From Paraspadella gotoi (taxonomy: Eukaryota > Animalia > Chaetognatha): a DNA stretch of 64,000 nt. The translations under genes and the position numbers were made by a program. The stretch is taken from assembly GCA_051294375.1 (NCBI GenBank), contig CM119265.1:12513866-12577865 (forward strand). The letters run 5' to 3'. Shown one piece after another: positions 1 to 64,000 of this stretch. Positions within the stretch are counted from its first letter, which is position 1. Each line of letters starts with the position of its first letter. The notes under the pieces are model-generated. The model ran no database searches, was not told the DNA's origin, and saw only the letters and a list, made by a program, of their open reading frames with translations.

Positions 1-23
1 CTCTCTAAGGGCGCGACAAAGAG

Positions 24-119
<96 letters not shown>

Positions 120-911
120 CGCGTCTCAAAAATAAAAAATGGGGCGGAGCGTTAAAAGTAATCGGCGAGGGAGCGTGACAAAGAATCTTAGCGCAGAAAA
201 TTGAATGGGGAGTTGGAGACGCCGAGAAAATGAATTTCTTTCCAGTGATGGTACATGAGATTTGGCTGCGATGATGGAAACTCCTTTTTAGGAAGATGGT
301 GATTCCGGATGGGATATATTTAGTTGGAAGATGGTGATGGTATAGTCGCCCCGGGTGATTAGCAATCAGAGTCATATCGAGTCTAGGGAGAGAAACTCTG
401 GCATGTGGTGATGGTACCAGATGGGCATTAGGCGTTGGGTTATGGTAATTTTATCACAGCCTTTCGGAAAAAAGGCCGTTTGACAATGTGCGGCAGCGAG
501 ACTTATTCAACGCCCTTCGCTCATAGACGAATCGAAGCGAATAAAGAACCCATTGCCCATTTTTCTCCCGAGAGTCGATTCTCTGGCGGAGAATTGGGGG
601 GAGGGGAGGGAAGGGGGGCGGGGAAGAGAGAGGGTGCCTCCAGGGGGAAGAGAGGAAATAGGGAGAAAGAGCAACAATGGCGAGAGTACATTTGAAGAGA
701 CGGGAGAGAAGGGAGACAGGGCGTTTTTTTGTTAAAATGATATAGCGATGAAGCAAGGCAGAGAAATAGATATTTGAATTTGCGACATTATCCCCTTGGT
801 ATGAATGCCTAGAATAGGCGATTCTTTTTATTGTATGACGCTCGTCCTATGAATTCAAGTCGTTGACATTTATATTTCACAGTCGAAATCGCGATGAAAG
901 TTTAAACTTAC

Positions 912-1039
912 AGTGGCGTTGGGGTGAGTGTTAAGGTCGAGTATGCTCACGACGGTGAAGGCCCTTTTGCACGTGTGGTCAAATTTCCATGGTTTGTCGA
1001 TGTTGGCTCGACACCAATAGCGCACGTGTCCGTTTGTCC
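912..1039 (-). CDS. ARRDC: Alpha-arrestin coding exon 4 (gene continues beyond the left edge)
   Basis: caag acceptor, gtaagt donor; (G)TNGHVRYWCRANIDKPWKFDHTCKRAFTVVSILDLNTHPNAT has the G.VRY...A.ID.PW.FD...K..FTV...LDLN motif ending arrestin_N. Confidence 0.93.
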
Positions 1040-1061
1040 CTTGAAAGTGTAAGTCAGCCGG

Positions 1062-1163
<102 letters not shown>

Positions 1164-1239
1164 ACTCACTTTTTTTCTTTCTTACTTTTCCTCCATCCAA
1201 TTTAAAAATATCGTTCAACTTTCTTTAACTGAACCTCAC

Positions 1240-1338
1240 CTTCAAAGGAGGACGGTATGTTCGTGGGAAGTTCAATCTCGAAGGGATATTTGTACTTCCC
1301 CAAAGGATGCAGCGGATTCTCTCCTCCTTCGCCGATTT
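1240..1338 (-). CDS. ARRDC: Alpha-arrestin coding exon 3
   Basis: Poly-T-ccag acceptor, gtgag donor, 99 nt, phase 1-1; IGEGGENPLHPLGKYKYPFEIELPTNIPSSFE-G contains the G.Y.YPF...LP..IPSSFEG motif. Phase-compatible with exon 2 across an 8.8-kb intron. Confidence 0.9.
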
Positions 1339-2254
1339 CTGGAAAAAAAAATAAAACAAAAAAAAAGTATAAAAAAACGATTTGTGTCTGACATCTAGTG
1401 GTTAAAAAAAAGAGTGAAATCGGATTTTCTATGGGAACGCCCCTCTCAAAAAACACTTGTGCAAACCGAGTTTGTTTTGTTGAAAGCTCGTTTGCTTACT
1501 CAATTAGGCTCCCTTTATAATCTTCCACTTTCTTCCCTTCGCCATTTTGTTATTTCAATTTATTTATTTTATTTTTTAGCGATGTTTCCTTTTTATAAGC
1601 ATTTATGATTAAAAAGCCTCGACGAAAGATAATAAATATTAACTCGCTTCCTCAGTATTGTTATCATTTTAGCCTTGAACGATTCTCCGTCGCTCTGGTC
1701 GTCGTCGTCGTCGTCGTCGCCTTCAGTGTCGCCGAGTTCGATGACACCGCAACGTAATACTAATAACTAATAACTAATAACTAATAACTAATAACTTCTT
1801 GTTTTCCGTTTATGTCACGGATGCTCAGCACCGTCTTTAATATTCCCTAGCCTTTACCTTCCTTCGTCGAGCCATTTACACTTTTAATTTACATTTAATA
1901 TTTCTGACTTCGAATCTCGTCGTTTTCAAGATAAAATAATGTAATCACTTTTGTGTTTTGCAAGTATCCTATTTCCCTTTTATAAACTTTCGAGAAAATA
2001 ATCAAATTAAGAAACGTTTTGAAAAGACGCGCGAGTCTTGCTTGATTCGGAAGGCTCAAAAGAAAAAAAAAGAAGAAAAGCCATCGCAGTCCCGTTTATC
2101 ATCCAACTCTTCTTCACATGACGGTGATGGTGAAAATGTCCGCTTCGTTCACGCACTTCATGTCGGCAAAGTTGCAGTGGCCTTTTTGGGTCGAGTACGC
2201 GAAACGCGGGACGGTATTATTATTGTTATACATTGCACAATGTAAATTTTTGCA

Positions 2255-2313
<59 letters not shown>

Positions 2314-2436
2314 TTTTTTTTTTTTTTCTCTCTCACCATTTCACTTCTTTTCACAACTTACTCTGTCTTTCCTTAACTTCAGCCTGTCCTCACCAATTGA
2401 CCACTGTCCTTTCTAAAGTCTGTGTTGGAGACTTTG

Positions 2437-2473
<37 letters not shown>

Positions 2474-3011
2474 GCCATATACTAAAAAACAATCAATAAA
2501 TAACCATTCCTCTTTCGAAGATTTTATCATGATTTCCTGACATAAACATCAGATGACGCTATCTCCACCACCTACGCATCCAAAGTTCCTCCTCCTCCTC
2601 CTCCTCCGCCTCTCGCTACTTCCGGTTCAGCTGCCTCCACTGAGGGTAAAGGACCGAGGTAATGGCAGCGGCGAACGAATCCAATTCACGACGACGAAGA
2701 CGACGACGACGAAGATGTCGACGGCGAACGCGACGACAGGGAAACCGAATTAATGAGACAACTACTTGGCTACCTGGAGAATTAATAATCCTTTTAATGC
2801 TCAAGGTTGAAAGACGATATGGAAGATGGGAGACAGATCTAATGAGTAAAAAGGTTTTATAGCTTAAAGTAAAAAGAAGACAACCGAAACCTCTTTCATG
2901 TATTCTTTAAATTTTTGTTATCCTTTGTCATCAACAATTCATCGACTTTTATCCTTTGAACCTTTCTTTTCGTCAATTAGACATTAATCGCTTTATACTT
3001 CGAAATCGGCA

Positions 3012-3267
3012 ATTATGGCAACGGGGAGACATGTGTGATACCCAGTGTGTGAGGTACCTCCCGGCAGCTGGCGCTCAAGGCATTTGACCTGCAGTGACCA
3101 CCCCATGTCACTGGCGTGTTTAGGCCGACACCATCACACTTTTATCCCGCGTGACCGTGAGAGGATTGAACCCCACTCACGGTTGGTGAACAAATACCTA
3201 GCTGTCCAAGCCAACGGGACGAGGTGAGTTTCACCAAGCTATACGGGAGGCGAATTTAGGAATCGCC
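3012..3267 (-). ncRNA. Highly structured Pol III-type element (SINE or small RNA, unassigned)
   Basis: Minus strand has A-box-like TAGCTTGGTGA and B-box GGTTCAATCC, plus stems TCCCG/CGGGA, TTGGTGAA/TTCACCAA, CCGTGAG/CTCACGG, GTGTGAT/ATCACAC and CAGTGAC/GTCACTG; GC-rich island in an AT-rich intron. Confidence 0.45.
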
Positions 3268-4117
3268 TCACAATGTTAATATCCTTGAACTGTCACCGTT
3301 ATCATCGTGGTCGTCGTCGTCGCTTGTCATAATTTTCGTCACCTCAGTCACGAAATTAATGACTGAACGCAAGAGACAAATGTCGCTTCCCGGAAATCGC
3401 GGTCGTTCATTCAAAATAAAATGACAAAGGTCGGCATCGCCGACGGGAGTTTTCATCAACGACGATGAAATGTAGCTACTAGAATGTCGATCTTGAGATA
3501 AAACAAAAGTTCACAGTTTATATATAAAATATACAGATGAAATCACGAAAAATTTTTAAGCTGAGATAAGAACTGTTAGAAATTTGTCAAATCGGTAAAT
3601 TATAAAAAATGCTAGAGATGGTGTTGGGACGGAAGATTATGATTAAGAAGGTACAATCTGTTTTAAAAACAAAACAACATCTGTAGTAATTGTACAGGCC
3701 GCTCAGGCCGCGCTCAGACTGCTCAGGCATGATAAATGACATCCGGTAGAAAAAAAATTCATGTCAAGTGTTTAGAAAAACGTCGTCTCTTTGCGTTGCA
3801 ACGAATAACGACAGAGCAGAGAGCGAAGAAATTCTTTCTCTCGCTTTTCTCAACCATGATAACCTCTTGACTCGAGGCCAATATCCGTCTCGAAAAAAAA
3901 AAGGTTTCGCTATAATTTTTTGGGGGATGTCCGTCTTTTGTTGTGGACATTTTTCCTTGTGGGTTTCGAAAACCAAAACGAAGTCCTAGTCAAAACATAG
4001 CAGCTAGCTTCTCAAAAAGTTGTACAAATAGCAACGCTTGCCTAAAGAAACAAAGTTGCGCAGCACATACTAAACGGACTAAAAATATTCCGAACCCAGC
4101 AACCGCTGTCTTTTTAA

Positions 4118-6628
4118 GGGGACCCAGTAATCTGGGGGAGGGGGGGTGAAAAGCTGGTGAAAAGTTGGTTTTAATAATATGATTTTTTTTGGTTCTAACG
4201 GGAAAGTAGTAAAAGAATTAGATGTACAAAGCAAATCTTTCTTGAGTTTAGATTTTTTTTCTAAAAAGAAGGTAAAACTATTAAAAAAAATGTTGTTTTC
4301 GTTAATTCTTATTTATTAAAAGCTAGTAGCTGAAAATCATTTGTAAAGCTAATTTTAATTGATAAACATATCTTTCGACTCTTTCCTGCTGCGCCAAAAT
4401 CTATCTGCAAAAATAGTAATGCTCTTCTATGGAATAAGCTTCTGCACTCTCTTGTACTTGTAGGGCTTTCAACTTAAAATTTTCTGCACGGTTAAATAGG
4501 AAAGTTCGAGGTCTCGAGACGCAATACAAATATTGTTTGAAGGGTGGTCAGAAAAATAGTCCTCGATGTTCATAAAATTTAAACACTTGAACCCCAACCC
4601 AAATTTGTTAGCATGGTTGAGCCAGTCTGCTTAAATCGCTCGACCAAATGTTTGAAGAATTTTATCCCTGGAACTCTGTGCTTGTTCTTAACTTTGAAAA
4701 GTACTATAAATATGCGATGCTACTTTACAAGTGCCCTGGATGCAGTGTTGCATACCACCCATCGCTCTTGATCTTTGGTAAAATAATTTTGTCAATGATT
4801 TTAACTTTTTGACATGTTAGATTAAAATAAGATTTATCATAATAAACAAACGGTAATTTAATTAAGATTTGTATAGAAACATCAATGACTTTTCTTTTTA
4901 TTAAAAAAACTGATTCATTTTATTTTAATTCAGTTAAGAATGATTTTATTAGTGCCATCCATTCTGGGTCACTGGGTATTATTAATTGAAAATGATCAAT
5001 TGAATTCAAAATATAAATAGATCAAATATTTTTAAAAAAATATTTAAAAATTTTTCAAAAAAATTGTAAATCTGCTTGTGCTGCATTGAGACAATTTTTT
5101 AAAGTATCTAATGCTGCCATATGCTGATAGTTAGTCCCATGGCTCTTAATGATCTTTTGAAAACTTATTACATTCTTTTAATGATTCTTTTTCAGCAGCT
5201 GATATCTGTCATAGAGTTAGGCTGTATACAAGCATATTTAAAAAAAAAAAATCACAGAGCTTGTTTTATTAATAACATTTTTTGCTCTCTCTCTTTCTCT
5301 CTCTTTTTTTATCCCTCTCTTGCTCACTTGTTCTAATTGGTTACCATTTTAAGTAATGGCTTCACTCCTAAAGCAGACAGGCCAAGGTTCTTTTGGATTA
5401 AGGATTGTGTGTAAATCCTTTAATTTTTATTATGTTATTGGTTTAAGGAGACAAATAATTTATTTACAACAATAATTTTATTATTAGACTAACATGCTTT
5501 GGCTCACAATTTGAACCTTTATCAGCGTCAAAGTTTTTTATGAATTACTCACAAATTTTTTTATAAAAGAAAAAAAGACAGAAAGACAAAAAGAAAGAGA
5601 GGGTAAAGTTTTATTTATTAAAATATTTTCCATGATATATACAGATTAACTATTCTAATTTTTTTCTTCACATTTTGACTCCAGACATAACGAGAAGAAT
5701 TCGCTTGTAATATAATCCCTATTTTGTCGGAAGAAAAAGTTTTGTAAAATAAAATTTTTATCAATTACCACTTAAAAGAATTAGCAAATAATAAACAAAT
5801 AAGAACATACCAAAAAAAAAGCTAAGAAAAACAAAAGTAATAACAAAAGATGAAGAAAAAAAATCCAGCGTTGTCAACTATGGTGTAGAAAATACGCATA
5901 GATCTTCCTCAACCTTATCTCCCAAACGAGGGTACAAGAAATAAGGCAAAGTACCCAACAGGAAAAGGGTACTTTTGTATTATTTAAAAGCATTAAAGAT
6001 AAAAAAATAAGAAAGAAAACTTTTTGAGAATTATTAAATCACAAATTAAAAGTAATAAAGAGTTCTGAGTAAATTTAAAATAATTTTTTTGTCAATAAAT
6101 AAAATTTTAATAAAAAACTGGTTTTAATCTATGCTTTATTATGTAAGGATGGGTATTACTCTCTTGCCAAAATCATATTAAAAAGATATATAAAAATTTA
6201 TAGAGTATTAATGTTTGTTGCAAAAATACTTAAAAATAAATTTATAATTTTTTTGTCCTTGTTTGTATTACAAGGGAGTTTTGACTTTTTTCCACTTTCC
6301 TTTATTATTTAGAAGGAGAAAACACCACTGTTTAAAAGCCTTTATCAAACGTGGTTTGTACTAATGATTTCAGTAATGAGCCTTTAAAAATAAAAATAAA
6401 AATTAGCCAAAAATTATTTCCCTTACAAAAGTAAAACAATGGATGGTACCAGTATTTAAGGAAGACTAATTAAAATTGTTTTCAATAATTATCCTATTCT
6501 TGTTCTCATTGCAACAAGGAGATAACAAATTTTTTTTCCTATACAAAAAAAAATAATGACTATCACAATTCAAATTCCTTTAATGATAAACCCTTAAGCT
6601 TATGATATCATTTTTATCACTGGTTCCC
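4118..6628 (+). mobile_element. Degenerate DNA transposon with TTAA flanks and short imperfect TIRs
   Basis: TTAA(4114-4117)-GGGGACCCAGTAAT ... ATCACTGGTTCCC-TTAA(6629-6632); decayed internal frame with VCLN(R)S ... YKCPGCSVAYHP at ~4610-4780. Confidence 0.5.
5487..5530 (-). ncRNA. Decayed Penelope-type minimal hammerhead remnant
   Basis: Minus strand GACG-CTGATAA-AGGTTC-AAATTGT-GAGCC-AAAGCATGTT-AGTC has the same layout as the motif at 25183-25231, but core positions are mutated. Confidence 0.4.
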
Positions 6629-7619
6629 TTAAGCAAATAATAAGTCAACCATAAAGGAACAGAAAGCTCGGCGATACAAAGAAAAATAAAGAAACGTAAA
6701 AGTCACTTTTCGAACAGAAGGCAGCTGGTTGGGAAAGAGACTGACATTATATCCGCGCCTTCTCTAATCCAGAGAACTGTCCCGCTTCAGCCGCAACGAT
6801 TTTAAACTGCCACTTTAATTTGACTAGGGAGACAAAAAAATTTACGACGAGACAATAAAGTTGGTAACCATGGAAACGAGCCTCTTGGATTCGAATCGTA
6901 GTCCCCCTGGGGCGGGGGGGGGGTGGTTCGTCGGCCGTCGTTCCACCCCTCCACGCTTTCCCAAAGCTCCTTTATATTCCAGACATCCCGCAGGATTGAC
7001 TTATGTCGCGGGAGCGTCGGGAGCCACTCCAGCGCCGGGAGACGTAGATAGTAGAGAGTCTGTTCGGATTCCAAAACTACTGCAATGAGACAATTCGCCA
7101 TTTCGTTTTATAACGAGGATTTGAGTAGAAATTTGATTTTAAAAATAATATTTGAATTTTAAATACTATTTTTATAATCCGTTAATTGCTGAAACAGTTA
7201 ATCTTAGTTTAATCTTAATCTTAGTTACAAGATGTTAAAGATGGGAAAACAACAGCTGGATCGTTTGAAAACTGAATGACAATAGTTATCGATTGTTGAG
7301 GCAGGCCGAGGCAGCAGATATTGAGGGAGGCTGTAACAGGCAGCGGCGGAAGCGTCGGCGTCCATAATTCCAGCGAGGACCGCAGAAAGCCGAGGCGAAA
7401 ACCAATAGCGGCATCGAAATTCGTGACGGAGAGATGGCGTTAGGAGACGCTGGTGTGTCAGTGCGAGGAAACAAAGAGAGTTAAGATAAAGCAAAATAGA
7501 GAACACGGCTTCGGGCGTCGGGGAAAAAAAAACCAAACGGAGGGGGATCGATATTGTGGAGAAAAATACGCTGGATTTAACGGATTTAAGACTCTCTCTC
7601 TGATCTCTCCGTTTCTGTT

Positions 7620-7710
<91 letters not shown>

Positions 7711-8620
7711 TTCTCTTTCAACTTCGACGAGGGAATTTGAAAAAAAAAAGGAAAAAAAATCTTTGTTCCCCATTTTTTTCTCTTTCTGATCCATAAATAT
7801 TACGATATTTCAACCCTCGAGAAATAATAAGGGATTTAACGTTCGTCCCAAAAGTCGGCGACGAGGGTTTTACTTCTCGATCCCCGGATTCAATATTATG
7901 ACCCCGATATAAATAAATATATATATATGTGGATTGTGGAAGGAGTGTATGAAAACTAAAAAGGGAGTAGAAGGGTTTAACGAAAAAAAAACCCCTCAGC
8001 TATTGGAACAAAGTGGCGCAGACGGCAGACGAAGAATAATTCTGCACAAAGAAGCGATAAAAAAAAATATATTTTTCAATTATTTTTTGTTTTAATGCGG
8101 CAAATGATTGCGCGAATAAATGCTTATCGACTTCGCAAAGAAAAAAAATGTAGGAAGGAAACTCTGCGATTAAAGCCTCTTTGATCTGTCCGACGAGGCG
8201 AAAGGAAACGAGCTAATGGAAACCAACAGGCTAACGTCGACAACGCTTTTCGTCAAATCCCCGTCGTCGTCGTCGCTGTCGTCGTCGTGATCGTCGCCGT
8301 CGACCCCCCCTCGACGTTGACGTGCAGATTCTTAAATTCTTTCGACGTTTCTTGTTTTTTTTTTTACTTTTTAGTACAACGTCTTCCGTCGCCTTTCTCT
8401 GCCTCCCGTTTTTTCAGCCCTTTAACTCTATTTCCTTTTTATTTCTTCCTTTTTTCTTTCCTTTTTATTTCTTCCTTTTTCTTTTCTTTTTATTTCTTCC
8501 TTTTTCTTTCCTCAAAATTTTAACCCTTTCGCGATTCTCCCCTTTTCCTTCCTCCCATTTTCTGCCTACTATTTCTTCCTTCTCCATATTATGTTCCTAA
8601 TGTCCGATTATAAAAATAGC

Positions 8621-8686
8621 ACAACCAATTTAAAATTATTTATTCTTTCAATAAACAAGCTATCTTTCCCCTGACTTTGGACAGGT
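8621..8686 (-). repeat. Dispersed truncated fragment of the ~320-bp twister-bearing repeat
   Basis: Reverse complement CCTGTCCAAAGTCAGGGGAAAGATAGCTTGTTTATTGAAAGAATAAATAATTTTAAATTGGTTGT aligns with 62762-62827. Confidence 0.75.
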
Positions 8687-9523
8687 CTCCCTTCCCCCTT
8701 CTCTAGGTTTTAATTCTCCTCAAACCCTTAATATCTATTATCACATTTCCCCATTTCCACCCTCTTCTCATTCCCCCTACTCCTTCCCTCCCCTCCCACC
8801 ATTTTTTCCACTTATAATCGCCTCTTTCTGTTTTTCTCCTCTTTCTTCCTCCTCCCAACAAATCAAACAAAGAAGCGAAGAAAACGTGAAGGAGAAAAAA
8901 GAAAACAGGACGGTCCTTCTTTATTTGTTGGGGAGAGGCGGCCCTCGGCCGACGACCCCGGGTAAGTGGGCACGGTTTCGGTTGTCCTTTTGGTCGTCGA
9001 TCCTGTCGTCGTGGTCGTTATCTCGCCGAGCGGTCACCGGTCCACTTCACCTTAAAAACTTTGCCCGGTTATATCGAAAGATTCCTTATTGAGCCGATTG
9101 AGCAGATCGGTTTTTGTTTGGCCGCTGATTAACGAGAATTCTCCGCCGCCATTCCAGCTTGCCAATGAAATTCTGATTCTCTCACAATAAAATATGGATT
9201 TCACGATGATGACGATTTTGGTCGCGGAGCAGAGATTATGGATTCTCGAATAATCGTTACGATTAGGGGAAGGAAGGAGTGTGTGATCGGTCGACCGATT
9301 CAAAACCGTCAAGTGGCTAATAACAACAACAAATATCAACAACAACACCTCCGCCGAGACTAACAACGACCCGTCGCAGTAAATTAGCTTATCTGCCTCG
9401 AGGATGGGAGACCGCGGCGTCCCTCGCAACTCGCAAGGCCGTCGCCATGGAGATGGGCAATCGCGTTCTCCCGACCGACGATTTTAATGGATCTCCCCCC
9501 TCTTCATTCTCTCTGTCCTCTCT

Positions 9524-9595
<72 letters not shown>

Positions 9596-10008
9596 TTCCA
9601 CTTGTGAGAGATTCACGCGCACCTCCGTCTGGAGAATCGATCTACACTCGACAATCAATAAAATCCTTTTTTTTCTTTTTCTTATTCGTCTATGTTGTCT
9701 TTGTCGTCCTTCTTTGTCATTTTCTCCATTCCTAAGGGACACCTAGCAAACCATCCTTTGCGGGTTAACATTTTATTTCTTCAGCAGCTTCAGGTGTCTA
9801 ATTACAAACTACAAATAACCTAAGAGAGCAAGCAAACTAAAAAGAGCAATTCAAAATCGGGGAGAGGGAAAAAATTCAATGCTCGTATCGTTTGAGTTTG
9901 ACATTTACAATTTTATGAGTGGCTTAAAAACTATTGCTGGTGGTTTAACGAATCGCGTGCAGTATTTATCATTGTTTCGGGGGGGGAATGGAGAGAGAGA
10001 GAGAGAGA

Positions 10009-10101
<93 letters not shown>

Positions 10102-10181
10102 CGTATTACCCAAATAATTCCTCAGCTGCCAACTTAAGCGTTGGGTTATTACGGCAAACATTTGCTCCCCCATAAACTCAC

Positions 10182-10328
10182 GTTTGCCCCAGAGAGTAAA
10201 CTTGGCGAAGAAGTAAGTCTCGCTGGAGTTGTGCTGCTCCCGTTCGGACGTGTGCGCGCCAGAGGAGTCGAACTTTTTTCGAGTGTCCCAACTTCCGGCG
10301 GCTTGACCCACGCACTTCAGACGGATAC
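10182..10328 (-). CDS. ARRDC: Alpha-arrestin coding exon 2
   Basis: ccag acceptor and gtgagt donor; 147 nt, phase 1-1; (G)IRLKCVGQAAGSWDTRKKFDSSGAHTSEREQHNSSETYFFAKFTLWGK shows the G.A...W and E.Y....L motifs of arrestin_N. Confidence 0.92.
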
Positions 10329-10392
10329 CTGGCGACGGAAGGAGGCTTTGTTTAAATTTATATATCTTATATTTTATATTCAGTTTTGTAAT

Positions 10393-10459
<67 letters not shown>

Positions 10460-10481
10460 CCATCATCATCAATCAACTAAC

Positions 10482-10599
10482 CTCTCATCATCATGGTGTC
10501 GTTTAATTCGACCAAGACGTAACCGGACACGGTTGACCCGGCCATATAGATGGCGTCCGGGTTGTTGAACACGATGTCGAAAGTCAAAAGCTTCGGCAT
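10482..10599 (-). CDS. ARRDC: Alpha-arrestin (arrestin domain-containing protein), coding exon 1
   Basis: ATG at 10599; MPKLLTFDIVFNNPDAIYMAGSTVSGYVLVELNDTMMMR-G fits the arrestin_N start pattern (F...Y..G..V.G.V.V.L.....RG); phase-1 GT donor at 10481. Symbol is family-level only. Confidence 0.92.
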
Positions 10600-10734
10600 T
10601 TTCGCCTTTAATTCGATTTTACGACGGAAATTAAAAAAAAAGAGACACACCACGCCGATCGCGTTTTTAACGAAGGAGACGCTATCCAATTAACAGTCGA
10701 TAATCTCTCTCTCGACGACAATGGTGTCGGCGGG

Positions 10735-10820
10735 AAGGCCAATGATTGGTTGAATTCACCGAGGCGGCAACGAATTCGATAATTGTGATTGGTCGCCGAG
10801 AAAAAAAATTGACGTAAAAA
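10735..10820 (-). promoter_or_regulatory. Putative proximal promoter of the alpha-arrestin gene (CCAAT boxes, CRE-like site)
   Basis: CCAAT at 10739-10743, ATTGG at 10745-10749 and 10788-10792, TGACGTAA at 10810-10817; 140-220 bp upstream of the ATG. Confidence 0.45.
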
Positions 10821-11138
10821 TAGAAAAGAAAGAAAAGAATTACATGTTTTCTTCTTACATCCGGGTGACCATCGATTCTGTCCCTCCGAAGTTGGATGGC
10901 GGGAGGCGAGAGTTGAATATTTATTTTGTTTTCATAGTTTTCGTTTTACATTTTTTTTTTATTTTAACATTGTAGTACATCGAAAAAAAAGGTTTTTTTT
11001 ATAGGGGCGGCGGAGCTTGTCATGTAGATGCCTGAAATAAGAAGCGAGAAATGAAGGAGGAATTGTATTTATCGCAATGTTTACCAGATTTGTAGGGTAA
11101 ACATGCGGTTGGAGGCCAAGAAAGACAGAAAGAGAGAA

Positions 11139-11311
<173 letters not shown>

Positions 11312-12254
11312 GCAGAAAAACAAAAAGGAAACAAGAAAGGAAAAAAACTGTCAGAATAAAAAAGATAAATCCTAAACAGATGGCGAGTTTGCAAGAAGGC
11401 GAGATGGCGAGATGGCGAGATAGCAAGATGGCGTCGTCCCAGTTTGTTTTCTCCTCCGGCGACGCGAAAATCATATTTGCATAAAGATATTGAAAGGAAT
11501 TGAATTTTGGTGGGGCTTCCCAGTTCCCAGCCGAAAACTCCGATTTCTCTTTGTGGGGGAACGTTCATAAAAAAAAAGAGTCGTAGGTCCGGTTTTTTCC
11601 TTTTTGAGAAATAAAAAAACATTAGAACGCTAATCGTCGCGAAAAATATAATAGATAGTCATTATTATCATAACGATTAAGGATTGTAGGCGCGGTTATT
11701 CATGAAAACTGCAGAGAAGATAACGGTTACGACGACGACGACGACGACGTTCTGTTCCATCTGGATCATAATTCGGCGTCAACACAAAAGAACAAAAGAA
11801 CAAAGGGCGACGCCGACGCGAGGGAGCGGTCCCGCCTGCGACGCCTCTCTCCTGCGTCAGGCGCCGATGAAATCGTCCTTTTGGCACATGGCATTGTGTG
11901 GCACAAAAGCCGCATGGACAATTTGGACATGGATCGAATTGACAAAGGACGCATCTACTGGCAAACAGATGACTTTGATTCTTTCGTACAGAAACGCGCG
12001 GGAAGGCCGCTGGAAGAAGGAGAGGTGGGGTTGTGAAGGGAGATTGGAAGAAGACAAAAGAGGAGACGAGATGAATAGTGGTCCGTCAGAAGAAGAAAAA
12101 GAAGGAGAGAAAGAAAAAGAGAGAAAGAGAAAGCGATGGAGACAGGGGCGATGAATGAAAGAGCCATGGAAAGAAAATGAAAGAGAGAAAAGGAAAGCAA
12201 CAGAGAGAGAGAGAATTAGATGAGGCGGGAGTGAGAGCCTCGCGGTAATTAGGA

Positions 12255-12324
<70 letters not shown>

Positions 12325-14220
12325 GAGAGAGAGAGAGATTGGCGTCTGGATCGAACAGGCCGAATGACGTCATTGTCGCCCCCTTTTTCTCGATCGGTAT
12401 TTCTGTCTCCTTTGTCATTCTCTTCCCTATTATTTTACATTGTCTTTCTTCCGCTTTTTCTTTATTTTTATTTGTTTTCCAACTTTTTTTCTCGTCCGCC
12501 CCATCCTCTTGTCAAACAGCTCGTTTATTCCAAAGCTTTTCATCCCACTCGGTTTTTTCTCCTCGCGACCGTCTCAGATCTTCGTGACATTTTTGGCTCG
12601 ATCAGTTTTTTCGTCTTTATATTTATTTATATTTATTCTTATAATTTCATATTTCATAATTCCTTCGATCGACTCGGGCTCTCCTTGTATCATCCTTTGT
12701 TATTTTTCCTGCTCCACATTTCGCCACTGAGACTCTGACCGCTGAGCGTGCCCATCTACTCCTCACCCCTGCCCACCCTAGTCGTCTGCTTCTCTAAACT
12801 CCTCCCCCTCCGCCCACCCTCTTCGTCGTCTGCTTCGCTCGAGACGATTAAGTCTTTTCCACTGAATAGATACAAAAGTATGCGAAGCGAGAGGCTCCGC
12901 CGTTGAGTGTCGCGCGTGTTAACTTCGTTGATTCGATAGTTAACGCGTTCGCGATAGAACTGCACAAGATGGCGTTCGCAATATTTGTGACGCTCTTGCC
13001 ACTTGATGGGCCCTTTGGAAACGAAAACAAATTTGACATTCGCGGTGATTTCTCTTTTAAAAAACGGAATCGGAACAAAAATCGGGCGTGTTTATTTCGA
13101 GATCTGTGTGGATGAATAAAATTAATTCATCAGAAAGTTTTGAGATTTATTTTTATTTTTATTTTTACCATCAACAATATTTCTATCTCTATTTTGTAAT
13201 TTCCTATATTCATTGTGTTGTTTATCTTTCAGATGCGATCATCTCTTTTTCCATTAACTTTTACTTGAAATTATCTCGATACAAAATATCATGGACTTCA
13301 TTTAAATATGCAAGACATAACTACGCACATTTTTATGAACCAATAGGAGATACAATTTAGATTTTCAATTCGAAAAATTGTGAGAAAATTTAGAAAGAAC
13401 TAAATGTTCTTAACAGACAAATTCAGATATAAGTAATTAAGTTTATAACTAAAATTTTAAAATTTAAAAAACCTTTCATAATAAAAAAGGAAACAAATTA
13501 GCGTACAACAACTAACAACTAACAACTAACCTTGTTAAATAAATACTGCTATCCCAAGATAAGAAAAAAAAATCTGAAGACGGGAGTTGCTTAAGATGGA
13601 GACGGAAATAACTGGCGCGGAGAGAAACAGGACCTTAAGCCGAGATTGACGCTGAAATCAAAAGGATAAACAAACATCCAAGGGGAAACGTCATCTAGAA
13701 ATGGAATCGAGGAAATCAGTTCGGGGTGTGGGAACGTCTCGGGGGAAAGGGAAAGGAATTTGCGGGAGAGAGAGAGAGAGAGAGAGAGGGAGGGTGAGAG
13801 AAAGAGAGAGAGAGAGAGAGAGAGGGTGAGAAAAAGGGACAAAAAGAAACAAAGAATTAAAAATTATGCAAAGATTTATGGCTTCTCAGGACTGAAGCTT
13901 TTTATTTCTTTTATCCTTTTCTTCTTCTCTCACCTTCCTTTCTATACAACCAAAGGCCAACTTTTAATTTATTAGAAACGACATCGTATAAAATTGTTAA
14001 TAATAAAGGTTATACTTCCCATAAAAGTCAATTTGCTAAGGAAATATCAGTAAAAAGCTTGACCTTTAAACCATTCGATAAAGGGAGAGATAGAGAGAGA
14101 TCGAAAGAGAGAGAGAGAGAGCGCGAGAGAGAGAGATAGAGAGAGAAAATAGAATCGAATTGAATCGAAAAAAAACCCGGCTTTGTCGCTTTGTGCAACT
14201 TTACGAGAGAGAAAAAAGAG

Positions 14221-14283
<63 letters not shown>

Positions 14284-14864
14284 CGAAGCAGATTGAATTG
14301 ACAGGTTTTAAGGACGCCTCTTTCATTTCCATATTCGGTAAGGACGCGAATTCGACCGGAAGCGACATTTTCATCGGAAATCCTTTCTTCTCGGCCGCGT
14401 CGTCATGGTAACCGAGGCGGAACTGAGACGTTTCAGGAATAACCTTTCGTCGCGGAGACACATTGTGCAAATGTTTTTATTATCGCTCCGTCGAGTCGTC
14501 GCTGAAGCGCGAACGTTGGCATTTACGTTCGTAATAAATGTAATGAAGCGAAAGAAAAACCGGATATAGAAATGTAAGACGGTAAAGAGAGTAATTCCGG
14601 GCGACGTGATTCGCCGTCATCCTTCACCATCTCCCACTTCTTCCATCCCTACGTCAATTCGCGCGCGCCATGGGGCGCCATGGGGCTCGTGATCATCTCC
14701 AAGTCAAAAAGGACTCTTTTTTTTTTGTTCGACCGAAAGGGGGGCACAAGAATTCGCCCGGCCATAAAAATAGATATATATTCCTATTAAAACGTTCATC
14801 AGAATAATATGAAAAGGCATTATCCGCGCTAACGGGCTAACTGTGACGTGGACGACCCTGGTGG

Positions 14865-14909
<45 letters not shown>

Positions 14910-15707
14910 GTCGTCGTCGTCCCGTTTCCAAAAATAGAAGGAGAATGGAGTTTCACACGCACGCCCCTCGGTCAGCGCTCGAAAAAAAAAAGGGACGAGA
15001 CTAATAAGGAAAAATGATAGTGATATACACTAAGTGTGATGGAGGAGGATTCAATGACAGACGTCCCGATGTTATACGAGCGAAAGATCCTGATGGATCA
15101 CTTCTTTTTTTTTTCCCCCAATGAAAAAGAATAAAAAGAAAGAATTTCGGCGACGACGAAGACAGAAAAAAAAAAGTCGAGGTGGTTTTTCGCGCGCGGA
15201 ATTCGTGATTCGTAACGAGTGAGATCTGATTATATTGGAGATATATGGGACTCTTGTTTTATGATTCGGAATTTGTCAATCGTGGCGAATATATTATTTG
15301 TGAATATTAAGCAGAATCGTCTAAGGAATAGTTAATGTTGAGTTAATAACTTAATATTAGGGATTATATTGTTTTCATATTTTGCCATCACGAAAGGAGT
15401 TTACGACTTCACTTGCAACTGACCTAAAACCAATTAAAAAAGTTTTAAACCTTAAGACCTAGCTACTTTCATATACATTTTTTTTTCATTACGAAATAGT
15501 TTTTGATTTATCTAATTTCAGAAAAAAAATATAAATTTAAATTTTGAAATTAGAAATCGGAGATTTTCGCGATTTTTTTTTTTCACGATGAAAAATGTTG
15601 CGAAGAAAAAGTCTTTCTTCTTCTCTCGCTCCATCGCGATTCTGTGGAGAGAGAAAAATTCTCGTTTCGCGAGAAACGCGTCGGAGTAGCGAGCGAGCGA
15701 GCGAGCG

Positions 15708-15798
<91 letters not shown>

Positions 15799-16558
15799 TG
15801 GCACGGATTTTAGTCCGCGTTGGCGTCGTCTCTTGCGGCGTCATGGAACGTAGGCGTCAAATATTCAAACAAAAAACAAATAAAAACTAACGTTTCTCGG
15901 TTCGGTTATTTTTATCAGTTTCTATTCTCCATCGTTTTTTTCGCCGCAGCTTTTTCTTAGTCGTTCTCTCTTCGTCCTTCTTATCTTTTCTTTTTCGGGA
16001 CTTTTCTTTCGTTTTGCTTCGCTTTCTGTTTTTTTTTTCTTTTCGTTTTTTTTCTTTTCTTTTTTAAGACTTTTCTTTCGTTCTGCTTTGCTTTCTGGTT
16101 TTCTTTTCTTTTCTTTTTTAGGACTTTTCTTTCGTTCTACTTCGCTTTCTGTTTTTTTTTCTTTTCTTTTCTTTCCTTTCCTTTTTTATGACTTTTCTTT
16201 CGTTCTACTTCGTGTTCTGTTTTTCTTTTCTCCGACTTTCCTACTTCCTACTTTCCCACAACTTAGTAAATCGTAACTTCTTATCTTCCTTCTTCGATTT
16301 CTTCTTTCCACCTTCCAAGTCGTCAAATCGCCCGTCCTCGATCCTAATTCTCTATCCTCGTATTTCTAGCCTCTCCAAATGATCTTCCACTTTCTCCCCA
16401 GTCCCTCAAAACCCATCTCGGCTTGTTCCCTCTTTCCTTCAAACCATCAAAGTGAGACATTCCACCCCACGACTACTAAACTCGACCAGCACCCAAACAT
16501 AACCTTCACTCAATCTCACTTAACAACGAGTTTCTCTCACTCTCTCTCTCTCTCTCTC

Positions 16559-16641
<83 letters not shown>

Positions 16642-16756
16642 TCTCGGCGTTTTTTCCTTTTTTCCCCACTTTTCTTTCCTTCTTTTATATTTTTCCTTTG
16701 GCCCATTTCCTTCCCCAGCCGGGCTTAATCTAATCGACGTTCCTTCTCCCCTCTTC

Positions 16757-16815
<59 letters not shown>

Positions 16816-17473
16816 CCTTTATTTTCATTCTCATTTTTTCCTTTTTTTTTTTTTTTTTTTTTTTTTATATTAAAAAACAACATTGGCCATGACAGTGACG
16901 CAATAAAATAATCAGAAAACATAACTAACGTAACAACAATGATGTAGACTGAATAAAAAAAATCAATCCGATACAGCATTGAAAATGACGTAATTACATA
17001 AACGTTGACTGTGTCATAATAGAACATACAAAACCCTTACCTGATAACATTAACTTTGACTGTGACTTAATAAAATAATCAGACCCGTACAAAATTTAAA
17101 ATGACGTAATATCAATTAACATTTACTGTGAATTATTAGTTTAATCAAACCCATACATCACAGAAAGTGAATTAATGACCGTGACTGCGACTCAATGAAA
17201 TAATGAAAATATTCATTTTTTTTTTAATTAAAAAGTCATTGACAATCACAATAAATCAATAAAATAATCAAAACATACAGGACCCAAAATGACATTGGAC
17301 TTGAAATTACACAAAACGACGTAATGACTTAATGACTAAAGGACTAAACGTGACTAGACATTAATTTTTTTTTGTTAAAAAGACGACGATGACAATGACA
17401 TAATAATTAATTAATTAATTAAAACATCAAAGCTTTATCAAAGCCTTACAGTTACAAAGTGGTTAGAATTTCA

Positions 17474-17516
<43 letters not shown>

Positions 17517-17627
17517 TACCACAAAAACAGATTGACAAAATCAAAACAGTATCAGTGTATAAAACTAGAAACAGTAAGCAAGTAAAACTAAACTATCAAA
17601 TTACAACAGAAAAAAACACTAACAGAC

Positions 17628-18675
17628 CACGGTTCCCTAGACACCCCGAAAAAGAAAATAGAAATAACCCATTTCTGAAACACAAAAAAATGAAAAATAT
17701 AATGTTTTACTACATCGTAGTGAAGTCAAAAATTCTGATCCAAGCAAGTTTTTTTTTAATTGAATTTTAAAGTTTTGTTAATAATTTTTCATACAAAATA
17801 ATGAGAAACTAATCAACAACTTTGTCATTTCTTTGTCAAATTTTACTTTCTTTATATCAATCATTATCTACTGAAAGAGAGCTTTAATTTGAACTCACTT
17901 TCATGAGCCTACGATTATTCGTTCTAAAGTTAATATTTAAAATAACTCAATTTATTATAAAAAAATAGTAACCATTTGTAATTACTACATGAAAGATTTA
18001 ATCAATTCTTATTTAATAAAAAACTATAGAAATGTAACATACAATTGCTTAGCTTCAAATTAACCTAATTTTAAATTTTTCTTCAACCAATAACTACTAT
18101 GAAATGCTATGTATAAAATTGTTAAATTTTATATATATATTTTTTAAATAATTTAACATCAAGCAGAGCATAATTAGTAATATTATACATCCAAAAGAAT
18201 CCTCATTTTATGATCTTTCTTTTGAGTCTAATCTCAGTTCTCTGTGATAATTCGTTTTTGAGATATTGACAAAAACAATTCCACAAAATGCTTAAAAAGT
18301 AAAAAAAATATTCAAAAATATTAATATTTGAGTCAATTTTTGATATATTTATCATAAAAGGTTTTAATTGATAGGAAAATATGCCAATAATAAAATTAAA
18401 TTTCATATTTAAAGATTTTTTAATCAAACATGACTTGTGATCGCCTTTTTTTCTCCAAATATATACAAATAAAATTGTGAATTTGTCTATTTTTTGCTAA
18501 TATTTTAAGCTTTTAATATTAGAATTCTTACTGAAAAATGATATAATAAAAAAATATGGCTATTTCTGATTCTAACGAGCTATCATTACTTTAAAATATT
18601 CATAAAAATAAGTATTATATGAAGTCAAAATGAAAAAAAAATGTCAGTACCAAAAATCGATTTTTAGTAATTTCT

Positions 18676-18722
<47 letters not shown>

Positions 18723-19073
18723 GGAGAGAGAGAGAAGGGGAGGGAGATAAGATAGAAAGCCTTAATTATTATATTATTATATATATTACTATATTATATT
18801 ATATTATACTATATTATATTATTATATTATATTACTAAATTATATTATACTATAGTATATTATTACTATATTATATTATTACTATATTATTCACAAGTAG
18901 GAGAGTAAAAACCGGTTAATATTAAAAATTTTGTTCTTTTATATTATATAGTATAATATAATTATAGTAATATAATATAATAATATATATAGTATAATAT
19001 AATATAGTAATATAATATAATAATATAATAATAAGGCTTTCTATCTTTATCTCCCTCCCCTCTCTCTCTCTCC

Positions 19074-19120
<47 letters not shown>

Positions 19121-20162
19121 AGAAATTACTAAAAAATCGATTTCGGTACTGACATTTTTTTTCATTTTGACTTCATAATACTTATTTTTATGATATTTTA
19201 AAGTATGATAGCTCGTTAGAATCAGAAATAGCCATATTTTTATTATATCATTTTTCAGTAAGAATTCTAATATTAAAAGCTTAAAATATTAGCAAAAAAT
19301 AGACAAATCACAATTTTTATTTGTATATATTTGAGGAAAAAAGGCGATCACAAGTCATGTTTGATTAAAAAATCTTTAAATATGAAATTTAATTTATTAT
19401 TGGCATATTTTCCTATCAATTAAAACCTTTTATGATAAAATCTATCGAAAATTGACTCAAATATTAATATTATGATTATTTTTTTTACTTTTTAAGCATT
19501 TTGTGGAATTGTTTTTGTCAATATCTCAAAAAACGAATTATCACAGAGAACTGAGATTAGACTCAAAGAAAGATCATAAAATGAGGATTCTTTTGGATGT
19601 TACAATATTACTAATTATGCTCTTGCTTGATGTTAAATTATTTAAAAATATATATATAAAATTTAACAATTTTATACATAGCATTTCATAGTAGTTATTG
19701 GTTGAAGAAAAATTTTAAAATTAGGTTAATTTAAAGCTAAGCAATTGTATGTTACATTTCTATAGTTTTTTATTTAAATAAGAATTGATTAAGTTTTCAT
19801 GTAGTAATTACAAAATGGTTACTATTTTTGTAATAAATTGAGTTATTTTCAATAATAACTTGAGAACGAATAATCGTAGGCTTATGAAAGGAGTTTCAAA
19901 TTTAAAGCTCTCTTTCAGTAGATAATGATTGATATAAAGAAAGTAAAATTTGACAAAGAATGACAAAGTTGTTGATTAGTTTCTCAATTATTTTGTATGA
20001 AAATTATAACAAAACTTTAAAATTCAATTAAAAAAAAAACTTGCTTGGATCAGAATTTTTTGACTTCACTACGATGTAGTAAAGACATTATATTTTTCAT
20101 TTTTTTGTGTTTCAGAAATGGGTTATTTCTATTTTCTTTTTCGGGGTGTCTAGGGAACCGTG
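17628..20162. mobile_element. Non-autonomous foldback DNA transposon, Chapaev-like (CMC superfamily)
   Basis: Termini CACGGTTCCCTAGACACCCCG / CGGGGTGTCTAGGGAACCGTG; 4-bp TSD AGAC (17624-17627, 20163-20166); ~1.25-kb inverted arms around a ~50-bp spacer (~18891-18940). Confidence 0.85.
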
Positions 20163-20169
20163 AGACACT

Positions 20170-21090
20170 AACGTTTAAATGGACTCATAAATAAAATGTT
20201 ATGAACTAATTCATAAGAAACTATCAAATATAACGTTCAAGAACGTTCTAAATTCATATTTTTAAACCAAAAAACATCAAGTATAAAAGGAAGCAACATT
20301 ATTATTTTTAATTCAAAAGTAAAAACTGATTTATTAAAATTCAACAAAAACAAAAGACACTACCGTTTAAATGGACTCATGAATAAAATATTATGAACTA
20401 ATTCATATGAAACTATAAAATACAACGTTCAAGAACGTTCAAAATTCAAATTTTATATATTTTTTCATAAGAAACTATAAAAAATAACATTCAAGAACGT
20501 TCAAAGAGCTAATGTAAAAATCATAAAACCGGAAAAAGTAAAAAACGTAAAATGTCAAATATCAAGAGAAGCAATAGTTTTTATTTTAAATTTATAATTA
20601 TAATGTGTTAAAGTAATTTTTTTAAGAAACGTTTAAAAACGTTAACGATAAAAGGGTCTAGATTTTGAAATGATAAAAATCTTTAAAAATATTAAAAACA
20701 AAAACATTATATAAAAAGGTAAAGAAAACAAAAACATTAGAAAAACGTTAAAAGTGTAAAACAAAACTTTTAAAACCTTGCAAAATTTTTATTTTTTTTA
20801 TTTTTGACTCATGAATAAAATATTATGAACTAATTCATATGAAACTATAAAATACAACGTTCAAGAACGTTTAAAATTTAAATTTTTATATATATTTTTT
20901 TTTTTTTATATATATATATATATATTTTTTTTTAGCAACGTTTAAAAACGTTAACGATAAAAAGTGTCTAGATTTTGAAATGATAAAAATCTTTAAAAAA
21001 CATTAAAAACAAAAACATTATATAAAAAGGTAAAGAAAACAAAAACATTAGAAAAACGTTAAAAGTGTAAAACAAAACGTTTTTAAAACA
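20170..21090. repeat. AT-rich block duplications in the LINE 3' UTR
   Basis: GACTCAT(G/A)AATAAAAT...GAACTAATTCAT...CAAGAACGTT recurs at ~20181, 20373 and 20806; ~20628-20775 is repeated at ~20937-21087. Confidence 0.8.
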
Positions 21091-21621
21091 TTATAAGTGT
21101 ATAATGCACAAAAAGTGTAAAATATATGCCCAAAAATAATGTATAATGTATAATTGTAATAATAAAATAATGTATGAGTATAATTTGTTAGAGTAAAGGG
21201 CAGAGGGACCACGGCTCTAATAATTAATAATAGAAATAAAAAACTACCGTCACAAATCAACACATATTCAAAGGATGCAAATAAAACAAAAGGAGACGCT
21301 AATAAAAAACAAAAGATGCTAATGAAAACAAAAAGAAACGCTAACAACAAAATTAAGACACTAATAAATAAACAAAAAACTACTTCACATATATGCAAGA
21401 GCAAGAATAATCCCTACATCAACATCAAATAGAAAATACTATATAAAATCATAAAATATAAAAATAGAAAATAGTGAAACAAGTAATTTGCAAATTTTCA
21501 TATCATGTTATAAACCGATAACAGACACTACTACATAAAATTATTTATATGTGGTCCCTTAATACCCAATACCAGATACCCTCATTGATTAAACAAGTTC
21601 CAATAACCAATTCTAACTTGT

Positions 21622-23428
21622 TTAATTAAGTTTCCCCCACTCCATAGTCCCATCTTCATTTAATACACCCAGTACATTACCCAATAAAATTCGTTTTTTG
21701 AAACTTCCCAATCTGCCACTTAATTTGGCAACCCAATAGTCCTGTTCTATATCTTTTCTCAAATGAACAACAAAATATTTTCCAAAGTCTTTCAACCGCC
21801 ATCTCAAACATGCCTAATCCTCTCTGCTCTCATCTTGAATATAACAGATCTTAGAGTAAAACCTAATTTATTTCTTAACCTTACCTTAGCCCCTTGTCCT
21901 GTTAAACCTAAACTCATTTCTCGGTTATCAACTCTCTTATCATCAAATTTTAAAAGTGTCATACTCAACTTCTCCCAGAGTCTTACAACCACTTCGCACT
22001 GAGTCAAAATATGCCATCGCTCACGTGCTACAACACCACAAAGCTCACAAATACCATCACCTCTTCCTACATATGCGTAATCCATATATGCTGTCCAAAA
22101 GTTTAAACTTACCTGGCGCCAAATAGAAGACCTGACATAGTAAGAGGTATCAGAGTACATAATTGCACCCCAGATGGCCCTCCACTCATTCATTAAACTA
22201 ATTCCAAGTACTCTTTCCCATTTATCTTCATAATGTCTTATCACCCTAACATTAATTCTCAATTTATAATAAGTTTCCGCGAATGATATTTCACTCAACC
22301 TCCTATTGGCCCCCTGTACCTCTAAAGTGAAGTCAGGAGGATGATCAGTTGGAACAATATTTTCAATCTGCTCCCTCACTCTACATTGGATATCAAAAAT
22401 CCTTCTTCTCTGAGAGCGAGGAGTTTCATTCATTGGCATGTTCAAAAATTGACCAACAGTCTTAATTCCTCGTTCAACTATATTACCGAATGACTTTAAA
22501 ACTACTCCATCTGAATCAATCACACATGTATTATATAATAAATGGTAATTATCAATAGGCAAATTACCTGGTTTCAAATTTGAAAGGCAGGCATGACCAA
22601 GCCCTTACCGCCTCGGAATAATACCCGGCTAATACCAATGGTAATCCTGCTACCTTTGCCCTAAGGCTATCCAATCCATAAAAACCACATGCCTGTCCTC
22701 CAATAAGCTCATCCACTAAAACTCTAGCAAAAGATTCCTTAGGCATGTTTAATAACCTTTTAATCCACATTATTCTCTGTGCTTTAACCTTATCTTTGAT
22801 ATCCATTAATTGCGCTCCACCATTATAATAAGAATCCCTCAGCCTATCCTTAGCAATCTCTTTTCTGCCATGAAACATCCATTTTCTACTTCAGTTTCTA
22901 AAGCATCAATATCTCCCCAAGGAGGCGTCAACAATTCTGTTCTATACCATAAAGCAGAATACAGAAATACATTAGCTACCTTCGCCCTTCCTAAGGTTGA
23001 CAATGGTCGAGCTTTCCAAAGGGTCAACTTTGTCTTAATACCTCTAAAAACATCAACAAAATTTGCTTTTATCAAATCACCTCGACCCACCACATTCCTA
23101 AGATCTTTGCCATGTCTTTCCAGGCCAGACCACAGAAATCCTTAGGTTTATTCTTCCAAGGCCCTAACCACAACCCCACTGATTTACCCCTGTTAACCCT
23201 TGACCCCGCTGCCCTTTCATAACGAACTGCCTTATCCATAAACCTCTCTACCGATGCCTCTGACCCCAGGAAACCCTGGGTGTCATCAACGTAGACCCCT
23301 ACCTTTCTCTCAGCCCCTTTAATCTTAATTCCCTCTATCATTCGATCCTTCCTTATAAAATTAGCAAAAACCTCAGCCACTAAAATATATAGCGGCATAG
23401 AAGGAGAATCACCCTGATAGTTTCGCCC
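21622..23428 (-). pseudogene. LINE ORF2 C-terminal half (reverse transcriptase and C-terminal zinc finger), frameshifted
   Basis: QGDSPSMPLYILVAE, YVDDT (YADD equivalent), YERAAGSRVNRGKS, W..R.LSTLGRAKVAN, GGAQLMDI and CELC...ERWHILTQC motifs, spread over ORFs 23072-23554, 22839-23093, 22564-22878, 21804-22577 and 21622-21807. Confidence 0.92.
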
Positions 23429-23486
23429 CTCATTTTTTCCCCCTTTTAGCTCTTGGCGTTCTAGTTTCCTTATTTTCTTCGTACTA

Positions 23487-23588
23487 CCTTCTTGATATTC
23501 TCTTCCTTTTTCCCTCCCATCCTTCTTGATATTCTCTTCCTTTTTCCCTCCCATCCTTCTTGATATTCTCTTCCTTTTTCCCTCCCTT
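23487..23588. repeat. 34-bp tandem repeat, 3 copies
   Basis: CCTTCTTGATATTCTCTTCCTTTTTCCCTCCCAT at 23487, 23521 and 23555. Confidence 0.9.
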
Positions 23589-25182
23589 CCTCAATCCTTT
23601 TAAAATTTCACTCCAAAGTTTCTTTAATGAATCTTGGCCGCTCGGTTTTCCGTCTTCCAACTTTATATACAAATTAATTTTAAACCTTTTTATTCCTCCT
23701 CTTTTCCTTTCACGCTCGAATCATCTTTTCCCATTTCCTTTTTCAGTATTTTCCTTTTCAAAACTAATTTTCACTTCTTCCTTTCGCGGCTTCGATTTCC
23801 TTTTTTTTCCCCTTCTTTTCTCAAATTCCCTTTTTTCCTTTTTTTTCCTTCCTCCTTCTGCCTCCTTTTCGCTCGAGTCGCATCTGCATATTTTCTTTTC
23901 CTCATCGGTTACAGATTTTCCATTTTCTTCTTTCCTTTCTTTCTTTAGATTCAGAATCTCCGATCGCGCATCGAGACTTACCCTCGATCGTATTTCGAAG
24001 AAGGAACCTAAGCGCGAAGCAGCGCCCCGACTGACTTGGCTGCGAAACTCGCACACCTCGCTCGATTCGTCTTCGCACTGAGCAATCTTGCAAAGTCATA
24101 ACCGTCTTTCACCTCCTAATTATCGCGAAGGAAATGAGAACGGCGACGTTGGGATAAAGGAACAAGCCTGTCTCCTTATCTTTCTTTCCTTTCCTCCCTC
24201 ACCCACCCTCCTTCCTCCATCTCTCTCTCACTCCTCCTTTTTCCTTTCTAATCAACTCAACTCGCTAATTCCTTCCCTCAATCTGTCACCGTCCAATATG
24301 TCAGTCGACTGACCGTCTGGGTTTTTTTTCTCCACCTTCTCTCACTTTCTTTCTTCTTTCATTTCCGAGAAATCTTTTCTTAATTTCTTTTATCTTCTTC
24401 GTTAAACTTCTGCAGTTTTCCTCTTCTTTAATCCGTCTTTTCTTCTTCTTTTCTTTTTCTCCTTCTACTTCCTTCACCTCTCCCCTCTCTCCCTTGCCCA
24501 GCCACCCACCTTTCAACATTCCATTTGTCCATTTACCTCCCACAGCGCTCTCCGTTTTCCATCAGTCTTCTTTCAACTGTTTCTCTTTCATCTCCGCTTT
24601 TAGAGGTTTCCCGCGCGCGACCCTTGCACAGTGCTTCAGCCTGATAACCCAATAATCTTATTCTTCCTTTATTTTGGCATCTGGGTTCAACTGTTCCCAC
24701 TCCCTTTTTCTTTATATCTCTTTACTCTCACGCTTTACTTAATTCAAAATCTGAAAAATCTACCGTGGCTGGTAAGGCGTAGTAAAATTTCTAAATTTAA
24801 CTTTATTAAATTCTAAAAAGTGAGGAACGAACAACATTATACTAATGAACATTTATATAATAAAAAATTTATAATAAATTTTACAATTTAATGCAGTAGG
24901 CCCTATTTATACTAGTACTTAAACCAATAAATGTTTAAAATTTCAAAACAGTTTTTTCTAAGATTTTTTTGCAGATTTGGATTCGTCATAAAAAAGTTGG
25001 TAAAAAGAAAATTAACTCTTTGAAAAATTCCTTCATTAAGTGGGTCAAAAATTAGAATAAGCTATATTTTAAGCTGAAAATTAATTTTTTATATATTAAA
25101 TATAGTTTTTTTAATTTTTAACCCACTTAATGTATTAGGAAAAAACAGTTTTGTTTGACAACGATTTATTTGACACAATTTA

Positions 25183-25231
25183 GTCAGACATGTTTCGGCT
25201 CATTTATTTAGAGCCTTCATCAGTGTTTGAC
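25183..25231 (-). ncRNA. Minimal type I hammerhead ribozyme motif in the PLE pLTR
   Basis: CTGATGA-A-GGCTC-TAAATAAAT-GAGCC-GAAACATGTC: intact core, 5-bp stem II, palindromic stem III ACATGT and GUC cleavage triplet. Stem I is weak (2 bp adjacent to the core). Confidence 0.72.
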
Positions 25232-27322
25232 AATCAATATTTTGTCTCTGTTGAAGTAAGTTTTGAGAGAGAGAAAGAGAGAGAGAGAGAGAGAAATTGA
25301 GGGAGAGTTTCCAACAAAGAATAAGTTAAGGGACAGTGCGTCAGATCTGAGGACAGCTGAAGGTGAGGAGAGGAAGAAGTAAGTCTTTGAAAAATGAAAT
25401 GAGAGTGGGAGAGGAGAGAGAGAGAGAGAGAGAGAGCAAAGCAAAATTTTTTAAACAATACATTTTAGCATGTACAACAGAGATAAAATGCATGAAATCT
25501 AAACATAAACTGAAATTAATGTTAACAATAGAAAATAATAAGTTAGTAGAATAAAGTGAAATTTGAAATAGAAAATAAGTGGTGAGGGATAGATAAGTGA
25601 AGAAAAGTGAAAGTAAGTAAAAGAAAGAGCTCAAAAATGAGCTGGCCCCCCCCGGCCGGGCAAATGGAGGACGTTGACGATAAAGTCGGGTCATTGGCCT
25701 GTCATAGGTTGCGAGGGTATACTTGTAGAGTTTGATATGCTTGGATCCGGCTAAGAGACTCCGCTTGGGAAAATGCCAAGTGCTACTCGTATATCCCTTT
25801 GGCCTGATAAGCCTGCGACAGCCCTCCTCTCACCTGACGCGTGAGGCAGGAGTTGCCTGTTCTGGCCTGTTTTTGCTACAGGAGATACAGACTCCTCTCC
25901 CCTCCTCCTGTAGCCGCTCGTTTTGGGCGACGCTCAGCGCGAGGAGAGTCGCGCCAAGTTGCTTACAGGTTTCAGGAAAGGTATCGGACGTCCATTGCCT
26001 GCTTGAAGATGGCCTCGCCTGATTCCGATTTGAGTCGCGGAACAGGGGACATCATTTGTGCGGTTGGGGTGGGCTCTGGAGCGTTCCACCACCATTTGAT
26101 TGAGCGAATCATAGTGTTAGTAATATTTAATTAGCCTCCAATTTAGTAATTAAACTTTCTTCAAATTTGTCTCTCTAATTTTCTCAGTTCCAAAGTTTCA
26201 TAGATTCCAGGAACTCAGCGCCTATTTTGTAAACATTTTGTCTAAGTAGAATAAACAAAGGAAGAGAGACGAGAGGGAGGCCGAGATTTTAGTGTATTCC
26301 ATTTTTCGGTTCCAAGGGATTAAGACGTATCATTTATCATGGTTTAATTACAATTTACAACTTGGGCAATCTACAATTATTTCAGGTAACTTCAAATACT
26401 AATTAGACAGATTATGCATAATCCAGCTCTCTATCCGTCATCTTTTGAGGGCCACAGACCACGTTACCAACATGGTGGCCAGCGTTGTTCGCTTAACGAC
26501 AGCTCGAAGTTATCTGTGCGTACGGATATTTGTTTTTGTCCGAGTTGATAAGGGGTAACATAAGATTTTCTTTTCTTTTCCCAATGAAACGAAATGCATT
26601 GTAAAGTGAAGAAATTTTTTTCTTAAAACGTTTAGTATATTTTTTTTTTTTTTGTTTTAGCCTCTCTGACATACGAACATGATTTATTGTAGAAAAAAAA
26701 AATAATTTTTTTGATATTGCTTACTCGATAACCAAAACTTAAACTAAAGTCAAATAAATAGATCACAACTTTCTTATTACGTCAAATATTTTTATTTTCA
26801 CGCCTCACTCGACGTCCAGTCAATCGATTTTTTCGACTTTTCTTTTCTTTATTCCTCACGCACGGATTATTTCTCGACATTCAACGATTCTTTCAAATTT
26901 TTGGCACTAATAGTAATGAGGATCAACCGATGAAATAGTTAAAACACTAAAGTTTTCGAATTTTGACTGGACATAAAAAGATTTTGCCCCTATAATAGAA
27001 GAATTAGTGTAAACGATGTGATCTATGTTTAACGAAATTCGACGTTTTGGTTAATTATTTATTTTTGCTCGGTTCCTATTTAAATTATTTTTCGGCATGA
27101 AATTTTTTCGTTTTTTATTTTGCACGGTGAAACGAACAATGTATTTGGGTAACAAAAATAGTAAGCACCGAGGGTTACAAAGCAATTGGAATTGGGTCGA
27201 ATAATGAGTTGAGACAGAATTTTTCCTTCCTTTAGGCGGGAGGGAAAGCGTACCTAAAGAAATAAAAAATTATCTGAGTAAACGAATTTTTACTATTTTC
27301 ACCAGGATCACAAGGAAAATCA

Positions 27323-28313
27323 ATGACAGATGAAAGGATTGCTATTGCTCTCTCCGATCGAATATATAAACGAATATGTCTTCTCGCGATGACTTGGATT
27401 CGTGGCCGACACAAAAAACTTGTGCGACACGCGATCGATGAAGAGGCAACGCGTCGCGAACTCATTGAAAATATCAGAGATGCTCGCGGGAGATATGACA
27501 TTTTGGGCGCGCCGACTTCGGAACTGTTAATGGATTTAAGCATTGTTCCGCATCCACCGCCGTAATTCAACGATGGAGAGCGAATGCCGCCGCCCTTGCG
27601 TTCTGCTTTCTCCGTTCGCAGCCTTTGCTGACACGACGAATGTTCCCTCCACTGCCGCAGCAACTGCAGCTGTTGCCTCCTCTGCCACCGAGACGAACAC
27701 CGACCGAAGCGTCACCTGGATGCAATGATTTGCTCCATCATTCGAATCCCGGAATACGACAACGACACGATGCATCAGGAAATTGGGCGTCGTGAGGGCG
27801 TGGCCGACGCCGAACGGAATCTTTTCGGAAAGGAATTTCAACGTCTTGGGGATTATCGAAAGCTTTCTGCGCTGCAGCAGCAGCCGCCGCCGCCGCCAGG
27901 ATTTGCTTCTCCTGTCGTAGACTCTGCCGCATCGAGAGCTCCAGCGCCCGGGTTCGATAGCACCACTTTCTTTTTAAATTTTATTTTATTTATTATTAGA
28001 GCGAATGGTGATGCTGTGATTGAATGGATGTCATTTAGTGAGGATTTTAATATCGATTTTTTCTGTGATGGTAAATGAATGTCCGAATTTATTAGGTGGT
28101 GATGTGAAGGCATTCAATGACATAGAAATAAAAGGTGAAAGTGTTACCATATTCCGTTCTCCAAGAGAAGCTAAATATAGTAGCTGGACAGACCGACTGA
28201 AAATCGAAAATCGAAATTTTTGTAAAACTTATGTTTTTGTCGACTCTAGAGTAGTTTCATACTGGCTTAGTATAGATATAACATTATTGTTCGTTTCATA
28301 CCATCGACTTTAA
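27323..28313 (+). pseudogene. Frameshifted 5' ORF of the LTR element (gag position, product unrecognised)
   Basis: Consecutive GC-richer protein-like ORFs at 27323-27565, 27543-27728, 27725-28078 and 28020-28313 downstream of the PBS. Confidence 0.5.
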
Positions 28314-28663
28314 ATGCCGCTAATCAATTATCGAGAAAGTTTGGAACCGAGCGACGAAAATTCAAAAAATGTCAGAGGCTAAAAATATTTTTCGCGATAT
28401 TGTTATTAGAAATTCACAGGGTGAGGTTATCCCTAACAAAAACCTTTTCTCTGAGGAGAAAACGAAATGAAATGAATTTATTTTTGAAAGGGGGAAAAGA
28501 GGGTCCTTGGTAAAAATATCTAAAATATCTAAAATAAATTCAGATGAGTCAGAAATCTTCCCTTTAGAATCTTTTTGGGCCCTGGATCTGAAAGTGGAAT
28601 CCGCTGCACCTCAGGGGTTGAAACTCAAGAAGCAAACGAATCCGCCTGCAGGATGGCAGTGTA

Positions 28664-28800
28664 CCAAAGGTCAAAGGTTGCGAGAGGTATCCAAAGGTCA
28701 AAGGTTGTTGCGAGAGGTATTCAAAGGTCAAAGGTTGCGAGAGGTATCCAAAGGTCAAGGTTGTTGCGAGAGGTATTCAAAGGTAAGGTCTGCGAGAGGT
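28664..28800. repeat. 27-30-bp minisatellite inside the LTR element
   Basis: About 5 units of CGAGAGGTAT(C/T)CAAAGGTCAAAGGTTG(TTG). Confidence 0.85.
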
Positions 28801-29249
28801 TTAATTGTAATTGTTTTAATTGTAATTTAATTGTAATTGTGTAATTGTAATCGGAGCATTGCTCCTGCTGCTGTAATTGTATATCTCAACTAAATAATTC
28901 GAAAGAAAATGTACTATAAAAGTAACATCGACCGATGATTTATTAGCAAATAAACGCGAAACTTGAAATAAAAGAAAACGATTTCGAAAATATAGAATTG
29001 CCAAAGCTTTCGCAAATAGGGAGCGAAAGAATTCTCAAATTTCAAAACGACTTGACCGAGATAAAAAAGTGGAAATCTTGGATCACTGACGACGAATCTC
29101 GCCAATGAAGAGCGACGCTCTACAATTAGAGTCGCACGACTGAACGATTTTACGACATATTCGCTTTTTAAATAAATAGTCAGCAAATTATTTTTAGATT
29201 ATTTATCAAAGAAATTGGAAACGTAGATAAACTAATTTTAATAGATACT

Positions 29250-29900
29250 AAACAGCTGACCGAAATGACGGAAAAAGTACACCCCGAATATGGACATTGT
29301 AATTTTAATACTGTTTTTAAAATTATATCGACAATGTTACTATACACCAGGAATGCGACGACGAATTACTGACGCAATCAGAAACTGTCATGTTTGTGTG
29401 AGTGAAGAGAAACCATTGACAAAAAATGCCGTTCGCACGAGACAAATACTTTCTTTGCGATTTGCCTGGGTCCGATAGCAAACTCGAAAGGGTATAAATA
29501 TATATTATTAAAGTAGAGAATCTTTCTTAATACCGATAAAATCTACTTCGGCTGAAGATGTCGCTCATGCCTTTTTAAAGATATTCGAATCTCATGGAAT
29601 TTGGGATTGCGTTTCGATCGAAGGTAAATGTGTGACTCAACGAAAGTCGATCGAACTATTTTGAGAAAATTGGGAGTACAAGTACAACAAAAGTACGTAT
29701 GTCAGTAGACATCAACCGTACTCGAACAATTAATCAAATCTGTCTGATTCGAATTTTTAAATGGTTAGATAAGAACCCGACTTACGAAAGTGGTCCGACA
29801 TTTTGAAAAAAGTCGAACTCCCATAACATGAGTCCTTGCGTCTCGTTAGCGGGAAAGAGACCATTCCAGGTAACCCGGAAACACGCGATGAAGTTTTGGA
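29250..29900 (+). pseudogene. Degenerate retroviral-type integrase (HHCC zinc-binding region and start of core)
   Basis: KVHPEYGH ... YTPGMRRRITDAIRNCHVC ... SKGYKYIL ... KSTSAEDVAHAFLKIFESHG, with stops and frameshifts. Confidence 0.75.
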
Positions 29901-32309
29901 GAGAGTGGGAACCGAGATGTATAAAGTACAAAATATTATTGATAATACTTAAATATTACTGCCCATTTGTCAATTATTCGTTCTCATTTATCAAGGGAAC
30001 GGGCTAGGCAAGTCATTATTAAAATTAATGGGGATTAATATGCTAAATCGAATCGGTGAAAACATTTATAACTAAATGCTTCGCCGTATGACCGATCATT
30101 AAAAGTTTTTTTTGTTTTGTTTTACAGCGACTTACTTTCGCGGCTTACTTTATAGTCGCGGCTCTCATTTAACAAAAAAAACAAGCTAAACTAGTTTATT
30201 ATTAAATTTAATAGTAATTAATCCTAATTAATCAAATCGGTGTGAACATTAGTATATAATAATAAAGTGGAAGTGGTCGAGATAAAAATGGTGAACCAAA
30301 ATGAGATGAATCGGTTTATTGAAAATCAGAAAAGCGAATGGAATCGAATTGGCTAATTGCACAAAGTCGTATTGAATTTTATACGGCGAGAGAGGAGAAA
30401 AATTTGGTTTACATTTGTAAAGTAAATAATTCTAAAAAATACTTCCGATTGAACTGAGGGAGCAAAACAATTTCTTAGCGGGCATTGGAATTTTTAAAGA
30501 ATTCGACCGACGATTTAATTTTCTTTCTTACTAATAATAATAATCAGGAATCTCCACTATGCTTCACTATGCTTCACCGTATGACCGATATTTGATAATC
30601 ATTTTACTTACAGCATCTTACAGCAAAGATTGAAAGTAAACAGACTGCGGTGGATGGGCGGATGAGAAGAAAGAGAGAGAGAGAAAGAGTGAGAGAGAGA
30701 AGAGAGATCGGTCGGAAGTCGCCTCACTCGTTTTATTTCGATTTCTGGAGATACAATGCTAGCTAAAGTTTCTTAAACTAATTACAGATTTTGTTATTAA
30801 TTTAACTGAATTGTAAACAGAATTTATTATTGAAAATGTAATGTTGATCGAAGTCAACCAACCTGATAATGGTTTGACAAATTAGAAATATGAATATTAA
30901 TTATTTAGTTCAATTAATAATTAATTCGAATATTTATAGAACCTAATAAGACGGTGTTTACATTGAAATAACATTCGAATGGTTTACCTAAATTTTGAGT
31001 GATCTTCGATGTCCGCGATTTTGGTTTTTCGATTTGCGCTGAGGCGCGACCGGAGCAGATTACAGGGAACGGACAAAGTACAGGGAACGGACAAAGATAC
31101 TTTGAACTGGACGATCCTGAAATTTTTGCACCCTTTTACTTCAAAATAACCTGTTTGCACGAATCTGTTCGCACTCTTTCATTTCGATTTAAATTGATTT
31201 TTGCATGTTTCGGCACTGAATTAAATTTGCACCTTTCTCTTAACGACACAAACGACGACTTTGAAGGGCGACGATGCCAATGAGCAAATGCCAGACAGAC
31301 AATTGACAATGCAACAAGAACAACCAAGTAAAGTTTTTGAACTTAAATTAAAATTATGAAAACAATCAATTCTTATTGGAAATTGATGACTTAATTATAA
31401 TTTGCACACCTTTAAAGAGGAATGATAACCTGATCCGTTAAAACTTACCATTTTGGGGTTGGGAGCAGGAAGAGCAGGATGAGTTCTTCATATCGAGGAC
31501 CGATAAGATCGATTAAAATTGATTTGATGTTTTGAGAAAAGATATCGAAAAAATAGATTCAAGTGAGAGTGATTTTTTGGGGCCGTTAATAACTGCCACA
31601 TTTGCGTGAAAATGTTTGTTTGATGTTTGTTACCTATTGGTTCCCATTATATATACATATAATTAATTTTACATTTTAGTTCCGAACTGTTTGGCCGGCA
31701 GTTTTCGACTTATTTTCAAAACAATTTTATTTTTGTTACGTTTTCATATTAGATGCAGCGCAGATTTATTTTTGTCCTTAATTTACTTTTCCCCAATTTA
31801 GCTATATGTGAATCAATTGTAATACTGTTATAACAATTAAGATTATTTGTACTACTGCCTTACATGTGATCATTTGTACCCACTGTTTCGCTTACTCATC
31901 TATTTGCCATTTAACAAAATTTGTTTTGGGGGGGAGATGTTAGTAATATTTTAATTAGCCTCCAATTTAGTAATTAACTTTCTTTCAAAATTTTGTCTCT
32001 CTAAATTTTCTCAGTTCCAAAGTTTAATATTTCATAGATTCCCAGGAACTCAGCGCCTATTTTGTAAACATTTTGTCTAAGTAGAATAAACAAAGGAAGA
32101 GAGACGAGAGGGAGGCCGAGATTTTAGTGTATTCCATTTTTCGGTTCCAAGGGATTAAGACGTATCATTTATCATGGTTTAATTACAATTTACAACTTGG
32201 GCATCTACAATTATTTCAGGTAACTTCAAATACTAATTAGACAGATTATGCATAATCCAGCTCTCTATCCGTCATCTTTGAGGGCCACAGACCACGTTAC
32301 CAACAATAG

Positions 32310-32523
32310 CTTGGAGGGAGGTCGAATCGTCCTCCATCACGGTTCAGAGAGGGTTCGAGAGCTTTGATGTAGATTGCCTCTCTAATACCTCTAGAAACCA
32401 GTTTTGGTCATGGGACAGCACGAGACAGTCAGTTTCTCTGAACAGATGGCCAGAATTTGCCGTGTGCTCGGCAATGGCCGATAAGTAATGACCACGTGGT
32501 CCCGATATGGCTTTGTGTGCTGC
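32310..32523 (-). pseudogene. Penelope/Poseidon-type GIY-YIG endonuclease C-terminal fragment
   Basis: SAIAEHTANSGHLFRETDCLVLSHDQNWF/(frameshift)RGIREAIYIKALEPSLNRDGGRFDLPPS; the frame resumes (YDSL...) across the LTR insertion at ~26114. Confidence 0.88.
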
Positions 32524-32815
32524 TTAACAGTTAATTTCAGTTTATGTTTAGATTTCATGCATTTTATCTCTGTTGTACATTGCTAATGTATTGTTTAAAA
32601 ATTTTTGCTTTGCTCTCTCTCTCTCTCTCTCTCTCTCTCCACTCTCATTTCATTTTTCAAAGACTTACTTCTTCCCTCTCCTCACCTTCAGCTGTCCTCA
32701 GATCTGACCACTGTCCCTTAACTTATTCTTTGTTGGAAACTCTCCCTCAATTTCTCTCTCTCTCTCTCTCTTTCTCTCTCTCAAAACTTACTTCAACAGA
32801 GACAAAATATTGATT

Positions 32816-32866
32816 GTCAAACACTGATAGAAGGCTCTAAAATGAATGAGCCGAAACATGTCTACT
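32816..32866 (+). ncRNA. Second hammerhead copy in the inverted pLTR (1-nt insertion in core)
   Basis: CTGATAGA-A-GGCTC-TAAAATGAAT-GAGCC-GAAACATGTC; the extra A may be a sequencing error. Confidence 0.6.
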
Positions 32867-33344
32867 AAATTGTGTCAAATAAATCGTTGTCAAACAAAAA
32901 CTGTTTTTTCCTAATACCTCAAAAACAACGAAAGGAGAGTATATACATAACCCACTTAATGAAAGAATTTTAAAAATGATTTATATTTTCTTTTATCAAC
33001 TTTTGACGAAGAATTCAAATCATCAATCAAAATTAAGAAAAGCCTATTTTGAAATTTTTCGTTTTATAAGGATAGTACTATATATAAATATAGCCTACTG
33101 CGAAAATTAAAAAACATAAAATTAATTTTTTTTATAAATTAATGTTCAGTGATGGTATGTTGTTCCTAATTGACTTTTAGAATTTTCGTATCTAACTTTC
33201 ACTACGCCTTAGTGGCTGGTCTTTGGGTCTGGCGAAAAATTCACTTTTCTTTTTGACAATCCCCATCACGACTGTCAGCGATGTCTCGATCAACTCTTTC
33301 TTTTAGTCAGAACTTCTCTCTTTTTCTTTCTTCCTCATTTCTTT

Positions 33345-33415
<71 letters not shown>

Positions 33416-33947
33416 TCTCCCGCAAACAATCACCCTTTCTCCCACCCCAACTTCCTGCCCCTCTTCTTCCTCATCCCCGCCCATATTCAACGTCACGTCC
33501 CGGTTGCGTCGGCGACGACGACGACGACGACGGACGAACTACGACGACGACGACGACGACGAAGACGACGACGACGATGACGACGAGGCAGGCGACGAAG
33601 CCGCAACTTCGTCGGAGACGGGCGAAGACGCCTATTTTTCTTATTCTTCTTTCAAGACTTTCTTTCCAAGTTTCTTTCCGAGTTTCTTTCCAAGTTTCTT
33701 TCCGGTTTGCTCACTTGGTCTGTTTTTGCCGTTTGCATTTTTCTCTTTCCTCGTGAGGCGGAGTTTTTTTTTCTTGCCAACCTTTTTTAGATTTTATTTG
33801 TTGACTCGTATTTCTTTTCTCTTTAAGCATTTCATTGTATCTGTCTTTCTTTTCTTTGTTTTCCTTTCTTTTTTGTTTGTTTCTTTGTTTCTTTGTTTCT
33901 TTGTTTCTTGCTTTCTTTGTTTCTTTGTTTTTTGTTTCTTTTTTTGT

Positions 33948-34038
<91 letters not shown>

Positions 34039-34817
34039 TATCTTTCTTTCCTTTCTTTCCTTCTTTCCTCCCATTTCCTTCAGTTTCGGTTCGACGCTTT
34101 GTTTGTATGCCATTGTATTTTTATCACCTCCCGCCATCCCTCTCCCGAACAGACCTTTCAAAATTCCCTTTCTATTTCACAACAGGTTTTTTCTCCTTCC
34201 TCCTTTTTCCCCTCCTTTCATCTCTAAAGAGAGGGCGGAGCGCGGATGTTAATGGCGTCGCGTCGACCCCAGTCTACTGCCCCCCCCCCACGACCCCACC
34301 CCTCTTCTCAGCCCGTTACCGTTTCCCATAACAACTTATAATAAAGGTCGGACGCGGTTTGCCGATTGGGTTCGCACGCGCGTGTACGACCAGCGACCCC
34401 GCGCATGCGCACGTGTTCCGTTCACCGCGCACCCCGGGGCTGAAGTTGAGCGAGAAAGTACAACGACACGGTAGGACTGGAGTCGAGCTCGTAGACGCGC
34501 GCGCGATTCCCGACCGAGACGCTGATTAGCGATGCCATCTGGGTGAGAGCGAGGAAAAAAACTGGGTCGGCTGTGGAAAGGGAAACGGAAGTGGAGGATG
34601 GAGGAAAAGGGAGAGATGAGGAATGCGGAGGAATGGGATGGAGGAAAGGAAATTAAATGAGTTAAGAAATTAAAAAATTGAAAAAATAAAGCTGATAAGT
34701 TATAAGTGATAAGTTATATTAGACGGAAAAGTAAGAAAAAATATTGTGGACGCTCTACAAATAAACATCGTTAAAAAATCATCCAAAAATGCTAATTTTT
34801 TTCTGAATTATTCTATG

Positions 34818-34852
<35 letters not shown>

Positions 34853-34877
34853 NNNNNNNNNNNNNNNNNNNNNNNNN
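34853..34877. other. Assembly gap within a (CT)n tract
   Basis: 25 N bases flanked by CT microsatellite. Confidence 0.99.
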
Positions 34878-34922
<45 letters not shown>

Positions 34923-37502
34923 CATAACATAGCTCTAAATCTCGTTAAAAAGGAAAGAAAATAATTAGGAAAACGAAAACGTCATTGTGGTGGAATCGAA
35001 TCTCGGTTAATTTTAAGAAAAAAGAGGGGAGAAGAAGAGGAGAGCAGAAAGAGGAAGAAGGAAGAGAGGAGAGAGAAAGAGAGAGAGAGAGACGAGAGAG
35101 ATGAAAGAGAAAGAGAGAGAGAGGAAAGAAAAAAATTTGAAGGTTGTCTATTGCCTATTATTAATCAATAAAGGTAGATAACGTATCTCGCTCACAATTC
35201 TCCCATAAATTAAAAACCAAAAAATTTCGGTTTTATAGGTCAAATTCATGTCGTTATTGACTTCAATAACGGTAAAACCTAAAATAATAAAAAAAAACGG
35301 TATATGATCCCATAAAAAATAAAAAGATTTTCATAACAGTCGTAAAGAAAGTCAAAATTCAAATAAACTGATATTTAACGTATTTTATCTCGTCAAATCT
35401 CTCTTTCAGAATAACACAATGATCTCTTCATAATTTTCAACACGGAAGATAACTCCAATGAAATGGGATAATATTAGATACGGAGGAATGACGAGGGGAA
35501 AAAAATGGGAGGAAAAACAGGACTGGTGGGATAATTTCAAGAGACTTTTGAAAACTCATTTGGCATGATTCCGAACACGGAACTGGCCGGCGAAGGAGGA
35601 AAAGGAGTGAAAATTTGGGACAGAGGAGTTGAAACACATTGTAACGTTCACGAGGGGGCCTATCGTGACTGGTTGGAAAGAGCTTTCACGGAATGTGGGT
35701 AAAGGAAGAAAGGGGAAGAGGAGTAAAGGAAGATGAAAAAAAAAAAAACACTGGAGAGGGAAAAGCGCGAAGGGCGAAGTTGTTACGGTTGGAAATAAAT
35801 AAAATTTAAATACACTATTAGAGGACGTATGTTTCATAACAAACTAAGACTATACACTTTTATTAAGTCATTACAGACAGTATTAAAAAATAAAGTGTTG
35901 AGCAAAGTTGCGACTGCGCAAAGAAGAAAACCGGAAGAGCTTTTATCCGGATATTCGAATATCGAATCGGTTTTTAAAGTTCTCGTTTTTCCCCGTTGGT
36001 TTGCATGAAGTTTGTTTATTTACATTTACTTACGATTTTCTTTTTCAAACTTAAGATATAACAAAATATCGAAGTTCTTTTTTAAACAGAAAAAGAAGCG
36101 AATCCCGTGATTGGATTTATTGTAATCACTGGAAAATTCGTATTTTTTTTTGTTCGAGCCGGTGTAATTGCTTCCGTTCAGTTTTTTTTTTTTCTCTTTT
36201 GTGGCTTTGCCTCTTTTATTAAAACGACCGGTACCGAAGTTTAACAAAATTTAATTGATGTTTCTCTCTGTTTCTTTTCATGTCGATAAAACCAAAGAGA
36301 TGATAGACATGTTATCTCCGCAAAAAACGATTCGATCACCGCAGAGATGATTATATCGAGTTTCGGCGTCGAGTACAACAACTTGAAAAAAAAAAAAAAA
36401 AAAACATTAAAAAATGACCCGATTTCGTCTTTCGAACGATTGAGTTCGAAAATTTATCTCGTGCTTAATTTAGTGCCGGCGTTAAGCGATAATTCCGGTG
36501 TAAGGAACAAGGCCTTTCGAAACGCGTTGCCGGAAGAAGAGAGAGAGAGAGACGAGGAAGAGAGAGGAGAGGAGAGAAGAGGAGAGAGAGAGACTGAGAG
36601 AGAGAGAGAAGAGGAAGAGAGAAAGAGAGAGAAAGAATAGGAGAGAACGACAGAAAAATGAGAAAACGTAGAAATCAAGGAGGCAATTACAAATCACTCC
36701 AGTTGCAGAAACGGCAGATGAGATTATGAGAGAGAAGAAAGAAGAGAGAGAAGGAGAGAGAGAGAGAGAGACAGAGAAGAGAGAAGAGAGAAGAGAGGAA
36801 GAGAGAGAGGAGAGAGAGGGGATCGAACGCAGACGCGATCCTCGGCGCTAGAGAAAAAAAAAAAAGTTTAAAAGATTCGTCGTTCTGAAGGTTCGATCGA
36901 TTCGGCGTGGAATCAGCAACCATACCGCAGCAACAAACAAACACAACAAAACACGTCTACAACTACAACCTCTATAACAGAAAGCGGCATAGCTACCCCC
37001 ATCTGCGCAACGAAAAGCCTCGCAGACACGATCGCTCGATGGATTCGAATGCCTCCTCAGGGGCGATTTGGGGAGCGGACGGCTTTGGAGATTGGAAATC
37101 CTGCTGACGGATTGTGAATCACGCTGGGGATGCGAATCTGACCTCGTAGAACAATCTGAATCAATGGGGATTCGATCATCTAATTATAACAAGTAAAATC
37201 CACAAACATGTTCTACAAAAATATAAATGACATACAGTGTTTTTTTTAAAAACTAATAAACTTATTTGACCATCTGTTTACTTGCTGGTAAACTCAAACA
37301 AAAATTACTTTTTTGTTCATTTAGAATAATTCATTCGTTGCTAAATTATTTAATATTCTTTTTTCCTCGTTTAATTCTTTCACTTTTTATTAGTTTTGTA
37401 TTTTTCCCCCTTTCTTTCTTTCGATTTTAATTTAAATTTATGTTTTAAGTACTGTTGTTTGTTTTCTTTATTCTTTATTATCATTCTTTTAATTAATATT
37501 AA

Positions 37503-37820
37503 ACACCTGAGGGCTCCACAGCAAAGAAGAAGGGAAAAATATCCCGGTCAACCAAACCGCACAAAAACCAATGTCTTCCCTCCGCTTGTGGATAAGGCGC
37601 TACGGCTGAAGATGACTGTCGTAAACTTCTAAACCCCCTCTAACAGCCATCTCCGGAACGGGTCCCTGGCTTGAACCAGGCGTTGAGGGTTGCCATTGCC
37701 CCCAAGGCGGCTTACTGGCCGTTCTCACGCCTTCCCGCAGGGCTAGGGTACCAGGTTGGATTGAACCTCGTACGTTAGTGTCAGAGCGATTGGCTTTACT
37801 CAATGAGCCACCGGGTCACC
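37503..37820 (-). mobile_element. tRNA-derived SINE
   Basis: Minus strand begins GGTGACCCGG-TGGCTCATTGAGT (A box) ... GGTTCAATCC (B box, 37758-37767), then a ~250-bp GC-rich body and an AT-rich tail. Confidence 0.7.
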
Positions 37821-39479
37821 AAACTGAAAGCGTTCATGATTCTAGGCGTGGGTGAACCTAGCAACGGCTCCCGACTACACTCCTCTGTATCAGCCGGAAA
37901 TGTCTAAACGGGAGTTCGAGACTCGAAGAAGTCTCTCGATGAATAGATCGAGCGTTAAAAAACTACTTAATTCAAGGTGGATCGTGAGGTGGAGGATTAG
38001 GTGGTTTAAAAGTGTGAGTATTGGTATGAGAATAATTTCATGGTTTTTTTTTTCGCGGATGACGTCGAAAAAAGGAAGTGACATTGCGTGAGGAGTGGAG
38101 AGCGCAAGGGCGGCGGACTGGGATGAAGGTCCGGTGACGGGTAGCTTCCGGTAATTCTTACGTCTTTGCGGCGGCAAACGTTAGTCGATTACGAACGAAA
38201 ATCTAGATGAAGTCACGCTCACGGAGAAATGGGATACGAGTCTCGCCCTCTCATCCAATCGATGGGCGAAGTACAGAAAAAAAGGAAATCCAGAAAAAAA
38301 ATAAGGCCAGACGTTTTTCGGTCATCCTTCTCCCACCCACCGGCCACCGCCACCGCCACCGCCCCGCCACCGCCACCGCCACCCCACCCGCCACCTGCAC
38401 GCCACCGCCACGCCACCGGCCGACCGTGTTCACCCGGCCATTAAAAAGAGGGTCGTTTGTTCGAAGTGACCCTTAACCGGGAGTTGGGGACTCGACGGAT
38501 CGACGGGATCTTGCTGATCATCTCATTTGACTGGACGAGAAAGTCAAATCACGTGAGAATTCATCCTGCGCGCGAATACTTCTTTCTTTAAGCACAAATC
38601 CGGCTATGCGACATCACCTCCCGTCTGCAACTAGTTGTTTTATTAACAAATGAGTAAAATTAGGAACAGACTTCGTTCTATCATTTCGAACACCCTAGTA
38701 AATCCTATTCAAAGATCTCTGCAAATTTTGTAAAGTGTTGACATTTTTTTCTTGATTTTACGGAAGTTTGTTCGGTCGAAAGAAAGAAATGACGATCGAT
38801 TATGTCCAATTTTCAAAAATTTTTTTTTCCTTTTTATTTTCCCTAATCGAGGAAAGGAGGAAGATGATTGGTGTTGATCCGGAAAAGGGGAAACGGTCGG
38901 GGAGAGAAAAGAACAATACGTACGGATGGATGCTTCGATACTTTCAGTATGTCTTATTTAAGAACGTTTCTTTAATGTAAGAAGAATGCATAGAAGGAAA
39001 AACTAAACACTATAAAAAAAAAAACAGAAAAAAACAACCAACATTACGAATTGCGTCCTTAATGGAAAAGTCTCGTTTCTTAAAGAAAATAAAAATCCAA
39101 CGATCGTGGATTAAACCCACACAGAACCAATCTCGCCCTTTTTTCTTCCCAACCTTTCCATCCTTTCTTCAATTCGATCAACCTTTATTATTCGTCCTTG
39201 ATTCCCTCTCAATCCTTATTCGACCAAAGCTTTATATTTTATTCCTCCTTTCTCATCCAAATCACTTTGTCTACTCGCAGAAAATCTTTGCCTCATCGCG
39301 CTGTTTCTTTAAACGCGCCTTCGTCTCCTATTCGTTTTAAATCTCGTCAATTCTAATCTTATGCTCCTTGTTATGAGTTATCACCTCATTCTCCTTACGT
39401 CAAAACCATTTGACCTTTCCATTCATATTACTCTTCCTACTTTTCTGAACTCGTCTTGCTTTTCATTTCTTATCAGCAT

Positions 39480-39800
39480 TTCAATTCTCATGTTTATTCC
39501 AGTCTTCTCATCTTATCCCCACGCCCATACTCATCCAATATCCTTTTCACTCCCATTCTCATCTTTATCCCATCCCATTCCCATCACTCTCCTCCCCATC
39601 TCATATTATCCACCCATCTCATCCAATATGTCTCCTCCCATCTCATCTTATCCCATGACATCTCCTTCCATCTCATATTATCCCATCCCATCTATCCAAA
39701 GCCCGTCTCATCTCTATCCCGTGCCATCTCCTCCCATCTCATTCTTATCCCATGCCATTCTCATCCGATCTCGTTGCTCACTCATCTCATCTTTCTCCAT
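39480..39800. repeat. Degenerate CCATCTCATCTTATC-type minisatellite
   Basis: Repeated (T/C)CCCATCTCAT(C/A)TTATCCCA units; a cleaner copy lies at 58060-58350. Confidence 0.85.
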
Positions 39801-39969
39801 CAATTCTCCCGAAAGCATAACTCCTTTTGGCCTAAGCTTCGGATAGCCGAGAACGTCGCGCGAAAGAGAAGAGGCGTCTCGATTTGGAAAGAGAAGATAA
39901 AAACCTCGCAGAGATGATAACGCAGGCAATATTTAAATTAATTGTATAAATTATATTGAAAATATAATG

Positions 39970-40410
39970 ATATACTGTAAGGCCGACAAATAAAAACATT
40001 CCGTAAATTACAACAAACACGTACTCTAAATATTGCCAATCATCACAATAAATTATAAATCATAACATAATTATTTTATGAAATTTATATGCGTTATAAA
40101 AAATTATGCAAAACATCTAGGAAAAAAGATTGAACATAAGCCATTTATTCAATAAAAAGTAATACCAATATATGGGTAAAACATTCTGAATAATTGGTAT
40201 CTCTTTTCGGCATCGAGTACTGCCTGCATTCATTGGCATGCTCTCATACCAGCAAGATTAGGTTATGACATTGAAATGGTTTCCATACTTTAACGCGAAT
40301 ATTTCAGACCCAATGTTCATGTTGCATTGCTTTCCCTCTTTTTAAAAGGTATATAGTAGCACTTTTTGAACCAAAAAGCGGTCATTGCAAGTCCTTTAGC
40401 ATTGCCCAAA
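39970..40410 (-). mobile_element. Tc1/mariner transposon 3' remnant
   Basis: Minus-strand translation (clearer in copy 2) VKVWKTISLSYLNLLYESMLR*MQAVLDAE..HTKY matches the Tc1 transposase C-terminal W..I....L..L..SM..R..AV......TKY pattern. Confidence 0.65.
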
Positions 40411-41268
40411 TTAAAAAAAAAATAAAAAAATAACTAACTAAGGAAATACTAATTATAATTTTTGCGCCATTTTTTATTTGAATAACAATATATTATTGGC
40501 CATAACTTCTAAACAATAAACCTAAACAAAAAAATGAGGAACGTACCTGAAAAGGAAAATTCAATTTAGATCAGAAAATTTCTGATTTTTTAAAAAAAAT
40601 CAAACAATTTCGAATAGATATCCTTTATTAAAAGATGTTATATACTTTTTTTCTAGATAGTAATTGCGTATGGAATTAAAACAAATAACAGACTCGAAAC
40701 TCATTCATCAAGCTGCGACAATACATTCGCATAAATCTGAAGAATATATGCAGGAAATAATTAGAAAGGCTTGATGCAATTTTTCATAATTATTGAAAAT
40801 TTACATGCAAGCCGCTTCTTAGACAAGACCCTATTTCGTGCCGCTCCGATCTAGATGTTCTAATCCAATGCTACTTTATCTTTCTTTTATTCTATTATTC
40901 CTTTAGCGAGAGCGAGTAAAGTAGGCTGTTGCGGACAGGTTGGGTATGGATCTATGTTATGCAACAGCCGGTTCTTGATGCCATGGCATGGGGCATCTCA
41001 CGTGCTTGGGGGGCTTCCGACGTCTCAGTGACGCCTCTCGTTACTGGCGCGTTTTCATAGACGTCTGCGCTTTGCAACGGAAGTCATAGAAATGAGATTA
41101 ACACAACGCTTGGGATGTGTGTTCCCCCTCTAGCCAATTGGATTCTGAACGATGATGACGTGAGGCGGTGTTTACAAATAGACCACCACAATGTCTTCAT
41201 ATTATTTTAGCAAGGGCTGATTGTGACTAGTGAGCCCGAGCAAGTCTAGGAGGTAAAATCAATTCTCT

Positions 41269-41336
<68 letters not shown>

Positions 41337-42659
41337 CTCTCAACTCTACCTCTCTCTCTCTCTCAAATACTCTCCGCTTTTCTTTTGGGGGAAGATAAGG
41401 TCGCGGGGCAACGCGTTGACATTCCTCAAAGAACGTCACTCTGAACAACGATGTTATATTTGTTAATGAAAATGACGTGAAATCAACTCACGCTGTGGAC
41501 CAATTTCAAGCTTAACATAATACTATTATTATTCACTCCACATAGGTTTAAAAGCTTAATAGAAGACTTCTACAATCCTACAGCGACATATGGCTAATGA
41601 TTACCTTCACTATGAGAGTGATGATAAAATAGATGACGTGACGATCACAATAATAAAAAGTTAAGCCAGTTGCTCCCCTTTTTTTTTTCTGAACAAATAT
41701 TCGAAGGCGCGAGTTTCTGGAAACCAGAAAATCCGATTTTTGACGAAAATGAGGAGGACAGATGATGAGGAGAACTCGGGGGGAAATAGTAAATGGAAAT
41801 GCAGATGATGGGAAGAAATCGAGATAAATGAAAAAAGATATGAAATGGCATGTTAAAATAAAGTTTATTTTTGGAAAAATTTTTAAAACTTTTTGGTATT
41901 TTGGATTTACTGTAAGTTTGATTTCGCGTTCAAAATATAAAACAAAACAAACATTACCAAAACAAACGCCGTTGTAACAACCGCAGACAACGCAGGCAAC
42001 GCCGACCCACACAGGCGCGTCGACCCACACAGGCACGTCGACCACGAATTCGACCTCTGGTGACCACCAACATTGAGAGTCCGAAGAGAGAGATAACCCC
42101 CGACGAACGACGACGACGACGATAAACGACGAGACGTAAACGCACCCTCACATAGAGAGAGTTGAAAGAGGAACAAAAAAACTTGATCGGAAATCCGCGA
42201 TTGTGAGCGGATTATAAAGCTCCATACACCCCCCCCTCAGATTATAAAGAAGTTCATGACTCAAGACCCACCAATCTTCTGCCCTTTAATTCACTTCACA
42301 TTTTCCAATATTTTCTTTCCATCCACAGCTTGCGCATTTTCCTCTCAAATTTCGAAGCGAAAAAAGGATGAAGAGGTTTTGTTTTTTTAATTTAATTACA
42401 ATTTTTAATTGCGTAAACATGCGCCAATGTTTTTTATCGTTTCCTGCTTCTCACAAGTCCGCGAGAAGACGTTGGCCGACCGGTGTACACCGACACGAGA
42501 TGGAGATTCGAACAAAAAGTCGTTTTCGGGAATAAGGATCGAGGTTTGTTCTCAAACTCTGGTTATTACCATATTAATGATACAGTAAAAATAAAAATAC
42601 TTTAGTTAAAAACAGTATATTTTTATAAGAATATTTGTCGTGACCCTCAGAGGTTTTCG

Positions 42660-45292
42660 AACCGATTACCATTTGACGGACGTCCAATTCCATCGCCCTC
42701 TCTAACGAGGGTCCGCCCGTTCGTCACCCCATCGCCCAATCGCACGCGATTCAAACGCCGCTACCCGCGACCGCGAAACCTCCTCCGGAAACGAAGTTCT
42801 CGGTACGACGAAAATATTCGAAAACGTGCCTTGACGCGACTCGACCGGGGACGACGGACGAAAGAGCGATGACCGCTGGCGATGACGAGGGCGACGCCAA
42901 CGGCGACCGATCCGACGACTACTGGAGATCTCGACGTCTGTTCGGAAAGACGACGAGGATTCCGGTCGAAAACGGACGCACTACTCTGCAAACATTCGCT
43001 TGCGAAGAAGTATCAGGTTCGATGCCGAATATTTGTTTGATTTTCTATTAAAAAATTCTATCGTAAAATCTTCAATCCTTATTCTATTGTTTATCTCAGG
43101 CGCCCAATCGGTTCTGTTTCCGATGCCCGGAAAAAAACTTGGAAAAAGCGAACCAAAGGCTCGCGGAAAGTTATTTTTGAACCGATTGTCAGTAAAAAAA
43201 CGACAAATTCTTTTACTAATTAATTTTAATTTTCTTTTAAAAAAGGGTGCAACGAATTTCGTCATGAGTGCATCAAGCTGGGGGTTGTTTCAAACTGCGG
43301 TGCGATTATCTCATTTCCAATCTTGACTATGATGAAGAGAAGGAAGGCGGATTTACGTCTTACGGTTATCAACGAAGGCGAAGAATTAAGGAAATTTAAT
43401 TTTGTATTTGCGTTTCGAGGCCATAAAAGAATTTAGTTTAATTTAATACCGCGTTATTATTAAAACCTTGAATGCTTTAACCAGGCTACGAACCGCTCGC
43501 GAGGATATTCGCTTCGCACGCCCGAGAAAGCCTGACGCGACGCTGGCGCCGCAACGCTCCGCCAATTCCAGCGCCGCCTCCACCGACGCCTCCGCTCGCG
43601 GCGCGCCTTCGAGTTTTCTCGTGGTCTCCGAAGAAAAAATCCCTACGAAGCGGAGAAGTTGACGAAGATCGCGACTCTGTTGGCGAGATCAAAGTCGAGC
43701 TTCGAGAATATGTGCCTTGGGTAAGTTTGGGTGAGGGATTAGGGTCACTCGCTAGAATTGAAAACAATAAGTTCGCTAAGAATTTGAATTTATAAATTTA
43801 CTTGAATATTAATAAAGGCCAGGATCGAATATCTTGTGGCATCCGAATTCTACAGTAATTATGAATATAATATATAATGGATAAATTTATATTGGTTTAC
43901 CATTTCATTAAAATTCAGCCTCCTTGTATTTTGATGCTAGTGCGGAGTACAATAAGTATTCCCGATCTAATACTTAAGGAGTGGCCTTCATACAATTGAA
44001 ACATCTTTGAAATATTTTCCACTTCTATTGCTAGGAAGCAGGTACTCGGGAGTGAATAAACAAGGACTGTGAGAGAGTCTTGATTGGAAAGCTCTGCAGG
44101 ACCTGCTATGTCATTATCTTGTAAGAGTGATGGAGGCCTTAAACCACCAAAGCCTGTCGCAAAACAGGCAAGATAGTTTATTTATTAAATAATGGATAAT
44201 TATATTGGTTTACCAATTTTCATAAAAATCACTCCTTGTATTTTATGCTTGTGCGGAGTACAATAATATTCCCCATCTTATACTTAAGGGAGTGTCTTTC
44301 ATACATTGAAACATTCTTTGAAATATTTCCACTTCATTGATAGGAAGCCTGGGTACTCTGGATATAAACAAGACTGTGAAGTCTCTGTTGAAAGCTTGCA
44401 GATCCTGCTATTCATTATTTGTAAGAGTGATGGAGCCTTAACCACCAAACCGTCCAAAGTCAGGGCAAGATAGCTTATTTATTAAATGAATGGATAATTT
44501 TAATTGGTTGTACCAAATTTCATTAAAATTCAGCTCCTGGTATTTTGATGCTAGGGCGAGTACAATAAGTATTCCCCGATCTAATACTAACGGGAGTGGT
44601 CGTTCATACAATTGAAACATCTTTGAAATATTTTCCACTTCAATGATAGGGAAGCCAGTACTCTGGGATGAATGAAAACAAGACTGTGAGAGTCTCTGAT
44701 TGAAAGCTTGCAGAACCTGCTATTGTCATTATTCTTTTAAGTGATTGGAGGCCTTAACCACCAAAAAGCCCTGTCCAAAGTCAGGGCAAGATAGCTTATT
44801 ATTAAATGAATGGATAATTTTATATTGTTGACTTTTGTAGCCAATTTCATAACTATATAATATTAAATCAAATTATCAAATGGGTTCCAATATTTAAAGC
44901 TTCCACTTTCAAGTAGCTTTCTTTTTCCTTCGACACCACTCTCATTGTACTGCAGCACCATTTTACGACAATGCGTCGAGATCCTATCGTCGTCTTCATC
45001 GTTATTACGGAATCCGGGTAACTCTTCTCACTACGACCAACAGCACAAAACACTTTGACCTTGTTTCCCCCTCAGTGATCAGGCTTCGCTTTTGGATCAG
45101 TCCATCCTAGCGACTGTCGATCAACCATTCCCTCACTGCCTTCTTTCAACGGATGCTCCTCTGATGAGAAGCAGACCACGAGAAGACGAAGCACGTTCTC
45201 GCTTCTTAAGGGCAAGGAGGAAGCAACAAAAGACAGCAACTACTATCACATGCCCCTTTAGAGAGCGTTGCTGTGTTATTTGCGAAACCTAA
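42660..45292 (+). CDS. Same putative unknown gene in duplication copy 1 (approximate span)
   Basis: Colinear with 61260-63310, with the same splice-like boundaries but more indels. Confidence 0.4.
44115..44175 (+). ncRNA. Twister candidate, array unit 1 (L4 corrupted)
   Basis: 5' half identical to 62724-62766; loop 4 reads UCGCAAAA. Confidence 0.5.
44416..44472 (+). ncRNA. Twister candidate, array unit 2 (several 1-nt deletions)
   Basis: GTAAGAGTGATGGAGCCTTAACCACCAAACCGTCCAAAGTCAGGGCAAGATA. Confidence 0.5.
44730..44793 (+). ncRNA. Twister candidate, array unit 3 (indels in the 5' half)
   Basis: GTGATTGGAGGCCTTAACCACCAAAAAGCCCTGTCCAAAGTCAGGGCAAGATA. Confidence 0.5.
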
Positions 45293-46574
45293 CAAAATAT
45301 TTGATATGAAGTCTGTTTTCTTTCTAACAGCCATTAAAAAAAAAAAAGAAATCTTTGTCATTGATCTAAATGGCTTAAAATACCTTTTTAAATTACTACG
45401 CTGCATGTATAATACTTTGCAATATAAAAAATTCATGACCAAATTTATGTTGGCATGATGGACAAGTTGGCACTATAATGCATAACAATTTTTGTGCTTT
45501 CCATTTCGCAAGGAACTGCATTAAAACCTGAAATTTATAACAGTTTGTGGTTTTAAACTGAGTTAAATCTTCTTGAAATTTTTATCTTAAATTTTTTATA
45601 GTTACTTTTGCATATTTCATTGACCCGATTTATTGACACTGACAATGGACAATGGCACCGTTCCCATTTCTTTCGTTGTTTTCTATCTTGAAACATAACT
45701 AAAAACAATTAATGTTATCATAATAGATTTATTTTGCTAATAAAAGAATTATGTTGTGGAGACAAGTCTTTGACACTTATTATTAAAATGTTAATTAAAA
45801 ATTTTTAAAAGCACTAATCGTAAATAAAAAACAATTAGTGAATTTGTCATGTTTCTAAGCTTTTCCGGTAGGTGGGACAAGAAAGCAAGGCGCATGCTCG
45901 TGGAAAACAGAAAGACAAAAAATGCTATTAAAAAATAAAATCATAGCTCAATTTTTCGTGTCAAATTTCGACGATGAAGATAGATTTCAAAATTGTCAGA
46001 TTTTCCCGTTGCTTAAATGATATTAAGTTCAAAACCTCTATTTGCATTTAAATATATCAAACAATAATCTTGATAATCTCTATCTACCAATATGAAAAAT
46101 TTAAAATTTTACCCTTCATAACTTAGCCCTCGTCCTTACCCCGAACGAAATTATTTCTCTCATTTTCCTTGCACGCGATCGACACATTACGCTCAAAGAT
46201 TTGATACCCTCATCCTTTTGACGTACCTGCCCAACCTCAAAAATCTTTTTTTTTACCTATTTCGAATCTGTTAATTGTTTTTTCGTTTTTAATTTTATTC
46301 CTTGCTTATTATTTTTTCAACTCACAGTATATTAACGAGTAAAATACTTTCGGTTAGATCAAATCGTTCCACCTCATCTGTTTTCAACTCTTAACATACC
46401 ACAATAATCTCTATTCCCTGCCTCTTTCAGCATTCAATTCACTTTTATTTTCTTCCTCTTCCTCTTCCCCTTTTACTCATCCTTCACTCGTATATTTCAC
46501 CGGTCTCTCCTCCACTCAAATTTCCCGCCCCCTTTGCCTCTCCCCCGAAAAAAATATTGTTTCCTTCGTCCGTC

Positions 46575-46715
46575 AATGGCGGCGACTCCACCGGATGAAA
46601 GGGCCCGCGGGCGCGCCTTCCCAGCGCCGCTAACCGCGACCGCCAATCAGGGCGCCGCTTCCGTCCAGTGTCCGCACAACACATGAGCAACCAAATTCAA
46701 TTACGCGAGTCACGT
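46575..46715. promoter_or_regulatory. CpG-rich promoter-like island
   Basis: GC/CpG-dense stretch with CCAATCAG, GGGCGCC, CTTCCG and ATGGCGG motifs; no linked gene identified. Confidence 0.35.
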
Positions 46716-46829
46716 TGACCATAACAAAAACACAAACTATCATATTTTCTCACGGCCCGATTCTATCTGAAGCCCCCCCCTTCATCCCCAAATCTCTCTC
46801 TCTCCTCTTCTCTTCTCTTTCTCTCTTCC

Positions 46830-46869
<40 letters not shown>

Positions 46870-48045
46870 CTCCTCTCTCTCTCTCTCTCCCTCTTCTCTC
46901 TCTGGCTACACCGATTAAACGGATTTTAGGCGTCTCGACCCTCGACCTCGGGCAAAAGCCAAAAAAAAAAAGAAAGAAAAAAAAGAATCCCGTCAAAATA
47001 CGACAAAAAGTAATATGCGACGGAAAAAAAAAATACCGGTCTTAAAATATAATATAAAAAAAATTGGTATGAAAAAAAAGGCGTCAGAATTGAGTGGTGA
47101 ATTACGGAGGCAGTAATGAGGAATCGAAAAAAAGGAGAATAGAAAAAAAAAAATGCGAAGACAAAAAGATAGGGGTTTAATAGATTAATTGATTAATAGT
47201 TAAAGAATCTAGTGAATAGTGAGTTAAAAACATATTCATTCGCACATTAAGGACGTTATTACTTTTAAGACTATGCCACTGGCACTGGCAGATTGACATT
47301 GCAGGATTCAGTTTCACCGATCATCCTGGTTTCTGTATGTAACTATGCATGCATACAGTACGCTGAGATTTGGATAATCGTTCCATTCAGGAAATGTTTG
47401 ACTTTTGTCCTTTTGACCCCTGCCGCCCAGAGCTGTCATTGCAATAAAAAAAAGATGGGAAAATCGCACTTGGTTCCGTGGGTGTAGCTCTAAAGTTAAA
47501 CGACCGTAACTGGTCGCGATGTCAGCATTGCAACAGAATCGGCAGATGGTAATGACGCGTCGGCGCCCCGAGCATTGTGCGGCAAGAGTGAGAGTGTAGC
47601 ACGTCGATGACGACGACAACCGATGACGATAAGACAACCGATGACGACGACAACGATATCTGTCCGAAGATAAGCACCCGGGATTCTGAGATTTTCCCTC
47701 TTTCTCTCATCATCCAAATTTGTTTTGCCTTTTCTCATCGCGACTCCGAATTCTCCATTCGCTTTTCATCACGTGAGAACGTCCTCGCCAATCTCCCTCA
47801 GAATCACTCTCTATTTTTTTTGCAAATTTCCAAGGCTGATACCTGTATTTCCCCGCCAGTCAACGTCTTTCTTTTCTGACTACATGCGCCACTAACGCTC
47901 CACAGCCCACAATCCATTCTTTTCCCGAAAACTCCACAACGCCTCAGCATTGATCCCATCCTTGCTTCACACCCCTCTCCATTTTCATCTTCCACGCGTC
48001 TTTTGTCCGAGTGTTTTAGTCCCAACCGACGACACTCGTCTCTCT

Positions 48046-48111
<66 letters not shown>

Positions 48112-48250
48112 CTCCTCTCTCTCTCTCTATGCGAACCATTTCTCCTTGTCAAACCGATTCTGGTAGCTGTCTCAGCAATTCTTCGTTCCAAATCTCTCAT
48201 GACGGTTGCCGCCTCTCCTTCTCTCCTCTCTCTTCTCGCTCTCTTCTCTC

Positions 48251-48282
<32 letters not shown>

Positions 48283-51200
48283 CTTCGATTTCTACCAATG
48301 ACAAACCCCACCGTTTCATCATTCGACTATTTCCCGCTTCATTGGTTCAAGCATATTCGCTATTGATGTAAACATCCTCATTCATCAAATAAATTTTAAC
48401 GTCGAGTTACGACTTCGTGCGTCACGAAAGAAAGCCGGACGCCATGCGAAATAGCGCCGTTATCCATGATCTTGGGCCGCCCGTCCCATTCGTCCCGGCG
48501 ACCGTGGGGCGACTACAATGAGTTCGTCTTGTGTTTATCTTTACTTCCGTTCATTGACAGTGTGTCCGGCGTTCCCCTTCATCGACATCGTTTTGGAGCT
48601 GACGCCTCGTTATTCGATTCGTGCTGTCATTGACACGTCATCCGGTTGAGTTGCATCGCGCTTGCCTTTTGTCATCGGCGACGACGGTGACGGCGATCGG
48701 AGTCTGCAACGACGACGCGACCGACAACGACGTGGAAGATGACATGAACTCTGTCCGGATTATTACGTAATCGAGACGAAAGTTTGGGGGAAACGCGAGT
48801 CTAACGAATCATTTTCGTCTCGATCTTCGTCGAGCGAAACAATTACGACTAAAAATAGATCTAAATCTGAAAATCAAAATCAAAATCAAATTTAATCCGA
48901 AAAGGAGGTGTCTGTACACGAAAATTCGGATTTAAATGGTACCGTCTAAAAATGAAAATATAGAAACAAAAAAATACTTCGGCATACATGAAAACTGAAT
49001 AAAAAAGAAAGAAGAAAATTTGCGAGGTATGACTTTAGATTCCCGAAAGTTTCTCTCTATTTTGATATTATCGTCTCAGCTGCAAAATTTTTATTACATA
49101 AAAAAATGTCATCAAACTAAGAGAATTTAAATTAAAAAAAAAAAAAAAATAAGAACAAGATATGAGGAAAAATAAGATTTTCTTCAGATGCCCGCATGAC
49201 GAATGCAAAATATTAAGTCCCAATTAGAGTTGTGGTGCGACCCCGTCCCCTCCAAACGGTTGAAATGTTTCGGTCTCAGTTTTTACCCGAGCTGTTCACT
49301 CTGGCGGCAACTTACGTGAAAATTCCCATTTACCGTGGCGCAGTTATCGTCCGCTTTTTGACAAAATCCAACTAAACACAGCGCGTTCTCATACCCGATA
49401 TAGAAAATTCTGTCGCTCGTCGTCATCGTCGCGTCGCCACGTTCGTTCTGTTCTCTTCGTCTCGATGTCGTTGTTCAGTCATCGTCGCGTCGTCGATCGT
49501 CGGTCGTTGTCGATTAAATTACATTTCTTCCAAATGTATTTTCCCAATAATTCTGCCGAGCGTGGGATCGCTGCAATTTTTAGCGAATGCAGTGGATTAT
49601 CAAATATACTTATGGTATTGATTATCCTCTGATAATTATGAGTATTTTATACGGGAAAATAAAAAGATAAGATAGCCGTAAATAAAATAACCACCTAAAT
49701 CTATTTCCAAATATGTTATATTCATCGGAAATCATTGAAGACATACAAAATTAAAACTTCTGTGTGAATGTACAGCATTGCTTTCGATATCTCTGTTATC
49801 CCGACGTCGTTCTGACAACGAAACATTCTCCAAAAATAAAATCTGATACCGTAAACACGAATTACCTTCAACAAGGAGTTCTTTTCCAAGGAAACGGATA
49901 TAGAGAAGCCCGAAATTCTGCGAGTGCTTCCTCGCTCTAGTGTTTGGAAATAAGGGGGACACATTTTTCCAATCGATTTATTTATGTCGTCGTTATTGCA
50001 TTCGTCGTCGGTCGTCGCACATAAAGTGAATCGAGACCTGTTTTCATTCCAAAAATTAGTCACAAAAAAAACTTTTCTTTTTCTCAGAATCAGATTTTTT
50101 TTACCGTTTTCTTCGGAGACAATTTCGATAATTTATTTGTTTCACGTCTCAAAAACGATGTATTTGAGCTTTAGACTTTTGCCAAGAGTTTGAACCCTGA
50201 ATGTTGTCAATTCAATTTGAAACGAACCAGCGGATAATTCACTAATGAAAGCCTAAGGTTTCGATCCCGGATGTAATAATTTAAAAAAAACAAAAAAACA
50301 CACTGTTCCTTTATCAAGCCGCACGGCAATTATTAAAAATATTAATTTATTGTAGACAGAGAAAAAGTGAAAAATGATATCGCAGTATATCAAAACCTAC
50401 TTGCGGTGACACTTCCTTTCTATTTCATAAAAAAGAAATATTTGACAATCATGTTTATTCAAACGATCCTGGATCAAAATTCCCTTTTGAATCGAATATT
50501 CTAGTTGCAATTTTCACTTCGTTTTATTGACATTCAGACATTCGCTCTGGACGTTGAATCTTTCGGAGTGACGACGACCCCTCGTCGTGCTGGGCAAGCC
50601 GCTGGTCCCGTGAACGAAGCGCGACTGAACGAGACGCGAAAAAGTAAGACAAAAGGGGAAACCGACGGTGACGCAAAAAACAAACAAGAAAAAAAAAGTA
50701 TCTTAAATGCGGGTAAAAAATGCCCGAGACGAAAAGAGCCTTCTCTGTTATCGTTTATAAGCGATAATGCCGAGACGGTAAAACGATTAGAGTCGGCCGC
50801 AGGCTCGTTTCAGTGTGAACGCTTAAAAACCGTCGTTACTCACGCGTAATTTTTTCACTTCTCTAATTTTTTTCTCTTCCCAGTTAAAGCCATCTACCAA
50901 CACTAATTACTATTTGCATCATCGACGGAGAATGAGATCAGAAAATCAGGCCTCGTTTTCGTTCCAAGGATAGACGCGAATAATGGGATAGTGAATCTTC
51001 GGAATTCCGATTTAAAAAAAAAAAGAACCACCAATGGCTAAAACGAAAATACAAAAAAAATATATAGATAAAAAAAAAAAAAAAAAGAAAAGTTGTCGCA
51101 CGATCGAATCCTTTGCATCGCCCGTTCGCCGGACTGTAAAAGACATCAAGGGCCAAAAACGTCAAGCGATTCTTCTTTTTTTTTTTCAGGATCGCCTTTC

Positions 51201-53850
51201 ACTAAACGGAATCTAATTAATTTAATTTTCAAAATGAAAGAGAGAGAAAGGAGGAGAGAGATGAAAGAGAGACGAGAATCGTGCCAGCCCTTTAGTTTTA
51301 AGTCTCTTCCTTTACCGTTACATACAATTCACTATGAAAATCCTCTCTTCATTTCCATTAGGAAGCACTGCCACTTATTTTTTTTCTATCTATCTGAGTC
51401 TAATCTATCTAATCTAAATAAACTTACTTAACTATCTACATCTTATAGCCTCTATCTCTTCTTTCTAGGAGATTGTCCTAAAAATGACTTTGTCTTCTCT
51501 TTTATCTTCTCTCTAATCGATACATTTCTTTTCCATCGCGAGAAGAAAAAAAAACAAAACAAAACAAAGAAGAAAAAAAAACTTTGATTCGGCGAACAAA
51601 AGACCGAAGTAAAATGCCACGAGTATGGTTAGAGCAGAGATAAAGAAAACGCACGACGACGATGAATCCGGACGAACCTGCCTCCTTTCCTCACCGACGG
51701 ACGAACTGTAGGTAAGCGTCTTCGTCCCCTTTGCCGCAGCTTTCATTCGTCCTCGGATTCCGCGGACAAACTTCGTCGCCCTGGTAACGACACCTTCGCC
51801 GGCGCCTTCTTCAACACACCCCTTTCGCAACGCCCTCTCGAATCTAAACAGATCGAATCTTCGACGAGGAAAAGACAACAAAGGTACGCCGAGTTGAATT
51901 TTTTTTTTGTTTTTCCTCCTTCGCTATGATTTATTGGGTTTCGATTTCGTTTTTGTTCTTTTCGTTGTGCGTTGCTTTTTGTCGTTCTCGTCGTAACTTT
52001 AGCCAAAAAAAAACAACAAAAAATGTTAACAATAAAATCAACAAAGAGAAGCTTCATTCTCGTTTTCGTACGCCAGTCTGTATTTCGGATTTCTTGTCTT
52101 AGTCTGTCAGGATGGTCTTTCCTTATAAATTTTACTATGTGGCAGAGATTTTGTATTCGCTGGTAAACAGGTAAAATTTCGGGCTCCAGAATTGGTGCGA
52201 GTAAAGCGATATAGTATTATTTTTAAAGCTAAAGCTTGGTGGGCCTCTAGTTGTTACTTTTAAGAGGCACAATCGTGACGTATTCTCTATTTTGTTCATT
52301 TTTTTCGAAAACAAATAGGAAAAAATGGTGGTGGGGAAATTAAATCACAATTTGAAAGCAAACAGACGCTCAAACATCAGTTTTCGGTCTTAAGTTTTGT
52401 TTCCTTTTCGTGCGATGAGCGGGAAAAAAAATAAGGAGGAGCGGGGGAACGTGTGTAAATAATTGTTAGGAACTTTTGTTCGGTGAGGTATTAAGGAAAG
52501 AGAGACTGTTTGATGTGGGAAGCGAATGTGGAAGGTGAAAAGTAAAGTGACAGAAAGAACTCCGAGTGGGCGTAAAGGAAAAGGAGGATGGGTTGGAACA
52601 ATGAATGGTGTGAATTTGTATGTGGAAAGCACTACGGAAGGAGGAGTAAGTGGAGGAGAGGAGACAAGAACGAAAAGTAGGGTCGAAATGGAAACAGTAA
52701 AACTGGGGGCTTATAACCATAATTTGATGGTGGAAGAGATTATTTTCATTAAATAGGCGTAAAAAGCTGATTTTTGAATGAAACACCTGAAAGATATGTT
52801 CACTATTAAAGAAGTACGGATTCTATTTTGAAATACGCGGTGAGAAATGAAGCTATTGAAAGTGTGGTTAAAAAGTTGTAAAGAAATTGAAGTAATGATA
52901 TTATATATATAAATTATATGTCGATACATTTTTTTGGACCCTGAGCACAGACCTAAAGACTGAAGAGCGACGAAAAAAAAAAACCCATCGACCCGAAGTC
53001 TAATTTTCACGCACCGAAAATTAAGCCCTTGTGATATAGTCACGGTAGAGACTGGGCGACAGTGGTTATTAATTCGATATTTTACTCAGCATATATTAAA
53101 TTCGCAAACGATTCACAATTTGGATTAAAAAACATACGGATGTCAGATTTTTGTGCCAAATTCAGTCACTTCTCATCCGCAGTAATCTGATTCACCCCTA
53201 ATTTAGACCTTTTCGGTCTCGCTTCATCACCAGACGACTTTGAATTGATATCCAAACCCGGGATCTTTATTCAAAAAATCCTAAACTTGAATTGTATGAT
53301 GTTTCCCCGTCGTTCTCTTCTTGCCCCCGAAAGTTATTTGCAACAAAGACGTTCATTGCTCTCCGCGTCGAAACTTCCCTGTCCATTGTCGGCCTCTTAA
53401 TTAAAAAAAAACCAAAACTTGCGTTAGATGTCGATAAAGAAGCGGATACTATCGTAGACACGAAGGCCGAAATGCCGACGCCGGTACTAGAAAACTTATG
53501 GTAGGGTGAATCGGAAAAAAAATGTCAAAGGAGGAAAAAAAAGGGACGGACGACGACGACAACAAACAAACGACAATCCCGTCCACCATGCGCCAAATGG
53601 TTGGATAATTATATAACCTGCAAGAAAGAGACTTATTACGCTCAGCAGCACCGAACGAACCAAAACTCCCGGTACTTCCTCGGAGGGTATAAAATCCATA
53701 TAGAGAGAAACGTCAGATAGTCTGCATCGAGTGACTAATTCAACTTGGTTGAGAAAAAAAACTTCGGTGGGTTCCAATCATGTCGACTCATTTGTTTCTC
53801 TCTCAGCTGGGCTACTCTCTCGGTGCTCATCTCTCTTCATCTCTAACTCT

Positions 53851-53885
<35 letters not shown>

Positions 53886-55293
53886 GAAAGAAAAAAAATT
53901 TGAAGGTTGTCTATTGCCTATATTATCAAATAAAGTAGATAAACGGTATCTCGCTCACAATTCTCCATAAAATAAAACCAAAAAATTTCGGTTTTATAGG
54001 TCAAATCATGTCGTATTGATTCATAACGGTAAACCTAAAATAAAAAAAAAACGGTATGTATGATCCATAAAAAATAAAATGATTCGTCATAACAGTCGTA
54101 AAGAAAGATCAAATTCAAATAACTGATATTTACGTATTTTATCTCGTCAAATCTCTCTTTTCAGAATAACACAATGATCCTTCATAATTTTTCACACGGA
54201 AGATAACTCCAACTGAAATGGGATAATAATTAGATACCGAGGAAGACGGGGGAAAAAATGGGGGGAAAAAAGGACTGGTGGGATAATTTTCAAGGAGACT
54301 TTGAAACTCATTTGCATGATTCCGAACACGGGACTGGCGGCGAAGGAGAAAAGGAGAAAATTGGAGACGAGAGTAGAAACGACATTGTATACGTTCACGA
54401 GGGGGCGTGACTGGTTTGTGAAGAGCTTTCACGAATGTGGGTTAAAGGAAGAAGGGAAAGAGAGAGTAAAGGAAGATGAAAAAAAAAAAAAACCTGGAGA
54501 GGAAAAGCGGCGAAGGCCGAAGGTTGGTTACGGGTTGGAAATAAATAAAATTTAATACACTATTAGAGGACGTATGTCATAACAAACCTAAGGACATATA
54601 CACTTTATACAGTCATTACAGACAGTATAAAAAATAAAGTGGTTGAGGCAAAGTTGCGACTGCAAAGGAAGAAAACCGGAAGAAGCTTTTCTCGGATTAT
54701 CGAATATCGAATCGGTTTTTAAAGTTCTCGTTTTTCCCCGTTGGTTGCCATGGAGGTTTGTTTATTTACATTTACTTACGATTTTCTTGTTCCAACTTAA
54801 GAATATAACAAAATATCGAAGTCTTTTTTAACAGAAAAAGAAGCGAAATCCCGTGATGGGATTTATTGTAATTCACTGAAAAATTCGTATTTTTTTTTGT
54901 TTCGAGCCGGTGGAATTGCTTCCGTTCAGTTTTTTTTTTTCTCTTTTGGTTGCTTTGCTTCTTTTATTAAAATCGACCGCGACCGAAGTTATACAAAATT
55001 TTAATGATGTTTCTCTCTGTTTCTTTTCATGTCGATAAACAAAGGAGATGATAGACGATGTTATCTCCGCAAAAAAGCGATTCGATCACCGGCAGAGATG
55101 ATTATATCCGAGTTTCGGCGTCGATGTACAACAACTTGAAAAAAAAAAAAAAAAAAAACATTAAAAAAATGACGCGATTTTCGTCTTTCGAACGATTGAG
55201 TTTCGAAAATTTATCTTCGTGTCTTAATTTAGTCCGGCGTTACGATAATTCCGTTGTAAGGGAACAAGGGCCTTTTCGAAACGCGTTGCCGGA

Positions 55294-55324
<31 letters not shown>

Positions 55325-55503
55325 GAGAGAGAGAGAATGAGGAGAGGAGAGAGACGAGAGAGATGGATGAGAGAGGAGAGAGAAGAGAGAGAAAGAATAG
55401 GAGAGAACGACAGAAAAATGAGGAAATACGTTAGAAATCAATGGAGGCATTACAAACTTCCACTGCCAGTGCAGAAACGGAGAGAGATTATGAGAGAGAA
55501 GAA

Positions 55504-55547
<44 letters not shown>

Positions 55548-56226
55548 ATCGACGCAACGCGATCTCGCGCTAGAGAAAAAAAAAAGTTTAAAAGATTCGT
55601 CGATCTGAAGGTCGATCGAGTTTTCGGGGGAATCACAACCGATACCGCAGAACAACAACAACAACAACGACGTCTACAACTACAACCTCTATAACAGAAA
55701 GGGCAATAGCTACCCCATCTGCTGCAACGAAAAGCCTCGGCAGACACGATCGCTCGATGGATCGAATGCCTCCTCATGGGCGATTTGGGAGCGGACGGCT
55801 TGGAGATGGGAAATCCGCTGACGGATTGTGATCACGCTGGGGATGCGAACTGACCTCGTAGAACATCTGAATCAATGGATTCGATCATCAATAATAACAA
55901 GTAAAATCACAAACATGTCTACAAAAATATAAATAATACAGTGTTTTTTTAAAAACTAATTTATAACTTATTTTGACCATCTGTTTACTTGCTGGTAAAC
56001 TCAAACAAAAATTACTTTTTTTTTCATTTAGTAATAATTCATTTCGTTGCTAAATATTTATATTATTTCTTTTTTTCCTCGTTTAATTCTTTCACTTTTT
56101 TTGAGTTAGTTTGTTTAATTTTTTCCCCTCTTTCTTTCTTTCGATTTTTAATTAAATTTTATGTTTTAAGTAGCTGTTGTTTGTTTTTCTTTATTTCTTA
56201 TTATCTATTCTTTTAATTACATTTAA

Positions 56227-56534
56227 ACACCTGAGGGCTCCACAGCAAAGAAGAAGGGAAAATATCCCGGTCAACCAACGCACAAAAACCAATTCTCCCT
56301 CCTGTGGATAAGGCGCTACGTGGGCTGAAGATGACTGTCGGTAACTTCTATAACCCCCTCTAACAGCCATGGAACGGGTCCCTGGGCTTGGAACCAGGCT
56401 TGAGGGTTTGCCATGCCCCCAAGGCGGCTTACGGCCGTCCTCACGCTTCCCGCAGGGTAGGTACCAGGTTGGGATTGAACCCGGTACGTAGTGGTCAAGA
56501 GCTGATGGCTTTACTCAATGAGCCACCGGGTCAC
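56227..56534 (-). mobile_element. tRNA-derived SINE (duplicate copy)
   Basis: Same as 37503-37820, within duplication copy 2. Confidence 0.68.
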
Positions 56535-57030
56535 AACTGAAAGCGTCATGATTCTAGGCGGGGTGAACCTAGGCAACGCCCGACTACACTCCTTGTATCG
56601 ACCGAAATGTCTAAACGGGAGATTCGAGACTCGAAGTCTCTCGATGAATAGATCGAGCGTAAAAACTATTTAATTCAAGGTGGGATCGTGAGGTGGATGG
56701 ATAGGTGGTTAAAAGTTGGTGGAGTGATTGGTATGGAATATTTCAGGTTTTTTTCGGGTGACGTCGAAAAAAGGAGTGACATTGGTGAGGAGTGAGAGGG
56801 AAGTGCGCGGACGGTGGGATGAGAGGTCCGGTGACGGGTAGCTTCGGGTATCTTACGTCTTTGCGGCGGCAAACGTTAGTCGATTACGAAGAGAAATCTA
56901 GATGAAGGTCACGCTCACGGAGAAATGGGAGTCGAGGTCGCCCTCTCATCCAATCGATGGGCGAAGACAGAAAAAAAAGGGAAAATCCAGAAAAAAAAAA
57001 TAGGCAGACGTTTTTCGGGTCATCCTGTCT

Positions 57031-57061
<31 letters not shown>

Positions 57062-58549
57062 GCCGACCGTGTCACGCGGCCCATTAAAAGGGGTCGTTGT
57101 GTTCGGAAGTGACCCTTACAACCGGGAGTTGGGGGATCGACGGATCGACGGGATCTGCTGACTCATCTCATTTGACTTTGGACGAGAAAATACACGTGGA
57201 TCATCCCGGGATTTCTTTTTAAAAAAGGGTATGACTTCACGAACTAGTTTTTATTACAATTGTTAGAAAATATCATAAAATGTTCACAAACTAGTAATCA
57301 ATTCTGCAATTTTGTAAAAGTGTTGACATTTTTTTTCTGATTTTACGAGAAGATTTGTTCGTCGAAAGAAAGAAATGACGATCGATATTCAATTTCAAAC
57401 TTTTTTTTTCCTTTTTATTTTCCTAATCGAGGAAAGGAGAAGATGATTGTGTACCGAGAAAAGGGGAAACGGTCGGGGAGAGAAAAGAAAATACGTACGA
57501 TGGATGCTTCGATACTTCAGTATGTTTATTTAAGAACGTTTCTTTAGATGAAGAATGCATAGAAGGAAAAACTAAAACTACTATAAAAAAAAAAACAGAA
57601 AAAAACAACCAACATTACAATTGCGTCTTAATGGAAAAGTCTCGTTTCTTTAAAGGAAAATAAAAATCAAACCGATCCGTGGATTAACCCACACAGAACC
57701 AATCTCGCGCTTTTTTCTCCCAACCTTTCCATCCTTTCCTTCAATTCGATCAACCTTTATTATTCGTCCTTGATCCCTCCTCAATCCTTATTCGACCAAA
57801 GCCTTTATATTTTATTCCTCCTTTCTCATCCAAATCATTTCTACTCGCAGAAAATCTTCTTGCCTCATCGCGCTGTGTTCTTTAAACGCGCCTGTCGTCT
57901 CCTTTCCTTTTAAATCTCGTCAATTCTAATCTTATGCTCCTTGTATGGATTATCACCTCATTCTCCTTAGTCAAACCATTTGACTTTCCATCATATACTC
58001 TCCTACTTTCTGAACTCGTCTTCTTTTCATTTCCTATCAGCGATTTCAATTCTCATGTTATTCCATCTCATCTCATCTTATCCCACGCCATCTCATCCAA
58101 TATCTTTTCCTCCCATCTCATCTTATCCCATGCCATCTTATCCCATCACATCTCCTCCCATCTCATATTATCCCACGCCATCTCATCCAATATAGTCTCC
58201 TCCCATCTCATCTTATCCCATGACATCTCCTTCCATCTCATATTATCCCATCCCATCTCATCCAAGCCCGTCTCATCTTATCCCGTGCCATCTCCTCCCA
58301 TCTCATCTTATCCCATGCCATCTCATCCGATCTCGTCTCATCTCATCTCATCTTTCGTCATCAATTTTCTTCCGCGAAAGCATTAAACTCCTTTTGTGTC
58401 CATTTAATCTTCGGAAGCCGAGAAACGTCGCGGCGAAAGAAGAAGAGGCGTCTCGATTGGAAAGAGAAGAAAAAACCTCGCGAGATGATAACGCGGCAAT
58501 ATTTAAAATTAAATTGTATAATTATATTATATTGTATAAATATAATGAT

Positions 58550-58980
58550 ATATGTAAGGCCGACAAATAAAAAGCATTCCGTAAATTACAACAAACACGT
58601 ACTCTAATATTGCCAATCATCACAATAAATTATAAATCATACATAATTACTTTTATGAAATTTATATGCGTATAAAAATTATGCAAATACTATCTAGGAA
58701 AAAAGTATATAACATAATTCATTTATTCAATAAAAAGTATACAAAATATGGGTAAAACATTCTGAATATTTGGTATGCTCTTTTCGGCATCGAGTACTGC
58801 CTGCATTTATCTGAGCATGCTCTCATACAGCAAATTTAGGTATGACAGTGAAATGGTTTTCCATACTTTAACGCAATTATTTTCAGACCCGATGTTCATG
58901 TTGCATGTCTTTCCCTCTTTTTAAAAGGTATAATAGCACTTTTTTGAACCAAAAAGGGTGCAAGGCCTTTAGCATTGTCA
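58550..58980 (-). mobile_element. Tc1/mariner 3' remnant (duplicate copy)
   Basis: Same motif at ~58765-58875. Confidence 0.65.
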
Positions 58981-59858
58981 AATTTAAAAAAAATAAAAAA
59001 AATAACTAACTAAGGAAAACTAATTATAATTTTTTCGCCATTTTTCATTTGAAGTAACAATATTTTTTGGCCTATAACTTCTAAACGATTAAACCTACAA
59101 AAAAATGTAAGGAAGTTACTGAAAAGAAATTCAATTTAGATCCAGAAAAATTCTGATTTTTTAAAAAATCAAACAAGTTTTCGAATAGATATCCTTTATT
59201 AAAAATGTTATATACTTTTTTTCCTAGATAGTAATTGCGTAGGAATTAAACAAATAAGACTCGAAACTCATTCATCGAAGCTGCGACAAAACATTCGCAT
59301 TAAATCTGAAGAATATATGCAGGAAATAATTAGAAAGGCTTGATGCAATTTTTCATAATTAAATTTTACATGCAAGCCGCTTTTAGACAAGACGGCCTAT
59401 TCGTGCCGCTCCGATCTAGATGTCTAATCCAATGCCTACTTTTTATTCTTTCTTTTATTCTATTATTGCCTTTAGCGAGAGCGAGTAAAGTAGGGCTGTT
59501 GCGGGGACAGGGTTTTGGGGTATGGGTTATCGTTATGTTATGGCAACAGCCGGGTTTCCTGTGATGCCCATTGGGATGGGGCATCTCACTGTTGGCTTGG
59601 GGGGCTTCCGACTCTCAGTGACGCCTCTCGTTACTGGCGCGGTTATCATAGGACGGTCTCGCTTTGCCAACGGGGAAGTCATTAGAAATGGAGATTGAAC
59701 ACAACGCTTGGGATGGTGTGTTCCCCCTCTGAGCCAATTGGATTGGCTAAACGATGATGGACGTGAGGCGGTGTAAATATACCACCACAATGTCTTCGAT
59801 ATTTTTTAGCAAGGGCTGATTGTGACTAGTGAGCAGCGTATGTCTAGGAGGTAGAATC

Positions 59859-59951
<93 letters not shown>

Positions 59952-61259
59952 TCTTCCGCATTTCTTTTTTTTGCGGGGAAGATAAGGGCGCGGGCAACGG
60001 CGTTGACATCCCGCGAAGACGACGATGTTTATATTTGTTAATGAAAATGACGTGAATCAACTCATCGTTGTGACAATTTCAAGCTAACAAGTACTATTTA
60101 CTATTCACTTCAGTGAGGTTTAAAAGCTTAATAGATGGACTTTTACAATCTACAGCCGACAGATGATAAATGATAAATGATAAATGATAAATGATAAATG
60201 ATAAATGATGACGATGACGATGACGATCACAATGAATAAAAAGTTAAGCCAGTTGCTCCCCTTTTTTTTTCGTGGAACAAATAATCGAAGGCGCGAGTTT
60301 CTTGTGACCAGAAAATCCGATTTTGATGACGAAAAGTGGAGGGAGGACAGAAGATGGAGGGAGAACTCGGGGGGGGGGGAATAGTAAATCAAATGGCAGA
60401 TGATGGGGGAAGAAATCGGAGAAATTATAAATGAAAAAGATATGATGATGGGCATTGTCTAAAAGTAATAAGTTTATTGAAATAAACTTTTTAGTATGGA
60501 TACTGTAAGTTGATTCCGCGTTCAAAACTATAAACAAACAAACACATTACAAAACGAACGCCTGTTGTAGACAACGCAGACAACGCAGGCAACGTCGACC
60601 CACACAGGCACGTCGACCACGAATTCGACCTCTGGTGACACAAACATTGAGAGGTCGAAGTAGAGAGATAACCCCGACGACGACGACGACGACGATAACG
60701 ACGACGACGTAAACGGCATCCCTCACATAGAGGAGTAGTTGTGAAAGAGGAAAAAAAAACCGTTGATCGGAAATCCGCGGATGTGAGCGGATTATAGAAG
60801 CTCATGACACCCCCCCCCTCAGATTTATTAAAGAAGCTCATGACTCAAGACCACCGAATCTTCTGCCCTTTAATTCACTTCACATTTTCCATATTTTCGT
60901 TTCCATCCACAGCTGCGCATTTTCCTCCTCAAATTTCGAAGCGAAAAAGGATTGAGAGTGGTTTTTTTTTTTAAATTTAATTACAATTTATAATTCGTAA
61001 CATGCGCCAATTGTTTTTTATCGTTTCCTGCTTCGCGACAATGTCCGCGAGAGACGTGTTGGCCGGACCGGTGTATCACCGACACGGAGTGGAGATTCGA
61101 ACAAAAGGTCGTTCGGGAATAAGGAATCGAGGTTTGTCTCAAACTCTGGTATTACATATTAATGATACAGTAAAATAAAAATACTTTAGTTTAAAGAACA
61201 GTATATTTTTATAATTAAATATGACGTGACCCTCAGATTTTCCGAATCCCGATTCCATT

Positions 61260-63310
61260 TTGACGGAGACGTCCAATTCCATCGCCTCTTCTAACGAGGG
61301 TCCGCCCGTCGTCACCCTCCATCGCGCCAATCCGCACGCGATTCAAACGCCGCTACCCGACGTCCGCGAACCTCCTCCCGGAAACGAAGTTCTCGGTAGC
61401 GACGAAAATATTCGAAACGTGGCCTTGACGCCGACTCGACCGGGGACGACGGACGAAAAGAGCGATGACGCTGGCGATGACGAGGTCGACGCCAACGGCG
61501 ACGGTCCGGACGACTACTGGATATCGTCGACGTCTGTTTCGAAAGACGACGAGGATTCCGGTCGCAAAACGGACAGCACTACTCTGCAAACATCGCTTGG
61601 GAAGGAAGTATCAGGTTCGACAGAATTTATTGTTTGATTTTCTATTAAAAATCTATCGTAAATCCTTCAATCCTTATTCTTATTGTTTATCTCAGGCGGC
61701 CCAAGCGGTTCGTTTCTCGATGCCCGGAAAAAAACTTGGAAAAGCGAACAAAGGCTCGCGGAAAGGTTTATTTTTGAACGATTGTCAGTAAAAAAACGAC
61801 AAATTCTTTTACTATTAATTTTTAATTTTTTTTTAAAAAGGGTGCAACGGTTGGTCGTCATGGAGTGCATCAAGCTGGGGGTGTTCAAACTGGAGTGCGA
61901 TTATCTCTATTCGCACATCTTGGACATGATGAAGAGAGGAAGGGCGGTTTACGCTTACGGTTATCAACGTAAGGCGAAAATTTAAGGAGAAATAATTTGT
62001 ATTTGGTTTCGAGGCCATAAAGAATTTAGTTTAATTTAATAACCTGCGTTGAATTATAAAACCTTGAATGCTTAACCAGGCTACGGAACCGCTCGCGAGA
62101 TATTCGCTCGCGACGCCGAGAAATGCCTGGACGCGACGCTGGCGCCGCACGCGCCGCAATTCAGCGCCGCCGTCCACGCGACGCCTCCGCTCGGCGGCGC
62201 CTTCGAGTTTTTCTCGTGTCTCTCGAAGAAAATCGCCTACGAAGCGGAGAAGTTGACGAAGATCGCGACTCTGTTGGCGGAGATCAAAGTCGAGTTCGAG
62301 AATATGTGCTTGGGGTAAGGTTTGGGGTGAGGAGTTAGGGGTCACTCGCTAGAATGAAAACAATTAAGTCGTAAGAATTTGAATTTATAAATTTACTTGA
62401 ATATCTATCCATTAGGCCAGGATCGAATATCTTTGTGGCATCCGAATTCTACAGTAATATAACGAATATAATATAATGAATGGATAATTTTTATATTGGT
62501 TGTACCAATTTCATAAAATTCAGCTCCTTGTATTTTGATGCTAGTGCGGAGTACAATAAGTATTCCCCGATCTAATACTTAAGGGAGTGGTCTTTTCATA
62601 CAATTGAAACATTCTTTGAAATATTTTCCACTTCATTGATAGGGAAGCCAGGTACTCTGGGAGTGAATAAACAAGACTGTGAGAGAGTCTTGATTGAAAG
62701 CTTGCAGGGACCTGCTATGTCATTATCTTGTAAGAGTGATGGAGGCCTTAAACCACCAAAGCCTGTCCAAAGTCAGGGGCAAGATAGCTTATTTATTAAA
62801 TGAATGGATAATTTTTATATTGGTTGTACCAATTTCATAACTATATAACTATTAAAATCAAATTGATCCAAATTGGATTCCAATTATTAAAGCTTCCACT
62901 TTCAAAGTAGGCTTTCTTTTTTCCCTTCGACAGCCCACTCTCATTGTACTGCAGCCAACATTTTACGACTATCGTCGAGGATCCTATCGTTCGTCTTCAT
63001 CGTTATTACGGAATCCGGGTAACTCTTCTCACTTACGACAACAGCACAAAACACTTTTGACCTTGTTTTCCCCCCCTCAGGTGAGTCAGCTTCGCTTTTG
63101 GACTCAGTCCATCCTTAGCGACTGTCGACTCAAGCCGGGATTCCCTCACTGCTTCTTTCAACGGATGCTCCTCTATGAGAAGCAGACCATTGAGAAGACG
63201 AAGCACGTTCTGGTCTTCAAGGCAAGGAGGAAGCAACAAAAGAACAACCTACTATTCACAATGCCCTAGAGAGGGCGGTTGCTGACTGGTTATTTGCGGA
63301 AACCTGAACA
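61260..63310 (+). CDS. Putative multi-exon gene of unknown function (approximate span; indel-disrupted)
   Basis: GC-rich blocks bounded by AG/GT with short AT-rich introns: ~61260-61614, 61696-61765, 61841-61959 (VMECIKLGVFKLECDYLYSHILDMMKRGRAVYAY), 62080-62313 (..GGAFEFFSCLSKKIAYEAEKLTKIATLLAEIKVEFENMCL), 62416-62452, ~62893-63018 and ~63081 onward. Confidence 0.45.
62475..62840 (+). repeat. Single 324-bp unit with ~42-bp terminal redundancy (same family)
   Basis: AATGAATGGATAATTTTTATATTGGTTGTACCAATTTCATAA at 62475 and 62799. Confidence 0.9.
62724..62786 (+). ncRNA. P5-type twister ribozyme candidate (best copy)
   Basis: UAUCUUGU-AA-GAGU-GA-UGG-AGGCCU-U^AA-ACC-AC-C-AAA-G-CCUG-U-CCA-AA-GU-CAGG-G-GCAAGAUA. 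P5 is 8 bp, P4 is CCUG/CAGG, pseudoknots are T1 CCA/UGG and T2 AC/GU, and the conserved UAA, GA and L4 U...AAGY are present. P2 is imperfect (ACC/GAGU). Confidence 0.72.
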
Positions 63311-64000
63311 AAGGATATTTTGGATTATGAAGTCTCGTTTTTCTTTGTCTAACCGAGCATTAAAAAAAAAAAAAATCTTTGTCATTGATCTTAAATGCTT
63401 TAAAATACCTTTTTAATAATACGCCTTGCATGTATAATACTTTGCAATATAAAAATCTCATGTACAAATTTATGTTGGCATGATGGGACAAGTGGCACTA
63501 TAACTGGCATAACAATTTTTGTGCTTTTCATTTCGCATTAGGAACTCATAGAAACTGAAAAATATATAACAGTTTGTGTTTAAACTGAGTTAAATCTTCT
63601 TGAAATTTTTAGTCTGTAAATTTTTTATGGGTTACTTTTGCATATTTCATTGACCGATTTATTTGACACTTTCGTTGTAAAACCAATTGACAACCGTTCC
63701 ATTTCTTTTCGTTGGTTTTCTATCTTGAAATATAACTAAAAACAATTAATGTTATCATAAGATTTATTTTGCTAATAAAAAAGAATATGTTGTGGAGACA
63801 AGTCTTTGACACTTATAAAATGTTAATTAAAATTTTTAAAAAGCACTAATCGTAAATAAAAAACAAAATTAGTGAATTTGTCAGTTTCTCAGCTTTTCCG
63901 GTAGGTGGGACAGAAAGCAAGGCTGCCATGCTCGTGGAAAACAGAAGACAAAAAAATGCATATAAAAATAAATATAGTGCAATTTGTTCGTGTGTAAATT

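What the first reader, a model, noticed from the sequence alone, without database searches (positions are those of the whole stretch)
43876..44852. Candidate twister-based retrozyme: ~320-bp non-coding tandem units, each with one twister ribozyme
Seen: three head-to-tail units plus a partial one, no convincing ORF, one twister-like motif per unit, a possible low-complexity TSD (ATATAATAT), and related copies elsewhere in the window. Known: metazoan non-LTR retrozymes are tandem repeats of a few hundred bp carrying type I hammerheads; their multimeric transcripts self-cleave to monomers, circularise and are retrotransposed in trans. Inference: this is the same architecture with a P5-type twister in place of the hammerhead, which I do not recognise as a described family. 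Insertions that begin and end at the same point away from the cleavage site, with terminal redundancy, fit reverse transcription around a circular template.
Basis: partly seen in the sequence, partly recalled or inferred. Interest (0 to 1): 0.92.

Follow-up and report, generated by a model that had tools for sequence, protein, structure and literature searches.

The report
Twister ribozyme replaces hammerhead in retrozyme
A 324-base non-coding repeat, found at many separate places in this genome and sometimes head to tail, carries in each unit the sequence pattern of a 'twister' self-cutting RNA where known animal elements of this kind carry a hammerhead, so it likely spreads as an RNA that is predicted to cut itself to unit length, probably close into a circle, and be copied back into DNA by a Penelope-type jumping-gene enzyme.

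Summary
The tandem repeat is real, but 43876-44852 is an error-rich version of a locus assembled twice. The read-verified version (62476-62840) holds one 324-bp unit plus a 41-nt terminal repeat. That unit has a type-P5 twister core with both pseudoknots, P4, P5 and the catalytic G and A (Rfam 25.8 bits, E 6.6e-4 on 131 nt, below the 37.6 cut-off). P2 is one pair short, and P1 is shrunk to a 6-nt palindrome, like helix III of dimer-acting hammerheads. Public contigs show a dispersed, high-copy family with a fixed 3' end about 90 nt after the predicted cut, varied 5' ends and real head-to-tail joints: a Penelope-type footprint. None of 18 common variant sites falls in the twister core or P5. 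Not shown: cleavage, transcription (no RNA run listed), a circle, compensatory covariation, the TSD, the helper. Nine literature searches found only hammerhead retrozymes. This scan noted hammerhead versions, and one twister-like motif in a retroelement copy, in other genomes; no look-alike of this sequence. Verdict: a new variant of non-LTR retrozyme, most likely twister-driven and possibly cutting as a dimer.

The parts
43876..44852 (+). Error-rich version of the insertion: three ~320-bp units plus a ~41-nt partial unit
   Evidence: TRF 3.1 copies; BLAST; indel-dominated differences
44114..44176 (+). Twister motif of unit 1 (L4 loop altered, by error or mutation); predicted cut 44140/44141
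44415..44473 (+). Twister motif of unit 2 (bases missing in the palindrome and P4)
   Evidence: overlaps the weak twister-P3 hit (E 0.32)
44729..44794 (+). Twister motif of unit 3 (small insertions)
   Evidence: Twister-P5 17 bits, E 1.2
62476..62840 (+). Read-verified version of the same locus: one 324-bp unit (62517-62840) preceded by a 41-nt terminal repeat (62476-62516 = 62800-62840)
   Evidence: X1 contigs with 0 differences at both junctions, X5 at the right junction
62723..62787 (+). Type-P5 twister: P5 62723-30/62780-87; P2 62734,36,37/62752-54 with A62735 bulged; general base G62738; T1 62740-42/62767-69; T2 62755-56/62772-73; P4 62762-65/62774-77; predicted cut U62749^A62750
   Evidence: Rfam Twister-P5 25.8 bits, E 6.6e-4 for 131 nt; descriptor; P5 pair probability 0.78-0.86 for 7 of 8 pairs
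62743..62748 (+). 6-nt palindrome AGGCCU in place of stem P1 (one A-U pair closing a palindromic tetraloop; predicted 6-bp duplex between two copies)
   Evidence: cmscan aligns it as P1 with no loop; duplex -9.1 kcal/mol against +5.6 for the one-pair hairpin
62835..62840 (+). Fixed 3' end of dispersed insertions, about 90 nt after the predicted cut, with no poly(A) tail at the loci seen
   Evidence: loose ends with unrelated AT-rich flanks: X1 113/189/177 contigs at 62838/39/40, X5 33/48/34; X1 97 at 62835
62640..62722 (+). Long predicted hairpin in the spacer
   Evidence: z -4.18, 0 of 200 shuffles as good, but the stretch was chosen after seeing the fold; variants do not spare its pairs more than chance
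8608..8688 (-). Diverged, 5'-truncated copy at an unrelated site: starts in P4 of the twister and ends at the family's 3' end

Best explanation
This is a high-copy, non-coding 324-bp repeat with a fixed 3' end, varied 5' ends and head-to-tail copies, and it is most likely a non-autonomous retroelement of the non-LTR retrozyme kind whose ribozyme is a type-P5 twister instead of a type I hammerhead. Inferred cycle: (1) read-through transcription of a two-unit or longer copy; (2) cutting at U62749^A62750 in each unit, probably helped by pairing of the AGGCCU palindromes of two copies, releases a 324-nt monomer; (3) a host ligase would close it, and in the lone circle the palindrome is predicted to pair with the 5' strand of P4 and hold the ribozyme off; (4) a Penelope-type RT/endonuclease would start at a fixed point about 90 nt after the cut, in AT-rich DNA, and copy through the re-joined cut site, stopping early (truncated copies) or going more than once round (unit plus 41 nt, tandems). 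Shown: the repeat, the motif, the fixed 3' end, truncation and head-to-tail joints. Steps 1-4 are all inferred.
For: Motif: Twister-P5 is the top Rfam match on the accurate copy, E 6.6e-4 for 131 nt against 4227 families. Against the Rfam P5 consensus, T1, T2 and P4 each differ by one two-sided, pair-keeping change, and T2 AC/GU equals the P3 consensus. A structure descriptor hits once in the window (62738), 3 times in 300 window shuffles and in 1 of 40,000 unit shuffles. The elements whose damage lowered cleavage among about 2600 tested natural twisters (both pseudoknots, catalytic A and G, A+2, L4 A) are intact, and P1 and P2 flaws were tolerated there (PMC11662667 section 32). Constraint: 0 of 18 sites varying in 3% or more of X1 depth lie in the 59 core/P5 positions, P 0.024 over the whole unit. 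In the twister region 2 of 8 listed variants break a pair against 4.9 expected, P 0.018; the two common ones sit at the P2 bulge and the P4-P5 linker. Mobility: 22,919 of 2,679,714 X1 contigs lie on the stretch; hundreds end at 62835-40 with unrelated flanks, also in X5. Insertions run through the cut site and do not end at it. Circular fold of the plus strand: z -2.3, 70% paired, against -0.5 for the minus strand. Switch: P4 probability 0.06 in the lone circle and 0.85 when the palindrome is withheld, at a cost of 3.5 kcal/mol per copy against a -9.1 duplex. Precedent: non-LTR retrozymes are 170-400 nt, under 50% GC, tandem, and some work as dimers through a one-pair helix with a palindromic tetraloop (PMC7229834); they are linked to PLEs (10.64898/2026.07.22.740005). 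A Penelope-like copy with a palindromic-helix hammerhead 55 nt before its 3' end lies in this window.
Against: No gathering-level Rfam hit; the score is 11.8 bits under the cut-off, and scaled to the whole window the E-value would be about 0.3. P2 has 3 pairs and a bulge, and one review passage suggests that changing the number of P2 pairs may spoil the active site (PMC5408937). No two-sided compensatory change among copies was seen; 40 of 55 variant rows were shown and no linkage is given. Over the whole unit, variants break predicted pairs as often as chance (13 against 14.3 expected), and the depletion restricted to G/C sites over the whole unit is only P 0.085. The nested active fold is 8.7 kcal/mol above the minimum without pseudoknot energy. 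TSD not shown. The 3' end has no similarity to the neighbouring Penelope copy (51% of shuffles score as well), so the helper is unidentified. Ribozyme-free non-autonomous PLEs also give pLTRs and head-to-tail copies (PMC8557442). Only 1 of 9 predicted Xenopus retrozyme dimers cut in vitro. The descriptor was written after the motif had been seen, allowing a 3-nt P2 and a short P1 region.
Confidence: 0.55

Rival explanations
1. The twister is real and cuts, but there is no circle. The element is a non-autonomous Penelope-type sequence copied from linear, uncut or multimeric transcripts; tandems and the 41-nt repeat come from template jumps or unequal crossing-over, and the cut only trims read-through RNA or serves translation or turnover.
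For: The fixed 3' end, 5' truncation, partial tandems and a 30-40-bp tail are the PLE pattern with or without a ribozyme (PMC8557442; PMC8969392). Local amplification by unequal crossover is proposed for retrozyme arrays. No circle is shown here.
Against: An active twister would cut a linear template 90 nt from the point where copying starts. Copies starting at 62750 are not among the best-supported loose ends (the smallest X1 rows listed hold 44 and 45 contigs), while depth continues far upstream of the cut. The plus-strand circle folds better than shuffles.
Confidence: 0.2
2. The motif is a dead or vestigial twister, or a look-alike, carried by an ordinary short non-autonomous retroelement; it plays no part in spreading.
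For: Below the Rfam cut-off; short P2; competing fold preferred; no compensatory changes among copies; low variation in the core could reflect one young master copy.
Against: Every catalytic and pseudoknot position is intact, with three pair-keeping differences from the Rfam consensus; chance frequency about 1 in 40,000 unit shuffles; common variants avoid the core while hitting its neighbours.
Confidence: 0.13
3. The unit is the terminal repeat (pLTR) or end of an autonomous Penelope-like or RTE-type retrotransposon that carries a twister, and the short copies are its truncated offspring.
For: The ribozyme sits 90 nt before a fixed 3' end, as the hammerhead does (55 nt) in the neighbouring Penelope copy. 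Twister variants are known in RTE elements (PMC8501958; PMC7761336). Retrozymes resemble pLTRs.
Against: The unit closes on itself head to tail. No consistent upstream extension is among the listed loose ends. RTE twisters lie at the 5' end with the TSD beside the cut (abstract), unlike here.
Confidence: 0.08
4. A non-autonomous Helitron/Helentron-like DNA element that makes tandems by rolling-circle DNA replication.
For: Head-to-tail copies, AT-rich targets, no proven TSD, and a weak hairpin at the 3' end.
Against: No TC...CTRR ends or terminal inverted repeats (criteria from PMC8969392); the 3' end is spread over 62835-40; the hairpin is not significant (z -1.19); an RNA enzyme motif would be unexplained.
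Confidence: 0.04

Closest known systems
Metazoan non-LTR retrozymes (PMC7229834, passages; PMC7761336, passages and section 9; bioRxiv 10.64898/2026.07.22.740005, parts 1-3 of 5)
   Same: Unit of 170-400 nt, GC under 45% (37% here), no ORF, one ribozyme per unit, dispersed monomers plus tandems, strongly self-paired predicted circle, presumed PLE mobilisation
   Different: Defined by a type I hammerhead; no CUGANGA core is present in this unit on either strand, and a twister stands in its place. Expression and circles are shown for those elements and not here.
Type-P5 twister ribozyme (Rfam RF02684; PMC5408937, passages and section 11; PMC11662667, sections 4 and 32)
   Same: Order of strands, UAA cut site, GA, T1, T2, P4 with 8-nt loop, ends closed by P5
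   Different: P1 hairpin (about 20 nt in the model) reduced to a 6-nt palindrome; P2 one nucleotide short with a bulge; 25.8 bits against a cut-off of 37.6
Minimal type I hammerheads of Penelope-like elements and newt/axolotl satellite 2, which cut as dimers (PMC7229834, PMC6765202, passages)
   Same: One base pair closing a palindromic tetraloop next to the cut site; tandem context; ribozyme shortly before a fixed 3' end
   Different: Different ribozyme class; twister P1 is dispensable when the substrate end is free (PMC5408937), so dimer dependence is not a given
Non-autonomous Chlamys/PLE elements such as MRC1 (PMC8557442, passages)
   Same: pLTR-like terminal repeat, multicopy head-to-tail insertions, 5' truncation
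   Different: Most Chlamys families lack canonical hammerheads and share 3' ends with an autonomous family; no such partner was found here
Schistosoma T-variant twisters of Perere-3 (RTE) (PMC8501958, abstract and introduction)
   Same: Twister variant with an unusual P1 in a non-LTR retroelement
   Different: There the ribozyme is at the 5' end of an autonomous LINE, with the TSD supplying part of P1; here it is internal, the unit is non-coding and tandem, and insertion ends lie away from the cut

Membership tests
Twister ribozyme (type P5) | Conserved U^AA cut site and general-base G followed by A | tested here: met
   62749-51 and 62738-39; no variant row listed at these sites (40 of 55 rows shown)
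Twister ribozyme (type P5) | Pseudoknots T1 (3 bp) and T2 (2 bp) | tested here: met
   UGG/CCA and AC/GU, all Watson-Crick
Twister ribozyme (type P5) | P4 of 4 bp with inner G-C and loop U-NNN-AA-GY; P5 closing the ends | tested here: met
Twister ribozyme (type P5) | P2 of 4 bp | tested here: not met
   3 pairs plus a bulge. P2 length and flaws did not track cleavage in PMC11662667; a warning about P2 length is in PMC5408937
Twister ribozyme (type P5) | Stem P1 | tested here: inconclusive
   No hairpin within one copy (+5.6 kcal/mol); a 6-bp duplex between copies is possible; P1 is reported dispensable
Twister ribozyme (type P5) | Rfam gathering score 37.6 bits | tested here: not met
   25.8 bits; none in the window
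Twister ribozyme (type P5) | Covariation among homologues | tested here: inconclusive
   No two-sided change among family copies; runs of other organisms held 1-3 near-identical contigs each; pattern scans gave chance hits only
Twister ribozyme (type P5) | Site-specific self-cleavage | not testable with these tools
   needs an in vitro assay
Metazoan non-LTR retrozyme | Type I hammerhead in each unit | tested here: not met
   No CUGANGA core in the unit; Rfam finds no hammerhead there
Metazoan non-LTR retrozyme | Non-coding tandem unit of 150-450 bp, GC under 50%, dispersed in many copies | tested here: met
Metazoan non-LTR retrozyme | Expressed as linear and circular unit-length RNA | not testable with these tools
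   No RNA holder listed; only contigs were available
Non-autonomous Penelope-like element | Fixed 3' end, 5' truncation, partial tandem or pLTR | tested here: met
Non-autonomous Penelope-like element | TSD, inverted 5' copies, 30-40-bp tail | tested here: inconclusive
   TSD not above chance at the one locus tested; two opposite-strand joints at the 3' end with 2 contigs each may be nested insertions
Non-autonomous Penelope-like element | 3'-end similarity to an autonomous PLE of the same genome | tested here: inconclusive
   None to the one PLE copy in the window; no genome held
Helitron/Helentron | TC...CTRR ends with a 3' hairpin, or terminal hairpins with ATIRs | tested here: not met
   Ends read; hairpin z -1.19

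The most novel reading that the evidence does not exclude
A natural twister ribozyme that works as a strand-swapped dimer through a 6-nt palindromic P1, on in multimers and off in the monomer circle, drives a retrozyme copied by Penelope machinery. Twister and hammerhead would then have converged on the same palindromic dimer switch for the same parasitic circular-RNA life cycle.
Probability: 0.3. Interest if true: 0.86.

Novelty: new variant of a known kind. Interest (0 to 1): 0.7.

Why it matters
Retrozymes are defined by hammerheads, and in the papers I read the one function assigned to eukaryotic twisters is at the 5' end of RTE LINEs. A twister-driven retrozyme would show that this circular-RNA retrotransposon cycle needs only a cut with the right ends and not a particular ribozyme fold, would give twisters a second natural job, and would mean hammerhead-only surveys miss whole families. 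A palindromic P1 gating cleavage to multimers would be a new twister mode and is testable with two short transcripts. With hundreds of insertions sharing one start point 90 nt from the cut, the family is also a good tool to test whether Penelope enzymes copy RNA circles.

Tried and rejected
No whole genome is held, so there is no direct copy count, TSD survey or helper search. Rfam at gathering level: 0 hits. No RNA holder listed; this is no evidence on expression. X9, guessed to be RNA, also covers the unique flanks and was treated as DNA. Runs of other organisms (X10: 3 contigs; X13, X16, X17: 1 each) held near-identical traces and gave no covariation; 7 of the 19 listed runs were laid. Degenerate twister pattern in viral contigs: 14 loci, none with the upstream GA-NNN/T1 arrangement. 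In metagenome contigs: 12 loci, none with T1 and P4 pairing and none similar to the unit. Exact motif in bacterial and archaeal genomes: 0. The 3'-end 20-mer in viral contigs gave 1 locus with a 23-nt match only. The IUPAC pattern test in the window was discounted because the pattern came from this sequence. Whole-unit and spacer-hairpin tests of structure-sparing variation were not significant (P 0.38, 0.18, 0.25), and the strand contrast in that test showed nothing. Pol III A and B boxes: none. Five-term search of the PMC8557442 supplement: no 'twister', no canonical loop, no family 3' end; 4 of 13 short-motif occurrences were shown, none recognisably a twister. The neighbouring Penelope protein fragments matched nothing significant in Pfam (3 fragments) or PDB sequences; the Atlas gave a lead only (cluster with GIY-YIG in 15% of members, score 0.90). 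Thirteen other ORFs gave no credible Pfam hit. Earlier findings by sequence and by place: none; one word search empty.
Full report
What is in the window. Tandem Repeats Finder gives an array at 43876-44827, period 311, 3.1 copies. BLAST shows that 35087-45961 and 53851-63993 are one locus present twice (86% identity, 917 gaps) and that a further short copy lies at 8608-8688 on the minus strand. Differences among the units (25-40 gap columns, 4-13 substitutions per ~330) resemble those between the duplicated flanks (107-126 gap columns, 13-17 substitutions per ~1130), which points to uncorrected long-read error. Public contigs settle which version is accurate: X1 matches 62150-62494 and 62815-63150 with no difference, and X5, another sample and study, matches the right junction likewise. 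X1 may be the source of the assembly and is not independent support. All structural work was done on 62476-62840, which is one 324-bp unit plus a 41-nt repeat of its end. No contig spans the locus, so one unit or three is open. The host looks like an invertebrate animal; that is an impression from the microsatellite-rich DNA and transposon relics, not a determination.

The ribozyme. Rfam finds nothing at gathering level in the window and only weak twister hits on the noisy units (E 0.32 and 1.2). On the accurate copy Twister-P5 is the top match, 25.8 bits, E 6.6e-4 for 131 nt, against a cut-off of 37.6; the E-value would be about 0.002 for one unit and about 0.3 for the whole window. The alignment shows the cut site U62749^A62750-A62751, G62738-A62739, T1 UGG/CCA, T2 AC/GU, P4 CCUG/CAGG around UCCAAAGU. 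An 8-bp P5 lies outside the model, and 7 of its pairs have probability 0.78-0.86 in the circular ensemble. T1, T2 and P4 each differ from the Rfam consensus by one change on both sides that keeps the pair. The points lost are the missing 14-nt P1 interior and one P2 nucleotide. A descriptor without family-specific letters hits only 62738 in the window, 3 times in 300 window shuffles and in 1 of 40,000 unit shuffles; I wrote it knowing this case, so it is a little generous. In the largest test of natural type-P1 twisters, flaws in P1, P2 and P4 were tolerated, while pseudoknot mismatches and changes to the catalytic A, G, A+2 or the L4 A were not (PMC11662667, section 32). The sensitive positions are all intact here. 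Against this, a review notes a suggestion that changing the number of P2 pairs may disturb the active site (PMC5408937, section 11).

The palindrome. Between T1 and the cut lie only six bases, AGGCCU. Within one copy they give at best one pair closing a tetraloop (+5.6 kcal/mol); between two copies, a 6-bp duplex (-9.1). A perfect palindrome there has a chance of about 2%, or 7% if the outer pair is taken as required, so this is suggestive only. [quoted passage not shown] In the predicted lone circle the palindrome's GGC pairs with 62761-63 (p 0.83-0.91) and P4 forms at 0.06; withholding the palindrome raises P4 to 0.85 for 3.5 kcal/mol. This suggests an off state in the monomer and an on state in multimers. 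It is a nearest-neighbour prediction without pseudoknot energies, and P1 is reported dispensable for twisters, so a monomer might cut too.

The family. 22,919 of 2,679,714 X1 contigs lie on the stretch, as do 4,251 of 597,646 in X5 and 1,559 of 448,509 in X9, nearly all on the unit; summed depth is about 10^6 against 17-25 in the flanks, which the tool says is no copy number. Contigs leave the unit at 62838, 62839 and 62840 (113, 189, 177 in X1; 33, 48, 34 in X5) into AT-rich flanks that agree at only 0.38-0.41; 97 more leave at 62835. These are contigs, not loci, but they imply hundreds of insertions with one 3' end, 90 nt after the predicted cut. 5' ends vary: the 8.6-kb copy starts in P4, and trace contigs start at 62658 and 62768. 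With the bare monomer as reference, the joint 62840->62520 appears in 6 contigs with 79 nt on the short side, plus variants such as 62837->62517 and 62840->62519, so copies longer than one unit are real DNA. Position 62750 is not among the best-supported loose ends; only the top rows are listed, so a pile-up of up to about 40 contigs would be unseen. Most insertions therefore pass through an intact cut site, which needs either a re-ligated circle or an uncut transcript.

Variation among copies. Eighteen sites vary in 3% or more of X1 depth; none is in the 59 core and P5 positions (P 0.024 over the unit, 0.0008 over 62640-62810; for G/C sites only, 0.085 and 0.009). Of the 8 listed variants in 62723-62787, 2 break a pair against 4.9 expected (P 0.018); the common ones are at the P2 bulge (10%) and the P4-P5 linker (20%). 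Against my reading: no two-sided compensatory change was seen, 15 of 55 rows were not shown, and over the whole unit variants break predicted pairs as often as chance (13 against 14.3). The circle folds at z -2.3 on the plus strand and -0.5 on the minus; the linear unit at z -1.6. No related family in another species was obtained, and no RNA run was listed.

The likely helper. Fixed 3' end, 5' truncation and partial tandems are the Penelope-like pattern (PMC8969392, PMC3846280, PMC8557442, passages). The same window holds a truncated Penelope-like copy: minimal hammerheads at 25223-25187 (-) and 32824-32862 (+) with a palindromic helix III, inverted terminal repeats, a ~32-nt tail and a 13-bp target duplication. 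Its protein fragments resemble a GIY-YIG C-terminus by a recalled motif and a weak Atlas lead, not by Pfam. Its hammerhead lies 55 nt before its 3' end, the same layout, but its 3' end is unrelated to ours. It shows that such elements exist here, not that this one is the partner. Ribozyme-free non-autonomous PLEs also make head-to-tail copies, so architecture alone does not prove a circle.

Comparison with what is known. It works like a metazoan non-LTR retrozyme but fails the defining hammerhead test, so it is not filed as a member. It is twister-like in every catalytic feature but fails the 4-bp P2 and the Rfam cut-off. Nine searches of the held library returned no twister-bearing retrozyme and no dimer-acting natural twister; the 2026 preprint tying retrozymes to PLEs has no occurrence of 'twister' (listing; parts 1-3 of 5 read; its supplements not seen). 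Twisters are described at 5' ends of RTE LINEs (PMC8501958, abstract and introduction; an 'in preparation' remark in PMC7761336) and in viroid-like or viral RNAs (passages of PMC13725137 and 10.64898/2026.09.16.752053). Also seen as passages only: PMC5680766, PMC10085705, PMC11722881. The original 2014 twister paper and its lists, Repbase and subscription journals were not searchable, so an earlier mention cannot be excluded. Earlier notes of this scan record hammerhead retrozymes with Penelope footprints and one P5-twister-like motif in a 352-base retroelement copy in other genomes, unchecked by me except for the preprint they pointed to.

Verdict. New variant of a known kind. Twister-driven retrozyme with PLE-type copying 0.55; real twister without a circle 0.20; dead or irrelevant motif 0.13; end of an autonomous element 0.08; DNA rolling circle 0.04. 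Interest 0.70. The bold reading, a dimer-gated twister converging on the hammerhead's palindrome trick, has probability about 0.3 and would merit 0.86.

Noticed in passing
window 35087-45961 and 53851-63993: The same ~10-kb locus is assembled twice, once error-rich and once accurate at the places checked; other findings in these stretches may be duplicates or carry false indels.
   Followed up: partly
window 25132-26114 (-) and 32306-32950: 5'-truncated Penelope-like element with inverted terminal repeats (25132-25525 / 32524-32917), two minimal type I hammerheads with palindromic helix III that Rfam misses at gathering level, a ~32-nt tail and a 13-bp target duplication; fragments resembling a GIY-YIG C-terminus at 32309-32523 (-).
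   Followed up: partly
window 26115-32305: LTR element (358-bp TG..CA direct repeats, 96% identical, 4-bp duplication ATAG, PBS-like start after the first repeat) inserted into the Penelope copy; no long ORF recognised inside.
   Followed up: no
window 24808-25045 and 32950-33185: Older inverted repeat pair (74% identity) that encloses the Penelope copy; possibly a decayed DNA transposon.
   Followed up: no
window 21804-23590 (-): Two reading frames that look like pieces of a LINE ORF2 (RT-like motif, Cys-rich C-terminus; by recall); Pfam gave no credible match.
   Followed up: partly
window 62800-62838: The 41-nt terminal repeat coincides with a weak local hairpin whose two feet are this insertion's 5' start and the family's 3' end; its length matches the 30-40-bp Penelope 'tail'. 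Hairpin not significant (z -1.19).
   Followed up: partly
window 62559 and 62628: 44-98 X1 contigs have loose ends here whose consensus resembles the unit's own upstream sequence, suggesting diverged subfamilies in the 5' third of the unit.
   Followed up: no
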